Shown here: positions 1 through 64,000 of the stretch, piece after piece
How positions within the stretch are numbered: the stretch's first letter is position 1
How the letters are laid out: the number at the start of each line of letters is the position of its first letter
Assembly (NCBI GenBank): GCA_965645245.1
Contig: OZ287085.1
Coordinates: forward strand, 434,001-498,000
Direction of reading: 5' to 3'
DNA: 64,000 nt
From: Massalongia carnosa
Taxonomy: Eukaryota
Made by a program: the position numbers and the translations under genes
Notes under the pieces: model-generated
What the model was told of the DNA's origin: nothing
Databases searched by the model: none
The model's input: only the letters and a program-made list of their open reading frames with translations

Positions 1-353
1 AACCTAATACTTGAGCTGGGGAGAGGAATTACGAGTAAAGCCAGTTTCACCCCACCCCACACTAATGCCGCGACATGAGGATTCGAGCTGATGAATACAT
101 CAACTACCTGAGAAAATTGCTGAATTGATTCAAGGAATGTAATCAGCCTTGGACCCATACATTGACTACGGCGGCTGCTGCATTTTCGATCAATGAGAGA
201 CGTGAGATTGATAGCAGCTGTAGCATCTGGCAATCCTTGCGAGTGGAGTTGGATCCTGTCTTCATCCGAAAGGATCGACTCGTAATCATATAATGCTTGT
301 GCAAGTTTGATTTCAGGCTTCAGCGGCGTTGCGTCAGCGAGCACCAACGCCAT
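1..353 (-). CDS. 5' part (first coding exon) of a probable fungal NACHT/STAND NLR-like protein; gene runs off the window start
   Basis: Not in the ORF track (no stop in window). Hand translation from ATG at 353: MALVLADATPLKPEIKLAQALYDYESILSDEDRIQLHSQGLPDATAAINLTSLIDRKCSSRRSQCMGPRLITFLESIQQFSQVVDVFISSNPHVAALVWGGVKLALL, then a GTAATT donor at 32. The VVDVFISSNP-xAALVWGGVK signature is typical of the helical N-terminal domain ahead of fungal NACHT domains; the NACHT domain itself is not visible. Confidence 0.65.
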   Translation of the reverse strand, partial: MALVLADATPLKPEIKLAQALYDYESILSDEDRIQLHSQGLPDATAAINLTSLIDRKCSSRRSQCMGPRLITFLESIQQFSQVVDVFISSNPHVAALVWGGVKLALLVIPLPSSSIR

Positions 354-785
354 CCTAATAGCACACTTGCTAATCACGGAGATAGTTAGTCATATTCATC
401 CTAGGTTTCGTAAATCTTTATCGATAGTGTTCGATTAAAAGCGGTTGCGCTCGTAGCCTATGTTGTTGTACTACGGGACTGATATTTCGTCTTATTTCGT
501 CGGTTGGAATCAATGGCGGAAATGGAGATGTAAGCTAGTAGGTATTGCTGTGAGTCGATCTCAATATCCAAGGTCGTAGAGAAAGATAATAATCAGAAGC
601 AATTAGATATAAAGAAAAGCATTGAAGTGGTGGCTGTTCCCTCCGTCAGCCTTGTTGCTGGCCTTGTCACTGGGTCTGCCAACCCCAACTTACGACTCGC
701 ACGTTAGCGGCCAGAGCACCGAGCTCTAGACGTGAACTGGAGTCGTGCCGAGTCAATCCAAGGCCAGTAGGAAGTGGAGAAGGGT

Positions 786-860
786 AGTAACTACCTGTGT
801 AGTAACCATCTGTGTAGTAACTACCTGTGTAATAACTACTTGTGTAGTAGCTATCTGTGT
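786..860. repeat. 15-bp tandem repeat x5 (consensus AGTAACTACCTGTGT)
   Basis: Five consecutive units at 786, 801, 816, 831 and 846, each with 0-2 mismatches. Confidence 0.95.
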
Positions 861-882
861 GTCAGGCGATTAGGGGTCACAT

Positions 883-1001
883 TGTTAAATAAACAGTTGA
901 CGGCATAATGTTGAAATTACTATGGAGGTGACTGCTTATAGCAGTCATGGCAGCCTGCAGGGCTGAGCTAGAACTAATGGGGCTAAGCGAGTATTCCAAC
1001 A
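883..1001 (-). mobile_element. Solo LTR (119 bp) of the TRIM family seen at 42038-42928
   Basis: TGTT...AACA ends, 5-bp TSD CACAT at 878-882 and 1002-1006, near-identical to the LTRs at 42038-42156 and 42810-42928. Confidence 0.92.
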
Positions 1002-1022
1002 CACATGACCTACGAACACCTA

Positions 1023-2361
1023 CAGTACTAGGTCAAAAGTTTCCGACAGCCCCACCATCAACTTTTTACCCCCCCACTACTTTGAATTATCAACTATCAA
1101 GTTGTTATTTTGATGTCTTGAAACTTCGTACGATGATTACATACATTATAGCAAGCACATTGGGCTGAGAAATATATTTTTAATATTTCGTATACCCTCC
1201 TTTTGACTGGATGCAAGCTTCAATCCTCCTTTCCATGCTGTCTACTAAACTCTTCAGCATTTCCTCATCTATCAAGGCCCATGCTTCTTCCAATGCTTTC
1301 CAAAGTACCTCGCTGACCCTATCATCACCACCAGTTACCGAGTCGATGTCCGGATTGACCTGGTAGACGAGCTTTTTGAGCACGTACCAAACGTGCTCGA
1401 TGGGATTCAAATCAGGAGAATAAGGGGGCCAATCGATGACTGTTATACCGTTTTCATCGAACCATTTCTTCACCTTTTTGGCAGTGTGAATGGGGGCATT
1501 ATCCTGCATGAAAATGAGACCTTGTTCCCAAATTCCAAGCAGATTATCGTTCAATAATTCCAAATATGAATTCGCGGAGTACCCCATCTTCTTTGCCTCG
1601 AAATCGCGGGCCAATTTGTAAAGATCCGACCTCCCCCCCCCCCCAAAAAGCCCCCCATACCATGACCTTGACCTTTTTTCCTTTGCCGTACGGTTGTATC
1701 ATAGGTTTTTTCCATTTTTCGTCCGGAAACCTGAACACCCATTGACGCTGTTTTCCCGACCCCTTTTCCACCGAGCACTCGTCTGACCATATTATTTTTG
1801 ACCACTGCTCAAAATTCCACTCACGCCGAAGCAAGCACCAGTCCAGTCTCTTCTTTGCCACCTCGGGCGTCAATAAAGGTCGCTTTTTAGCCAGCCAGTT
1901 TGTTAGACCATAGTCTTTGAGCGTCCGATAGAGAGTGGATCGATTACATTGCACCTCAACCTCCGTACGCAGCTGCGCGTAGGTGATGCGTGGATTGATT
2001 CGCGCAAGTTTGATAATACGTCTTCGATCGCGGTTCGAAAATATTCCAGGCCGACCCGATCGCGATTTGGACTTTTCGTTGTTGCGTTCTGGGTGCTTTT
2101 GAAGAGTGTAAATGAATGTGGTTCGAGGCACATTTAATGTCTTTGCAATTTCGGCCGGTGCATGCCTCAATGCCTGGGCTCCAATAATCATACCTCTTTG
2201 ACAATGATTCAGTTCGGTATTACGAGGCTTATTACCAGAAATTGAAGTCAAGGGAGTGCGTGGCATGGTGAAATGATGAGGTCAAAGTTGATGGGTTGGT
2301 AGGTTAAAACGCGAAATCACGAAAATCGCGGGTAGAGTCGGAAACTTTTGACACGGGACTG
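1023..2361 (-). mobile_element. Tc1/mariner (DD34E) DNA transposon, 1339 bp
   Basis: TA on both sides; imperfect 25-bp TIRs CAGTACTAGGTCAAAAGTTTCCGAC and CAGTCCCGTGTCAAAAGTTTCCGAC; contains a transposase. Confidence 0.94.
1180..2266 (-). pseudogene. Tc1-like DD34E transposase, frameshifted at a G homopolymer near 1633-1645
   Basis: ORF 1544-2266 has the HTH, GRP and WSDEC motifs; ORF 1180-1614 has QDNAPIH...SPDLNPIE with 34 residues between D and E. The shift may be a sequencing error. Confidence 0.9.
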
Positions 2362-2459
2362 TATGAGATATCCCTCAGTTAGCTAGCCTAGACCCTCCAT
2401 AGATCAATACACACCACTCCTTTTCACCCATATTCCACATTAGCCCATACAGCTTGATA

Positions 2460-2470
2460 GTTATGAGCCC
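2460..2470 (+). promoter_or_regulatory. Copia-type primer binding site GTTATGAGCCC
   Basis: The same motif abuts the 5' LTRs of the copia (46395-46405, minus) and of the TRIM (about 42797-42809, minus, one extra base). Confidence 0.8.
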
Positions 2471-2555
2471 GGTGAGCATAGAAGCTTCAAATTCCTATTC
2501 ATTGATCTAGTTGAATAAAACCCTCTTCCCAAAACGATCCAACAAAACGATCAAA

Positions 2556-3356
2556 ATGGAGGAGACCAACAAAGCAACGATGATCGCCCTAACTCCCAAG
2601 AATTATCATCTATGGATTAGGGAATTACAAGGAATATCCGAGAAAGCGAAGGTATGGCAATATGTGGACCCCAATTGTTCAAAACCGGAGCCCGAAGAGG
2701 GAGAATATCCGGAAGTTTCACAATATCAAGTCCCTATTCAAGCACAGCCAGCAGGTGGAATTACTTACCCCATTATAGAAGGTGGAGTTGTAATAGCCAC
2801 GAAATCGGCTGAGAAATACGGCGATTTATCGGCTGAGCAAAAGGAGGACTATAAAATGGAGATATCAGCCTATAAGATGAAGGAAAAACAGGTGGAGAAG
2901 GTCGCCCAAGGACTCAGAATAGTGGACAATGCACTTAAGAGCTCCGCACGAGCATACATCCCCCCCAATAAGATGGCTTCATCGGTTAGGGAAATAGTGA
3001 AAATTCTGGCTGCATGATATAAGCGGTCAGATGACCAAGTCATAGAGCAATTGCATGAGCAATTTCTAGCCCTAAAACCCCCGCCCATTAAAGGTAAAAT
3101 AGAGGCATGGGTAGCTGATTGGGAGAATATTAAGGGACAAATTGTTGAGCTCAATGTAACGGGTCTATTTGGCTCCGAGACCATATTCATCAATGAATTT
3201 CTCCAATCAGGGAAGAAATGGGCGCCCAATTTCTGTGAAAATTGGGTAATGCAGCATAGGGCTGCTAAGACGACGGTTGAATTTTACGAGACAACAAGGG
3301 AATATCGTTTAGCCGTGGAATCATTCCTGAATGAGGCAAAATCAACGTCTAGAAAA
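2556..3356 (+). pseudogene. Copia-type gag, in-frame stop at 3015-3017, 3' truncated and joined to gypsy RT
   Basis: N-terminus NYHLWIRELQGISEKAKVWQYVDP parallels the gag of the copia at 46259 (DWRTWFSFIQIKAESLEIWDEVNP); follows the copia PBS. Confidence 0.75.
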
Positions 3357-6300
3357 ATTCAAGGATTAGTTGAAGTGTTGATAGGAGCGCTATTCTTTAC
3401 CAAATTCGACATTCGGGACGCCTTCAACTCTATACGCATTAGAGCCGGCGACGAATGGAAGACCGCGTTCAGATGCAGGTACGGTCACTACGAATATCTA
3501 GTAATGCCTTTTGGGTTAGCGAATGCACCTGCCACGTTTCAGGCGTATATTCACGAAGCTCTAAGGGAATACCTGGACGTATTCGTAGTAGTGTATCTGG
3601 ACGATATTTTGGTGTTTTCTAAAAAAATCGAAGAGCATGCAAATCACGTTCGAATGATACTCGAGAAGCTTCGGAAATATAATCTGCATGCGAAACTCTC
3701 CAAATGCCTTTTCGATAAGTCCGAGATTGAATACTTAGGATTTATTTTGACTCCAACGGGCATAAGAATGGACCCCTCTCGCATAACGACGATAACAAAC
3801 TGGCCAGAACCCAAAAATCATAGAGACGTACAAGTCTTCTTGGGTTTTGCGAACTTCTATAGACGATTTATAGATGGATTTTCGCGGATAGTAACTGCCC
3901 TTACTACCCTTCTCAAAGGAGGAAAAAGGGGTAAATTCGACGGCCAGTTTACGTTCACAACGGAAGCCAAGGAATCCTTTGAAAAATTAAAACTTGTTTT
4001 CACGACTGCTCCCATGCTATTGCACTTCGACCCGAAGAGGAAAATCCAATTAGAAACGGACGCCTCAGGAGTCGCGATTTCTGCAATTATATCACAGTTA
4101 GTCGAAGAAACCGGACGCTGGCATCCTATCGCCTTTTGGTCAAGGAAAATGGCTCCAGCTGAACTCAATTATGGAGTGGGCGAAACTGAGATGTTAGCGA
4201 TCGTCGAAGCATGCAAGCAATGGCGACACTATCTTGAAGGGGCATGCATCCCATTCGTGTGATCACCGATCACTGCAACCTTCGTACGTTTCTCACCACC
4301 AAGAATTTATCGCGAAGAGAAGCGCGATGGTGGGAGAGACTCTCTAGTCTCGACTTGGTAATTGAATACCGACCAGGGCGCTATAATCCTGCGGACGGGC
4401 CTTCAAGGCGTCCAGACTATGCTGGAAATGAACCCAAATTGTCTCATCAAGTTGGTGCAGTAGTTTCCAGTGAAGCAGGGGAGCCTCTGGGTATTCGACA
4501 GGGGACAGAGAAACTCGAAGAAAAGTTCGAGACGAAGAAGTGGGTGGTTGCGTCGATAACCGGCATCCCTGTAACTGCTCCTAGGGGAAATGTTATGGAA
4601 TGGGAGCCCACTGTTGATAGCACAATTGTGCATGGATTCATAGAACCTGAATCTGTTAACGGAACTGATTATGAATCAGGGGACTCTTCCGTTGATGAGA
4701 CCGAAAATGGTCCAAGCGCGCGTTCCTTGCTGGCTACTGAAGGGACTGAGAATGAAACTCTCGAGGTTCTTGGAGCAGTAAGAAGGGTTAAGGAGAAGAG
4801 AAAGTCTTCACCTAAACTGGACGAGGGAAAGGCCGATTCGAAGCCTACAGAGTTCCAACTCATGGAGACATCCGAGAAGGAGTCTCGAATTTCTCTAGAA
4901 CAATCAAAGGAAGTTTCAGAGAAGGACTCAGCCTTTACTGCTCCACCGCTCGAGTTACGCACCGTCCTTCTGGCACTGCAAGAGTCTGATCAACTCGCGC
5001 AGCAGAGACGGCCCCTTGCCGCTTCGTCGGCACAGTGGGAGCAACACAAGAGGGAGAGTTTGTATGGAACGCTGGAAGTCAACAAAGGTGTCCAAAGTCA
5101 CTCGCAGGTAGATACCCTGGCATTGGAAGGGAAACCGCGGGGAGATAATAAAGACAAAGAAAACCTTTGGCATATAGAAGACGGCCTTTTATGCAGAGAC
5201 AATAAATGGTACGTACCTTCAGGCATATTGAGAGAAGCGCTACTGCGACAGAATCATGACGACCCCAATGCGGGCCACTGTGGAGTTAGGCGGACAGTGG
5301 AATTAATTCAAAGAAAATACTACTGGCCTAAAATGCGAAGAGACATCAAAAGTTATGTCGAAACCTGTACTCGTTGTCATCAGGTCAAGGCTCCAAGACA
5401 TAAGCCTTACGGAGAATTGGTGTCGTTGCCAATCCCTCAAGGACCTAGACAAAATTGAACAATGGACTTTATAACCGACCTTCCGCCAAGCATTCGGCGG
5501 GGGCAAGTTTATGACTCCATCCTGGTAACGATAGACAGGTATACGAAATTCTCTCGTTACATACCCGCACGAAAGGACTGGGAAGCTGAGAACATGAGCG
5601 ATGTCCTTGTCGAAGAAATATTTACCAAATTCGGTATGCCAGTGTCGATTGTAACAGATCGGGGAAGTCTTTTCACCTCCAAATTCTGGTTGCACTTCTG
5701 TTATCACCTCCGAGTACGGCTCAATTATAGCACAGCCTTCCATCCTCAAACCGATGGGCAGACGGAGAGACAAAACCAAACCTTAGAACAGTAACTGAGG
5801 TGTTATGTGAACTATCAGCAAGATGACTGGTTATATTGGTTACCAATGGCTGAGTTTGCTTACAACAATAGATTGCACAGCATTATCAACATGACACCGT
5901 TCGAAGCAATGTTCGGGGAAGCCCCAAAGTGGGAAGATAGTATTCTCGAAGCAAGGGAGAGCGAGACCCCAGTGGCTCGCCTTCGAGCGGTGAACATGCT
6001 GAAACAAAGAGAAACGTTGCGGAAACTTCTCAATGAGGCTGTAAACTCTCAAGCTAAGTTCTATAATGAAAACTATATGCCCAAGACATATAAAGTAGGT
6101 GAGAAAGTCCTGCTGAGCGCTAAAAACATCAAGTCTACTAGGCCATCCAAGAAATTGGATTATAAATATTATAGACCATATGAGATAATAGATCTCGTGG
6201 GGAAGAATGCTTACCGCCTGCGACTGCCCAGCTTACTGAAGGGAGTACATAATGTATTTCATGTCTCCTTGTTAGAACCCCACATTATAGATCCAAAAAG

Positions 6301-6559
6301 AGGATCAGAAGAGCCTCCCGCAATAGAGGTCGCGGGGGAAGAGCAGTGGGAAGTACAGAAAATCCTAGACAGTAGGATTCATTATGGTAAACTCCAATAC
6401 TTAGTGAAATGGTTAGGCTACTTGGATACAGATAATCAATGGTTACCAGTCGAAGACATGGAAGGATCTCAGTACCTGATTAGAATATATCATCAGCAAT
6501 ATCCAGCAAATCCTGATGATTCTCACGTCAAGAAAAGACGGAAGAGGAACAAGAAATGA
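3357..6559 (+). pseudogene. Gypsy pol (RT/RH/IN/chromodomain) with one frameshift near 4245 and stops at 5456 and 5792
   Basis: Domain motifs in consecutive ORFs; the protease and RT N-terminus are absent. Confidence 0.92.
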
Positions 6560-6569
6560 GAGCAAATCA

Positions 6570-7152
6570 GTCCTCATTGACCTTGTAGCCATCAAGGTCA
6601 ATCCCCTCCTATTCTTCCCACGTATCCTCGTGAGGAGGGAAGGCAACACCGCGCGACCCGCGAGAGGCCGAAGAATGCCCGGTGGGGGGAGGAGCCACAC
6701 GGGAAGGAGGCGCACGCACACTATCTCCTGAAGGCCCGCGATAGGCCGGCGAGCCCGAGGCAGAGCGCGAAGCCGAAGTTGACCCTTCCTCTATTTAAAA
6801 TCCGGACGAGCTTTCACCACCCGACGAACGCCCACTGGGTTAAAAAAGACACAGAAGGCCGACCGGAACGGGAAGGAAGCGACCGCAGGGGCGGAGGATC
6901 CGGGGACGGAGGAGCCGAGGACGGAGACACAGAGGACGGCGCAGAGCGAGAAGAAATTGATATGGCCTCACCAACCGCAAGAGAACGAGCTGAAGACCGA
7001 GCATCAGAAGGGGAATCGCCAGGAACACATACTTTCCTCAGACCAGAAGACGGAAGACGTCTTCCACTACAGCGAGGTAGTGGGGAATCCCCGGGCTCAT
7101 CAGGGGACAAGGAAGGGGCAGAAATAACACGGTGTTCTGGATTTTTGGGCAT
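6570..7152 (-). pseudogene. Antisense Ser/Pro/Arg-rich accessory ORF in the gypsy 3' region (one frameshift near 6840)
   Basis: ORF 6814-7152 continues in another frame as PSGRSSGGESSSG...; converges on the pol stop; same position and orientation as the ORF at 17049 in copy 2. Confidence 0.45.
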
Positions 7153-7497
7153 TATGATTGTGCTTGTAGAAGGGAGAAAGGAAAGAGAAAGATGAGGAGT
7201 TTTATGAGAAGTGGGGGATTATTCACACTTTCTTCACGAAACCTCACTGGAATTCACTACACTGGCCGATAACTCACCAGTTCTACTGGAGATATGACTC
7301 AAACGACATGAGCGGAGATTCTGGATACAGAGCTTGAGTCGCATGTGCGAGACTCTGAAGGCAAAAGCATGAATCATGTTCGGAATGTCAAAGGACTCAT
7401 AACAGGGGACTCAACGGGGGTTAGGCTGAGGATGAATTGAGACTATACAAAACGCGACAGCAAGCTCATGAGGACATGAGCCCTAGGAGGAGGGTAC

Positions 7498-7796
7498 TGT
7501 CAGCACAGCTTCCTACAAGACATGAAGCGGTCGCACCCTTCTGCAGGGGGTGCGCGGGAAGACACCCATGCGATAGTCTCAACCGGTCCAATCATGTAAT
7601 AGTAATTAGTTTGACAAACGTGGCCTGATCAAGGTGGGGCTATAGGATAAACAGCCCTTCGCCCACCTCTTTCGGAGGGCCACTGATCAATCTATTGATT
7701 ACACTCCACCTACTGCTATTCCATAGCGACTCCTATTCTATTGTCCTACCACTACTGTAGAGCCATATAGTCACACTGTTCGTACTTCGCCTCACA
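7498..7796 (+). repeat. 3' LTR of gypsy family A copy 1
   Basis: TG...CA after the PPT; shares blocks (GTGGGGCTATAGGATAA, CACTGATCAAT) with the reverse complement of the LTR at 16360-16647. Confidence 0.8.
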
Positions 7797-7883
7797 CTTT
7801 AATTGTTTGAATAAGAACAGTAATTTTAATGTTTGTAATTTAATCTCGTTGAGAGAAGATATTTCATCCTAATTCTGCAGTCC

Positions 7884-8036
7884 CACGCCGCGCAACAATG
7901 TTGGGTTCTCGCAAAAAAATTGCTTTTTCGCTACCGGGTTTTTCTTTCAAAACTTGACCCTGACACCAAAAATCGTAGAGTTCGCTACAAACTGGTTTGG
8001 TTTTTAGTAGTGAAACCCGATCCAATGCGCGGCGTA
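7884..8036. mobile_element. About 152-bp MITE with an 8-bp TSD (hAT-like), copy 1
   Basis: Ends (T/C)ACGCCGCGCA...TGCGCGGCGTA; TSD TGCAGTCC at 7876-7883 and 8037-8044. Confidence 0.88.
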
Positions 8037-9109
8037 TGCAGTCCAGAAAAAAACTTTTTCAATAGAGTTTTGATTAAAAAAAACAAGTGTATTTTCTGCA
8101 CTTTTATCAGGGGAGACTCTATCTTCATCGGGAAATCGGGAGATGACTAATAGATCTTGATGATTAAATATTCGACTCTGTGGTTTCTTTAGTCTTTATT
8201 CGTCAACCTTTAGTCAGTTACCTTTATCTGTTGTACGTCTTTTCGTCATATTAGTCAGTGCAACCTGCATCTCAACAAATAATCGTCGCTCTGTCTTTAC
8301 TTCTCGTCTCGATAGGCTTTATTATTCTCTTTACCTCGACCTTTTAATAATTCAGTCGTATATTATCCACTCTATCCTATCTTTACGTCCTCTTTATCCG
8401 TTGCAGAGTAATTTTGCTTGTACAGCTGCTCTCTTTACATGTCGCATCGTCATACATTGAATTCGTTACAGCTTTTGTATCTTGCGTATAAAATATCTTT
8501 ATAATGCGCAACCCACCTTGCATGTCTCATCGAAGATAAAGTTACGCACATTTAGTTCTCGGAGATTAACAGAGTTCTAATTGCTTTCTCTATCTTTGTA
8601 TATTGTATCAGAGTTCAAGTGTTTTGTTAGCTATCGTGAGGTCGTGTTAGACTGACGGGTCGAGGTAACTGTGTGTTAGGAAGCCTGTTAGCTGGCAATC
8701 AGTTTCCTTACTGTAGTGTGATGACGCTCAATTCGAAGCGATTAAGCTTGAGTTATGGTTAGGGATTAAGAACAGCGGTCTTTTGGGGCAAAACTGGCAA
8801 ACGACGGGCTCTCGTACCTCGCTGGACGGGATGTCATGTTGCATTTGTGGTCCGTCACATCCTGTACTACTCTAATTATCGATTCAATGAAATAATTTAA
8901 CCTACTGCATAGATGAAACATTAAGTGAATACCGACGTTCAAAATAACAGTCGCAGCGCTCACGATAACTACTGGAAGACTACGAACTATCTACATATGA
9001 CTCGGGATCACGGGCATTGGAGACTTTATCGTTTGAGACTTTTGAGGTTTGACATACTGAACCTTTTACAGAGATGATCTACGGTAAGCTAACATCAACT
9101 AACCCTAAT

Positions 9110-9185
9110 CTAACAGCTAACAGGATTTTCTTGATCTAACAGGGTTTTCTTGATCTAACAGGGGCTGTTTTAATCTAACAGGAAC
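9110..9185. repeat. About 19-bp tandem repeat (TTTTCTTGATCTAACAGGG) upstream of the element's gene
   Basis: 3-4 imperfect units; the copy at about 21520-21610 has one more unit. Confidence 0.8.
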
Positions 9186-9342
9186 CGTTAGCATATCATA
9201 ACAAAGTCAACGATCCTAACACGCTAGATTTGGTTGCAATGGCAAACTTGTTCATTTTACTTTTCGCGTCGATCTCTTCTACTTTGCTCGTTTCCCAAAC
9301 CCACAGGTATTGCATATTCCTTGTTTCTTCTTTTTTTCAACA

Positions 9343-11780
9343 ATGTCAACATCAACGACAACCACTATCAACAACCCACAAAGAATTACAATGGTACGAA
9401 CCTCCCCAGGATGTATAGAAACCAACGCGTATCGGCTGACTTTGCTTTTCCTTCGAGAACTCTCAGGATTTTGATGATTCGCCTTCCGAGGAAGACTTGC
9501 CTGCATTGGCACAACTAAAACGCTCTCGTGCACAATTTGAGGGAAATAACACTTACGGAGACAACAAACGCTCACATCGCCTGCCTTGTGTGGACGAGTT
9601 GGCTGAATCTAGTACTGGCAACGACTCAAGCGATGCGAGTTTCCAGCCGAGTGTAAGCAGTACAGTCATGAATGCATGTATCGGGTTCTGACCTAGAACA
9701 GAAAACGCCGATAACTAAGTATGTGGCGAGGACATTACCGGCTGGCGCAGGCCGCGGTATTCAATACAGCCCAAGATCTCCATCTCGAATGAGCTCCTTA
9801 CGAAGAGAAACGTTCCCTTCGTCTTGATCGAGAAACCCTTCCCGCGCGCTGGATAATATCTTGTCACCTTCACAAATACGCACTCGTCGGGTTTGCCTGC
9901 GACACTGTCCTCGCAAACTCTCGAGATCTCAAAGGTCCTCCCGATCAAGTCTACTTTCGGCACAAGGGCTGGCATAACGGAGGACGAGACAGTCTCGAAA
10001 TCAAAAAAATATATGCTTATCGTTTACTCTGGGGTGACATATCAAGGCGAACCAAGTTCAACTCTAGCCCTGCTCATCAACCAATACTATGTGCCATGAT
10101 TCCTTTTTTCAACGCTTTGATAACGTCCGGACACGCGGTTGAATTATGTTCGCCTTGGGCGAACACACAGAAGCCTCGATTGAGCAAATTAATGAGTCGT
10201 ACTTGGCGGGACCTTGCGAAGCGTCTCGGTGACCTTCCTGGCAACCGGAACGTCAATGTAGCAGAACTTCCCACCGCCAAAGAGGCTCGCAAGGTAGGAG
10301 AGGTCTTACAACGGATTTGTACATATAAAAACTAATCTGAGACTAGATTTATGATTCGACAACGGATTTTCGCTCTCAAATGTTGAGCAAAGTGAGCTTG
10401 CTTGTGGCTAACGAATACAGTTCTCAGTTCAGAGCGACTGTCGAATATTCGTGTCCACTTTGCTAGACGATCTTAATTTTCTGTGCGAAGATTTATCAAC
10501 GGTTAGTATGTCCTAGTTATCTTGATATAGAGTTTAACTAACTCGCGAGTAGGCTCCGAAAAAGCAGTTTATCGCGCCTATCTTGATAAAGGCAATTACT
10601 CTGATATTCTTCAATAACGACAATGACTGCAGTTATGGACGCAATACCGACACTGCGTATTTGTTCAATCCACTTCGAGGAGAAGTGATCGTATTGATAG
10701 CAACTCTAACTCAACATGCTATTGGAGAGTATGAGTACCGGCAAAAAAAGGTACAGGCTTTTGATGGGTCACAGCGAGAGAGTAAGTTTGTATCAATATA
10801 ATCTTTGCTGAGTTGAGGCATTAATACTGAAAACAATCCATACTCGAATGACGAACACCTGGAATCAACAGTCCTCGGAGAGATAGATGTTGTTACAATG
10901 AATCATTCATCGGCGGGTTATGCGTCAGACTGGACAAAGAGATGGGGACTTTTCGGCGGTCACAAAAGCTGTCCACAATCCATTTGCCACTTCTATTGAC
11001 GATCTTGTAGATCTTGATGCAGGAGATAAAATGACCAAGTCGGTCAGGTCGACAGCGCGGCTTTCTTCCTTGACATCTTCGTGTAGAACTTCGATCGTTC
11101 GTTGCGAGGAGGTGGATTCGGGTTTTTCGGTATGTCTTGATTGATATTATGCTTTGGAATTATCAGTAACAACAATAGAAGGAAACCTCTTCACCTAAGA
11201 CCGCCGCAGTTGACGAGCCACGAGGTATGCAATCTTATTAACCGCGTTCTAACGTGCTATTAACATCTCTACTAGAATTCTTCGCAACGTGGGCCCTCAC
11301 AATTAAAGCACAGCGCATCAAGTTCATCATTCGTAAGAATTCGCTTTTTTTGTAGAATATCTGTCAGTCTAACAGTTGCGTTGGAAACAGATTAACGACA
11401 AGATATCGTCAACTCCAACTCCACTCGTGCAAGACGCAATCGTGACGACAGATTCGGGTCAAGAATTTGCGGTAGATTACGATTTACGCATGGGGAAAGA
11501 CTGGCGGATTCGGATGAGGTATGATGCAACGTGGAAGGAGTGGCAGACTGCTGTGGGAATGAAAGATGGGGAGTCGTTCTGGTATACTGTACCAATATTT
11601 CCCGAGGCCGTATTGAGCTTTGAGGAGGAATATAGTTCGTTTTTGGATCGGGTGGAACAGGTGCATAGAGTAATGATACACACTGGGCGCAATCTCAAGC
11701 AGATGAAGACTCTGCGAGGGAGGACGACAATATGGGAGAACTCACATAACATTTATTTTACCCAAATCTTGATAATATAA
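9343..11780 (+). pseudogene. Multi-exon gene of unknown function inside the CATCGGG element (central exon resembles fungal DUF6532-type proteins)
   Basis: ATG 9343 MSTSTTTTINNPQRITM, then GTACGA..GCTGAC..AG and GTAAGC..CTGAC..AG introns join to acidic and Ser/Arg-rich exons; later exon FIAPILIKAITLIFFNND..SYG..YLFNPLRGEVIVLIATLTQHAIGEY. Some stops/frameshifts. The 3' end is approximate and the domain call is by resemblance only. Confidence 0.6.
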
Positions 11781-12148
11781 TTGACTGGTGTGTCTTTATT
11801 GTCGTATCTTGCAGCATCAAGCGCTCGAAAAGGAAACAGAAGCAGTGTATTTTGAAGATTTGTTACAATCGTTACTAAAACAACAAGTTAATGAAATTAT
11901 TGGATTCAAATGCTTATAATGACACAAAAGAGTCCATATAACAATTATCATCATTGGACAAAGGAAGGTAAAGGTAATCAATAGTCAAAGAGTAACTGTT
12001 TACACGTCAAATGTTCGACTATTCGTCAAGCGCCCATGTCAAACATGGGCGCAATCGGAATTACCTAGAACATTTCGGCTAATTGACTAATGTAGCCTAT
12101 TAGTCGACCATTTGACCAATTCGCGAGTCCTCCTGATTTCCCGATGTT

Positions 12149-14342
12149 GCAGAACGAATATCTAGATATGCTAAAACTAGAAGTTGAGAATAATACACAT
12201 GACGTCCGATAAAGAGCTCTAAACCCCTGGGAAATCACATAGACTTTATAGCCATGGCTTTCAACTCTTCTAGGAGCTTATAACACAGTGACACATGGAA
12301 GACTGATTCATAATCTTCGCAAAAGGAAAATCCTAAAATGGATTACTGACTGGGTGAACATTTTTCTGAAAGAAAGAAGCACTATTCTGGCGATTAATAG
12401 CCGAGTCACGGGAATATTCGATGTAAAAACCGGAATCCCACAAGGCTCCCCCATTTCTCATATTCTTTATCTGTTCTATAATGCAGACCTACTAGACATA
12501 TGTGAAAGACTAGGCAGCAACACGAGTGCTTTAGGCTTAGTAGATGACATCAATGTGCTAGCATACGGAAAAAGCACCGAAGAAAATTGTAAGACGCTAG
12601 AGGTAATTCACAAAAAATGTGAATAATGGGCAAGTCGACATGGTTTAGTCTTCGCTCCGAAGAAATATGAATTGATACATCTGTCAAGAAATCAGAAGAA
12701 ATTCAACATGTTCACTATTATTCAAATAGGAAATAAAATCATAAAACCAAAGACAGACATCAGAATTCTAGGACTTCAAATCGATTCAAAATTGAAATAG
12801 GGTGCTCACACAAGAAAAATCCAGGAAAAAATTACAAAACAATCCAAGGCATTGACAAAAATATCCACCTCCACATGGGGCGCCACTCTTCTAAAGGCAC
12901 GCCAGGTTTACACCGCGGTAGTCAGGCCGGCCATGACGTACGGCTCTACCATTTGGCACATGCCAAAAGAAATTCAAAAATGAATCGTTATCTCAAATAA
13001 AGTAGCTGTTATATAAAACCAATATCTAAGAAACATAGCCGGAGCCTTCAAAGCAACGCTCATAGCTGTACTAGAAGCAGAGACATTTGTAGGCTTAATT
13101 GACATACATTTAGATCAACTATAGACCCAGACCAGACAACGCCTGTGTCGAAATAGTCAAAAGAGTTTCATCACAAATGCATGCAACAAAATAGCAAATA
13201 AACTTCGAGGTCGGGCAGGACCCAAGAGTGCCCCAGTCATCACTCCAGGAACGCTAAAATACGCCTGGGCCAAGAGAATCATATCGGAGGCACATAACCC
13301 TCCAACACCGAAACCAAATCCACCATGGGCCGAATCCCCCCGAATCTCGCCCGAGATATAGGGGAGGCACGCGCCGCTCATAACAAAATAACTGCTCAAA
13401 TAAATAAACGACACACAGTTGCATGGCAGGCCTCGTGGAGATCATATCAGGAACGCACACCCGTTCCCACTCCGGCATAATTAGGTTTACTCTCCAAAAA
13501 ACGCATCAAATTGCACGAAACTCTAGCCAAAGCGGCGAGCGCGCTAGCCATTCAGATACGCTCAGAAAAGATAGCCCTAGCCGTCTTCCTATATAGACAC
13601 CGAGTCCCAGACGTCTCGTCCCCGAACTGCTCATGTGGCTGGCACAAACAGACTGTAAAACATGTGATTATGTTTTGCAAACTTAACGACAACAGAAAAA
13701 TCTGCTAAATACGATAGGCACAAATAACTATCGATTAATCACTGAGTCATCTAAAGCAATGAAATTAGTTACGAAATGGCTAATAAAGACAGATTTGTTG
13801 TCACAATTTCCGCTAACAGCACAGCATCTATACTGCTAACAGTAGGCATGCTTTGTTTCATTTTTTATACTTGTCTTAGGTCAAAGGTATTTTCATGGAG
13901 CACACGGCTGGGACCCGGAGGGTCCTCGGCTGGACACAGGATTGCATAGTTTTTCTTCCTCAAAAGGTTTTCCATGTACTATAAAACTAGATTGACTCGC
14001 CCGCATGGGCCGGCCTTCGGCCGGTACCACATCGGAATAAGAATCATTATTATCATCATCATCAACTCTTCTATTCTCGAATTGCCCTATCTCTGTTCCT
14101 ATACTAAATTTCCTAACATTATTGCTTTGACCTATCCCGCCTTTATCTATGCTGAAGCACTCTCAGTCATAAGCCTGGATAGTAGAGACGTTGAGATTGG
14201 ATACGGATTGTAGGAAATTGATAGTGCGCTGAGGGCGGCAGAAGAACCCCCGAGTACGATGGGTGAGGTTTCATAGCAATTGGCCCTGTTAAATACTAAC
14301 TCGATCAGGACAAGCAAGAGGGTGCAAAGCGATTCCAAGACA
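12149..14342. mobile_element. Degenerate LTR of the family seen at 55424-55913, interrupted by a LINE
   Basis: 12200-12272 plus 14074-14342 align by eye with 55495-55913 (GACGTCCGA..AAGAGCTC, TATAGCCATGGCTT, CCTGTTAAATACTAAC, ends ATTCCAAGACA). Left end not clear. Confidence 0.7.
12273..14061 (+). mobile_element. 5'-truncated Tad1-like LINE (RT C-terminal half, C-terminal CCHC finger, 3' UTR, ATC/ATT tail)
   Basis: TGIPQGSPISHILYLFYNADLL..GLVDDIN; CSCGWHKQTVKHVIMFC; 12-bp TSD TCAACTCTTCTA at 12261-12272 and 14062-14073; many stops. Confidence 0.92.
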
Positions 14343-14415
14343 ATTTTGTCTTAAAATATATAAAGATAATCCGATTTAATTAAATAAAGCTTTGTCGAAG
14401 AGCAGAGACAATATA

Positions 14416-14566
14416 TACGCCGCGCAACGGGTTGGGTTTTCGCTATAAAATTGCTTTCTCGCCACCGGGTTTTTCTTTAAAACTCAACCCGGACATCAAC
14501 AATAATAGCGTTCTCTACAAACGGGTTGGGGTTTCAATAGAGAATCCCGACCCGTTGCGTGGCGTA
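14416..14566. mobile_element. hAT-like MITE copy 2
   Basis: TACGCCGCGCAACGGG...CCCGTTGCGTGGCGTA; 8-bp TSD ACAATATA on both sides. Confidence 0.92.
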
Positions 14567-15105
14567 ACAATATATGTTTCACATGAATATTGTTGCGGGG
14601 TCACACGTACTATATAGATGATCAGGTGGCAGGACAGGCCTTTGCAGCCGAGAGTTGAAATAAAAGGGGCATTTTGCTGTCGGTTTTACCTGCACCTTTA
14701 TATACCTTTACATCTCCTGCACTTTTACTGTCAGGACTCGGGTGTGGGAGCGCTAAATTCAACGGCTCTTTCCGACTGAAGCTTCGGAGATAAGCTTCTA
14801 GAGCCGGATGAAAACTTCGAGAAGAAGGGCAAACGGGGCATATAGATCTCACATTCTTCTTTGTAGATAGATTTCTCCTCTTCATGCTTAGTCTCTTAGG
14901 TAGCTGACTACTATTCGTCTTCCCTGGATAGTGGTTCTTATATTTACATACCTTTATATCTTAACACATACATCCAAAAACTTCACATCTCGATATATAC
15001 GTCTCAAATTTTATATCTTTTCATACATCTACATATATATCTCGAAACAAATAATCTATGTCATATAGCTATAGTGATAACACATTCATCTATGTAGTCG
15101 TCTAA

Positions 15106-15217
15106 TCGAGTTCATTATATGTTTATGCTGTCTTAGAATCATTCGATCATTTGTGTGTGTTTACTGCTCAGTTAGCTATCTATAGATCACGTCGCACCTC
15201 CTTCTCTTAGCACGCAT
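15106..15217. repeat. About 110-bp repeat, inverted partner of 16226-16337; probable transposon terminus
   Basis: CATTCGATCATTTGTGTGTGTTTACTGCTCAG...GCACCTC...CACGCAT matches the reverse complement of 16226-16337. Confidence 0.75.
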
Positions 15218-15334
15218 ATTTGCAATTAATTACCCAGTCTTAATATGCTTTTTGAATTTATCTCGTTCATGTTTAAGAATTGAAGTAAAAAATAAAATAC
15301 AAATTGTTTCTTATAAAATAGTTGTATCGAGTGT

Positions 15335-16130
15335 CATGATAATGATGATGATGATAATTGATTCTTTTACCGATCTGACACCGGCCGAAGGCCGGCCCAT
15401 GCGGGCTATCTACTTATTCTTACAGGGAAAACCTTTTATAGGGATAAAAACCATGCAGACTGCACCATTATCCGAAACGAGTTCCGTTTCTGGACTGCAT
15501 TCTTCGCTCGATATTCTGTGAAATCCTTGACAAAATGAGAGTTATCACTTGTATAATAGTTGCGATGCTAGTGAAAATTGGGTCAGCAAATTTGCTTTTA
15601 TTATCCATGTGGTTAGTTTTTTCAACATTTTCGACGAGCTTATAATCGTTCGATAGTCGTTGGTGCCTATTTGTTTTAGCAATTCGTTTCTGCCGTCGAT
15701 TAGCCTGCAATATAGAATAATATGTTGGGTTGTCTGCTTCTGCTATCCGCACGAGCAGGCCGGAGTCATAACGCCCAGTACCCGACGATTGAACAGAAAG
15801 TTTGCAAAGCCTATTTTTTTGGTGCGGATTTGCGTGGTAAGCGCGCTTTCCGCTTTCATCAGGTTGTTGTGAATATTCAGTCTCGTCCTACTGAGAGATC
15901 CCAAATGTGCCTCTGCCGGGCGGGGAATGCGGTTCTGGTACGTCTTCCATTTATAGTCCTAGCGTTCCTTGATGCGTTCTGTGGTGGGTGTCATGATGAT
16001 ATCATACGTAAAAACGTTAATTTATTTTTTGAAGATAACGATTTTATGAATTCGCAGAGCTTTAATTCTGATAATTCTGTACTTCTTTTTCAGGGAAAAT
16101 CGATGAATAATGCATTAGTCATCATTACAT
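15335..16130 (-). mobile_element. 3' fragment of a second Tad1-like LINE
   Basis: Minus strand reads AESALTTQIRTKKIGFANFLFNRRV..PACSCG*QKQTTQHIILYC; same 3' hairpin and ATC tail as the LINE at 12273. The 5' limit is approximate. Confidence 0.82.
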
Positions 16131-16225
16131 AAAATGTCACGCTAAGTTCGAAATAAGAATTTGATCGACTTTATATTTTTTTTACTAATTCTATTCATGT
16201 TGAGACGAGGTGATAAATAGCAATG

Positions 16226-16337
16226 ATGCGTGTTAATAGAAAGAGGTGCATCGTGATATATAGATGGTCAGCTGAGCAGTAAACATACACAAATGATCGA
16301 ATGAGTCTACCACTGTATGCACATGTAAAGAACTCGA
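16226..16337. repeat. Inverted partner of 15106-15217
   Basis: See above; cut on the right by an LTR starting at 16339. Confidence 0.75.
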
Positions 16338-16338
16338 C

Positions 16339-16359
16339 TGTAACAGGGGTGATAATAAG
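16339..16359 (+). mobile_element. First 21 bp of a family X LTR (remainder at 30805-30974), split by the gypsy insertion
   Basis: TGTAACAGGGGTGATAATAAG matches the start of the intact X LTR at 28737. Confidence 0.85.
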
Positions 16360-17048
16360 TGTAAGGGGTCAAGTCTAACAGCGTGACTACTACATAGATT
16401 CGTGATGAATGTACGAATAGAGAATGGTAAATCAATAAATTGATCAGTGACCCCTCGAAAGAAGTAGGCGATCAGGTCTTTATCCTATAGCCCCACTTCT
16501 TCGGGTCGCGAGTCCGTTGATTTAATTACAGTGATTATGATTGGTACAATGAAAAGAAGAATACGAACACGAGCCGTGTCCTAGTCGGAGATCGGAGATC
16601 GGTTATAACTACCGATTCGCTTATGTCAGGACGTGCGTGACCTGACATTACCCTCCTTCTAGGGCTCATGTCCCCAGGAGCCCGATGTGGAAGTTCTGTA
16701 TAACTTCATGTCGCAAGTGGTTCTGGGTACTGCCCGAGTACTAGGGATAGCATCTTCAGACACACTTTATCCGTGTTCAGTCTAGAAGTCATGCTTGCTG
16801 TCATGAGTCCAAGTCTCAACTCTTTCTTATTTGTTTGTTGACGTCTCATCAGTCTTAACCCTTTGTTGTTGTTGAGCGTACCTTGCTGGAGGTACCAAAT
16901 TCATTGGGCTTAGTGTCTTCTTTCTTTTCATATCAACAGGTAGGGTTCGTTGTTCTTTCTCTTCAAACATCACCTCACCCAACTCCGTACTCCATATTTT
17001 CATTAATCTTTCATCACTTTACCATCAACCACTCTATCATCAACTCTC

Positions 17049-17520
17049 ATGTCGAGATCTAAACAACCTCGGCGTGTTGTTCCGGTTTCTGCCCGTTCAT
17101 CGCGGGCCAAGCGGTCCCACCCGGCCGTTTTACCCCCTCCTCGCCCCCGCCACCCTACCACTCCTGGTCCGCAGGACCATGTTTTCCTGGGTGTCGTGGT
17201 TTCCCCCGCCGCGCCACCCGTTTCCGCCCCGGATCGTGGCGGTTCCCTCTGCCTCCCCCTTTTCCGCTCCTCCACCCGCCCAATTGGGTGGGGCCTACCC
17301 TGGAGGTAAGCGTTTGCCTCCGGTGTGCCAAGCAGACCCTTGGGGGCGACCCTATTGCATGTGAGTGCTCCAAAGAGTCGGGGAAGTGTGGGGAGTGTCG
17401 CCGGAAGAAGGATAAATGTTTTCCGGTAGGTGGAGTTCTGTTATGGAAAATTTGATCTAATTTGGGTAGGTTCCAGTCAATTTCCGCTGCTCGGTGGCTT
17501 ATCTCTTGGTGGAGATCTAG
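17049..17520 (+). pseudogene. Antisense accessory gene in gypsy A copy 2: Arg/Pro-rich N-terminus, Cys-rich motif, putative 44-nt intron
   Basis: After one frameshift near 17255 it reads VCLRCAKQTLGGDPIACECSKESGKCGECRRKKDKCFP (Cys 17315-17419), GTAGGT donor 17426, CTAAT branch, TAG acceptor 17469, then VPVNFRCSVAYLLVEI*. Confidence 0.55.
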
Positions 17521-17689
17521 TGTCGAATTAATTTAATCATTTTTTGACACTTTTAGGCCGGATTAGAGGTTGGACCCCCTCCAGGGGAGGATATTTTGGT
17601 GGATTGAAAAGGGGGTGAAGGGGTGAGAGAAGGTGGTTGTGGTGTGGTAGATAGCAGTCTGATCCTGGATCATTCGACTCCAATGGAAA

Positions 17690-18359
17690 TGGTTCATGCC
17701 TTCGATTTTCTTTTCTTCCTCGTAGGAGTTCTGGAAGGTTTTTCCGGATATTGATTATGATAGGAAATAATTAATTCCTGTGATCCTTCCACGTCTTCTA
17801 TGGATAACCATTGATTATCCGTATCGGATAATCCTATCCATTTCACTAGATATTGGTTGTTCTTCCCCTTCTACTTCTATGGGTAGAGGCGGTTCAGATA
17901 TTTTGTTCGGGTCATATCTATAAGGTTCCAATAGGGAAACACGGAACACATTATGAATACCCTTCCATAACGGAGAAAGTTGGAGTTTGTAGGCCTGTTT
18001 TCCTATAGGAGAGACAATTTCGTATGGCCCGTAATATTTGTAGTCCAGTTTTTTGGACGGACGAGTGGATTTAATATTTTTTGCGTTCAGGAGGACTTTA
18101 TCACCCATATTATACGTCTTGGGAATATGTTTCTGATCATAATATTTAGCCTGGGTACTTGAACCTGTTTGTAATAATTTCTCCAGGTGTTTTCTTTTGT
18201 CCATTATGTCAGTAGCCAGGACGCGTGCAGCAGGAACCTCGGACCCCTTTTCAGTCAGAATTTCATCTTCCCATTTGGGCGCTTCTCCAAATATAGCTTC
18301 GAAGGGGGTCATTTTTTTGACACTAAGTAAGCTATTATTATAAGCGAATTCTGCCAAGG
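17690..18359 (-). pseudogene. Integrase C-terminus and partly deleted chromodomain of gypsy A copy 2
   Basis: AEFAYNN..TPFEA..KKLDYKYYGPY..HNVFRVSLLEPY; continues from 25705 once the insert is removed. Confidence 0.9.
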
Positions 18360-18849
18360 CACGCGGGGGACAAAAAAAAAACTACACCAAAATTTAACCG
18401 GGTTCAAGCCCCCACCAAAACACAAGCAATTTCCATACAATTTTGATAGGATAATCACCATTTCAACAACCAGTCATCCAATTCATTCAATCTATTCAAT
18501 AACAAGTCATTTTACCCTCACCATCCAAAACAGCTCTCAATCTACATCGGGAAATCGGGAGGACCCGCGAATTGGTCAAATGGACGACTAATAGGCTACA
18601 TTAGTCAATTAGCCGAAATGTTCTAGGTACTGCCGATTGCGCCCACGTTTGACATGGGCGCTTGACTAATAGTCGAACATTTGACCTGTAAACAGCTGCT
18701 CTTTGACTATTGATTACTTTTACGTTTCTTTGTCTAATGATGATAATTGCTTTATTGACTCTTTTGTGTCATTGTAAGCATTTGAATCCAATAATTTCAT
18801 TAATTAACTTGTTGTTTTAGTAACGATTGTAACAAATCTTGCGTTGGTC

Positions 18850-21374
18850 AAAATGCACTGCTTTTGTTTCCTTTTCGAGCGCTTGATACTGCAAGATACG
18901 ACGATAAAGACACACCAGTCGAGTATATTATCAAGATTTGGTTTAAATAATGTAATGTGAGTTCTCCCATATTGTCGTCCTCCCTCGCAGAGTTTTCATC
19001 TGCTTGAGATTGCGCCCAGTTTCCTCTTCGTATCATTATTCTATGCACCTGTTCCACCCGATCCAAAAACGAACTATATTCCTCCTCAAAGCTCAATACG
19101 GCCTCGGGAAATGTTGGTACAGTATACCAGAGCGACTCTCCATCTTTCATTCCCACAGCAATCTACCACTCCTTCCACGTTGCATCATACCTCATCCGAA
19201 TCCGCCAGTCTTTCCCCATGCGTAAATCGTAATCTACCGCAACTTCTTGACCCGAATATGTCGTCACGATTGCGTCTTGCGCGAGTGGAGTTGGAGTTGA
19301 CAATATCTTGTCGTTAATCTGTTTCCAACGCAATTGTTAGACTAACAGATATTCTACAAACAAAGCGAATACTTACGAAGGATAAACTTGATGCGCTGTG
19401 CTTTAATTGTGAGGGTCCACGTTGCGAAGAATTCTAGGAGAGATGTTAATACCATGTAGAACGCGGTTAATAAGATTGCATACCTCGTGGCTCGTTAACT
19501 GCGGCGGTCTAGGTGAAGAGGTTTCCTTTCTATTGTTGTTACTGATAATTCCAAAGCATAATACCAATCAAGACATACCGAAAAACCCGAATGCACCTCC
19601 TCGCAACGAACGATCGAAGCTCTACACGAAGATGTCAAGGAAGAAAGCCGCGCTGTCGACCTGACCGACTTTGTCATTTCATCTCCCGCATCAAGATCTA
19701 CAAGATCGTCAATAGAAGTGGCAAATGGATTGTGGACAGCTTTTGTGACCGCCGAAAAGTCCCCATCTCTTTGTCCAGTCTGACGCATAACCCGCCGATG
19801 AATGATTCTTTGTAACAATATCTTTCTCTCCGAGGACTGTTGATTCCAGGTGTTCGTCATTCGAGTATGGATTGCTTTTCAGTATTAATGCCTCAACTCA
19901 GCAAAGATTATATTGATACAAACTTACTCTCTCGCTGTGACCCATCAAAAGCCTGTACCTTTTTTTGCCCGTATTCGTACTCTCCAATAGCATGTTGAAT
20001 CAGGGTTGCTATCAATATCATCACTTCTCCTCGAAGTGGATTGAACAAATGCGCAGTATCGGTATTGCGTCCATAACTGCAGTCATTGTCGTTATTGAAG
20101 AATATCAGAGTAACTGCCTTTATCAAGATAGGCGCGAGAAACTGCTTTTTCGGAGCTTACTCGCGAGTTAGTTAAACTTTATATCAAGCTAACTAGGATA
20201 TATTAACCGTTGATAAATCTTCGCACAGAAAATGAAGATCGTCTAGCAAAGTGGACACGAATATTCGACAGTCGCTCTGAACTGAGAACGGGTATTCGTT
20301 AGCCACAAGCAATCTCACATTGCTCAACATTTGAGAGCGAAAATCCGTTGTCGAATCATAAATCTAGTCTCAGATTAGTTTTTATATGTACAAATCCGTT
20401 GTAAGCAAGACCTCACCTACCCTGCGAGCCTCTTTGGAGGTGGGAAGCTCTGCTACGTCGACGTTCCGGTTGCCAGGAAGGTCACCGAGACGCTTCGCAA
20501 GGTCCTGCCAAGTACGACTCATTAATTTGCTCAATCGAGGCTTCTGTGTGTTCGCCCAAGGCGAACATAATTCAACCGCGTGTCCGGACGTTATCAGAGC
20601 GTTGAAAAAAGGAATCATGGCACGTATTATTAGTTGATGAGCAGGGCTAGAGTTGAACTTGGTTCGCCTTGATATGTCACCCCAGAGTAAACGATAAACA
20701 TCTATTTTTTTTTATTTCGGAGACTGTCTCGTCCTCCGTTATGCCAGCCCTTGTGCCGGAAGTAGACTTGATCAGGAGGACCTTTGAGATCTCGAGAGTT
20801 TGCGAGGAGAGTGTCGCAGGCAAACCCCGACGAGTGCGTATTTGTGAAAGCGACAAGATATTATCCAGCGCGCGGGAAGGGTTTCTCGGTGGAGACGAGG
20901 GGAACGTTTCCCTTCGTAAGGAGCTCCTTCGAGATGGAGAACTTGAGCTGTATAGAATACCGCGGCCTACGCCGGCCCGTGATATCCTCGCCACATACTT
21001 AGTTATCGGCGTTTTCTGTTCTAAGTCAGAACCCGATACATGCATTCATGACTGTAATATTTACACTCGGCTGGAAACTCGCATCGCTTGAGTCGTTGCC
21101 AGTACTAGATTAAGCCAACTCGTCCACACAAGACAGGCGATGTGAGCGTTTGTTGTCTCCGTAAGTGTTATTTCCATCAAATTGTGCACGAGAGCGTTTT
21201 AGTTGTGTCAATGTAGGCAAGTCTTCCTCGGAAGGCGAATCATCAAAATCCTGAGAGTTCTCGAAGGAAAAGCAAAGTCAGCCGATACGCGTTGGTTTCT
21301 ATACATCCTGGGGAGGTTCGTACCATTGTGATTCTTTGTGGGTTGTTGATAGTGGTTGCCTTTGATGTTGACAT
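18850..21374 (-). pseudogene. Second copy of the multi-exon gene of the CATCGGG element
   Basis: ORF fragments 19908-20126, 20382-20618 and 18848-19156 match 10583-10801, 10096-10335 and 11376-11780; ATG at 21374 (MSTSKATTI). Confidence 0.6.
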
Positions 21375-21685
21375 AGTGAAATAAAAGAAGCAACACTGAA
21401 TATGCAATACCTGTGGATTTGGGAAACGAGCAAAGTAGAAGAGATCGACGCGAAAAGTAAAATGTTCCCAAATCTAGCGTGTTAGGATCGTTGACTTTGT
21501 TATGATATGCTAACGGATCCTGTTAGATTAAAACAGCCCCTGTTAGATCAAGAAAACCCTGTTAGATCAAGAAAACCCTGTTAGATCAAGAAAATCCTGT
21601 TAGCTGTTAGATTAGGGTTAGTTGATGTTAGCTTACCGTAGATCATCTCTGTAAAAGGTTCAGTATGTCAAACCTCACATACTTA

Positions 21686-21984
21686 CTATACCCCCCCTGA
21701 ACAATCTTGAAAACATGGGTTTTTTGCAAGGGGAGGACGGGAGTAATGACTTGACAGCACATGGGTGGAAAACCAGGGCTTCGAGCCAATCAGGACATGT
21801 AAATATTTTTTACTGTACAGCCCTACAGGGAATCCCTTAGTGATTTTACCTCCGTCCCCAAATATCCAGAAGATTCGACTGTCTGATTGGCGACAAGCCT
21901 GTATCCACGCCCGTTTTCACCCTAGCACACACCCCCGTACTGTCCTTGCAAAATCCCATGTTTTCAAGATTGTTCAGGGGATAG
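21686..21984. mobile_element. About 300-bp Tc1/mariner-type MITE
   Basis: TIR core CCCCTGAACAATCTTGAAAACATGGG at both ends, TA on each side, no coding capacity. Confidence 0.85.
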
Positions 21985-23818
21985 TATAATGATATCCGTT
22001 CACCTGTAACAATAGTTACCAGGTATCATGGAAGCGGCAACGAGTCCGTGGCACTTCAGACCTGAAGCGTTGAAAACGGCGGACATAGCAGAGGACAACA
22101 GTGTTCTTTGCGGAGACGATAGTACTGAATATAGTAAGCACCCCCGAAAAGCCTAATTCCTGCCCCAGACCTGCTCATCGACGCTCCGCAACGGCCCTTC
22201 GCCACATTCTTCGTGAACTGAATGTTCACCTTTTATACCACCTCATGGAAATCATCTAGACCATCTTTCGTCAACCATTTATCTACCATCCAGATCACAA
22301 CCCAGATTACCTTTGACCACCATCCAGACCACCATCCAGATCACCGTCCATACCACCTTTTGACTATCATCCCAACCACCTCTTGTCCACTATCGATACG
22401 ATCATCCATATTATCTTTGACCTCCGTCCATACGAAGGAAGCTGTGGCATGTGTAATCTATATTCCGATGAACAAATCAAGTAGTGGACTCCATTTGTCA
22501 GGTTAATATAACCAACCGAGTCCATTTTTATTGCGACCGAGAGCGCCCCCCTATCGCACATCCCATATATCTAGACCTTCATGTGCTCTTGAATCCTTTA
22601 GACTTGATGGATTGGGTGTTTAGTTTATGTTTGGGATTATAACTTAACGTTTGGGATTATAACGTAATGTAACGGTTCGACCATGCGTGGTCTCGACAGC
22701 AGGACCTACAGCGAACATGGCAGGAGTCCCAGTTATAGTAGAATAGAGCTTGGTCTGCGGACTAAGTATTGTGCCTTTTAGTCGGGAGGACAGGTGGCGC
22801 AATGGTAGAAATATATTCACTATCTCGCTTCGTCACACGTAACCTGTTGTGTTATATTAGGATTAACGAGAATTGGTTTCTTAAACGCATGCGCTTTTTG
22901 GTAGGATAAGGAAGGGCTTCCGTCTAAGAGGGACTGTTGTTCCAGAACAGATGAGCTTAGTATGTCGTCGCGGTAGTAGTTGGTCTTCTAAGATTTGGGC
23001 TCTGTAGGCATTAAGCAGGCTTTCTCGTCATCAAGTAACAGATAATCATCAATTCAAAGAATAATGAGAATCACAACCACGTAATGATGTAGAATACTGT
23101 TGATCTTCGAGAACTGAATGTGCGTAACATTATCTTCGATAAGAAATGTAAGGTGGGTTGACAGAGTACGCAAGGTACAAAAGCTGCAACGAAGTCAATA
23201 TATGACGATGCGACATGTAAAGAGAGCAGCTGAACAACCAAAATTACTCTGCGACGGATAAAGAGGACGTAAAGATAGGATAGAGTGGATAATATAGGAC
23301 TGAATTGTTAAAAGGTCAAGGTAAAGAGAATAATAAAGCTTATCGAGACGAGAAGTAAAGACAGAGCGACTATTATTTGTTGAGATGCAGGTTGCACTGA
23401 CTAATATGACGACAAGACGTACAATAGACAAAGGCAACTGACTAAAGGTTGACGAATAAAGACTAAAGAACCCAAAAAGTCGAATATTTAATCATCAAGA
23501 TCTATTAGTCATCTCCCGATTTCCCGATGTATCTGGCATAGTAGACACCCGTTCATTGATAAATGCCTGGGAAACGTTCGCCCACCCCTCATAAATTAGC
23601 CCCTTGGTCGTATCATCATCCCAATGAGGATATTTTTTTTAATATTGCTTCGGGGCCTGCCAGCAATTTTCTATGGGGGCCAAATCAGGTGAACATGGAC
23701 AGTTGAAATAGTGCTTCAGATCATTGTTCTGCTTCCAAGTGCGTACAATGTTTGATTTGCCTGGTCCATGTCCAGAATCACCGTCTTCATCTAAGACGAA
23801 ATCGTGTTTTGCTTCAAT

Positions 23819-24845
23819 TGTAATGGGCTACGAGACCAGTAAGCTTATCACGAGCGACACTGATCTCGAAAGGGGAAATGCTCAGCGTGAGAGGTGGAAG
23901 ATAGCTACTACGTGCTGGTCTCCGAGAGTATACGTGATCCAAAGAACTAATCGATGTGGAAGTGCTCAGACCAAGAGATCTCGTCCGAGACCCAAACGTA
24001 GGTTGTTCATAGAATAAAGACTAATTGCTAACGAATACTACAAGATTCGTTCTGGTATTTATCCTACTCACCCCAAGCCTATAGCCTTGGGAGCCTTGGA
24101 ACCTTAGGAGCCTTGCAACCCACTTCTGACCTTATCGTCTTACATCTAACCATCCCTCAGGATCCATCTACGAACTCGGCGTTCGCTGGATCATCTAGTC
24201 AGCCTCGAGCAGCCTTCTAGACCTTCCCTTGCAAGGTAGAACACTTCTACCTCCGGCTAGATCCCTCACTACATTGCTAGCCTGCCTCTAAACATAAAGT
24301 CTAGACGCCGAGGCTATGTAGCTTCATTTCGCCGTCACCACTACCAACGTAGCGATGGAAGGTTACCTCCGACTGAATCTCTATCTACACTGCGGACCTG
24401 CCTCTAGACACAAGGTCTAGACCACAAGGTCATGTAGGTTCATTCAGCCGACATCACTACCAACGTAGCAATAAAGGTTGAAGCTGAAGTTTACACCGGG
24501 GAGGCCGAGCTCAAGCTGCGTCCAGCTAGCCGTGCCTCCTGCTACAACTCTTGATCCATCAAGAGATCGAGTAGCTCCGGGTAGGCCAGTAGATTCCATA
24601 TAGAGTTCACGGCTTCTCCACAGGAGTTCGCCTTACTCCATGGCAATCTACCACCACGGCCTCGACAGGTGTTTGATCTGTAAGCAGTCTAGAACGTAGT
24701 AACAACTAATTCGGAGTTGTGTGGCAAGGTGGCGTCGTGTCAACCTCGACGGCTGTGCGACTAAGTACTACGGCCTGGCTCATGCTAGTTAATCCCGCAA
24801 CCGCCGTAGGCGATCACGTATCCTTCTAGCGCCATCCGTATTACA
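23819..24845. mobile_element. 1027-bp insertion with TGTAAT...ATTACA ends; probable long solo LTR
   Basis: 5-bp TSD TCAAT at 23814-23818 and 24846-24850; interrupts the DD37E transposase at PW|IEAKH; internal direct repeat of about 80 bp at 24281 and 24398. Confidence 0.85.
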
Positions 24846-25704
24846 TCAATCCAGGCTTCACAATAGGCTCCAATATAGAGTCGATATAGACTCGTTGACT
24901 CATCTTTCCATTGAAGTTTCCAGGAACTTTGTAAAAGTAGATATCTGACTTGAAGTCATGACCTGCAGCAGCCCAACAATGATGTCTCTTCTTGACGGCC
25001 TCGTCTGGTTTATCTGCTTCTTGAATACAATCATGACAATAACGTTCACCTAATCTTCGTATGATGCGTAATTTGCCCTGAGGTCCCCATCCAAAGTGCA
25101 CTTCGTCGCTAAATCGAACTTGTTTCCAGTCTTCTGCATTTGGATATCTAGAAGCATAGCATCTGACCACTTCGAAGCTTTCTTGTCTTCTCGTTCACCC
25201 ATCCCTTTCTGCACGCAATACATTTGTGATAATCCATGGTGCCCATGATTCGTTGAATGGTTTTGCCACTGCAGTCTAGGCTACTTCGAAGCCCAATTGC
25301 TCCCATGTAAGAGCGCGCGCCTCCATACCTTCTTCTTCCAATAGCCGTTCCATTTCTCTAATCAATTTAGGCGTAACAATTTTGTGACGCCCACGAGCTT
25401 CAGAAACATCGGAATTATTATGATGACGGCGTGATGGGGCTCCTTCACGCAGGTATGCATAGCCCCTCGTACGTTCCACATCAAATGTGCGAAAAACATC
25501 CTCTTTGTGATAAGAAATGCCTTGCTTTTCGCAAAATTCAACGGCTCCCTGAATTTTAGCTTTGGTAGGAGTCTCGATATGTTTAGAATTCATAATAATG
25601 ATAATTATCCCATCAAAATCGTATGTAAATTGCTTGTGTTTTGGTGGGGAGTTGAGCCCGGTTAAATTTTGGTGTAGTTTTTTTTTTGTCCCCCGCGTGC
25701 AAGG

Positions 25705-28700
25705 GTAACCAGTAAGTCCAGTCATCCTGTTGATAATTGACGTAGCATCGTAGATATTGTTCCAGTGTCTGATTTTGTCTCTCGGTTTGACCATCCGTTT
25801 GTGGATGAAAGGCTGTACTGTAACTGAGTCGAAGTCTCAAATGATAACAGAAATGAGACCAGTACTTTGAGGTGAATAAACTACCCCTATCCGAGACAAT
25901 AGACACTGGCATACCGAATTTGGTAAATATTTCTTCCACTAGGACGTCAGCCATGATTTCAGCATTCCAGTCCTTTCGTGCGGGAATATATCGAGAATAT
26001 TTGGTATACCGATCCACAATGACAAGAATCGCATCATATGCCACGGTTCGGCGGAGACTCGGGGGCAGATCCGTTATGAAGTCCATCGTCCAATTTTGTC
26101 TAGGCCCTTTTGGTACGGGTAGGGATTCTAATAATCTGAAGGGCTTATGTCTGGACGATTTGACTTGATGAAAACGAGTACACGTTTCCACATAATGCCT
26201 GATGTCCTTTACCATTTCGGGCCAATAATATTTCCTCTGGATCAATTCCAACGTTCTGGAATAACTAAAGTGGCCCGCATTAGGATCATCATGATTCTAC
26301 CGCAAAAGTTCAGCACGTAATAGACCAGGGGGAATATATCACCTATTGTCCCTGCATAGGATATTATCCTTCATGTGCCATCGGGTTTTTTCTAGGTCTC
26401 CTTCGACTTCGCCCTCCGACTCCCGCTCGTCTCGGAGCTGAGAGCCTGACGAGTCTTCGTTACCCCCCAATTTATCCCTCGACGTGTCATGTAGTCGTCC
26501 TATAGAATTCCGCCCCTCATCTATCGACGATGCGATGGATGGCCGTTTCTTCTGCACTAGTGGATCAGGCTCTTGTAGAGTTTGTAAAACGGTGCGTAGT
26601 TCTATTGGGGCGGCCCCAAACGCCGAGTCTTTCTCAGAGACATTTTTTATCTCTTTCCGAGAAATTTCAAACTTCTAATCCGAAGTTTCCACGAGTTTGA
26701 GTCCAACTGATTTTAATTAATCAATTTCTCGTGTAACTGAGAGGTATCGGAACTACTTCCTGATTTTTTCCCCTTAGTTCTTCCAACAACCGCAAGAATT
26801 TCAGGAATTTCGACAATTTCAGCCGAATCAATTCCAATTCCTTCAGTAGTTTGTTGGGCCTGCGCAGTACTCCGACAATTTTTGTCGACAACGGGTGGAC
26901 TCATCAAATTGCGATTTGCCCCGTCTGATAATTCAATTATAGTAGATTCTCAATCCATAGCATCGTCAGCTACTTGAGATTCATCATTCACAAGGGCCAT
27001 TGTCCAATTTGACGTAATGAGCTCCTCTATCCCACCCTCGATTCCTCTCCGAGACCCCCCCGAATCTTCCAGGAATTATAGCTCCGGCTTGATGAGATAA
27101 GTCGTGCCTTTCTTCCATATAATCCGGGCGTCTAGAGGGTCCATCGGCTGGATTATGACGACCTGGACGATATTCAATGACGAGATCAAGACTAGAAAGT
27201 CTTTCCCACCATCTCCCCTCTCGTCTAGATAAATTTTTGGTAGTAAGAAAGATACGAAGATTACAATCATCGGTTATTACCCGAATCGAATGTATCGCCC
27301 CCTCAAAATAATGTCTCCACTCCTTACATGCTTCAACAATGGCCAACATTTCTGTTTCGCCAACACCGTAGTTTAATTCGACTGCATGCATTTTTCTTGA
27401 CCAAAAAGCAATAGGATGCCACTGTCCCGTCGATTCAACCAATTGTGATAAAATAGCTGAAATCGCGACTCCGGACGCGTCCGTCTCTAATTGTATTTTC
27501 CGCTTAGGGTCAAAATGCAATAACATAGGAGCGGTGGTAAAAGCATGCTTGAGACGACGAAATGATTCTCTTGCTTCTTCGGTGAATGAGAATTTAATAT
27601 CGAACTTTCCTTTCTTTCCCCCTTTTAGTAGCGTCGTTAAGGCGGCCACAATGCGCGAGAATTCGTTGATAAATCGCCTATAGAAATTTGCAAAACCGAG
27701 AAATACTTGAATATCTCGATGATTTTTGGGTTCAGGCCAATCTATAATCGTCGCCACCCGAGACGAGTCCATAGATATACCATTCCGATTTACAATAAAT
27801 CCCAGAAATTCAATTTCAGTCTGGTCAAAGAGGCACTTGGATAATTTCACCTGTAGACTGAATTTCCGTAATTTCTCCAGGACTAGTCGGACATGAAATG
27901 TATGATCTTTTATCGATTTGGAGAATATCAAAATATCGTCCAAGTACACCACTACGAAGTCATCTAAACATTCCCGTTGGGCTTCGTTTATGTAGGCCTG
28001 GAATGACGCAGGAGCGTTGAATAGTCCGAAAGGCATAACCCGGTATTCAAATTGACCGTGCCTGCATCGAAAAGCCGTTTTCCATTCGTCACCGGCCCGT
28101 ACCCGGATTTTATGATATGCATCCCGGATATCGAGTTTAGTGAAGTAGACGGCGCCAACAAGAACATTTAATAGGTTCATGATCAAGGGTAAAGGATATC
28201 GATTTTTTATGGTAATAGCGTTCAGTCCCCGATAATCAACACATAGTCTCAGACCACCATTCTTTTTCTTGACGAATAAAATAGGAGCACCGGCCGATGA
28301 AGTGCTAGGAACTATGAATCCTTTGGCCAAATATTTGTCGAGGTACTCCCGTAATATTTGTAACTCGGTCAAGGATAAATTGTATATTGGGCCGAATGGA
28401 GGCTGTTTTCCTTCCGTATCGATAGCATGATCCTGAGGTCCATGTTCAGGCAACTTCTGTGCATTATCTTTCGAAAAGACGTCATGGAAATCCGAATATT
28501 TGGATGGAATTTCATTTGTAACCTCCGTCACCGAACCGACTACGGTTCCTGCCCGATCGAGCTTCTCGATATCTAAAAGGAATGCCTGAACTCCATCTTT
28601 TTCACAAATGTCCCAAATTTCGTCCCTGCTCACCATCGCTACGTCCGCTTGACTACTGGTATTTTTACTTCGGGGGGGGTAACCCCCTCGTCTACAGGCC

Positions 28701-29374
28701 TTTCAATCTCGAGAGGTAAAATCTCATGCAGACAAGTGTAACAGGGGTGGTAATAAGTCACCTAAGCCACTGAGCCAAAAGGCTACTATGGTAGTTCTCC
28801 TATAGAGACACTACCGCTTATTACACTACATATAGGTGCCCCGCGCCCGGTACGTCACCGTACCTCCTTAGGCGCTCATGTATTGCGCTCGCTGGCTAGC
28901 AGTACTGAGTACCGCTATAACAACAAGCCCCATCGTCGCCACTTTTGGTCCGACGAACATGGAACAATTTGCGCTCATGCCAGCGGATATCCGGGTCCAC
29001 CCAATTTAACCAGGGTAGGCCTAGTATAATATCCACCCCGAGCATGTCAGCATCCACGAACTTATGTTCCGTTCGATCCTCAATTCCCCTACTATCAACA
29101 ACCCCAACTAGTAGGGAGTGATTTCGATAGGTACGCAGAGGTGTTCCATCCAGAGTCTTTAAGTCGGACGGCGGTGGCGAGTCGGGGTTGAATCGGATAC
29201 CGAGTTCTTTGACCTTGAGTTGTGACACGAAATTCCATGTCGAGCCGCAGTCAATCATGGCCCGAATTCGTAGTATGACTTGTCCTAGATATAAAGTTAT
29301 CATAGTAAACAAGTGATTTATTTTTTCACCTCTCTTTTTACGAGCCAACACAATCGAGGCAACATCGATTGACT
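25705..29374 (-). pseudogene. pol of gypsy A copy 2 (protease, RT, RNase H, long spacer, integrase core)
   Basis: AMIDCGSTWNFV; RLCVDYRGLN, YLDD, ETDASG (ORF 26984-28636); WTMDFITDLP, HPQTDGQTER; interrupted at 28737-28922 and by stops in the spacer. Confidence 0.93.
28737..28922 (+). mobile_element. Solo LTR of family X (186 bp)
   Basis: TGTAACA...TATAACA; TSD ACAAG at 28732-28736 and 28923-28927. Confidence 0.92.
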
Positions 29375-30475
29375 CTAAGCTTTTCCCGTCTTCCTTGTTG
29401 GGGCTCGACAGTCAGATTTCTTATGACCCTTCTTACCACAATTCCAACAAGTGATTTTTGGAGAGTCGGTGGTGTCTTCTCGGGGTCGTTTACGACTCGG
29501 GGAGGTAACGGCTGCTTGAGCGGGACTAGCCTCGGAAGTTTCGCTCGTCTTTGAACTCGAGGCCTTGTTGTAGGTCACGGTTCGTTGGTGACTCGGGGCC
29601 CTCTGCGGCCTTTCTTCGTTTGTAGATCGATGATGGGGACGAGTGGCGTTCCGAACGAAATCGGGTTTAGGCTCCACTCTTTCTGCTACTCGGGCCGCTT
29701 CAATTAATGCAAGTCGTGTTGTGCCTTGAGAATTAGCTCGAATAATAGCTCTCTGTAGATAATCATGAAGAGAATGTAGAAGATTACTATGTCTTTGTGA
29801 TTCGGAAGGTATTTCTGGAAGTTGATCTTCCAGTTTGTTGAGATAAGAAACAAAATCCGACACTGTTTGTCCTGGTCGTTGTTTTAATTTCTTCAATTGT
29901 CCTCCGAGATCCAATAGACGAAGATATTTTAGTTTTAGCTTTTCCTGGAGAAAGTCAACAAAATATTTCCAGGTAAGAGAACATTCATCAAGTGTGGGCT
30001 TCTCTCTATGCCAGTCATCTGCTGGAGTTCCTCCAATATAATTCTCCCCATACAAGACCTTTGTTGTGTTCTTTTCATAGGTGATGGTTTTTTGATTGAA
30101 GGTACGAAGACATTCTCTGACGAATTGTTCGTAGTCCTTCTGATTAGTTCCTGTATAGTTCTTTGGGTCAGCAGTCTTGAACGATTTTTCAAGACTCAAT
30201 GGGTCGATTTCCTTCGGACGAATAGTCAACGTCGTCGGGAGGGGTTCGGCGGGGAATCCGGCGTCTCTGTCTGCTCTGGCTTTTTCTAGACTAGTAGCCA
30301 GCTGGGCGCGTTGTCTTTGGGCGTTTATCTCGTCCAATTCACGTTGCATATCGTCTATGGAGGACAGAGGCGTGTTAGTCGTCCAGGAGTCGGGCGTGTT
30401 TTCCACTGTGTCCGACTCGTTGTTTCCAGAGGAATTACCTCTCACCACAGCTGAAGTCGCACGTCGGGGTGCCAT
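29375..30475 (-). CDS. gag: Gag of gypsy A copy 2 (366 aa, intact)
   Basis: LKQRPGQTVSDFVSYL major-homology-like region and CWNCGKKGHKKSDC zinc knuckle; GGGAAAA slippery heptamer at 29381-29387 just before the stop. Confidence 0.93.
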   Translation of the reverse strand: MAPRRATSAVVRGNSSGNNESDTVENTPDSWTTNTPLSSIDDMQRELDEINAQRQRAQLATSLEKARADRDAGFPAEPLPTTLTIRPKEIDPLSLEKSFKTADPKNYTGTNQKDYEQFVRECLRTFNQKTITYEKNTTKVLYGENYIGGTPADDWHREKPTLDECSLTWKYFVDFLQEKLKLKYLRLLDLGGQLKKLKQRPGQTVSDFVSYLNKLEDQLPEIPSESQRHSNLLHSLHDYLQRAIIRANSQGTTRLALIEAARVAERVEPKPDFVRNATRPHHRSTNEERPQRAPSHQRTVTYNKASSSKTSETSEASPAQAAVTSPSRKRPREDTTDSPKITCWNCGKKGHKKSDCRAPTRKTGKA

Positions 30476-30804
30476 AGTATCGTCGGGCTGTTACTAGGAT
30501 ATAAGACTGAACAAAATGTAAGGGGTCAAGTCTAATAGCGTGACTACTATATGGATTCGTGATGAATGTACGAATAGAGAGTGGTAAATCAATAAATTGA
30601 TCAGTAACCCCTCGAAAGAAGTGGGCGATCAGGTCCTTATCCTATAGCCCCACTTCTTCGGGTCGCGAGTCCGTTGATTTAATTATAGTGATTATGATTG
30701 GTACAATGAAAAGAAGAATACGAACACGAGCCGTGTCCTAGTCGGAGATCGGAGATCGGTTATAACTACCGATTCGCTTATGTCAGGACGTGCGTGACCT
30801 GACA

Positions 30805-30974
30805 ATCAGTCACCTAAGCCACTGAGCCAAAAGGCTACTATGGTAGTTCTCCTATGGAGACAAGACCGCTTATTATACTATATATAGCTGCCCCGCGCCC
30901 GGTACGTTACCGTACTACCTTAGGCGCTAATATATTGCGCCCGCTGGCTAGCAGTACTGAGTTCCGCTGTAATA
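30805..30974 (+). mobile_element. Remainder of the split family X LTR
   Basis: TCACCTAAGCCACTGAGCCAAAAGGCTACTATGG... matches 28758 onward. Confidence 0.88.
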
Positions 30975-31072
30975 GAACCCTATGATTTTTGGTACCCGGG
31001 TTGGGTTTTGATAGAAAAACCAGGGGGCGAAAAGACAATTTTTTGGCGAAAGGTAACCCGTTGCGCGGCGTA
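30975..31072. mobile_element. hAT-like MITE, truncated copy 3
   Basis: Ends AACCCGTTGCGCGGCGTA; internal match to 54784-54881. Confidence 0.8.
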
Positions 31073-31501
31073 TGTGCAATTAAGATGAATAATTTATTTA
31101 TCGAGTATTTCTTGAAAAGTATTACAGGATTATCGGGATCAAAGATTTACGCATTTATGAAGACGTTATCTTTAACGATCAGATTCAATTTTCTATATAT
31201 GATAGGGTTAATTCGTTTGATTTGTTTAACTCGATCAATTTTTTATGTGAATTTTAAGCGTTTTAAATACATTTGAGAATTTTGAAAATTCTGAAAATTT
31301 GTCGTCAAAAATTTTTGATTGATAGGCAAAGATTTGATCAATTTAAACGTCATGTTTTCATAGAATTTTCATTTTTAATTTACAAAAAAACCTAATCGGG
31401 TTAAACAGTTTAACCCGGAAACCCGGATAAAAAATCCGAATCTGACCCGAAAACCCCGATTTAAACCGGACTTGCTAGATAATCCGACGGGTTTTACTCA
31501 A

Positions 31502-34500
31502 TGTAAGGAAGCTGTCGTCAATTCTAATCCACCGCTATTAAACCAATATTTATCTACAAAGACCAAAATAGAAATTACTGCGCGCCCTTGACGAAGCTAT
31601 TATCACCGTGGGTCGCGCTAGTGCACGTGCTCCCGTGATCCCCCTTTTCCTCATAGCTGGCGCTAAGCATGTTCATTGAACTTCCTAAGCCCTATGTCTG
31701 GCTAGGACCCTGACACTTTACCCCCCCTTTATGGGCGAGGTCTCCGATGCGCTAATTGCCAATCGCTTTGCCAAGCCCAATGTCGTCATATTAAGGTTCG
31801 AGATCGACTCAAAATCAACCTATTAATAATATCAATCAATATTTATTAAACCCTCCGGGGTTTGGGTTTTTTTGGGAGCTCTCTATGATATTAAAGCACT
31901 TTACCCGGTGAATTCTTGAAGTCAGTCCTCGGTTGCCTGTAGGGATTGGCGTTACATTCGTCCCAGTTTCCCACTAACGTGGCTTTGTATTGAACTCCGA
32001 ATTTTCTTGTCTCACAGCAGTCTACTACTTCTAGGACTTCCCATTCTTCGTGTGATTCTTCTTCCTGTTATCGAGATAGGTGGACCTGGCGGAAGAACTT
32101 GTCCTGGGAAATGGTTGGATGGCGCGAGGTGGAGTTTCCATGGATGGAAGATTGGTGTAAGTCCTACGTTCCTTAATTGGTCTTGAGTTTCTAGTTCGTA
32201 TGCCTTGTTGTCGATGATTCTGATTATCTTCCTTGTGCCTGCGTTTTTGAATCCTAGAGACTTGCTCGGGCGCTCGAATGCAAAATGTTTAGAAAATGTT
32301 TAGCATTAACATATACTATGTATCCTACTTTGTATTCTGGATGCGGCTGGCGATCTTTGTTCGCATGCCGCGCTTGTTCTTCTTGAGCCCATGCTAACTG
32401 ATCTCTTAGCCATGTTCGCATTGCTTCCTGACGTTCTATAATCTTATCGGCGTGTAATAATTCGGCCTTGCCTTTTCCTTCATAGTGGCCTGAGGGTTCT
32501 ATCCTACTCCGCGGGTTAAAGCCCTGATCCGCGAAGAAAGGTGTCATCCCGGTTGAGACGTTAACGTGATTGTTGGCGGCGAATTCGGCGTCTGCTAGGT
32601 AATCTACCCAGTTTTCTTGAGTATAATTGACGTACGCTCTGAGGTAATTCTTCATTACTTTGATGGCGTTTTCTGTCTGACCGTCTGTCTCTGGATGATG
32701 CGCTGACGAAAACTTAATTTTTATCCCGTATCTTTCGCAGACTCTTTTCCACAAGTGTGCTGTTAATTGACTTCCTCTATCATTAACCGTGGATGTAGGA
32801 AACCCATAAGACGAGAATAATTTTCGAGCCATAGCATCCATTAATTCGTCCGTAGAAAGTGATATTAAAGGTCCGTATAAACGTCTTTTTGTCAAACGAT
32901 CTATGACTACCAATATGTGCTGATATACTCTATTTCGTCTGCGGCATTCGGGAAGGAATTCGACGAAGTCTAATGAAACATCTGTCCATTTTCTGTTCGG
33001 TATAGGAAGAGGATTCAATAAACCTTGCTTTTTATCGTTTTACGCTTTGGACCTTCGGCAGACAGAGCAGTTCACCGCATATCGTTTGCAATTATCTTTC
33101 ATTTCAAACCAGAAGTAGTTTTCTCTCATGATTTGATACATGCTTTTATATCCTGGATTGCCTTGTAAGGACGGTTCGTGATGTTTCTTTAAAAGATAAA
33201 ACAGTAAGGGCTCATGGTTTGGGATATATAATCTTCCCGTGACATATAGCTTATGATCTTCCAGCTTGAGGTCTCCCATGGCTAGCTTTATCCCTCTTTT
33301 TATGAGGTTTAGTAGGGGTTTTCTTAATTCCTTTCTTTTTGCTAATATTATGTCTTGGACTACTTCGGCTTTTTCATAAGCTTCTTCTATATGTTCTTCT
33401 AGAGATTTTTCTTCTATCTCTTTGCCTTCATTTGCGACGACTTCTTGTTCATTGTCGGCTCTCTCTGTTTCTGAGATGTCCTCTTCGGTGGTTTCGCTTT
33501 CATTATCTTGATCTTCGTTCTCGTCGTTGATAATGGTGTTTGCTGTATTTGTACAGAAAACTACGGATAACGCTTTTCGTACGTCGTCGTCTAATTGTTG
33601 CTCTTGTTTGAAATTGATGTTGCTGACGACTATCTTCCAATCCCTTTGGAAGATCTTGAGACCGGCGGGTTAATGTGTCTGGTTTCTCACCTTGTTTTCC
33701 TGGCCGATACGTGATCATGAAATTGAATTCCGATAGGAATTCCGCCCATCTGGCTTGCCTGCGGTTTAGTTGCTTTGTTGTCATGAAGTGTTCCAAGTTC
33801 TTATGATCCGTGTAAACCTTTACTGGTTTATCTGGGGCTGCACTGGCAATCTCGGGTCGCCAGACCTCAAAGCTTTTACCGATGGCTAAGAGTTTCTTGT
33901 CGTATATCATATAATTACACTCGGCGGGTGTCATCTTTTTAGAGAAGTAAGCCACCGGTTTCAATACTCCATCGTGCATCTGAGAGAGGACCCCGGCGCT
34001 GACGAAATCTGAGGAATCCGTCTCTACCCAGGTCTCTAAAGCAGGGTCATAATGTGCTAACACTGGTGCTGTAGTGAATGCCTCCTTCAAATCCTCAAAG
34101 GCTCTCTGACAGTCCTCGGACCAAGTAAATGTATTATACTTGGTTCGTTTCTTTCCCGACTTTGTGGTTATTTGCTCGCCATTGGTTAGTTCAGTTAATG
34201 ATCTTGTTCTTTGCGAGAATCTTGATATAAATCTCCGATAGAAATTCGCAAAACCTAAGAATGCTTGTACGTCTTTTACGAATTCTAGTGTTGCCCATTT
34301 TAAAACGGCTTCGATTTTTTTGGGATCCTTTTTTATTCCATCGGTGGTGACTATCAGTCCGAGATACTTTACTTCCTTCACTGAGAATTCACATTTGTCG
34401 ATGTCGACTTGAAGTCCTCGTTCTTGCAATCTCTTTAGAACCTTTAAAACTTGTCCCGAATCTTCCTCTTCATTCCCGCTATAAATCAAGACGTCGTCTA

Positions 34501-37479
34501 AATATGCCGTGCAAAAGACGTCCAGATATTCTCCAACGGTAGCTATTGTTTATAAAGCTCTGAAAGGTTCCCGGAGCATTGCATAAACCGAAGGGCATTA
34601 CTAGATACTCGAATTGGCCGTATCTTGTATTAAACGCGGGGGTCCATTCATGACCCTCTTTTATTCTCATACGATTGAATGCGGAGATAACATCTAGCTT
34701 CGTGAAATTCTTGGCTTGTGAAAGCTTTCCGAGAGTCTCGTTGATTAATGGAATAGGATATGGATTTTTGATTGTAATCGAATTCAAGGCACGGTAGTCT
34801 ACGCAAAATCTCAGTCCCCCTCCAGGTTTTCTAACCAACAGGACCGGAACAGCTGCACTCGAGGAGCTCGGGCGGATGAAACCTTTTCCTAGATGTTCAT
34901 CGATATATTTCTTCACCACTTCCATTTCATGTTCGGACAAAGGTCTCTAATTTCTTACAAAAGGAGGTTTTTTTCCTTCTTCGAGGTTTATTTGATGATC
35001 CTCCTTTCGATGCTTGGGCAATTCGTCAGCTTTATGTTTCATCAAGACTTCTATCACGCTGTGATATGCCGCGGGAACTCTTTTCAATAGCTCCTCGCGA
35101 GTGTACTCGAGTTTTCCCTTCATGAACTTGTCGTAATCTCTTGATGTTACAGCCCCTGTGGTAGTCGCACAACAGGCTTTTGTCTTCTCTTGAGGAATCC
35201 ATAGATATCCTTCATGATCCTTCTTTTTAGCGCGAAAGAAATGCTTCGCGTTAACTGGGAGAGCTTCTATGTCCCCCTTTGGCTCAATCCTGTCTTTGAC
35301 CTTGCTACCTATGGCAAACTCGGTGCAAGTTATCCCCCATGTGAGACATCCTTTTCCTAAACAATCTAAGGAGTTGAACTTCATAGTTCGCTCTTTCCAG
35401 TTAATACTCGGGTTGTGGGTTTGTAGCCACCCATCCCCTAAAATAATTGATTACGTATCAAGTTTTGCTAAATAGCACCGAACTTGTTCTTCATGATCTC
35501 CGATCTTTATTTCGATCAAAGCAGCTTTGGTGAGAAGTTGGACTACTTCTCCGTTACCAAGAGTAAGTTTCACCTTCTTGTCCAGTTTGAAGGTGTTTAA
35601 TTTATGAATACGCGCAAAGGATTCGTCAGTGAGTTCGGCTTCACTTCCATTATCGACAAGTAAATTGGGTTTAATCCCAGCTATGCTAGTTTTTAATACT
35701 AAATGCTTGCCCTCGATTTTCTTTTCAGTATCGCGGAGAGCACAAGTAGAGACCCTAACACCTTTTATTTCAGCTTCACCGTTCTCATTAACAACATACC
35801 CCTCTGAGAATCCTTGATCGCGATTTTGATCAAGGACTAAACTTTCCCCGAGTTCGATTCAGAACTGGAATCGGTTTCTATTGTTTTCATGGCGTTGAGT
35901 TTCCTCTTTTCGTGCTGATAACATATTGGATCGCTTCCCCGATGTCCCGATCCCCTGCAAGCCCAGCATCTACCTAGAGCGGACAGGGTTTCCCGATCGT
36001 CGTTCTCCAGTTTCTTTAGATTCGGGTCTAGATCGTACCAAGCACCTGTCCAACCTGTTGATCTCACGATCGTCGGGGCGAGTTTAGTGCTCGGGCGATC
36101 CTCGGTTTTCTTGATTTGATGAGAGTGGGAGTATGAAGACTTTCCCTTAGTTGATTGTCCTCCCAAGAAGTTGCTCCCTTTGCCAGCGTTCTTTGACGAG
36201 ACTTATTTCTCGGGGCGAGGGAAGTGTTGGGCGACATCCTTTCGGCGATCCTCGATTCTCCGAGCCTCGTCCAATAGGGGATGGAATTCCATGAAGACCG
36301 AACCCATCAACGAGCTGGAGATGCTCGGTTTCAATGCCACGAGGAATTTCTCGATTCTCTCGTCGACAGGGGTCTTCACCTTTTGCCAGAGCTTAAAAAT
36401 GCGGTGATAGTACTCGCTCACGCTCTGGCCTCCTTTCATGGTAATGGCGATCAGTTCCTTCTTGGCATCTCGGCTTTGCAGATGAATCCCCATGTAATGT
36501 TCGATTTCCTCGAACAAGGCGTCGATAGTGAGGGAATCTCCCGTGTCGGCTACCCAAGAATGCATGGCTCCAAAGATCGGAGCCTCCATCTGTGACAACG
36601 CATATCCAACCTTCTCGCTCTCATCGGCATACAGTGGTGAGTCAGTTTTCAGTTTGTTTCGAATAGAATAAGCCCATGGGCTATATTGTTCAGGGTCCTC
36701 GCCTCTCAGGGGATTACTAGGTTTGATCCCCCGGGGACGCCAGTTCTGGGGATTCGATGCAGTGTTTTGGGTACCAACAGTATCTTTTCGTTGATAGCGG
36801 GGATTATTCTCCGCGGCTCTGCGAACGAGCGTTTCCTTCTCTTCTTGTAATCTATCTTTGGCTGATAGAGCCTGTTCCAACTCTATCTCCTTATGCGATA
36901 GTTCCTCTTGAGCTAGAAGAAGTTGATGTTCCCCTTCTTCTATTTCGGTTACAAAACACTCCGCTTGTTGCTTGTATCGCCTGTTTATTCTCTTTTCTGT
37001 GATGAGTTTCTCGTCGGCATCTCGAAGAGAGAGACAATTCTCATAAAGAGTTTTATCATATTCGATTGCCTTGGAAATGAAGTCGTACCAACAAGGACTC
37101 TCTCTGTCATCCGAGATCATATCTCGAAATTCTTCGAATTTGCGGACTCTATATCTCGTTGGTTGTCCCATTGCCTCTTTCTCATACTATGGATGCTCTG
37201 AGCTGTTTATCTCGCGAGACAACTCCCTATCCTTGCCCGATCCCGTCCTAGGGTTATCATTCGGTGCCCCTTCAATCGTCGGCATTGTTCGTTCGTCTGA
37301 AGAGAGTTCGGGGTCCTCGAACGCTCCTAGCATGCTATTGCTTGATCGGGCTCAGTGGCGGGATAAGGAACGTGCGCGGGTGTTAAAAGCTGGGCCAGTA
37401 TTGTTGTCCCCTCGAGGGGCTCCGGCTTTTCTGGCCGTCATGGGGGTTTTCGAACTCATGGTGGCGTTCTGGAACGGAG
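31502..37479 (-). mobile_element. Ty3/gypsy chromovirus family B copy 1; 3' LTR 31502-31715, 5' LTR missing
   Basis: LTR TGTAAGG...CCTGACA with G-rich PPT; fragmented gag (36203-37171, 35837-36166), protease (LLVDNGSEAE), RT, RH (ETDSSD), IN and chromodomain-like WEVLEVVDC..VQYKA. Confidence 0.93.
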
Positions 37480-37481
37480 TA

Positions 37482-37733
37482 TGAAATCATCGATTCACTT
37501 TGTAGGTATAATAGCATGATTGTCATTGAAGGTAATTATCTTGTCTGATTTATATAGCAGTCACAAAACAGTCACATCTAGGAGCCTAAACGGTCAGACC
37601 TTGTCCCCTAATATCTGCTTGTTTAGGCACCCTGAAGGTCAGACCTTGGCTCTCATATCTGCTTGTTTAGGCACTTTGGCAGGCACCTCCCGGGGCTCAT
37701 GATGGATGCCCATATTGATGGTGGCCTCATCAT
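37482..37733. mobile_element. LTR-like repeat family Z (homolog of 62720-63000, opposite orientation)
   Basis: ATTCACTTTGTAGGTAT..GCATGATTGTCATTGAAGG..GGTCAGACCTTG..GGTGGCCTCATCAT matches the reverse complement of 62720-63000. Confidence 0.8.
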
Positions 37734-37895
37734 TGTTACAGCGGTACTCAGTACTGCTAGCCAGCGGGCGCAATACATGAGCACGGTGACGTACCAGGCG
37801 CGGGGCACCTATATGTAGTGAGTGTCTCCATAGAACTACCATAGTAGCCTTTTGGCTCAGTGGCTTAGGTGACTTCACCCGTGCACCCTGCTACA
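37734..37895 (-). mobile_element. Family X LTR, reverse orientation, internal deletions, no matching TSD
   Basis: Reverse complement aligns with 28737-28922. Confidence 0.85.
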
Positions 37896-39399
37896 GTTTC
37901 GTCAGATTATCATGTAATATAATCAACAGCAGAGTACTGTTTCATCACATGAGTAGGATCATTTGCCTCCTACCGTGACAGTAAAGGTATTGAGCTTGAT
38001 TTATTGATCTAAGCTCTTGGTGATTGGAGAATGATTTACGTTTTAGATAGACTCTTGGAATTGACGCTTGCCTTGAAAGGAGGTTCCCCCATTCTCTCAG
38101 TTACTGGAATGTTCGGAGTCAGTTAATAGATTACCGCTTACTGCTTGACCGCTAAATTGGCTGACAAAAGGTTTTTCGGATATTGTGTTGAAGGAAGAAT
38201 TGATCACTTTAATGCCTGATACGAATATTTAAAAGGAATAGTAGTTCTATTTACTATCTGCAGAGATTTTACCCAAACTCTATAATGCACGTTCGGTTCA
38301 AACGAACGGGCAGTCATCAACTGCCTGCTCCTGGTCCAAACACCAACATTTTAATGGGCGCTTACGAACTAGCGTGTTGCAAATGAGGATGATAAAACTG
38401 ATGAAACGGGCAATCGATGTGAGGGATCGAAATCAGCTGTCAAAGCAATTTTCATTCACTATTAATCTACCGCGGCAAGAAAAGGCCTGTGACGGTGGCA
38501 AATTTGAATGAAGTCAGAAATCGCATCTGAAGAGGGAACCGATGAGATGGAAATGAAGGCTTCTGGAATTGCTGGTGAACGGGCATAACCGTTCGACCCA
38601 TTCGAACCGGTCGATTTTTTATGCCAATTTTAAACGTGTTTTTTAGACGTTTTAAATAAATAGGAGCAGTTTTCCCTAACTACGTAGTGGTAGAAAGTCA
38701 ATCGTTTCTTCCTGTTTGTTTTGCAAGTGCGAGAACTCCTTAATCGAACTAGTTACATCAATTGCCCAGTGCTACCATTTCGCCTGTTGCAGTCACAGTT
38801 CCAACAGAGGTTGCGTGAATTGTGCTTGGTTTTTTTTCATGTTTACTATTCATTTTATTACGGGGAATGTATTATTTCTGGAGATGTAGGTGCCGACATT
38901 GACTAGCTTGTCAGTCAATTTCAGGTGTTTGATCCCAGCAGACCATTGCTGCTTGGAGGAGGTCGCGTAGTCGGCGAAAACAAAGACTTGGGCCCATAGT
39001 CACCTATAAGCCTCTTTAGAAGAAACCCCAGGAAACCGTGGATATGCGTACAAGCTTTCCGCACTCTCATGGCCTCAATGAAAGCGGACATGGCATGCGC
39101 TGCCCAGCTTTTTGATGACACTGCCTGGTTGTCATCGTTTCATCTGCTGCTCACTTTATATGATGCTCGACTTTGATAAGCGGAAGGCAGGTTCATAATC
39201 ATCGATCCTAACACAGGCTTATATCAACAGCCGCTGCAGAGCATGCCTTGTACCTGCCATTTTCCACGGAGGATTAGGGCGCGTTCCTCAAGTTTTCCTT
39301 GCCTTCTGGCATCTGCTTTTTATTGATGCTGTTAAACTAGCAAGCTTCATTCCGTGTGCTCTTGGTTAGGTCTTTGCTTGCTATTCAGTTAAAGCAGAC

Positions 39400-40456
39400 A
39401 TGCTGGCAGCTGTTCGGCTTTTGGTTCTCTCTGTCTGGATCGGCCTCGTACCCGCATGTTGTGGATATGTCCAGTGGATTTACCCAGGTGATGGGGTCAA
39501 CAACTTAACATTCAATTACATCGATATCGTCTATTTTACATGGGCTTCCAGCGTCGACAAGCCATGCATGATCCTTTGGTGTGCTCCCACTCCAACTGAG
39601 CCCCAATCCAAGGGCTATAGTAAGTCTTGTGCACCGGATTACGCGGCTTACAAGAATTTAAACAGACCACAAAATGGAGGACTGAAAAAATGCGATGAAA
39701 GCTTACACTGTATAATACGCAATAGTATACTACGAGCAAGTGCCAACCAACGGCTCCAACCCTCGATCCTTCCCGTACAGCGACTACAAGCAAAATGGTG
39801 TGTGCCACATGCAAGTCGAAAGCTCCTCGGGGGTCCACGACTCTGCCAATACGAGCCCCTTCTATATTACATCCAACGACAGCGTTGGACCAACGACCTG
39901 GGGCATTGCTGCCCTGGGTGAGGCCGGCGGAAGCCCCGAACCCAGCCATATACAAGCATTACCCGCCATTCCCTTAAAGTTCATTCACGCATTAACTTCT
40001 GTATCCTCGTCATCGGCGTCTGCTGCATCATCAGCAACATCATCCTCTTCGCTGTCCTCCTCATCCTCATTAGTGTCCACCATCACAACATAACCACCGC
40101 CTTTCCGACCCACCGCCTCCTCCACTAGTAACGACAAAATAACCCTTACCCCAGCCGTCAAAGCCGGCATAAGTATTGGCAGTACTTTCACCTTTTTTGT
40201 CTTCGTCCTTATCCTCCTTTTAGCTCGGCCTTTGTGGTTGCGGCAACGGCGGCAGCCTGCGAAACCTCAAAAAGACGAGTACTACGGTGGAAGTTCCGGT
40301 GGCCCTCAAGACCCACGATACAAAAACAATCGAGTGGCGGCGATTGGGAAAGAAAACGTTAGCAGGTATGAGGTCGAGGGTGAGGGCATGCCGAATGAAC
40401 TGCAGGGCAGGCCAAGGGCGGAGTTATTTGGTGAGACGGGTGCTTTGGAGGAATAA
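39400..40456 (+). pseudogene. Signal-peptide, Ser/Thr-rich, single-pass membrane protein gene with one premature TAA (40091-40093)
   Basis: Signal peptide MLAAVRLLVLSVWIGLVPACCG; intron 39620-39725 (GTAAGT..TAG) joins in frame to YYEQVPTNGSN; Ser-rich tract; beyond the stop, in frame, AVKAGISIGSTFTFFVFVLILLL (TM), RQRRQ and tail YEVEG..NELQG..AELFG. Confidence 0.8.
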
Positions 40457-40754
40457 TACTCTGAGGCTTTTTGCCCTGATGATCAGTTGAGATGATTTAC
40501 GTCTTGACCAGATGAGGTGAAATGAATGGCATTGATCTATAGATGATTTTCTAGCTAGGTATGCCGCCAGGGGATAGATCAAGAGATGTCTCCGAAGGAA
40601 GAAAGAATGTGGGGGATGAAGAATTTTTACCTGTGCCGCGGTGGCAATGTCATGTGACGGGCATGTGACGGGCCCGTTGACCAATGTTGGTTAATGCCAG
40701 TATAACTGACATTTGACACACCCCCTTGATGAAGATCATCTGCAATGATCTTTA

Positions 40755-43700
40755 TCATCCTTCTTTTATATCTTCATGATCTTGCCCTTTCAGGCCTAGT
40801 AATTTGACAAATGACGCATGCCTTTGAGGCGGCAATGCATTCGTCAATCCATCTGCCAGAATTGTGGCGGTGGGCACCCATTGAATTTTGATTCGATCCT
40901 TTGCAATTTCTTGGCGGAGCCAATGGTTATGGATGTCGACATGGCGAAGCTTGGTCACCAGTTTATTTTCCGTCAGTGCCCTGATTGTCTGCCGATTGTC
41001 GCATTGAATGTTTGGCATCATCTGCAAATCTAGATTTATCTCTTGAAAAAGACGCGTCCACCAGATGAGCTCCTTTCCTGCCGATGAGATGGCGAGCAAT
41101 TCCGCTTCCGTACTGCTAGTGGTGACCGTCTTCTGCTTTGACGCCTTCCAATCTATCATTCCACTAAATAGCTTGAATCCGTATCCCTGGGAGCTATATC
41201 TGGTCGCGGGGTCATCGGCAAATGAGGCGTCGCTGCTTGCTAAAAAGATGGTTTGGTCAGAAGAAGAATGGTCAGAGTTTCCGAAAAAAGCAGAAGAGTT
41301 AAACCAAATGGTCAATGTTTTGGAATGCCCTAAATATTTCAGGGTCCGAATGGCAGCTTCTGAATGGCATTTAGATGGGTTGGTTAGAAATTCCGACAGT
41401 TTGGAAGCTGCAAATGCGACGTCCGGGCGGGTTATTACTGCGGCGAAATTGATGGATCCAACTATTTGCTGGTAGGCATGGATTTCCTGATTTGTTGCCT
41501 GACCAGAATTTCTGACCAATTGCATTCCTGATCCGTATGGTAAAGGTGTCGCCGGTTCCTTATTTTCTAGATTAATGCTGACATTGAATTTTGAAATTAT
41601 CTTTTCAATGTAGGACTGCTGAGACAGCCATAAAAGTCCGTTTTCGCGTTTCCTAGAGATCTGAATTCCTAGGAACCATTCTAATTCTCCTAAATGTCGC
41701 ATTTCAAAACGGTCAAATAGCTGCGTCTGAAAAACGTCAGCTTGATTGGTCCAACGACGATCGTATAGAAGAACGATGTCATCTACGAAGAAGAAAAGAA
41801 GCAAATGCTTGTCCCGACTGATGAAGAGACAATCTGCTCCTGGTATCGGCTCAAAATTCATTCCGATTAGTGCTTCCGATAAAAGACGATACCATAAGGC
41901 TGGAGATTGTTTTAGTCCATACAGAGCCCTTTGTAGAAGCAGCAAAATGCCGCTATCTTTTGGCCATCCCTCAGGTGGCTTACAATAGATGGGCTCATCT
42001 ATAGGACTATTGGCAAATGCATTTATGGCGTCATACTTGTTAAATAAACAGTTGACGGCATAATGTTGAAATTACTACGGAGGTGACTGCTTATAGCAGT
42101 CATGGCAGCCTGCAGGGCTGAGCTAGAACTAATGGGGGTAAGCGAGTATTCCAACACTCCCCTTCGAGCGTGGCTCCCCTTTCGCCTCCAAAATTGAAAC
42201 TATCCAGCTTTTATCACTCCCCTTGCGAAGTGATTCATCCAGCTGTGTCCGATTCGCTCCCCTTGCGGAACGAATCTAGCTCCCTCTGACTCCATTTTCC
42301 CTAAGCACGTAGTTCTTTCTTATGTCTTTTGTTGTCCTGCTTTGTAGCCTCATTAAACCCATAACCATCTCTCGAAACGTAGCTTTTGTGAGTGTATGGG
42401 TGGATGGGAAGAGTACTATGGACGTGTTTTGTTGATGGCCTGAGCAGGGCTTTTCTCGATGTCTCTGTTAGACATTTTCCCGCAGACCATTGACGTTGGT
42501 GGCCTGATCGCAGGGCTTTTATCTCCCCTTGCTGATCTGACCAGTAATGCAAGATGTGAAGTCTTCGAGGCACCGCCCGTTGTAGATGTCCTCCTCAGCA
42601 CGTTTCGTACGTACACCACTTTCGATGACGTTTCCGCTTCGTTTCCGCTTCGTTTCTCATCCCTTTCGATGTCGTTTCCACTTCGTTTTCGCGCTTTCCA
42701 CGTCTGAACTTTCACCTCATCATCTTCTTGATACGACATGATAGTACGTAGTCTATGCATGAAGGATGCCGTCGGAGGGGCGCAAAGCACAAACCCGGGA
42801 CTCATAACCTGTTAAATAAACAGTTGACGGCATAATGTTGAAATTACTACGGAGGTGACTGCTTATAGCAGTCATGGCAGCCTGCAGGGCTGAGCTAGAA
42901 CTAATGGGGCTAAGCGAGTATTCCAACAATACTGTCGTGTCTCCAAATCGAATGTTGCTACAATTGCCAGTAATGCTCGGAAAATGCGAGCTGCCAAAGT
43001 GGCGGCGTAGGTGTCTTGGTCAGTCTTCTGAAAATCACCCCTAGCCACTAAGCGAGCTTTGTATTTGGTCAAATATCCCTCTTCGTCGAATTTATATTTG
43101 AAAATCCACATAGTAGGAATGATGACATTATCTTTCGAAATAACCTCCTTTGTAGGAATTTCCTTCCAAGTGCCCTTTGCTTCCAAAGCTTTTATTTCCG
43201 TTTTGATTGCTTCCTGAAATCCGGCGGAATGAGAATGTTTCAACATTTGACCGAAATGCTTTGGTTCCGCAGGTAGGGAATCTCTATGTAGGCGATGCTG
43301 AGAAAATTTAGTAAAGAATGATGATTTTGCAAATGCTGCAAATGAGGAATGAAAGGAGATAACTTCTCCATTTTCGGCATCTTTCAAGGCAGCGAAATAA
43401 GCCTGTTTTCTGCCTTTTCTTTCCCGTCTCACCCCCTCAGGCAAGATATTTGCCTGGTCCAATTCTAGACCAATCACTTTCTTCTCTTTTTGAGATGGTT
43501 TAGGGTCAGGTGGCGGGGTTGCTTCAGATAGTAAGGGAGATGGCAAATATTCGAATGTTTTGCCTTTTGCTGAGTCATGTGATGCGGAGTCATTTGCGGA
43601 GTCATTTGGGGAATTGCCAGATGCTGGCATTTGCCCTTTTTCTATAGATTGCTGGTTTTGCTCCGCATGCAGATTTATCTCATCTTCTAAATCTGATTCC

Positions 43701-46259
43701 ACCTCGGTAATTCGCGCCAAATCAGTAAGAAGATTCGGAATTTCAAACGTCTCTGGTAATGGCAGCATTGGCTCGGAAATTGCCTGCATGACATCTATGT
43801 CATGAGGATCGTATCTAGTGCTGTCATCGAAAATAACGTCTCTAGTCCGAATTACCTTCCGCTGAGATGGTATCCAAATGCGAAAAATGTTGCGAGCATC
43901 ATAACCAACCAAATGTCCGATGTGAGCTCTTTCTTTCAACTTTTCCTTCTTCGAAATTTGCTTATTTAAGGCATAAGCTTTGCAGCCATAAACATGTAAA
44001 TGTGCTAAGTTTGGACGGGTCTTGTGGACCATCTGGTATGGCGTTTTCCATTGATGTTTTCCCATAGGAGTCCGATTTGCTATATAGCCGGCAGTCCGAA
44101 AAATTTCCGGCCAAAGAAATGTAGGAAGATTTGCATCCATCCGCATAGCACGTGCTTTTAGGGTCAAAATTCCCCCTTTTCTTTCTGAGTGCCCATTCTG
44201 CTCCGGCGAATGAGGTGCAGATGGTTCGTAAGTAATCCCCTTTTCTATAAGTAATTCTCGAAATCACCTCCCAAAGATTTCTCGCCGTCAGTCCGAAAGA
44301 AGACTACTTTTCCATTGAATCTAGTCTCGATCAAATTAAGTGCCTCTTTTACTATCCGCGTCGCATCTGATTTCTTTGGATGAGTAAAAACCATGTTAAA
44401 ATCGGTCCAATGGCAGGCGAAATGAGAGACCCATTCATCTTTGTTATAGGCAGGGTTCAATGGGATTAAGTCGTATGTGATTCGATGAAAAGGTAGGGCT
44501 GCCGTTTCGGCATTTTCCGCTGACCTAGAGATGATTCGGTGCATTTTTGAAAGTGCGCATGTTTCGCACTCATTGGTTTTGGGAATTGTAGGGGCAGCTG
44601 CTGAATCAGCAATCTTCACCCCCTCAGCTGATGCCTGTAAATGCTGAATGGCGTCATTTGACGCATGTGCCAACATCTGATGCCATTGATAGGAAGATGC
44701 AGATTTGGCATTTTCTTTCTCTTTAGCTGCAGCGGAATTTTGCCCTGTTGCAAATGACTGATTGAACACCCCCTCAGTGTTGTCTTCCAGTAAGAAGTGC
44801 CCATTTAGTGGTTTAACCCATGCGACAGTCTTTCCTTCCCTATGCAGGTGCATTTTCCAATCGTTAAAGTGTACCCCTTTTACATTGAATAAATGCTGAG
44901 CGACGACATTTGTCATGAATCTAGGGACGTAGGCGACGTCGACTAATGTAATTATCCATGGTCCAGATGGGGCAGGAATGTTGATTCTGATGGTTCCGTA
45001 GAATTCAATTTTTAGGTAGTTGGCACCGGCTACCAAATAGTCATCTTTTGATGCATCTCGCGTCTTCACTATACGCGATTTCATGGTCTCATTGCAAATG
45101 TGCCGATTGGATCCATTATCTAGAATCCATGACCCCTTGATGACTAAGCTATTTGCCGCTGAAAAGGAAGTGCTGCAAAAAGCTGCAAAGGTGGCGTTTC
45201 CACCCTCCGGTATCGTGTTATTTTTCTGCCCTTTCTGATCCTGATTCTTTTGCCCCTGATTATTCTGACTAGTCCTAGCCTTTTCTTTGCAGGTTTGTAT
45301 GGATTTTTCCACCTTCTCCCGGAATGCCTTATCCTTCATAGCGTCATCGATTCGGGATTGGATTTCGGGACTCGTTTTGAAATTGTGCGGTCGGCGGGGA
45401 TGGTCAGGCACTAGGTGCCAGCAATGACCGAGGGCATGATCTTTGCCGCAAATGCAAGGTGGTCTAGCTGGTCGCTGACCATTGAATGTAGGTCCCTGAT
45501 TAGATGAGGAAGACTGGTTGGAATTAGCAGAAAAGGCGGAATGGGACTCCCTTTTTTCAGCTTTTTGATACCGGACGAATTGTCAGAATTCTTCCAGCAA
45601 TTTATAGAAGTCCATGTCCGGCTCCCTATTTAGATTGATCAGCATGGTATCGGCAAAGTTAGTCTCCTTTTCCCGAACGGCCATGAGAAAGTGTCGATGA
45701 GCTCGTTGCCCCTCTGCCTCAAAAAGCTTATTATTGATGGCGTCAGTGTATGTCCTCTGCCACTGCTCGATGTATGTCTCCAAATTTTGATTTCCTGGTC
45801 CTTTTTGAGCTTCTCGTATTTGGTCTCAATGTCCCGAATTTGGGCGGCATCAGATGGAGCAATTCTTTGCTTCAGTGCCGTCAGTATTTTCCATGGATGT
45901 CCTCTTTTTTGGTTTATGTCTTCCAAATAAACGCCGTATTCGGTTGACAGACTTTCTAGAATGTTGGATGTCAGCTCAGTTAGTGCTGCTTTTCGAACTT
46001 TGTATTCGTCCAATTTTAATCTGTATAGCTGAGTTTTCAGTTGAAGCATTTGATACTTTCCTGCCTCAACTTCATCATCATCATTTTCCGAGATTGGAAA
46101 ATTTGGTATCTCTGGCCGTTTTAACGACTCCTTAAATGGCTCATTCGGGTTAACCTCATCCCAAATTTCTAGACTTTCTGCCTTTATCTGGATGAAGGAA
46201 AACCATGTTCTCCAGTCGGCCGATTTTGCCAAGACGATTTTTCTGGGCGATGCCGACAT
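40755..46259 (-). pseudogene. Copia gag-pol with several frameshifts and a TRIM insertion in RT
   Basis: ORFs 45639-46259, 45583-45783, 44245-45411, 42872-44167 and 40755-41945. Confidence 0.93.
42038..42928 (-). mobile_element. TRIM (miniature non-autonomous LTR retrotransposon), 891 bp
   Basis: 119-bp LTRs 42038-42156 and 42810-42928 differing at one base; TSD ATACT; PBS GGTTATGAG; PPT GAAGGGGAG; no RT or IN in the 653-bp interior. Confidence 0.93.
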
Positions 46260-47862
46260 TGCTGATATTGTATTTCGAAAAAGGGCTGATTTCGAAAAAT
46301 GCTGAAGGTGCCAAGTGATGGCTTCTGAATAAGTGCCAAAAGGTGGCTTTTTTAAAGATTCAAGAAGTGGTCAAGACGATGGAAGCGAGAATCCGGGCTC
46401 ATAACTCTGAGGCTTTTGCCCTGATGATCAGTTGAGATGATTTACGTCTTGACCAGATGAGGTGAAATGAATGGCATTGATCTATAGATGATTTTCTAGC
46501 TAGGTATGCCGCCAGGGGATAGATCAAGAGATGTCTCCGAAGGAAGAAAGAATGTGGGGGATGAAGAATTTTTACCTGTGCCGCGGTGACAATGTCATGT
46601 GACGGGCATGTGACGGGCCCGTTGACCAATGTTGGTTAATGCCAGTATAGCTGACATTTGACAAATACTCATGTTGATCATGATGTTGATGAATGGCGGA
46701 TGGAGAAGCCTTGCTAAACCGAATATATTGATGAAAATAAAAGTGAATGAAAAAGGGCTTCTTGGGGAAGCTTGTGATGTTAGTGAGACCTACCAATTAT
46801 CCGATTGAGAAACGATTCGGGACTGGGACGTGGAAACGAGACACGTTTCTTGGAGGAGAGAAGGGCGGGAACATTCAGGTTCCAGTCAACAACGTCGTGC
46901 CATTCTCGCGTATGGACAGTGAAGTCTTCTTTCGTACGTTACCTGCGGTATCTATTCCATCTCAACTGCAACCTCCGCCTCCTCCTCCTTCTCCTCTCTC
47001 TGTGATGGAAGTGCGGAGAACTTGTCTCCTAACTCTTGCCTGTCAGAGTTGCATGAGCTCTTTCATGTCTCACGCGCTCAGCGGTGTGTCCGGTCCACTA
47101 TATCGTCCCTGCCGGCAAGAAAGCTCGCATGATACATCTATCATCACCTCCCCGAACCCTTTGCATTTTCAAGGCGAGAAAACATATTTGCGAATGAGGT
47201 CATTGTTGTCTCAAAATATTTTTCCAGAATGATTTTCTCATGAAGAACATGCACTTGCTGTACACTGGAGTGCTGATTATGGACCTGCGGGGAGGGCGTT
47301 CAGTAATTGCCTCAAAACATTCAAATCTATCGACATCTTAAGGTGTTCTCGTTCAAATTTACGAGGACGGTAGAAATAAGTAAATGGCTAAAAGGAAGTA
47401 TAAGCAAGCAGCAAGGGAATGTCAGAAGTTAAGTATGTATCGTCCTACGTTTTTAGGAAAATCTAAATAATTTTAGTAGTATCTGTAAAGTGTCCAATGA
47501 CACACAACCGTTCATTTGAGTGACTCCGCCACATTGCTCCCGAAAACGTTTCAGTCTATTTACACCCTCGCTGCTCCTTCTTCCTTCCCCCCACTTTCTT
47601 GCTACCTCACTCAGTCATGCTGCATTTCACGGGCAGAGACAGCAATCCCTAGTCCTAATTCATGATATTAGGTAAGATATATAGTAAATCGAAGTGACCT
47701 GCCTGATGCGGTATAGCCCCACTAAATGGGGGAAGAGTCTCCTTGCCGCTTCGTCGCGACTGTACCTTGTGATATTTAAATCCGCCCATATCCTCTCGCT
47801 GATTTTTCTCGACCTCTTGCTTTCGTTGACTGCCTGGTTATGTTCAGGCTTTTCCTCGATCA

Positions 47863-47955
47863 TTTAAATGAACAGTTGACGGCATAATACTACGGAGGTG
47901 ACTGCTTATAGGCAGCCTGCAGGGCTGAGCTAGAACTAATGGGGCTAAGCGAACA
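47863..47955 (-). mobile_element. Internally deleted solo LTR of the TRIM family
   Basis: TSD GATCA at 47858-47862 and 47956-47960; collinear with the 119-bp LTR apart from short deletions. Confidence 0.88.
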
Positions 47956-48163
47956 GATCATACAACGTTCTCTTGCTCGTTCAAATCTGATTAATCGTGT
48001 AATGCTGAGGATGTGTTAGATTTCTCACTGCTGCGGACCGTGCCCTGGCTGAGCATGGATTGTTTTGCTTCAATCGAACGTCATTCAAATTCTCAATAAA
48101 TTAGATCGTCGACGAACTGTTTGTACCTGACGGCTGCCTGATCCCCTTTGCCTCAGTCATGTC

Positions 48164-48295
48164 TACGCCGCGCCACGGATCGGGTTTCTCTATTCCAGAC
48201 CCAACCCGTTTGTGGCGAACCCTATGCTTTTTGATGAGCGGATTGAGTTTTGAGTGAACAACCCAGTGGCAAAAAAGCAATTTTCGCTCCAAAAT
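48164..48295. mobile_element. hAT-like MITE copy 4, cut by the family B LTR
   Basis: Starts TACGCCGCGCCACGG; collinear with 54730-54860. Confidence 0.82.
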
Positions 48296-51200
48296 TGTAA
48301 GGAAGCTGTCGTCAATTCTAATCAACTGCTATTAACCCAAAATTTATCTACAAAGAAGAAAAGAATTACCGGGACACCAAAACCTGCTTCCCGGAACAAA
48401 TCAAGCAAAATTTTCAAAAAAACATCTTTTCTTGAAAATCATTCAGCAACAAAACATTAGCTAGCCGTGTGCGGATCACTTGAGACGTTATTCCCAAGCC
48501 GTTATGTTGCCGTCTGGCACGGCACATAGGATGGCTGTCTCATCTAACAATTTTATCCTTTGAGTTCTTGAAGTCGGTCCATGGTTGCCAGTAAGGATTC
48601 GCATTCCATTCGTCCCAGTTGCCAATGAAGGTTGCTTTGTACTGCACCCCGAATTTCCTCGTTTCGCGGCAGTCTACTATTTCGAGGACTTCCCATTCTT
48701 CGTGGGCCTCCTCCTCATCTCTTTCTGTTATGGCTATGGGCGGTTCAGGCGGTAAGACATGTCCTGGGAATGGATTGGAAGGTGCGAGGTGTAGCTTCCA
48801 TGGATGGAAGATGGGGGTAAGCCCGACGTTCTTTAGCTGATCCGGAATTTCTAATTCGTATGCTTTATTGTCGATGATCCTTATTATCTTCCATGGGCCT
48901 GCGTTCTTGAAACTTAATGATCTACTGGGTCTTTCGGAAGCAAAGTGCTTGGCGTTTACATAAACCATGTCTCCGATCTTGTATTCGGGATGGGTTGACG
49001 GCCTTTGTTTGCGTGCCGTGTTTGTTCTTCCTGAGCCCAGGCTAACTGATCTCGAAGCCAGGTCCGCATGGCTTCTTCCCTTTCTATGATCCTGTCAGCG
49101 TGCAGTATCTCTGCTTTTCCTTTCCCTTCGTATGTGCCTGGTGGTTCGATGCCACAGCGTGGGTGGTAGCCATGATCTGCAAAGAATGGGGTCATTCCCG
49201 TGGATACGTTTACATGGTTGTTGGCGGCAAACTCGCCGTCTGAGAGATAATCCACCCAGTTGTCTTGTGTATAACTGACGTATGCTCGAAGGTAGTTTTC
49301 ATTACCTTATTGGCGTTTTCGGTTTGACCGTCCGTCTCGGGATGATGTGCAGAAGAGAACTTTATTTTCACCCCGTATCTTTCGCAAACTCTTTTCCACA
49401 GGTGAGCGGTTAGTTGGCTACCACGGTCGTTGACTGTTGATATAGGGAAGCCGTAAGAGGAGAACAATCTCCTGGACATTGCATCCATCAGTTCGTCCGT
49501 GGAGAGAGAGAGATTAGTGGTTCGTATAATCGTCTATTTGTTAAACGATCTACTATCACTAATATGTGCTGATAGACTCTATTTCGTTTTCGGCATTTTG
49601 GGAAGAATTCAACGAAGTCCAATGATACGTCCATCCATTTTCCATTTGGGATGGGAAGAGGATTCAACAGGCCTTGCTTCTTGTCGTTGTATGCTTTTGA
49701 TCTTCGGCATACAGAGCAGTCAACTGCGTATCTCTTGCAGTGCTCCTTCATCTCGAACCAGAAATAATTCTCTCTCATTGTTTGATACATACTTTTGTAT
49801 CCTAGGTGGCCCTGTAATGGTGGTTCGTGATGCTTTGCAATAAATGTAATTGCAATGGCTCGTAATCTGGTACGTATAGTCTTTCTTTGAGATACAGCTT
49901 GTCGTTCTCTATTTTGAGGTCCCCCATTGCTAGCTTTATACCTCTTTTTATGAGGTTCAATGGGAGCTTTCTCAGTTCCTTTTTCTTTGCTGCTATTATG
50001 TCTTGGACCGTTTCGTCTCTTTCGTAAGCTTCTTCAATTAGTTCCTCCAAAGTCTTCGTTACTGAATTCTCGGTTTCATCAGTCGCTGGTGTATGTTCTG
50101 CGTTGGGTTCTTCTGATTCTGTTGCGCCTTCTTCGGTGGCATTGCTTTGTTTATCTTGATCGTTATCGTCGTCGTCGTCGTCGTCGTCGTCGGCGTCTGC
50201 TATGTTCGCGCAGAACACGACTGCTAGCGCTTTTCGTATATCGTCATCTAGTTGATGCTCTTGCAGCAGCGTTTAGAATTGATGTTGCTTTCTTATATCC
50301 TCGAATCCCTTCAGGAGGTCTTGAGAGCGTCTGGTCAGCGTGTCCGGTTTCTCTCCTTGCTTTCCCGGTCGATACATTATCTTGAAATTGAATTCGGAAA
50401 GAAATTCGGCCCATCTGGCTTGCCTTCTGTTCAGCTGTTTCGTGGTCATGAAGTGCTCTAGATTCTTGTGATCAGTGTATACTTTCATAGGTTTATCAGG
50501 AGCAGCACTTGCGACCTCGGGACGCCAGACTTCGAAGCTCTTCACAATGGCGAGGAGTTCCTTATCATAAATCATATAATTACACTCGGCAGGAGTCATC
50601 TTCTTGGAGAAATAGGCTACCGGTTTCAGTATTCCGTCGTGCATTTGAGAGAGTACCCCAGCGCTAACAAAATCTGAAGAGTCAGTCTCGACCCATGTTT
50701 CCAAGGCCGGATCGTAATGTGCTAAGACGGGAGCGGTGGTGAACGCATTCTTTAAATCTTCGAAGGCTTTTTTACAGTCTTCAGACCAAACGAATGAATT
50801 GTATCTGGTTCGTTTCTTTCCTGACTTCGTCGTTATTTGCTCGCCCTTTGTTAACTCTGTTAACGATCTTGTTCGTTGCGAGAACCTTGATATAAATCGT
50901 TGGGAGAAATTTGCAAAGCCTAAGAATTCTTGCACATCTTTAACGGAGCCTGAGGTCTCCTATTTTAGAATCGCCTCGATTTTCTCCGAGTCTATCTTTA
51001 TTCCATCGATAGTAACTATCAACCCAAGATATTTCACTTCTGTCACAGAGATTCGCATTTATCTATGTCCACTTGCAGTCCTTTCTCCTTCAATCGAGTT
51101 AAAATTTTTAGCACTTGTTCGGAATGCTCTTCTTCGTTTTCGCTGTAAATTAAGACGTCGTCCAAATATGCCGTGCAAAAAACGTCTAAGTATTCTCTGA

Positions 51201-54200
51201 CTGTATCGTTTATGAAGCTTTGAAAGGTTCCTGGAGCGTTGCAAAGACCGAACGGCATTACCAAATATTCGAACTGGCCATATCTAGTATTGAAAGCTGT
51301 GAGCCACTCATGGCCTTCCTTCATTCTCATACGATTGAACGCGGTAATCACATCTAGCTTTGTGAACTTCTTGGCTTGTGAGAGTTTCCCTAATGTCTCA
51401 TTTATCAATGGTATTGGATATCTGTTCTTGATCGTGATGGAGTTCAAGGCTCTATAATCTACGCAGAATCTTAAACCACCCCCTGGTTTCCTAACTAGAA
51501 GGACGGGGGCTGCTGCGCTTGAAGAACTAGGACGGATGAAGCCTTTTCCCAGATGCTCATCGATGTATTTTTTAACCGCTTCCAGTTCTTGTTCTGACAT
51601 GGGTTTATAGTTCCTTACGTATGGAGCTTCTTTTCCTATTTCGAGGATTATCGGATGATCCTCCTTTCGATGTTCAGGTAGTTCATCCGCCTTGTGCTTC
51701 ATGAAAACATCTATTACGCTGTGATAGACTGCTGGGACTCTCTTCAACAACTCCTCGCAAGTGTATTCCGGTTTGCCTTTCATGAACTTGTCGTAATCTC
51801 CTGATGTTACAGCCCCTGTGGTTATCGTACAATAGGCTTTTGTCTTCTCTTGAGGAATCCGCAGATATCCTTCATGATCCTTCTTTTTAGCCATGCCAAA
51901 GAAATGCTTCGCGTTAACTGGGAGAGCTTCTATGTCCCCCTTTGGCTCAATCCTGTCTTTGACCTTGCTACCTATGGCAAACTCGGTGCAAGTTATCCCC
52001 CGTGTGAGACATCCTTTTCCTAAACAATCTAAGGAGTTGAACTTCATAGTTCGCTCTTTCCAGTTAATACTCGGGTTGTGGGTTTGTAGCCACCCATCCC
52101 CTAAAATAATTGATTACGTATCAAGTTTTGCTAAATAGCACCGGACTTGTTCTTCATGATCTCCGATCTTTATTTCGATCAAAGCAGCTTTGGTGAGAAG
52201 TTGGACTACTTCTCCGTTACCAAGAGTAAGTTTCACCTTCTTGTCCAGTTTGAAGGTGTTTAATTTATGAATACGCGCAAAGGATTCGTCAATGAGTTCG
52301 GCTTCACTTCCATTATCGACAAGTAAATGGGGTTTAATCCCATCTACGCTAGTTTTTAATACTAAATGCTTGCCCTCGATTTTCTTTTCAGTATCGCGGA
52401 CAGCACAAGTAGAGACCCTAACACTCTTTATTTCAGCTTCACCGTTCTCATTAACAACATCCCCCTCTGAGAGTCCTTGATCGCGATTTTGATCAAGGAC
52501 TAAACTTTCCCCGAGTTCGATTCAGAACTGGAATCGGTTTCTATTGTTTTCATTGCGTTGAGTTTCCTCTTTTTGTGCTGAGGACATATTGGATCGCTTC
52601 CCCGATATCCCGATCCCCTGCAAGCCCAGCATCTATCTAGAGCGGACAGGGTTTCCCGATCGTCGTTCTCCAGTTTCTTTAGATTCGGGTCTAGATCGTA
52701 TCAAGCACCTGTCCAACCTGTTGGTCTCACGATCGTCGGGGCGGGTTTAGTGCTCGGGCGATCCTCGGTTTTCTTGATTTGATGAGAGGGGGAGTATGAA
52801 GGGGAGTATGAAGACTTTCCCTTAGTTGATTGTCCTCCCAAGAAGTTGCTCCCTTTGCCAGCGTTCTTTGACGGGAGTTGTTTCTCGGGGCGAGGGAAGT
52901 GTTGGGCGACATCCTTTCGGCGATCCTCGATTCTCCGAGCCTCGTCCAGTAGGGGACGGAATTCCGTGAAGACCGAACCCATCAACGAGCTGGAGATGCT
53001 CGGTTTCAATGTCACGAGGAATTCCTCGATTCTCTCGTCGACAGGGGTCTTCGCCTTTTGCCAGAGCTTGAAAATGCGGTGATAGTACTCGCTCACGCTC
53101 TGGCCTCCTTTCATGGTAATGGCGATCAGTTCCTTCTTGGCATCTCGGCTTTGCAGATGAATCCCCATGTAATGTTCGATTTCCTCGAACAAGGCGTCGA
53201 TAGTGAGGGAATCTCCCGTGTCGGCTACCCAAGAATGCATGGCTCCAAAGATCGGAGCCTCCATCTGTGACAACGCATATCCAACCTTCTCGCTCTCATC
53301 GGCTTACAATGGTGAGTCAGTTTTCAGTTTGTTTCGAATAGAATAAGCCCATGGGCTATATTCTTCAGGGTCTTCGCCTCTCAGGGGATTACTAGGTTTG
53401 ATCCCTCGGGGACGCCAGTTCTGGGGATTCGATGCAGTGTTTTGGGTACCAACAGTATCTTCTCGTTGATAGCGAGGATTATTTTCTGCGGCTCTGCGAA
53501 CGAGCGTTTCCTTCTCTTCTTGAAATCTATCTTTGGCTGACAGAGCCTGTTCCAACTCTATCTCCTTATGCGATAGTTCCTCTTGAGCTAGAAGAAGTTG
53601 ATGTTCCCCTTCTTCTATTTCGGTTACAAAACACTCCGCTTGTTGCTTGTATCGCCTGTTAATTCTCTTTTCTGTGATGAGTTTCTCGTCGGCATCTCAA
53701 AGAGAGAGACACTTCTCATAAAGCATTTTATCTTATTCGATTGCCTTGGAAATGAACTCGTACCAACAAGGACTCTCTCTGTCATCCGAGATCACATCTC
53801 GAAATTCTTCATATTTGCGGACTCTATATCTCGTTGGTTGTCCCATTGCCCCTTTCTCATAATATGGATGCTCCGAGCTATTTATCTCGCGAGACAACTC
53901 CCTATCCTTGCCCAATCCCGTCCTAGGGTTATCATTCGGTGCCCCTTCAATCGTCGGCATTGTTCGTTCGTCTGAAGAGAGTTCGGGGTCCTCGAACGCT
54001 CCTAGCATGCTATTGCTTGATCGGGCTGAGTGGCGGGATAAGGAACGTGCGCGAGTGTTAAAAGCTGGGCCAGTATTGTTGTCCCCTCGAGGGGCTCCGG
54101 CTTTTCTGGCCGTCATGGGGGTTTTCGAACTCATGGCGGCGTTCTGGAATGGAGATCGGTTCGGATACACACGAGCGATCAGTCTTGGATCTACTAGAAC

Positions 54201-54551
54201 GGGTCTTTATCCAACTTGAAATTTTCTGGAAATTATCAATCGGATCTGCACGATTGATTGATCTGGAAGATGCTGAAACAGGCTTTCACCCTATCTGAAA
54301 ATTGTCTGGAGAGAGTTCTGATAAGATGGTAGATAAAATTGTGTAAGGAAGCTGTCGTCAATTCTAATCAGCCGCTATTAAACCAAAATTTATCTATAAA
54401 GAAGAAAAGAATTATCGTGCGCGACTTGCTAGAAATATCTCCACCGTGTGTCGCGCTAACCCACGCTAGCCTCGCGTACTCCCGTGATCCCCCTTTCGAT
54501 CTCAGCTGGCGCTAAGCCTTCTAACCCCTATGTCAGGCTAGGACCCTGACA
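48296..54551 (-). mobile_element. Ty3/gypsy chromovirus family B copy 2; 5' LTR 54342-54551, only about 75 bp of the 3' LTR left at 48296
   Basis: Fragmented gag, PR, RT (ORF 51043-52047, YLDD), RH, IN and chromodomain-like ORF 48540-48968; flanks do not give a TSD. Confidence 0.92.
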
Positions 54552-55272
54552 GCGATTACGAACCTTAGATTCAGGATTAGGACTTATTAAAGAGAAGGTT
54601 GAGGAAATAATTGCAGCAAAGAAAAAATAAGCTAAAGAAACGGAAGCAAAGAAGCAGCATCAAACATGAATAAAGATTTGGCGTATAAAAAGAGACGCCA
54701 AATATGCCGAAGAAGTGCTTACTAGAAAGTACGCCGCTCAACAAGTTGGGTTTCTCTACTGAAAACCCAACCCGTTTGTGGCGAACCCTATGATTTTTAG
54801 TGTCCGGGTTGAGTTTTAAAAGAAAAACCCGGTGGCGAAAAAGCAAATTTGTGGCGAAAACCCAACCCGTTGCGCGGCGTACTAGAAAGCAAGAGAGAAA
54901 TCTTTTACGACAAATTAAAGAACTTTCAAAACAAGATCTGGCTGTTTTCTCCGAGCATCTTATTCCTATTTCCTATTCGAAAGCAATTTGAAAGGCAACA
55001 AATATTACTTGACAAGAAAAAGAAAGAAAGAAAGCGAAAAAGACTAAATCTCAAGTATATAATGAAGATGAAGATGAAGATGAGGCGAAGAAAACATTCA
55101 TCACAGATGTTACAGGTGATTATTCTTTGAAAAGAGATTTTCTGTCGTTTAATGAAGACGATAGTGATAATGTCACGGATTACAACGCTCTAACCTCAGG
55201 CAACTTATGCTATTCACTTTATCTAACCGAAAACGGATTTAACACTGCTTGTAGCGACATTATTAACACGCG
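54552..55272 (+). mobile_element. Degenerate AT-rich remnant, possibly the 3' part of a pogo/Fot1-like element
   Basis: Lys/Glu-rich broken frame continuous across the MITE; ends TTAACACGCGTA, similar to the termini at 15217 and 16226. Confidence 0.35.
54730..54881. mobile_element. hAT-like MITE copy 5
   Basis: TACGCCGC...GCGGCGTA; 8-bp TSD CTAGAAAG at 54722-54729 and 54882-54889. Confidence 0.92.
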
Positions 55273-55423
55273 TAGTATGAGCAGTTCAACGAATGTGATG
55301 AAAACCTGCATTAGGCTTAGCATAGGTATGAGTGTTTATTAACCGGCGATCTGTACATAGCTTTCTTTCTTCATCTTACTAGTTTTCGTACATAGTCCCT
55401 ATTAGATTTCTATCTAGGTCGAC

Positions 55424-55913
55424 TGTCACGGACAAGGTCCAGATAGGGAGATATACAAGAGTTACTATTTAGAAAGCTAGGTCTAGGGATAGTATACAAG
55501 ACGTCCGACGAAGAGCTCCAAACACCTGAGAAACCACATAGGTTTTATAGCCATGGCTTCCAACTCCCCTATTCTTGACTTGCCCTCATCTCTGTTCCTG
55601 TTCTAATTTCCTAACTATGATCGCTTTGACCTGTTCCGCCTTTCTCCATGCCGAAGCAATCTCTCTCTGCTGGGCAATCCCAGTCGTAGGCTTGGATAGT
55701 GGAGACGTTGAGGTTGGATTCGGGATATAGGAGTTTGGGAGTGCACTGAAGGCAGCGGAAGAACGTCTGAACACATGGGGTGAGGTTTCAGGGTAGTTCG
55801 GAATAACGGGCTACGGTTCTATTCAACATGCAGGGCAGGTTTCACGGCAAGAGAGCCTGTTAAATACTAACCCGATCAGGAATCGTGGGAGGGTGCGAGG
55901 TAATTCCATGACA
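55424..55913. mobile_element. Solo LTR (490 bp)
   Basis: TGTCA...TGACA ends; TSD TCGAC on both sides; homolog at 12149-14342. Confidence 0.9.
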
Positions 55914-56312
55914 TCGACGTGCTACAGATAAAGGCAGCGAGTCAGACAATGATATACAAGAATAATTAAAATATTACTAGGTTCAGCTCTTTATTAAGGC
56001 GGCAATAGCAATTTAACGATACAATAATAATATAATAATGTGATAGTAAATCTGATAGTAATTTAAATGATACGATAATGCTTTAATGATATGGTAATGG
56101 TTTAACGTTGCTTTCCTAGAATGCTTCTTGAAGGGAGAGGATTAAGCGAGCGACTAGCCGACGATTAAATCGTTGATTGATTTCTTTATTTTCGTTGTCA
56201 AACGAGATTTATAAGATCGATCGGTTACATCACGACGATGACGTTGATAAAAACGTTTTTAGTGATATTTCAAAAGTGTACGAATGTAATTATTTATCGT
56301 CTATTCAGATAT

Positions 56313-57923
56313 CTACTGGAAATTTTCTTTTTCATCTATAGGTGAAGTGACCGGTGGTTTCAGAAGACAAGTATTATGCGGTCTTACATCCTCAATAATA
56401 TCCTCGTGAGAAGAGCAATCTTCTATAACATCCGTGCCCATTGCTGCGTACCATCTCCTAGCTTCGTCTGCCGACAATGTACTTGCCCGAGCCCGTCCTG
56501 CCCAAGCCGTTTCCGCCTCCCACGTCCCTTGTGGATCCGAAGCCGCCCGCTCTTTCTGTAGCCATTGCTGCTTCATTCGTTGCATTCGCCGATAGCCTGG
56601 GTATGTTGTGCTTAAATCCCAAAGCCGGTCGTTCGCCTCGGTAACGTTACGTGTTAGTGAATTCATGGGGAAAATGCGACCCAGCCTTTGCAGGTCTTCT
56701 TGGTTTTCGGGATCATCAGGGTCAATCATCTGCAACGCTTCGGCTTTCATTGATTTAGTTGTGGATTCGGTATCAGTTTCGGTCGTGAGTTGAAATTTCC
56801 TGCGCTTCGATGACACCCCAAGTGAGATTTCGACCTCTTCCACGTCGGCTTCGTCTCTTGCGCGTTTCTTAGGGCTTTGACTCCGCGGCTTCACAACCTT
56901 TTGAGTCAAGATTCTGCAATCCATCGGTGGCAGTAGTCTAGCTTGCCCACTTGTGTGGATAGTCGCACCTAGAATATACCTCGCAACCCCACGCCTAAGA
57001 AAGCTTTGAAGAAACGGGAATAACGTCCAAGCGAACCTTGCGAAGAGGAATTCGCGCCCGACGTCAGGGATTGCTTGAAGTGATACATTATGATACAGGA
57101 TACCAAGCTCCTGTGACGGCGAGAGAAGGTGGATAACGAAGATGTGCTCTGGCGTGTTGTCAGTTGTAGATAGACCGTGGACCGGGCGACTTGCTTTGGG
57201 CACGAAAACAAACTTTTGAGCATCAAAGCTCTTGTGCAGATCCGCGCGAAGAAGCATAGCGTTACTGACATCGTCCATGGATTGAGCTCCAGTCATCTGA
57301 GGATTCAGGTTGTAGATGGACATCTCGTTTGAGTCGAACCAGTCTTCCTCACTCCGTGGGCAGATGTGTGCCGCCTGAGTACCTTCCTCGTGTGCGCTCA
57401 TCCGGCAGGACGCATCGCGAGCTAACAATGCCGGAAACAAACTCGAGGCAGGATAGAGCCTCGTCGAGGGCGTTGCCTGAACAGGGTCACTCCAAGATTC
57501 TGGCAGTTTGTCATGTGGAAACTTCCATTCCCGAAAGCTAGGAACGACAGCGTACGGATCCAGTGGAGAAGATTGAGACGGAAGATGAAAGTAGTAATCA
57601 GGCCTCAAAAGCAGCTCATTAGCCCTGAGCTCGATCTTCAATCCATCCTTGGTTTCCGTGAACCAGCCTTCCCAGTTGTTTCCTACAATTATGCCACAAG
57701 CGGTTAGAGCGAGAGCGTGGTGCAAGCCGCCATTCGGATGATCCGGGGCAAGAAGATCTAGAAGGATATTGTTTTCGTCAGGATATTGTGGATGGCGAAT
57801 GCGAATGCGATGGCGAGGATTTGTTGATACGTTTCGGGAGCTCAAAGCCGGACTCAGCTGTGGTGCTAAGGCGGAAGGGCGAATGACGACTCCTGAAGGT
57901 GAAGGGAGATCCTCGAAAGACAT
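56313..57923 (-). CDS. Fungal HNH-endonuclease-domain protein (536 aa, uninterrupted)
   Basis: RDASCRMS..AAHICP..WF..N.M..DDVSNAMLLRADLHKSFD..FVFVP and EFLFARFAW, the pattern of fungal HNH_2-type proteins; basic PKKR/KRRK NLS-like tracts. Confidence 0.88.
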   Translation of the reverse strand: MSFEDLPSPSGVVIRPSALAPQLSPALSSRNVSTNPRHRIRIRHPQYPDENNILLDLLAPDHPNGGLHHALALTACGIIVGNNWEGWFTETKDGLKIELRANELLLRPDYYFHLPSQSSPLDPYAVVPSFREWKFPHDKLPESWSDPVQATPSTRLYPASSLFPALLARDASCRMSAHEEGTQAAHICPRSEEDWFDSNEMSIYNLNPQMTGAQSMDDVSNAMLLRADLHKSFDAQKFVFVPKASRPVHGLSTTDNTPEHIFVIHLLSPSQELGILYHNVSLQAIPDVGREFLFARFAWTLFPFLQSFLRRGVARYILGATIHTSGQARLLPPMDCRILTQKVVKPRSQSPKKRARDEADVEEVEISLGVSSKRRKFQLTTETDTESTTKSMKAEALQMIDPDDPENQEDLQRLGRIFPMNSLTRNVTEANDRLWDLSTTYPGYRRMQRMKQQWLQKERAASDPQGTWEAETAWAGRARASTLSADEARRWYAAMGTDVIEDCSSHEDIIEDVRPHNTCLLKPPVTSPIDEKENFQ

Positions 57924-58399
57924 ACTACTTTCTTCATCACGACTCGAGGAGTCATCAGCATGCGAATGATGAGCTAGTACTTAAAGTGAGAGGTTGTAGA
58001 CGGAGTCGAGGACTCATGCTGCATGTTACAGGCTAGGTATTGATACGTGACAAACTGTTAGCAGACCCGTCGGTGATAACGATTTAAGGCTGCTTATCGA
58101 ACCTTTTTTACCTGAGCGCTTGATTACAGCAACTGCATTTGCATCAATCCAAACATCAAAGCGTGTATCGCTATCCCTTGACAATCTCATGTCCTATCTT
58201 CCTCAATCCCCTCTTCTACTTTTGTAGAGCCGCTGTGTGAGATACCTAATCGCCCTCATTCTTCGTCGTTTCTCCTCTACGGGTGTTCACGCTTGTAATC
58301 TACATATGATATGACGCAGTAACAGCAGAGCTTGAATGTCGGGCGATATATTTTGGGTTAATTTACGCTGATTTAATGGGAACGTAAGTCGTAAGGTTG

Positions 58400-59280
58400 T
58401 ATTGTTAATTGACAGTTTTTCAGTCCATCAAAGCGGCTGAGATATCTTAGTTGTTGAAGGTGGTTTATTCAATGTTAGCGTTATATTTCTGCCAGCAAAT
58501 GCTACCAGCTTATGCCAGCCGCTGGATCAGGATATTATAGGCGCTTTCAAGGCTCATTACAGACAACGCTGGGTGGCTGGCTAAATTACATTGCCTCCGA
58601 ATACGACGCAGATAGGGAGCCGTTAAAAACCATCAACGTACTGATGGCAATACGTGGTGCGTAGCCGCCTGGAATTACGGTGTTACTCAGTTAACTATCT
58701 CTAATTGTTGGCTGAAATCCCGTGTAATCGGGGCAAAATATGGGTCAATGACTCGAAAAGAGGCGGAGAAATATGGCTATCTCAATGAGACTCGGGCGCA
58801 AGAGCAAGAAACGGAGCAACGACTACAGATACAAGCTACAATACGGCGTTTGGAAGACCCTAGTCATATACAAAGCGCCGTGCGTATTGGCGAATTTCTG
58901 AACCCTGTTGAAGAGGTGGTAGAGGATACCGAAAAGGATTTGGAGGATCACATCGTTGCTATATATGGTGGTCATGAAAGGGAATACGAGACGGAGGAGG
59001 AGGTCATTGTATCACGTGTTCAAAACAAGGACGCTCTAGAAACGTTACGGTTATATGAGGAGCAACGAGAGGTCGGTGACGATGATTTGATACGTCGTCT
59101 GAATCGTAAAGAGTGGGATATCAAGACCTAAATGGCGATAAGCTCTAGGCAAGCTGTAATGACGGATTTCTTTGTCATTAGATAGTCGATAGGTATAGTC
59201 TTGAAAATATGCCAAGAATTTTGATATTAGAAACCTCGCCTAATACATAAGAAACCTAGATGCTAAACCCGATCTGACTG
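58400..59280 (+). mobile_element. 3' part of a pogo/Tigger (CENP-B-like) transposon with right TIR
   Basis: FLPANATSLCQPLDQDIIGAFKAHYRQRW; ends CCCGATCTGACTG followed by TA. Left limit approximate. Confidence 0.85.
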
Positions 59281-59405
59281 TACTTTAAAATGCCCAGCCT
59301 ACGAGATACGCGGGTCGCGGTACTTGACATGCTTTGCCTGTAATCGATTCGTTCGTGTGTCATTAATAAACTCACGTATCGCTTCATGCGATTGCGATTA
59401 TTCGC

Positions 59406-60321
59406 ATGGCGATTGTCTTGTCGGAACAAGACATCATCAAAGCCAACCCCATACATAATGCTGTTCGTCATTTCGGTCATCGCTACAAATTGACAGATGT
59501 GGATCTGGACACGGTGGAATATCTCGATGCTGTTCACGACATCACCTCAACAACGACACGTGGTATGACCCCAATGTCGGTGACGATAAGTCTTGCTAAT
59601 GTCTACAGTGATCAAGTCTCTTCTACTCGACCTTATCCTCGCCTTGCAAACCGAGCCGGCCGCCCGGTTTCTTGCCTCGCGAATAGTCGATCGCGCGCTC
59701 GCGGGGGACCTGACGATCCTGTACAGTCGTGTGGAATCTAGTCAGTTGAGTGTCAAATTGGCGATCCCTCTGGTGAGACTGGTTCTCAGGCAGGACCCCT
59801 CTGTACAGGTGTGGAGCGACGTGGAACTCTGGAATGTCGTGTTTGATCTGGTCAGCTGGATCAAGTCCACGACCCCGCCCACGGCCTTTGCGCAAGCGGT
59901 ACTCGACACGCCTTTCCGATCGAGCTCCGCTTCGCAGAGAGGGATCGAGCAAACTCACGATGAACTGCACCAGCGCATCGTGGAAGAACTCACGGGACGC
60001 GTCTACATGGATGTCGGAGGGTTTTACGATCGGTATTTCGAGGGCAAGGCGTGGAGTAGTACGGCGAACGACATTGTGGAACGGTCGAGAGTACATTAGG
60101 CCAACGGCGGTTGGATCGATTGGCCCGATCCGTCCAAGCAATGCTTGTTTTTTAAGTGGTTCATGAGAATACAAGACGCGATGCTCATTGGGCTGAGATG
60201 CAGGTATTACACGTCGAAGGACAATGTTGACTGGGTCCAAGGCCAGTCGTAAGCTGGATATTTTCCTGAGCAATTCACACGTCGCAGGGTCGGCCGGCAA
60301 GCACGACTGGACCGATGTACT
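59406..60321 (+). pseudogene. FunK1/Sgk2-type fungal protein kinase, N-terminal part only
   Basis: ATG 59406, intron 59563-59608; LLLDLILALQ..STTPP..DTPFRSSSAS..EEL..VYMDVGGFYDRYF; TAG at 60097; then RKLDIF..HDWTDVLV cut by a transposon before the catalytic core. Confidence 0.8.
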
Positions 60322-60743
60322 CGTGATACAATGACCTCCTCCTCCTCCGTCTCGTATTCCCTTTCATGGCCATCATATATAGCAACGATGTGATCCTCCA
60401 AATCCTCTTCGGTATCCTCTACCACCTCTTCAACAGGGTTCAGGAATTCGTCAATACGCATGACGCTTTGTATATGACCACGGTCTTCCAAACGCCGTAT
60501 TGTAGCTTGTATCTGTTGTCGTTGCTCCGTTTCATGCTCTTGGGCCCGAGTCTCATTGAGATAGTCATAGTTCTCCGCCTCTTCTCGAGTCATTGACCCA
60601 TATTTTGCCCCGATTACACGGGATTTCAGCCAACAATTAGAGATAGTTAACTGAGTAACATCGTAATTTCAGGCGGCTACGCATCAACTAATTGTCATCA
60701 ATACGTTGATTTTTAACGGATCCATATCTGCGTTGTATTCGGA
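60322..60743 (-). mobile_element. Internal fragment of the same pogo/Tigger family, inverted relative to 58596-59016
   Basis: ORF 60207-60593 matches ORF 58748-59131 (MTRxEAExYxYLNETRAQE...). Confidence 0.9.
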
Positions 60744-60999
60744 AGTCTTGTACTCTATTCGGGATAACTGAGATATGCAACAGCACTAGTAGGGGTTTAC
60801 CCGAAGTTTGACTGATAATCTTCTGATTAGCATTGCCAGTCTTCCTTATCGAATTTGGCTGCAGTATCTTCAGAGCACTGATAATTGCAAGCAACGGCCG
60901 AATTAATGGTTTAAAGAATTGAAGCTATAGAAAGCTTTGGTGCTTAGACCCCGCCCGCTAGTCCGGCTCAATGCTATATTATACATGATGTAGTATATA

Positions 61000-63075
61000 A
61001 AGCAGTCAATCTCGCCTTCCAGGAGGTCTCACTATCCTCCCAGAAGCCGTATATACTGGCAATACCGTCACAGCGTCCTTGATTTTATGGTTTCCCTCAC
61101 TTCGGGCCTTGGCTGACTTCCTGCCTCTTTTACCTCTCATCCCTTTACCCCTAACATCCTGTACCTCAGTCTGTATAGCGAACTCCGGGTCCTCATTCTC
61201 TAAGCAAGGCTCTGGCGGAGCATGTGTTGAAGGGTCTAAATCGATCGAAATTGGCTGAATAGCCTGTGCCTTCTTATTTGTCTTGTTTTTAAAACATTGA
61301 GGTTTGGGCTCTGCAATGAGGCTTCACACAGATTTCCAGGCCTTTTAGACCTCCTTCTCTGGTTTATCTGCACGCTTCTTCTGCTCCTCTGTGTGCTTCT
61401 TCATCTTTCGTTCTTCGAGGACGTCATGATTCATTATACGTCCTTTATCGAGCTGTTGATTTGAACGTTTGGTCTTCTCCTTTTTACACTGCTGATTCTC
61501 CAACAATTCAGTATTTGTAGTCTCTAGTAACACCTTCTCGACGTACGCTTTTGATCCAGCCTTGCCTAGCTTCATAATCTCTTGCTGGTTCTCATCGATA
61601 GCTTTGTGGACGATTTTATCGAATTCAGCTGCATTTCTTGAAGTCTTGGTAGGAGCGGATATAGTGACGCCATCCGACGATCGGAAGTATACTTCTGGTG
61701 GCGTATACGGCCTTAGAGTAACAGTGTTTATCACATCTTTCGGCTGTGGCAATGTCTTCAAAAGAGTCTCTGGATCCAGAGGAAATAGAAGTGCTTTCTG
61801 CCAAGCATTGAGAATAGTAGTGAGTTTGACTGTCTCACTCCGAGCTCGTTGATATAAATCAATGAAATCGAGACTCCCCAGTGGCTGAAAGAAACCCTCA
61901 TCTAACGGCTAAAGGACGTGAGTCGTGTGAGCTGGAAGGCAAGCAAGAATAATCTTCTCATTGATACAGAATTGAATAACTTCCGACGTAATATGAGAAG
62001 CATGCCCGTCGAGAATAAGCAAGCGATATTCGCCTTGCTGTCGCTTCTTCGAATATGAATCAAATACACGTTTAAACCATTCGAAAGCGAGTCTATTATT
62101 GGTCCAGCCCTTACCACTGATAACGATGTTTTTAACTCGCTTCAATTCATTCATTCAGGCCTTACCACTGATAACGATGTTTTTAACTCGCTTCAATTCA
62201 TTCATTCAGGCCTTCCTTTGAGTCTTTGCTTTAAAGATGACGAAAGCAGAAAGAAGTGCTCCATCTGCAGAGATACATTCAAGAAGAGACACCCATTCCC
62301 GGCTCCCATTCTGACACATGTATGCATTGAGGTTTGCCTTTGAAATCACTACTTTCTGCTTGCCTGCTTGACCTATTGCAAAGCCCTTCTCGTCCATAGT
62401 ATATACGTCTCTTTTTTCAATGTTGTATTGCTTCATTGTGTCCGAAAAGAGCTTAAACCAATGATTGATTGTTTCGTAATTGACTGCGTTGATGCGCTCT
62501 TTATCTAACGAAGTGCAAAAGCGAGATTTTAACGAATGATGTCAATTCAAGAACTTCTCCACCCAGTGACATCCCAATGGGGTATGATTTCCTCTTTTTT
62601 TGAGAATCTCTTCTGCTTGTAAATTGATTCGATAAATCATTGGAGGGAAGCCCTATTTGGCCAATAATTCGATCCACTTTACTAAGCATTCCTCCTCAAT
62701 GAAAGTGAGGCGTGTTGGATGTTAGATGATGAGGCCACCATCATCATGGGCATCCATCATGAGCCTCGGGAGGTGCCTTGCAAAGTGCCTAAACAAGCAG
62801 AGATGAGAGACAAGGTCTGACCGTCAGGGGACAAGGTCTGACCGTCAGGAGGACAAGGTCTGACCGTCAGGGGGACAAGGTCTGACCTCCTAGATGTGAC
62901 CGTTTTGTGACTGCTATATAAAGCAGACAAATAGCCCACATAGATAATCACCTTCAATGACAATCATGCTACTATACCTACAAAGTGAATTTATATTTCA
63001 TAAGGCGTTGTTGGGCTTGATGAGCATTGTGATGAGATAATGTTTCAGATATCTTCCTGATCGTATGATAATAGC
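61000..63075 (-). mobile_element. Degenerate Fot1-like (pogo group) transposase, interrupted by a family Z repeat
   Basis: YTMDEKGF, SREWVSLLECISADG, KGWTNN, LLILDGHASH, LPAHTTHVL*PLD; tandem duplication of about 50 bp at 62110-62212; termini not found. Confidence 0.85.
62720..63000. mobile_element. LTR-like repeat family Z with 21-bp internal tandem repeats
   Basis: TG...CA; GACAAGGTCTGACCGTCAG x3-4 at 62809-62886; homologs at 37482 and 63865. Confidence 0.78.
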
Positions 63076-63080
63076 TGTAC

Positions 63081-63864
63081 TCATATTACTTCTAGCTTTT
63101 CTTCAACTTTCACACGCTTGACGGAACCGAGCTCGCCGTATTGCCTGTGTTTTGTAATCTTGTATCTTCTTTTGAAAGAATCCAGCCATTCAATAGAGAA
63201 TCTGAAAGGTGATTGATTAACGGTACAGAGGCAATCGTTTCCAAATTTCAAGGCCATTTCTCTTAACAAATCGCCCGACAAAGGCGCTCTTTTGCGTTGA
63301 ATGCGCTGTTGCCACTCAAATAAGGCCGTTTCTAATTCAGGCCAATGTGCAATTCGAGTTTTCTTCAGATTCGGGCGTAGCAATGCGTGAGATGTATCCA
63401 GATAAGCCCATTTATGTGAGAGGATTTTGGAAACTTGTCCTTTGTCAATTTTATGACGGTAAAGATTATCAAACCAAACGACCAGTTTTTCGTATTTCTT
63501 GTCATCTCCAGATACAGCATGATCTTGATAACGCTGTCGTAATGCTCGTCGTTGATCGTCGGTAAAGGCGTCACGCTTTTTTCTGCTTCTCTCTCTGGGA
63601 GAAAGCGGGGATGTGGGACGTTTTCGAGGATTTCGAGATGGAGGAGATGAAGTCTCCGGATTTTGACTATTATCTCTCAAAGAAGTCTAAGGGAAAGTCA
63701 TATTTACTATAAGAAGTCACCGCAAAATTTTTAGAGAAAGTTAAGAAACTTTCTAATAGAGCGAGGTTTCTTATCCCTCATCAGAAAAAAACCAGTCTTT
63801 TCGTCCGAGTTTCTTACTAGCCGAGGTTTCTTAATCAGCAGTTTCTTATAACCGGATCTGACTG
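63081..63864 (-). mobile_element. 5' part of the pogo/Tigger element: TIR plus CENP-B-type HTH ORF (63081-63680)
   Basis: Terminus CAGTCAGATCCGGTT with TA, matching the end at 59280; subterminal GTTTCTTA repeats; WPELETALFEWQ..PLSGDLLREMA..FSIEWLDSFKRRY. Confidence 0.9.
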
Positions 63865-64000
63865 TAATTATCTATGTGGGCTATCTACCTGCTTTTATAG
63901 CAGTCACAAAAAGCAGCCACGTAACAATGATGCTGTAGGCCTCCCATAGCTGCCTGTAAGGCACCTCCATAACTGCCTATTAGGCACCTCTTATAGGTGC
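63865..64000. repeat. Diverged family Z-related repeat, runs off the window
   Basis: ATTATCTATGTGGGCTAT..TATAGCAGTCACAAAA matches the reverse complement of 62903-62950. Confidence 0.65.

Follow-up and report, generated by a model that had tools for sequence, protein, structure and literature searches.

The element between positions 8126 and 12146 raises the question of what kind of mobile unit multiplies with a whole spliced gene that does not look like a transposase gene, and where such a gene comes from. In the window analyzed here, which is the entire stretch of 64,000 nucleotides, we found two decayed copies of one element in mutually inverted orientation: copy 1 at 8126 to 12146 on the plus strand, a short form of 4,021 bp that blastn and the inverted-repeat pairs I1 to I14 match to copy 2, and copy 2 at 18545 to 23529 on the minus strand, a long form of 4,985 bp. 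Both copies end in the 17-bp inverted repeat CATCGGGAAATCGGGAG, which holds ATCGGGA twice, as the original prediction had claimed. A 17-mer search placed the left end of copy 1 at 8126 to 8142 (plus strand) and its right end, with one mismatch, at 12130 to 12146 (minus strand), while in copy 2 the element's right end lies at 18545 to 18561 (plus strand) and its left end at 23513 to 23529 (minus strand). With up to three mismatches allowed, the 17-mer had four sites in the window, compared with a shuffle mean of 0.19, and at least four sites were reached in none of 100 shuffles. The two copies were 93.7% identical over 3,153 columns between positions 918 to 4021 of copy 1 and 1853 to 4985 of copy 2 and 90.3% identical over their first 454 and 440 nt, respectively (both by blastn), and a global alignment gave 95.1% identity over 3,086 nt. 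The middle segments are copy specific: 463 nt of copy 1 (8580 to 9042) have no likeness to copy 2, and 1,413 nt of copy 2 (21677 to 23089) have no likeness to copy 1. A part of the latter segment (22532 to 23025) has sequence in common with a high-copy repeat in the read-depth table.

Direct reading of the flanks bears out the two predicted insertions with TT and TA. Copy 1 lies between TT at 8124 to 8125 and an equal TT at 12147 to 12148, and copy 2 lies between TA at 18543 to 18544 and TA at 23530 to 23531. The empty site of copy 2, in which 18542 is joined to 23530 with a single TA and 4,987 nt are skipped, was carried by five contigs from three public runs (three contigs in X1, one in X3, and one in X6), and the joint has two letters that fit either side. 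Thus, the borders of copy 2 and the 2-bp duplication are fixed independently of the window. Copy 2 is nested inside a Tc1/mariner element, itself inside a Ty3/Gypsy integrase gene, and across the joint the Tc1/mariner transposase interrupted by copy 2 is again in frame. Since the empty-site contigs were placed at 90% likeness with a shorter side of 29 to 44 letters, they are probably paralogous mariner copies and not the same locus. Additionally, a contig of 6,738 nt in run X2 carries the short form beside a different flank and represents a third insertion site, where one letter of the duplication could be read; the fully read duplications are therefore the two given above. At variant positions, the element was covered by up to 20 to 24 distinct X1 contigs. 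These observations show that the element has moved, delimit it exactly, and establish that insertion duplicates 2 bp whose sequence varies.

The original prediction also described dense subterminal motifs of the TTAGTC type, and these are concentrated near the ends. In copy 1, TAGTC or TTAGTC occurs at 8145, 8190, 8211, and 8252 in the left subterminal region (8143 to 8260), and TAGTC occurs at 11982, 12017, 12085, and 12101 in the right one (11980 to 12129). The terminal 2 × 300 bp hold 8 of the 10 TAGTC motifs of copy 1 and 10 of the 15 of copy 2, against a shuffle mean of 1.2, and the observed count was reached in 0 of 2,000 shuffles. The right region also contains a palindrome at 12030 to 12052 (hairpin of −13.1 kcal/mol; z of −6.0) that is kept in copy 2 at 18639 to 18661. 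Further inside, 160 to 230 bp upstream of the ATG, a 19-bp tandem repeat of 3.4 units occupies 9110 to 9182 on the plus strand. It contains CTAACAG five times, and this motif was found 19 times in the window versus 5.6 expected, with a second group of six at 21520 to 21610.

Plavaka elements were reportedly first described by Iyer et al. in 2014 (PNAS), and complete ones were characterized only in late 2025. The ends of the element studied here, CATCG and CGATG, agree with the PlavakaB consensus in four of five bases, and the shared terminal motif is short, with 10 of 11 bases in common. In the available portion of Kojima (2025), PlavakaB has CATCA and TGATG termini with target-site duplications (TSDs) of 2 to 3 bp, and its Figure S2 gives the variable 2-bp duplications AT, AA, GG, and TG; Plavaka is placed there in the CMCT clade with EnSpm/CACTA, Mirage, Chapaev, and Transib (PMC12730594). 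All 26 of the PlavakaB entries listed (26 of 55 occurrences) start with CATC, and their fifth base is A in 24 cases, T in one, and G in one, PlavakaB-1_AuCo (PMC12730594). This last family begins CATCGGGG, PlavakaB-1_SLL begins CATCAGGAAATTGG, and PlavakaB-1_GyCo begins CATCTGGAAATGGG (PMC12730594), while the element here begins CATCGGGAAATCGG; CATCNGGAAAT is common to the element and two published families, and CATCGGG is common to it and a third. The likeness extends to the variable 2-bp (or 3-bp) duplication, the short inverted ends, the fungal host, and the room for an extra gene besides the transposase. However, the fifth base of the element is G where the consensus has A, and the two copies lack the PF18759 transposase and measure 4.0 to 5.0 kb, versus 6.2 to 24.4 kb among the PlavakaB consensus sequences listed (PMC12730594). 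What had been predicted as a poorly described fungal CMC-like family can thus be given a name, with the CATC termini and the TSD of 2 to 3 bp fitting PlavakaB, and we provisionally file the element as PlavakaB-like and nonautonomous on its ends and TSD only.

The element encodes no transposase that we could detect. On its exons, Pfam returned DUF6532 only, and an ORF for the Plavaka DDE transposase (PF18759, with C(2)C and H(3-4)H motifs) was found in neither copy. No leftover of a transposase was recognized in the middle segments, where the 3 ORFs of the copy 1 segment gave no Pfam match at an E value of ≤1 and the 10 ORFs of the copy 2 segment gave none above threshold (13 ORFs in total). 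Similarly, none of the 52 ORFs scanned within the window matched Plavaka or KDZ. Because the copies encode no transposase and are shorter than every PlavakaB family listed, we regard them as nonautonomous, which upholds the prediction of a nonautonomous, CMC-like element with terminal inverted repeats (TIRs), whose ends and TSD fit the CMCT clade. By blastn and tblastn, the 120 metagenome loci listed with the 17-mer have nothing else in common with the element, and they were dismissed as chance occurrences.

The single gene of the element is predicted to have about eight exons separated by GT-AG introns of 49 to 73 nt; no RNA run is among those listed as carrying the sequence. In copy 1, it is a pseudogene at 9343 to 11780 on the plus strand, delineated by tblastn with the homologues P0012 and P0026, by exon translations, and by GT-AG introns, with exons at about 9343 to 9393, 9467 to 9652, 9702 to 10293, 10347 to 10501, 10553 to 10781, 10834 to 11129, 11276 to 11332, and 11391 to 11780; an additional exon at 11179 to 11224 is doubtful. 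A 29-nt intron at 10392 to 10420 was rejected because copy 2 is in frame throughout this stretch, where copy 1 has lost 1 nt. The C-terminal half of DUF6532 (PF20149) is encoded by the exon at 10553 to 10781 (plus strand), which, scored as 10553 to 10801, had an E value of 1.8e-7 and 31.7 bits over profile positions 113 to 185 of 194. In copy 2, where the pseudogene was traced by exon translations and Pfam at 18848 to 21374 on the minus strand, the match at 19908 to 20156 had an E value of 9.1e-10 and 39.2 bits. Both scores exceed the gathering threshold of 24 bits, and the predicted resemblance of the central exon to DUF6532 therefore holds. P0012 and P0026 themselves match the domain with 79.9 and 73.4 bits. 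The element gene aligns along 566- to 572-aa DUF6532 proteins of lichen-fungus assemblies, the closest full-length homologues coming from MAGs; by tblastn, residues 123 to 365 and 518 to 564 of P0012 align to the element. The origin of these homologues, together with the label lichen metagenome on one run that carries the sequence, suggests a lichen-associated fungus as the host. The last exon of copy 1 (11391 to 11780, plus strand) shows homology to the C-terminal, PB1-like domain of P0012 (residues 518 to 564; E value of 0.013). The presence of a DUF6532 gene inside the transposon copies links the DUF6532 family to transposons.

The prediction of a spliced, nontransposase gene was right in that the gene has multiple introns and that DUF6532 is the one recognizable gene, and it needs the correction that neither copy of the gene is intact. 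Copy 1 has three in-frame stops, at 9825, 10884, and 10899, and copy 2 has two (a TAA in exon 2 and a TAG in the last exon), has lost the intron 4 acceptor, and carries a frameshift in an A-run. The frameshifts at the A-run near 10000 and the G-run near 9893 could be assembly errors. A comparison of the two copies, which the original prediction had proposed, gave a dN/dS of 0.79 (48 nonsynonymous and 18 synonymous changes) that was indistinguishable from neutral (P = 0.38), so that selection on the gene was not borne out. RIP was rejected as the cause of decay, as transitions and transversions stood at 89:61 with no CpA bias. Both copies in the window are dead, with in-frame stops, splice-site losses, frameshifts, and approximately 5% divergence at the neutral rate.

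A structure model of P0012 built with 22 sequences contains a helical domain and a PB1-like C-terminal domain, with pLDDT values of 71 to 93 for residues 220 to 395 and 77 to 91 for residues 510 to 560. It replaced a model made without an alignment, which had a mean pLDDT of 35.7 and returned helical chance rows and one PB1 row. The best VIA match of residues 490 to 566 was the PB1 domain of NBR1 (Z of 7.2, below the VIA guide value of 8; root mean square deviation of 2.6 Å; 70 of 86 residues aligned), and PB1 domains accounted for 12 of the 25 best VIA rows for this C-terminal part. The PB1 rows of Foldseek had a probability of 0.33 to 0.69 and an E value of >0.1, and the Atlas look-alikes of the PB1-like part were ubiquitin-like and PB1 clusters (0.80 to 0.83). 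By sequence, the Pfam PB1 profile (PF00564) gave no match to P0012 or P0026 at an E value of ≤5. For the helical DUF6532 domain, a Homeo-prospero assignment, the best VIA row, was discarded since a Z of 5.7 is too weak for a helical fold. Foldseek with the P0012 model against the PDB returned nothing at an E value of ≤0.001, and a sequence-profile search against the PDB returned nothing at an E value of ≤1. No RNase H-like, DDE, recombinase, or HUH fold appeared among 500 Foldseek rows and 50 VIA rows. These searches agree with the original prediction that the protein is not a transposase.

Several other explanations of these data have to be weighed. The two copies are less than 15 kb apart in a repeat-rich region, as would be expected if they had arisen by segmental duplication or an assembly error instead of transposition; however, their similarity ends exactly at the inverted ends, their flanks are unrelated, each has its own 2-bp duplication, and the empty-site contigs come from three runs and the third insertion site from a fourth, which makes such an origin extremely improbable. 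The predicted mobile element with a variable 2-bp TSD is therefore retained, on TT, TA, and the empty-site joint. It is unlikely, to a lesser degree, that the element stems from a different lineage of the CMCT clade, Mirage-like, ESTA-like, or undescribed, and acquired its PlavakaB-like ends by convergence. Such an origin would accommodate the deviating fifth base and the lack of a visible transposase, and CA and TG ends with TSDs of 2 to 5 bp are common to the CMCT clade in the available text (PMC12730594). Against it, ESTA and PHISTA are given there with TA duplications only (PMC12730594), and Tc1/mariner likewise always duplicates TA, whereas copy 1 is flanked by TT on both sides. Fungal EnSpm elements have CAC and GTG ends and a 3-bp TSD (PMC12730594), and canonical EnSpm/CACTA elements have CACTA or CAC and GTG ends with a 3-bp TSD, in contrast to CATCG and 2 bp here; neither ends nor TSD thus correspond to EnSpm/CACTA, as had been anticipated from the unusual CATCG end. 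The CATCNGGAAAT and CATCGGG stretches shared with three PlavakaB families also argue against another lineage. Finally, since the DUF6532 gene stands alone between the ends and is present in all forms seen, its product might be a transposase of a novel type, in which case the element would be autonomous. The modeled helical bundle and PB1-like beta-grasp, the structural searches, the Pfam result, and ends and a TSD typical of a DDE family make this very unlikely.

We consider the two copies to be probably a nonautonomous PlavakaB-type cut-and-paste transposon that is mobilized in trans and carries one spliced DUF6532 gene. We assume a partner elsewhere in the genome whose Plavaka DDE transposase would recognize the 17-bp ends (CATCGGGAAAT...), with the subterminal TTAGTC repeats probably assisting, and would excise the element and reinsert it through a staggered cut of 2 bp. 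Every multiplying unit would have carried the one spliced gene. The product of this gene, a protein of roughly 600 aa whose N terminus is acidic and disordered and is followed by the helical DUF6532 domain and a C-terminal PB1-like beta-grasp domain, would be cargo and not the transposase. In the En/Spm (CACTA) element of maize, the second protein, TnpA, is not the transposase. That system resembles the present one in its CA and TG ends, its short subterminal repeats, and its multi-intron second, nontransposase gene, but it has CACTA ends and a 3-bp TSD, unlike the CATCG ends and 2 bp found here. With TnpA as the template for subterminal-repeat binding and end pairing, the product may act as an element-borne accessory protein that binds element DNA or chromatin and oligomerizes through its PB1-like domain. 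The broader proposal that DUF6532 proteins are an overlooked TnpA-like second protein of Plavaka-type transposons, which bind the TTAGTC repeats or the CTAACAG array and pair the ends, is speculative; if it is true, the large fungal DUF6532 family would be transposon borne and would not consist of host genes.

The original prediction took the gene to be an accessory gene kept by a nonautonomous member of its family; a captured host gene is an equally possible origin. Pack-MULE and Pack-CACTA elements are nonautonomous TIR elements that usually hold gene fragments. The present element shares with them the nonautonomous TIR structure and the nontransposase gene between the ends, but it holds a whole gene of about eight exons with its upstream region in every form seen. 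A host gene picked up by transduplication in this manner, with no role in transposition, is a possible though distinctly weaker candidate than the trans-mobilized carrier described above. It is favored by the full-length relatives of 566 to 572 aa, which in fungal assemblies bear an ordinary hypothetical-protein annotation, by the large size of the nearest Atlas clusters, DUF6532 families with 124, 53, and 52 members (0.85 to 0.86; leads only), by the neutral dN/dS of 0.79, and by TET/JBP being the sole accessory gene that the accessible text reports for basidiomycete Plavaka elements (10.1101/2025.02.11.637652). On the other side, the whole multi-exon gene and the upstream repeat array are kept in copy 1, copy 2, and the X2 contig, cover over the element is even in X1, X3, and X6, captured fragments are usually partial, and a transposon-borne gene would also give rise to large, fragment-rich DUF6532 families, an example being one 134-aa protein present on 27 contigs.

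Other Plavaka elements carry different cargo. The gene reported for fungal Plavaka elements encodes a TET/JBP dioxygenase, whereas the gene here is DUF6532/PB1-like. Red-algal Plavaka elements are autonomous, 17 to 19 kb long, and carry the accessory genes PAG1 to PAG3, whose products are of the methylase/SET and ParB-like/2OG-oxygenase types, with DUF6532 not reported in the portion of the source available (10.1101/2025.02.11.637652). They resemble the present element in having nontransposase accessory genes and tandem repeat arrays adjoining one of them, in contrast to its nonautonomous form of 4.0 to 5.0 kb. We found no published autonomous Plavaka element reported to contain a DUF6532 gene, and in the full-text literature searched DUF6532 turned up in a single paper, as a list entry. 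The element itself is ordinary, a single decayed nonautonomous family. Its interest lies in a PlavakaB-type vehicle that apparently multiplied with a whole gene other than the TET/JBP gene of the available fungal reports, and in placing Pfam DUF6532, a fungal family without an assigned role, in a concrete genomic setting for the first time; the modeled PB1-like domain suggests an oligomerizing DNA or chromatin factor. If the link between DUF6532 and transposons is general, many fungal "hypothetical proteins" would be transposon genes.

The mobile element that the original prediction had placed at 8126 to 12146, with a second copy at 18545 to 23529, was found with both copies at exactly these coordinates. 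Copy 1 (the short form, + strand) starts CATCGGGAAATCGGGAG, its far end is the reverse complement with one mismatch, and TT stands on both flanks; copy 2 (the long form) is inverted relative to copy 1, its 17-bp ends match perfectly, and TA flanks it at each end. With up to three mismatches allowed, the 17-mer end occurred at four sites in the 64-kb window, exactly the four element ends (mean by shuffling, 0.19; 0 of 100 shuffles reached four), and the degenerate form CATCNGGAAAT was found in the window at the same four places only. A repeat search of the window joined the two copies by 14 inverted pairs with complementarity of 92 to 100%, and blastn aligned positions 918 to 4021 of copy 1 with 1853 to 4985 of copy 2 at 93.7% identity and their initial 454/440 nt at 90.3%. 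Their global alignment had 95.1% identity over 3,086 nt; the differences comprised 89 transitions, 61 transversions, and 12 gap events, and no RIP-like bias was seen among the substitutions. The middle DNA is unrelated between the copies (463 nt in copy 1 versus 1,413 nt in copy 2). Outside the two copies, the 64-kb window held no additional copy or fragment of the element and no other DUF6532-like coding stretch.

The mobility of the element was most directly visible at copy 2, which breaks up a Tc1/mariner transposase gene at its 3' end. Deleting copy 2 and one TA repaired the mariner frame (STMPD joined to RLRAVLDGEGKMTCY and a stop codon, as read from the sequence). We compared Logan contigs from four coded public sequencing runs (X1, X2, X3, and X6) across 17345 to 24729, accepting joint contigs at 90% likeness with a shorter side of 29 to 44 letters. 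A joint from 18542 to 23530, skipping 4,987 nt (the length of the element and a single TA), with two letters that fit either side, was seen in three X1 contigs, one X3 contig, and one X6 contig. These contigs are most likely uninterrupted paralogous mariner copies rather than an empty allele; in either case, they fix the element borders to a single base. Together with TT at copy 1 and TA at copy 2, the two shared letters bear out the variable 2-bp target-site duplication (TSD) that had been claimed. A 6,738-nt X2 contig carried the short, copy 1-like form followed by a different flank, with one TSD letter readable, and this flank is a third insertion site. The element has thus inserted repeatedly, at at least three sites, with exact excision/insertion borders and a 2-bp staggered target cut, and it nests into other transposons.

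Short and long middle segments both occurred in other runs. At variant positions, the element was covered by up to 20 to 24 different X1 contigs, which indicates many sequence variants, although summed contig depth does not equal copy number. Part of copy 1 was found in eight runs from six studies, at word shares from 0.54 to 0.09, one of them labeled lichen metagenome. Within the segment specific to copy 2, 22532 to 23025 had a summed contig depth that was 5- to 60-fold the depth over the remaining element in X1, X3, and X6, and contig joints connected 22787 to 22837 with approximately 23818; this piece is common to a separate high-copy repeat. The same segment contains a 31-bp inverted repeat (21694 to 21724 and 21950 to 21980; 97%, arms 225 bp apart), which might represent a small MITE-like element nested there. 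The nine bases ahead of the + strand ends are similar at the two sites (CTCTATCTT at 8117 to 8125 and CTCAATCTA at 18536 to 18544; 7 of 9 identical), a likeness between only two sites that could reflect target-site preference or chance.

The ends and TSDs point to the Plavaka transposons, for which complete elements have been reconstructed in two groups, PlavakaA and PlavakaB, within the CMCT clade, in which most members show CA..TG ends and 2- to 5-bp TSDs (Kojima 2025, PMC12730594, in the portion available). According to that portion, PlavakaA has TGT..ACA ends and 2-bp TSDs, and PlavakaB has CATCA..TGATG ends and TSDs of 2 or 3 bp, with variable 2-bp duplications in several families (Figure S2). 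All 26 PlavakaB entries examined in Data S1, among 55 occurrences of the name, begin CATC, followed at the fifth position by A in 24 entries, by T in one, and by G in another (PMC12730594). PlavakaB-1_AuCo starts CATCGGGG, PlavakaB-1_SLL CATCAGGAAATTGG, and PlavakaB-1_GyCo CATCTGGAAATGGG, whereas the element here starts CATCGGGAAATCGG; the PlavakaB consensus sequences among the entries listed measure 6.2 to 24.4 kb, compared with 4.0 and 5.0 kb here (PMC12730594). Judged by the same source, the TA-only lineages ESTA, PHISTA, and Tc1/mariner were ruled out by the TT duplication of copy 1, and canonical EnSpm (CAC..GTG, 3 bp) by the 2-bp TSD and CATCG ends. Neither copy encodes a transposase gene, and no Plavaka or KDZ match was found among the 52 window ORFs scanned. 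The element is therefore probably a PlavakaB-like nonautonomous transposon mobilized in trans, in agreement with the nonautonomous, CMC-like reading proposed originally.

The gene carried by the element gave one Pfam family, DUF6532 (PF20149), as had been suspected for its central exon: the copy 1 exon at 10553 to 10801 scored 31.7 bits (E = 1.8e-7) and its copy 2 counterpart 39.2 bits (E = 9.1e-10) against a threshold of 24, with the match spanning profile positions 113 to 185 of 194. An exhaustive phmmer search with the copy 2 exon over 1.84 billion representatives (E ≤ 0.001) returned 40 matches, one at 91% identity and the remainder mostly short gene-call fragments, some on many contigs (one 134-amino-acid protein on 27). 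A Pfam scan of 12 of the 40 found DUF6532 in 10; P0030 and P0037 were rejected as unrelated repeat proteins. Two matches were full length, P0012 (572 amino acids) and P0026 (566 amino acids), both NCBI hypothetical proteins from lichen-fungus MAGs. Residues 123 to 365 and 518 to 564 of P0012 aligned to the element by tblastn, and the homology therefore extends over the conserved LLWG..RRxKFxSSxAH motif, the entire DUF6532 domain, and the C-terminal domain. The Atlas clusters closest to the whole protein were Basidiomycota DUF6532 families of 124, 53, and 52 members (scores, 0.85 to 0.86), which we regard as leads.

Guided by the P0012 alignment, we modeled the copy 1 gene as about eight exons at 9343 to 11780 with GT..AG introns of 49 to 73 nt; an extra small exon at 11179 to 11224 is doubtful. 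Both genes are broken. Copy 1 has lost the acceptor of intron 5 and carries two 1-nt deletions and three in-frame stops (9825, 10884, and 10899); copy 2 has lost the acceptor of intron 4 and carries stops in exon 2 (TAA) and in the last exon (TAG). An A-run near 10000 shifts the frame in both; assembly error could explain such shifts at homopolymers but not the substitutions. At position 19161, all X1, X2, X3, and X6 contigs counted had the copy 1 state, so at least the copy 2 TAG is private, and copies with less damage may therefore be present elsewhere. The dN/dS between the copies, put forward originally as a check, was 0.79 over 568 codons (48 nonsynonymous and 18 synonymous changes), which cannot be separated from neutrality (binomial P = 0.38) in genes that both carry stops. 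Divergence outside the exons was 5.7%.

The structure of P0012, predicted from an alignment of 22 sequences, had pLDDT values of 71 to 93 over most of the all-helical DUF6532 region (220 to 395) and 77 to 91 at the C-terminal 510 to 560, the remainder being disordered. In a Foldseek-independent search with the whole model, the best match was the NBR1 PB1 domain to residues 490 to 566 (Z = 7.2, root mean square deviation of 2.6 Å, 70 of 86 residues), and PB1 domains made up 12 of the 25 best rows (Par6/PKC iota, MKK5, MEKK3, Cdc24p, p40/p67phox, p62, and plant NBR1). Foldseek recovered the same domains weakly (probability, 0.33 to 0.69; none at E ≤ 0.001), language-model look-alikes of the C-terminal part were ubiquitin-like and PB1 clusters (0.80 to 0.83), and Pfam PB1 did not match the C-terminal domain of the homologue. 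A PB1-like C-terminal domain is thus a lead from the predicted structure. The fold search gave nothing informative for the helical domain (best Z, 5.7) and no resemblance to an RNase H-like/DDE fold, recombinase, or reverse transcriptase, which, with DUF6532 as the only Pfam family, upholds the description of a multi-intron, nontransposase gene.

The 17-bp end is ATCGGGA(A) in tandem. TAGTC/TTAGTC motifs cluster within 300 bp of either end (8 of 10 in copy 1 and 10 of 15 in copy 2), all six TTAGTC motifs of copy 1 being terminal; shuffled terminal regions had a mean of 1.2 TAGTC and matched the observed count in 0 of 2,000 shuffles, so the dense subterminal motifs of the original prediction were real. 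A GC-rich palindrome, GCGCCCATG-TCAAA-CATGGGCGC, with a 10-bp stem (12030 to 12052 in copy 1; 18639 to 18661 in copy 2, with one G-T change) lies approximately 95 bp inward of the right end and 250 bp past the stop codon of the gene; with folding z scores of -6.0 (copy 1) and -4.1 (copy 2), it could be a terminator-like hairpin or a site bound by protein. Located 160 to 230 bp upstream of the ATG is a tandem array of the 19-bp unit CTAACAGGGTTTTCTTGAT, with 3.4 units at 9110 to 9182 and 4.4 units at 21519 to 21610. It contains CTAACAG, which was counted 19 times in the window (5.6 expected), 11 of them inside the two arrays, and which we take to resemble a Myb-type CNGTTR site.

Family membership suggests that the element would be cleaved in trans by a Plavaka DDE transposase. 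For the DUF6532 protein, En/Spm TnpA offers a model: by this analogy, it may bind the subterminal TTAGTC repeats or the CTAACAG array and might oligomerize via the PB1-like domain. Because the whole gene and its upstream region are present in every form seen, there is an indirect indication that the gene is important to the element. We tentatively regard it as a native accessory gene; capture of a host gene is the somewhat less likely alternative. According to the available part of a red-alga preprint, TET/JBP was the one accessory gene found with Plavaka in basidiomycetes (10.1101/2025.02.11.637652). Full-text literature for DUF6532 or PF20149 yielded only a Ganoderma comparison, the accessible part of which lists KDZ, Plavaka, CxC2, and DUF6532 together as domains of one species subset (PMC8955403). 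On what could be seen, the gene-carrying nonautonomous variant is new, published Plavaka consensus sequences may also include DUF6532, and this element is the first concrete context for this domain of unknown function.

Copies 1 and 2 themselves are ordinary decayed repeats, and the window (1 to 64000; GC even, 41 to 49%) consists almost entirely of transposons. Ty3/Gypsy pol pieces lie at 3018 to 6559, 26984 to 30490, 32254 to 35450, and 48540 to 52113, a Copia element at 40755 to 45582, a Tc1 HTH at 1544 to 2281, and a pogo/Tc5 DNA-binding domain at 63081 to 63686. Nesting is three deep at 17815 to 26296, where copy 2 sits in the Tc1/mariner element (inverted ends at 18359 to 18462 and 25597 to 25700; 92%), itself within a Ty3/Gypsy integrase gene split into SH3_Tf2-1 (17815 to 18381) and H2C2 plus rve (25613 to 26296). 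Amid the transposons, an HNH_2 endonuclease domain (E = 1.3e-12) lies in a 555-amino-acid open frame at 56313 to 57980 (- strand). Another dispersed repeat, of approximately 150 bp with 78 to 82% identity (7885 to 8036, 14417 to 14566, 48164 to 48284, and 54730 to 54880), includes the left flank of copy 1.

What the first reader, a model, noticed from the sequence alone, without database searches (positions are those of the whole stretch)
18360..25699. Tc1/mariner-type DD37E transposon that makes a 5-bp non-TA target duplication and ends in CAC...GTG
Seen: the transposase has IS630-Tc1-mariner motifs (FSDE, EDGDSGH, SPDLAPIE; D-37-E), but the element is bounded by about 95-bp TIRs starting CACGCGGGGGAC and a 5-bp CAAGG duplication. 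Removing the element and one CAAGG restores the host integrase frame (WLPLAEFAY), so the boundaries are well supported. Established: this superfamily almost always duplicates TA, while CAC ends with 5-bp TSDs are typical of Transib/RAG-like elements. The ordinary TA-flanked DD34E element at 1023 is an internal contrast. Inference: a fungal lineage of ITm transposase with changed target recognition and cut stagger.
Basis: partly seen in the sequence, partly recalled or inferred. Interest (0 to 1): 0.8.

Follow-up and report, generated by a model that had tools for sequence, protein, structure and literature searches.

The report
Fungal Tc1 transposons duplicating five bases
A widespread group of fungal jumping genes uses a Tc1/mariner-type enzyme but duplicates five mostly G+C-rich bases where it lands, instead of the TA pair that defines its relatives, which makes it a natural test of how such enzymes pick and cut their target.

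Summary
Confirmed and wider than reported. The window element is a dead, twice-interrupted copy of a young 1.33-kb family with many intact 361-aa ORFs. All 30 best-matching genomic loci carry an exact, variable 5-bp duplication; across sister families 83 of 102 two-ended sites do, none has TA, while a TA-family control gives TA in 18 of 19. Empty sites lack the element plus 5 bp. Pfam and fold searches place the enzyme with Sleeping Beauty and Mos1, not Transib. Relatives in fungal metagenome contigs (40-68% identity) share CA(C/A)G ends and 5-bp duplications, and all typed 5-bp elements fall in one clade (100/99) beside TA-flanked fungal Tc1 elements. New here: a soft target consensus TAN|CCWGG|NTA with TA usually on one side only, shared hot spots between families, and one probable excision footprint (duplication-GTG-duplication) in the window, the Tc1-type donor cut. 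DD37E is not the defining mark (spacing 37-43; the TA sister is DD41E). Best reading: Tc1 excision kept, integration stagger moved from 2 to 5 bp. Ten literature searches found no description; Repbase and Dfam could not be checked.

The parts
18355..18359 (.). left copy of the 5-bp target duplication CAAGG
   Evidence: empty-site paralog at 5765-5922 holds one copy only
18360..18462 (+). terminal inverted repeat at the 3' end of the transposase gene, starting CACGCGGGGGAC
18496..18544 (-). transposase, last codons and stop
   Evidence: read against intact copies
18545..23531 (.). nested insertion 1: a different TIR element (ends CATCGGGAAATCGGGAG) with a TA duplication; 13 other matches over nearly the whole 3-kb probe in the genome; family not identified
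   Evidence: no Pfam family above cut-off in 7 ORF pieces
23532..23818 (-). transposase piece with the second D (EDGDSGH) and the E (SPDLAPIE)
23819..24850 (.). nested insertion 2: solo LTR (TG...CA, 23819-24845) plus its TCAAT duplication; present at the same point in three other copies that lie at other sites
24851..25593 (-). transposase N-terminal part (HTH region, linker, first D in FSDE), frameshifted in this copy
   Evidence: intact copies hit HTH_Tnp_Tc3_2 and DDE_3
25597..25699 (-). terminal inverted repeat at the 5' end of the transposase gene
25700..25704 (.). right copy of the 5-bp target duplication CAAGG
25705..26296 (-). host retrotransposon integrase (Integrase_H2C2, rve), interrupted by the element and continuing at 18359-17815
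58568..58580 (.). probable excision footprint of this clade: GCTGG-GTG-GCTGG, followed by CTA
   Evidence: 9 of 9 aligned paralogs of the host repeat lack the 8 bp
1023..2361 (-). internal control: ordinary TA-flanked DD34E Tc1-like element
   Evidence: 18 of 19 copies with both ends are TA-flanked

Best explanation
A cut-and-paste transposon lineage of filamentous ascomycetes, descended from Tc1-like elements, in which the integration step changed. SHOWN: one ORF between TIRs; Tc1/mariner fold with D165, D262, E300; variable 5-bp duplications; soft target consensus TAN|CCWGG|NTA; dead copies are moved in trans. INFERRED from Mos1 and Sleeping Beauty: a transposase dimer binds the TIRs through its N-terminal HTH region, nicks the non-transferred strand 3 nt inside each end, cuts the transferred strand at the end, and the two 3'-OH ends attack the target 5 nt apart instead of 2; host repair duplicates the five bases. 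One probable footprint (5-mer, GTG, same 5-mer) fits that donor cut and not a hairpin cut. HYPOTHESIS: the stagger is set by a remodelled target face. The residues after the second D are D-G-D-S-G-H in the clade against D-N-D-P-K-H in Sleeping Beauty, whose P247 and K248 are reported to act in target choice, and the WPP motif before SPDL is replaced by FNx. One subunit still reads a T-A step, now 2-3 bp outside the cut, while the G+C-rich core is spanned without the flipped-adenine reading of a central TA.
For: Duplications: 30 of 30 best loci; 83 of 102 distinct two-ended sites in six end types, 0 TA; 15 of 26 distinct two-ended metagenome sites exact, 0 TA; control 18 of 19 TA. Empty sites: joint skipping 1333 = 1328+5 in runs X3 and X4, two studies; gap-free paralog. 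Enzyme: DDE_3 E 9e-8; only PDB sequence hit SB100X; Foldseek top 15 all Mos1, SB or SETMAR; VIA-align Z 20.3 (SB, rmsd 4.0, 204 aligned), 18.4, 18.2, 17.8, next 9.6. Tree: all 28 typed 5-bp rows inside one branch, 100/99. Target: TA at -3/-2 in 66 of 166 half-sites against 6.6% further out; both sides 7, one 52, none 24, negative association p 0.006, no bias by element orientation, 32 against 34; six flanks shared by different families. Trans-mobilisation: the solo-LTR-bearing dead copy lies at four sites with four different 5-mers. Footprint. Residues; PMC8934666 passages.
Against: No transposition assay: that this protein itself makes the duplication is inferred from the ORF, end and duplication travelling together. 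19 of 102 own sites and 11 of 26 metagenome sites lack an exact 5-mer; of the 18 own ones re-examined, 4 differ by one base and two pairs have swapped flanks (L167 counts in both), the rest are unexplained. Nesting inside TA-flanked Tc1 has only 86/89 support and the alternative is not rejected (p-AU 0.32). The footprint is one case, picked by its pattern; nine other 8-bp insertions with other middles passed the same screen among 1000 candidates, mostly in simple sequence, and three other candidates had no paralog to test. Which residues set the stagger is not shown; 26 positions are diagnostic, and the G-x-G insertion after the H is shared with the TA sister, so it is not the cause.
Confidence: 0.85

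Rival explanations
1. The ends belong to a Transib-like or other 5-bp carrier element that captured a Tc1 ORF and is moved by a different enzyme.
For: 5-bp, G+C-rich duplications and CAC ends are Transib marks (PMC1131882 passages); duplicated 5-mers here are 66% G+C in DNA of about 44%.
Against: Intact copies are 1.33 kb with one ORF and no room for a second enzyme; ends and ORF vary together over families 37-70% identical; no CACAATG heptamer; the TA-flanked Tc1 sister has a similar end; a survey of fungal genomes found no Transib (PMC5751038 passages), although PMC1131882 reports one in soybean rust; the one footprint keeps 3 nt of the element.
Confidence: 0.04
2. Real, but already catalogued (a Repbase Mariner entry or a Dfam/RepeatMasker TcMar subgroup such as Sagan, or part of the impala group) with the 5-bp duplication noted there.
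For: The clade is common in well-studied fungi (Pyrenophora, Botrytis, Colletotrichum), so curators are likely to have met it; PMC7325037 lists the fungal impala group as DD37E.
Against: Ten full-text searches gave no such description; the DD37E families read about are stated to duplicate TA; five clade motifs were absent from six supplementary files of PMC7325037 (weak, as aligned files break motifs).
Confidence: 0.35
3. The lineage is a separate ITm-related superfamily (as Zator is) that is sister to, not nested in, fungal Tc1.
For: Long stem (0.55 changes per column, 100/99); holding all TA rows together is not rejected (p-AU 0.32); the TA criterion fails.
Against: The best tree nests it beside a TA family with which it shares KCIAC, ERYCxDCI, QEDG, the G-x-G insertion and the end motif; this rival differs in rank, not in mechanism.
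Confidence: 0.2

Closest known systems
Tc1 family (Sleeping Beauty; fungal DD34E Tc1-like elements such as window 1023-2361)
   Same: 1.3-kb single-ORF anatomy, DDE_3 and HTH_Tnp_Tc3_2 domains, fold (Z 20.3 to SB), SPDL.PIE motif, probable 3-nt excision footprint
   Different: 5-bp variable duplication instead of TA; DGDSGH for DNDPKH; FNx for WPP; 24% identity to the TA family of the window
DD37E groups: ITmD37E/Mosquito, TRT, L18, and the impala group as labelled in PMC7325037
   Same: [quoted passage not shown]
   Different: MS and TRT are stated to duplicate TA; impala duplicating TA is recalled, not checked; spacing in the clade is 37-43; no reference sequence of these groups was in my tree
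Mos1/mariner
   Same: fold over residues 6-360 (Z 17.8, rmsd 7.3, 306 aligned); staggered donor cut 3 nt inside the end (PMC5481204 passages) fits the footprint
   Different: DDE not DDD; Mos1 reads a central TA by flipping its adenines, which cannot apply to a variable 5-bp core
Transib / RAG1
   Same: 5-bp duplication, G+C-rich target, CAC first bases in part of the clade
   Different: Transib is 3-4 kb with a ~700-aa enzyme and a CACAATG heptamer; here 1.3 kb, 361 aa, CACGCG/CAAGCG; best read as convergence
Zator (recalled: ITm-related, 3-bp TWA duplication)
   Same: precedent for an IS630-Tc1-related enzyme that left the TA rule
   Different: duplication length and sequence differ; no Zator sequence was compared

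Membership tests
IS630-Tc1-mariner (Tc1 family) | DDE catalytic domain of the DDE_3 / Tc1-mariner fold | tested here: met
   Pfam DDE_3 32.5 bits over cut-off 28.6; folds
IS630-Tc1-mariner (Tc1 family) | N-terminal paired-like HTH DNA-binding region | tested here: met
   HTH_Tnp_Tc3_2 E 3e-5 but under its cut-off; model aligns with Mos1 over 6-360 and weakly with the Tc3 DNA-binding domain, Z 4.7
IS630-Tc1-mariner (Tc1 family) | about 1.3 kb, TIRs, one ORF of about 340-360 aa | tested here: met
   1327-1329 bp, 361 aa
IS630-Tc1-mariner (Tc1 family) | TA target-site duplication | tested here: not met
   0 of 102 own sites, 0 of 26 metagenome sites; so it is filed as a Tc1-derived variant, not as an ordinary member
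IS630-Tc1-mariner (Tc1 family) | staggered donor cut leaving 2-3 nt of the element in the footprint | tested here: inconclusive
   one probable footprint against a background of other 8-bp insertions
IS630-Tc1-mariner (Tc1 family) | nested within Tc1 in a transposase tree | tested here: inconclusive
   nested at 86/89; p-AU 0.32; no named reference families in the tree
DD37E families (MS/ITmD37E, TRT, L18) | conserved DD37E spacing | tested here: inconclusive
   37 in this family; over the 120 listed homologs 48 have 37, 29 have 38, 10 have 39-43, the other 33 gave no usable match
DD37E families (MS/ITmD37E, TRT, L18) | TA duplication | tested here: not met
Transib | 5-bp duplication in G+C-rich targets | tested here: met
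Transib | CACAATG heptamer, spacer, A-rich nonamer | tested here: not met
   ends are CACGCG, CAAGCG, CTCGCG with an A run from about position 12; Transib consensus
Transib | 3-4 kb element, ~700-aa transposase | tested here: not met
   1.3 kb, 361 aa
Transib | RAG1-like fold | tested here: inconclusive
   Tc1/mariner structures lead both fold searches by a wide margin; a family not listed is not thereby excluded
Zator | 3-bp TWA duplication (recalled) | tested here: not met
   longest exact duplication is 5 at 82 of 102 sites
Repbase / Dfam named subgroup (Sagan and others) | match to a curated consensus with its stated duplication | not testable with these tools
   neither library is held; the six papers naming TcMar-Sagan were seen as search listings only

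The most novel reading that the evidence does not exclude
An undescribed, ascomycete-wide branch of Tc1 in which the target geometry was re-registered: the same donor chemistry, a 5-bp stagger over a G+C-rich core, and the ancestral TA still read, by one subunit only, 2-3 bp outside the cut. It would be a second eukaryotic cut-and-paste lineage with 5-bp G+C-rich duplications, reached independently of Transib/RAG, with dozens of intact young copies and a close TA-making sister, so that the residues that set the stagger can be mapped by swaps. One related locus (L091) has a 7-bp repeat, so the stagger may have moved again.
Probability: 0.55. Interest if true: 0.82.

Novelty: new variant of a known kind. 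Interest (0 to 1): 0.74.

Why it matters
The TA duplication is one of the marks by which IS630, Tc1 and mariner were grouped (PMC7325037), and PMC1131882 called Transib the only eukaryotic DNA-transposon superfamily with 5-bp duplications. A whole fungal clade breaks both rules. (1) What fixes the stagger of a DDE integrase is an open structural question; here a 5-bp maker and a TA maker with similar ends sit in one genome as a natural pair. (2) Fungal non-autonomous elements with CAC ends and 5-bp duplications would be misfiled, or missed by tools that demand TA. (3) Young intact copies (99.8% identical) offer a Tc1-size enzyme that does not need a central TA and prefers G+C-rich cores, a target range that Sleeping Beauty point mutants did not reach in the passages read.

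Tried and rejected
DD37E spacing or the G-x-G insertion as the cause of the 5-bp stagger: rejected, the TA-flanked sister has both a longer spacer and the insertion. A 3-bp duplication with longer ends: rejected, the inner 3-mer match is the middle of the 5-mer, the 5-mer varies between copies, and empty sites lack element plus 5. Relatives outside fungi: none in viral contigs, none in plasmids, only 8 distant matches of 25-39% in prokaryote genomes. Transib or RAG entries were not among the listed rows of either fold search. Expression: no RNA holder listed. Run X6, another organism label, holds only the element at depth 2 without flanks: too thin to call horizontal transfer. Footprints: three further candidates lie in single-copy DNA and could not be tested; the trimer count alone was not decisive. 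An automatic TA/5-bp labeller mislabelled L277 from an inner repeat, so tree labels were set by hand; L292, L293, L297 and L299 were left out of the tree as partial. The nested 5-kb TA-flanked element gave no Pfam family. End motifs searched in the literature gave only unrelated primer matches in the 40 of 84 papers listed. The protein atlas returned DDE_3/Tc1 clusters only.
Full report
OBSERVATION. The element runs from 18360 to 25699 between inverted repeats of about 100 nt that start CACGCGGGGGAC, with CAAGG on both sides. It sits in the integrase of an LTR retrotransposon (Pfam Integrase_H2C2 and rve). Removing it with one CAAGG restores the frame, and a paralogous integrase at window 5765-5922 aligns to the rebuilt empty site without a gap. 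Two later insertions split it: a 5-kb TA-flanked TIR element and a solo LTR with its own TCAAT duplication. The rebuilt 1321-bp copy has 22 differences from an intact copy, including frameshifts.

COPIES. A search of the genome with the 849-bp right part gave 40 long matches at 97-100% (a lower bound). Of the 30 loci returned, 25 showed both ends and all 25 had an exact 5-bp duplication; the other five were the window and four long nested copies, each with a 5-bp duplication when read wider. Of 24 copies of normal length, 18 carry an open 360-361-aa ORF, and mean pairwise identity is 99.8%, so the family is young. The dead copy with the solo LTR lies at four sites with four different 5-mers (CAAGG, CACCT, CGTAG, CTACG): the ends mark the mobile unit and dead copies move in trans. 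Contigs of two of four public runs laid (X3, X4; two studies) join across locus L009 skipping 1333 bases, the element plus five; the flank there is itself repeated, so these may be paralogous empty sites, which serves the same purpose.

THE ENZYME. The intact protein matches DDE_3 and, under its cut-off, HTH_Tnp_Tc3_2. The only solved sequence hit is Sleeping Beauty. The model (pLDDT 82.9) matches Mos1, Sleeping Beauty and SETMAR in Foldseek at E 3e-11 to 4e-6, and by VIA-align at Z 20.3, 18.4, 18.2 and 17.8 with the next entry at 9.6. It is a Tc1/mariner-type enzyme.

THE CLADE. 403 homologs were found; the named ones are from Pezizomycotina (Pyrenophora, Botrytis, Colletotrichum, Bimuria, Clathrospora, Rutstroemia and others). 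In the own genome, sister families at 52-72% identity were fetched. Of 150 loci examined, 37 lacked two ends at 1.2-1.45 kb; the rest gave 102 distinct sites, 83 with an exact 5-bp duplication, 19 without, none with TA. Of 18 failures re-examined, 4 differ by one base and two pairs have exchanged flanks, as recombination between copies would give. Of 80 metagenome loci, 49 gave no clear pair of ends; the 31 others reduce to 26 sites: 15 exact 5-bp (40-68% protein identity), 1 with one mismatch, 10 with more, none TA. Ends are CACGCG, CAAGCG, CAAGTG or CTCGCG followed by an A run. The control family at window 1023 gave TA in 18 of 19. In a tree of 58 rows (238 columns, LG+G4) all 28 rows typed as 5-bp fall in one branch at 100/99 that also holds 16 untyped rows and no TA row; its nearest typed relative is a TA-flanked family of the same genome whose end reads CAAGGTTGGGTGAC and whose spacer is DD41E. 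That nesting has 86/89 support and the alternative is not rejected (p-AU 0.32). D-to-E spacing in the clade is 37 to 43, so DD37E does not define it.

TARGET. The 83 sites, read on both strands, give T at -3 (67%), A at -2 (61%; C 1%), and a core C/G-C-W-G-G/C: TAN|CCWGG|NTA, soft. TA stands at -3/-2 in 66 of 166 half-sites against 6.6% further out, and in 9 of 30 metagenome half-sites. It is on one side in 52 sites, both in 7, neither in 24, fewer doubles than independence predicts (p 0.006), with no bias by element orientation. Six 12-nt flanks are used by two or three different families (my family patterns overlapped there, so I counted only flanks found in loci of clearly different end type), which points to hot spots in repeated host DNA; same-family repeats of a flank may instead have been copied with the host repeat.

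DONOR CUT. Window 58568-58580 reads GCTGG-GTG-GCTGG followed by CTA; 9 of 9 aligned paralogs of that host repeat hold the 5-mer once and lack 8 bp. This is what repair leaves if the non-transferred strand is nicked 3 nt inside the end, as stated for Mos1 (PMC5481204, passages). It is one case chosen for its pattern; nine other 8-bp insertions passed a like screen of 1000 candidates, mostly in simple sequence or with one paralog.

MECHANISM. Shown: anatomy, fold, 5-bp duplication, target bias, movement in trans. Inferred: Tc1-type binding and excision, then strand transfer with a 5-nt stagger. Hypothesis: the target face changed. After the second D the clade has G-D-S-G-H where Sleeping Beauty has N-D-P-K-H; P247 and K248 of Sleeping Beauty are reported to act in target choice and to overlay S119 and N120 of HIV-1 integrase, and most K248 changes abolish its transposition (PMC8934666, passages). 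The D at +2 and G at +4 are among 26 positions conserved in the 5-bp rows and absent from five TA rows, with the FN that replaces WPP and a Y-x-V-P-x-N-x-N segment (whose numbering runs one ahead). No single residue is shown to be the cause.

AGAINST KNOWN KINDS. It works like Tc1 but fails the TA criterion, so it is filed as a Tc1-derived variant. It shares the duplication length and G+C preference of Transib but not its size, heptamer or enzyme (PMC1131882, passages); PMC5751038 (passages) found no Transib in its fungal survey. MS and TRT DD37E elements are stated to duplicate TA (PMC10379824, PMC5630946, passages); PMC7325037 (passages; six supplementary files searched) labels the impala group DD37E, and I could not compare impala. 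Passages of PMC2817418, PMC11544213, PMC9977792, PMC4112212, PMC4522978 and PMC5915480 held no such family; PMC4522978 mentions two MITE families with 5-6-bp duplications in Zymoseptoria, which might be derivatives (untested). Ten searches found no description. The library lacks most subscription journals, Repbase and Dfam, and supplements of the fungal genome papers were not read; a curated entry could exist there. Zator's TWA duplication and impala's TA are recalled.

VERDICT. Real, clade-wide and mechanistically informative. New variant of a known kind; interest 0.74; about 0.55 that the clade and its target rule are undescribed.

Noticed in passing
window 18545-23529 and about 8126-12147: A 4-5-kb TIR element (ends CATCGGGAAATCGGGAG), TA-flanked in the window copy, with 13 other matches over nearly the whole 3-kb probe and fragmentary, probably spliced coding DNA; no Pfam family in 7 pieces. 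An unidentified DNA-transposon family.
   Followed up: partly
L091 (metagenome contig), also L092, L095: Subgroup with CAAGGCCTGGCC ends inside the 5-bp clade; L091 is flanked by a 7-bp repeat (CCCAGGT), the two others by none. A single case, perhaps a further change of stagger.
   Followed up: partly
L033 and L034 (G000:C12, 10.8 kb apart, inverted); L167 and L168 (G000:C13): Pairs of inverted copies with exchanged 5-mers, as an inversion between the two copies would leave.
   Followed up: partly
window about 21684-21988: A 300-bp MITE with long inverted ends, nested in the 5-kb element.
   Followed up: no
L252, L257, L259, L289 (G000): TA-flanked DD41E Tc1-like family with CAAGGTTGGGTGAC ends; the nearest typed relative of the 5-bp clade.
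   Followed up: yes
24 young copies: Differences between copies are few and not skewed to C-to-T or G-to-A (13 of 36), so no sign of repeat-induced point mutation on this family.
   Followed up: no
run X6 on L009: A run with another organism label holds the element nearly identical at depth 2 without the flanks; contamination or transfer, not resolved.
   Followed up: no
window 58400-58650: The host of the footprint is a multi-copy repeat whose reading resembles a pogo-type DDE domain (by eye; not confirmed by a profile search).
   Followed up: no
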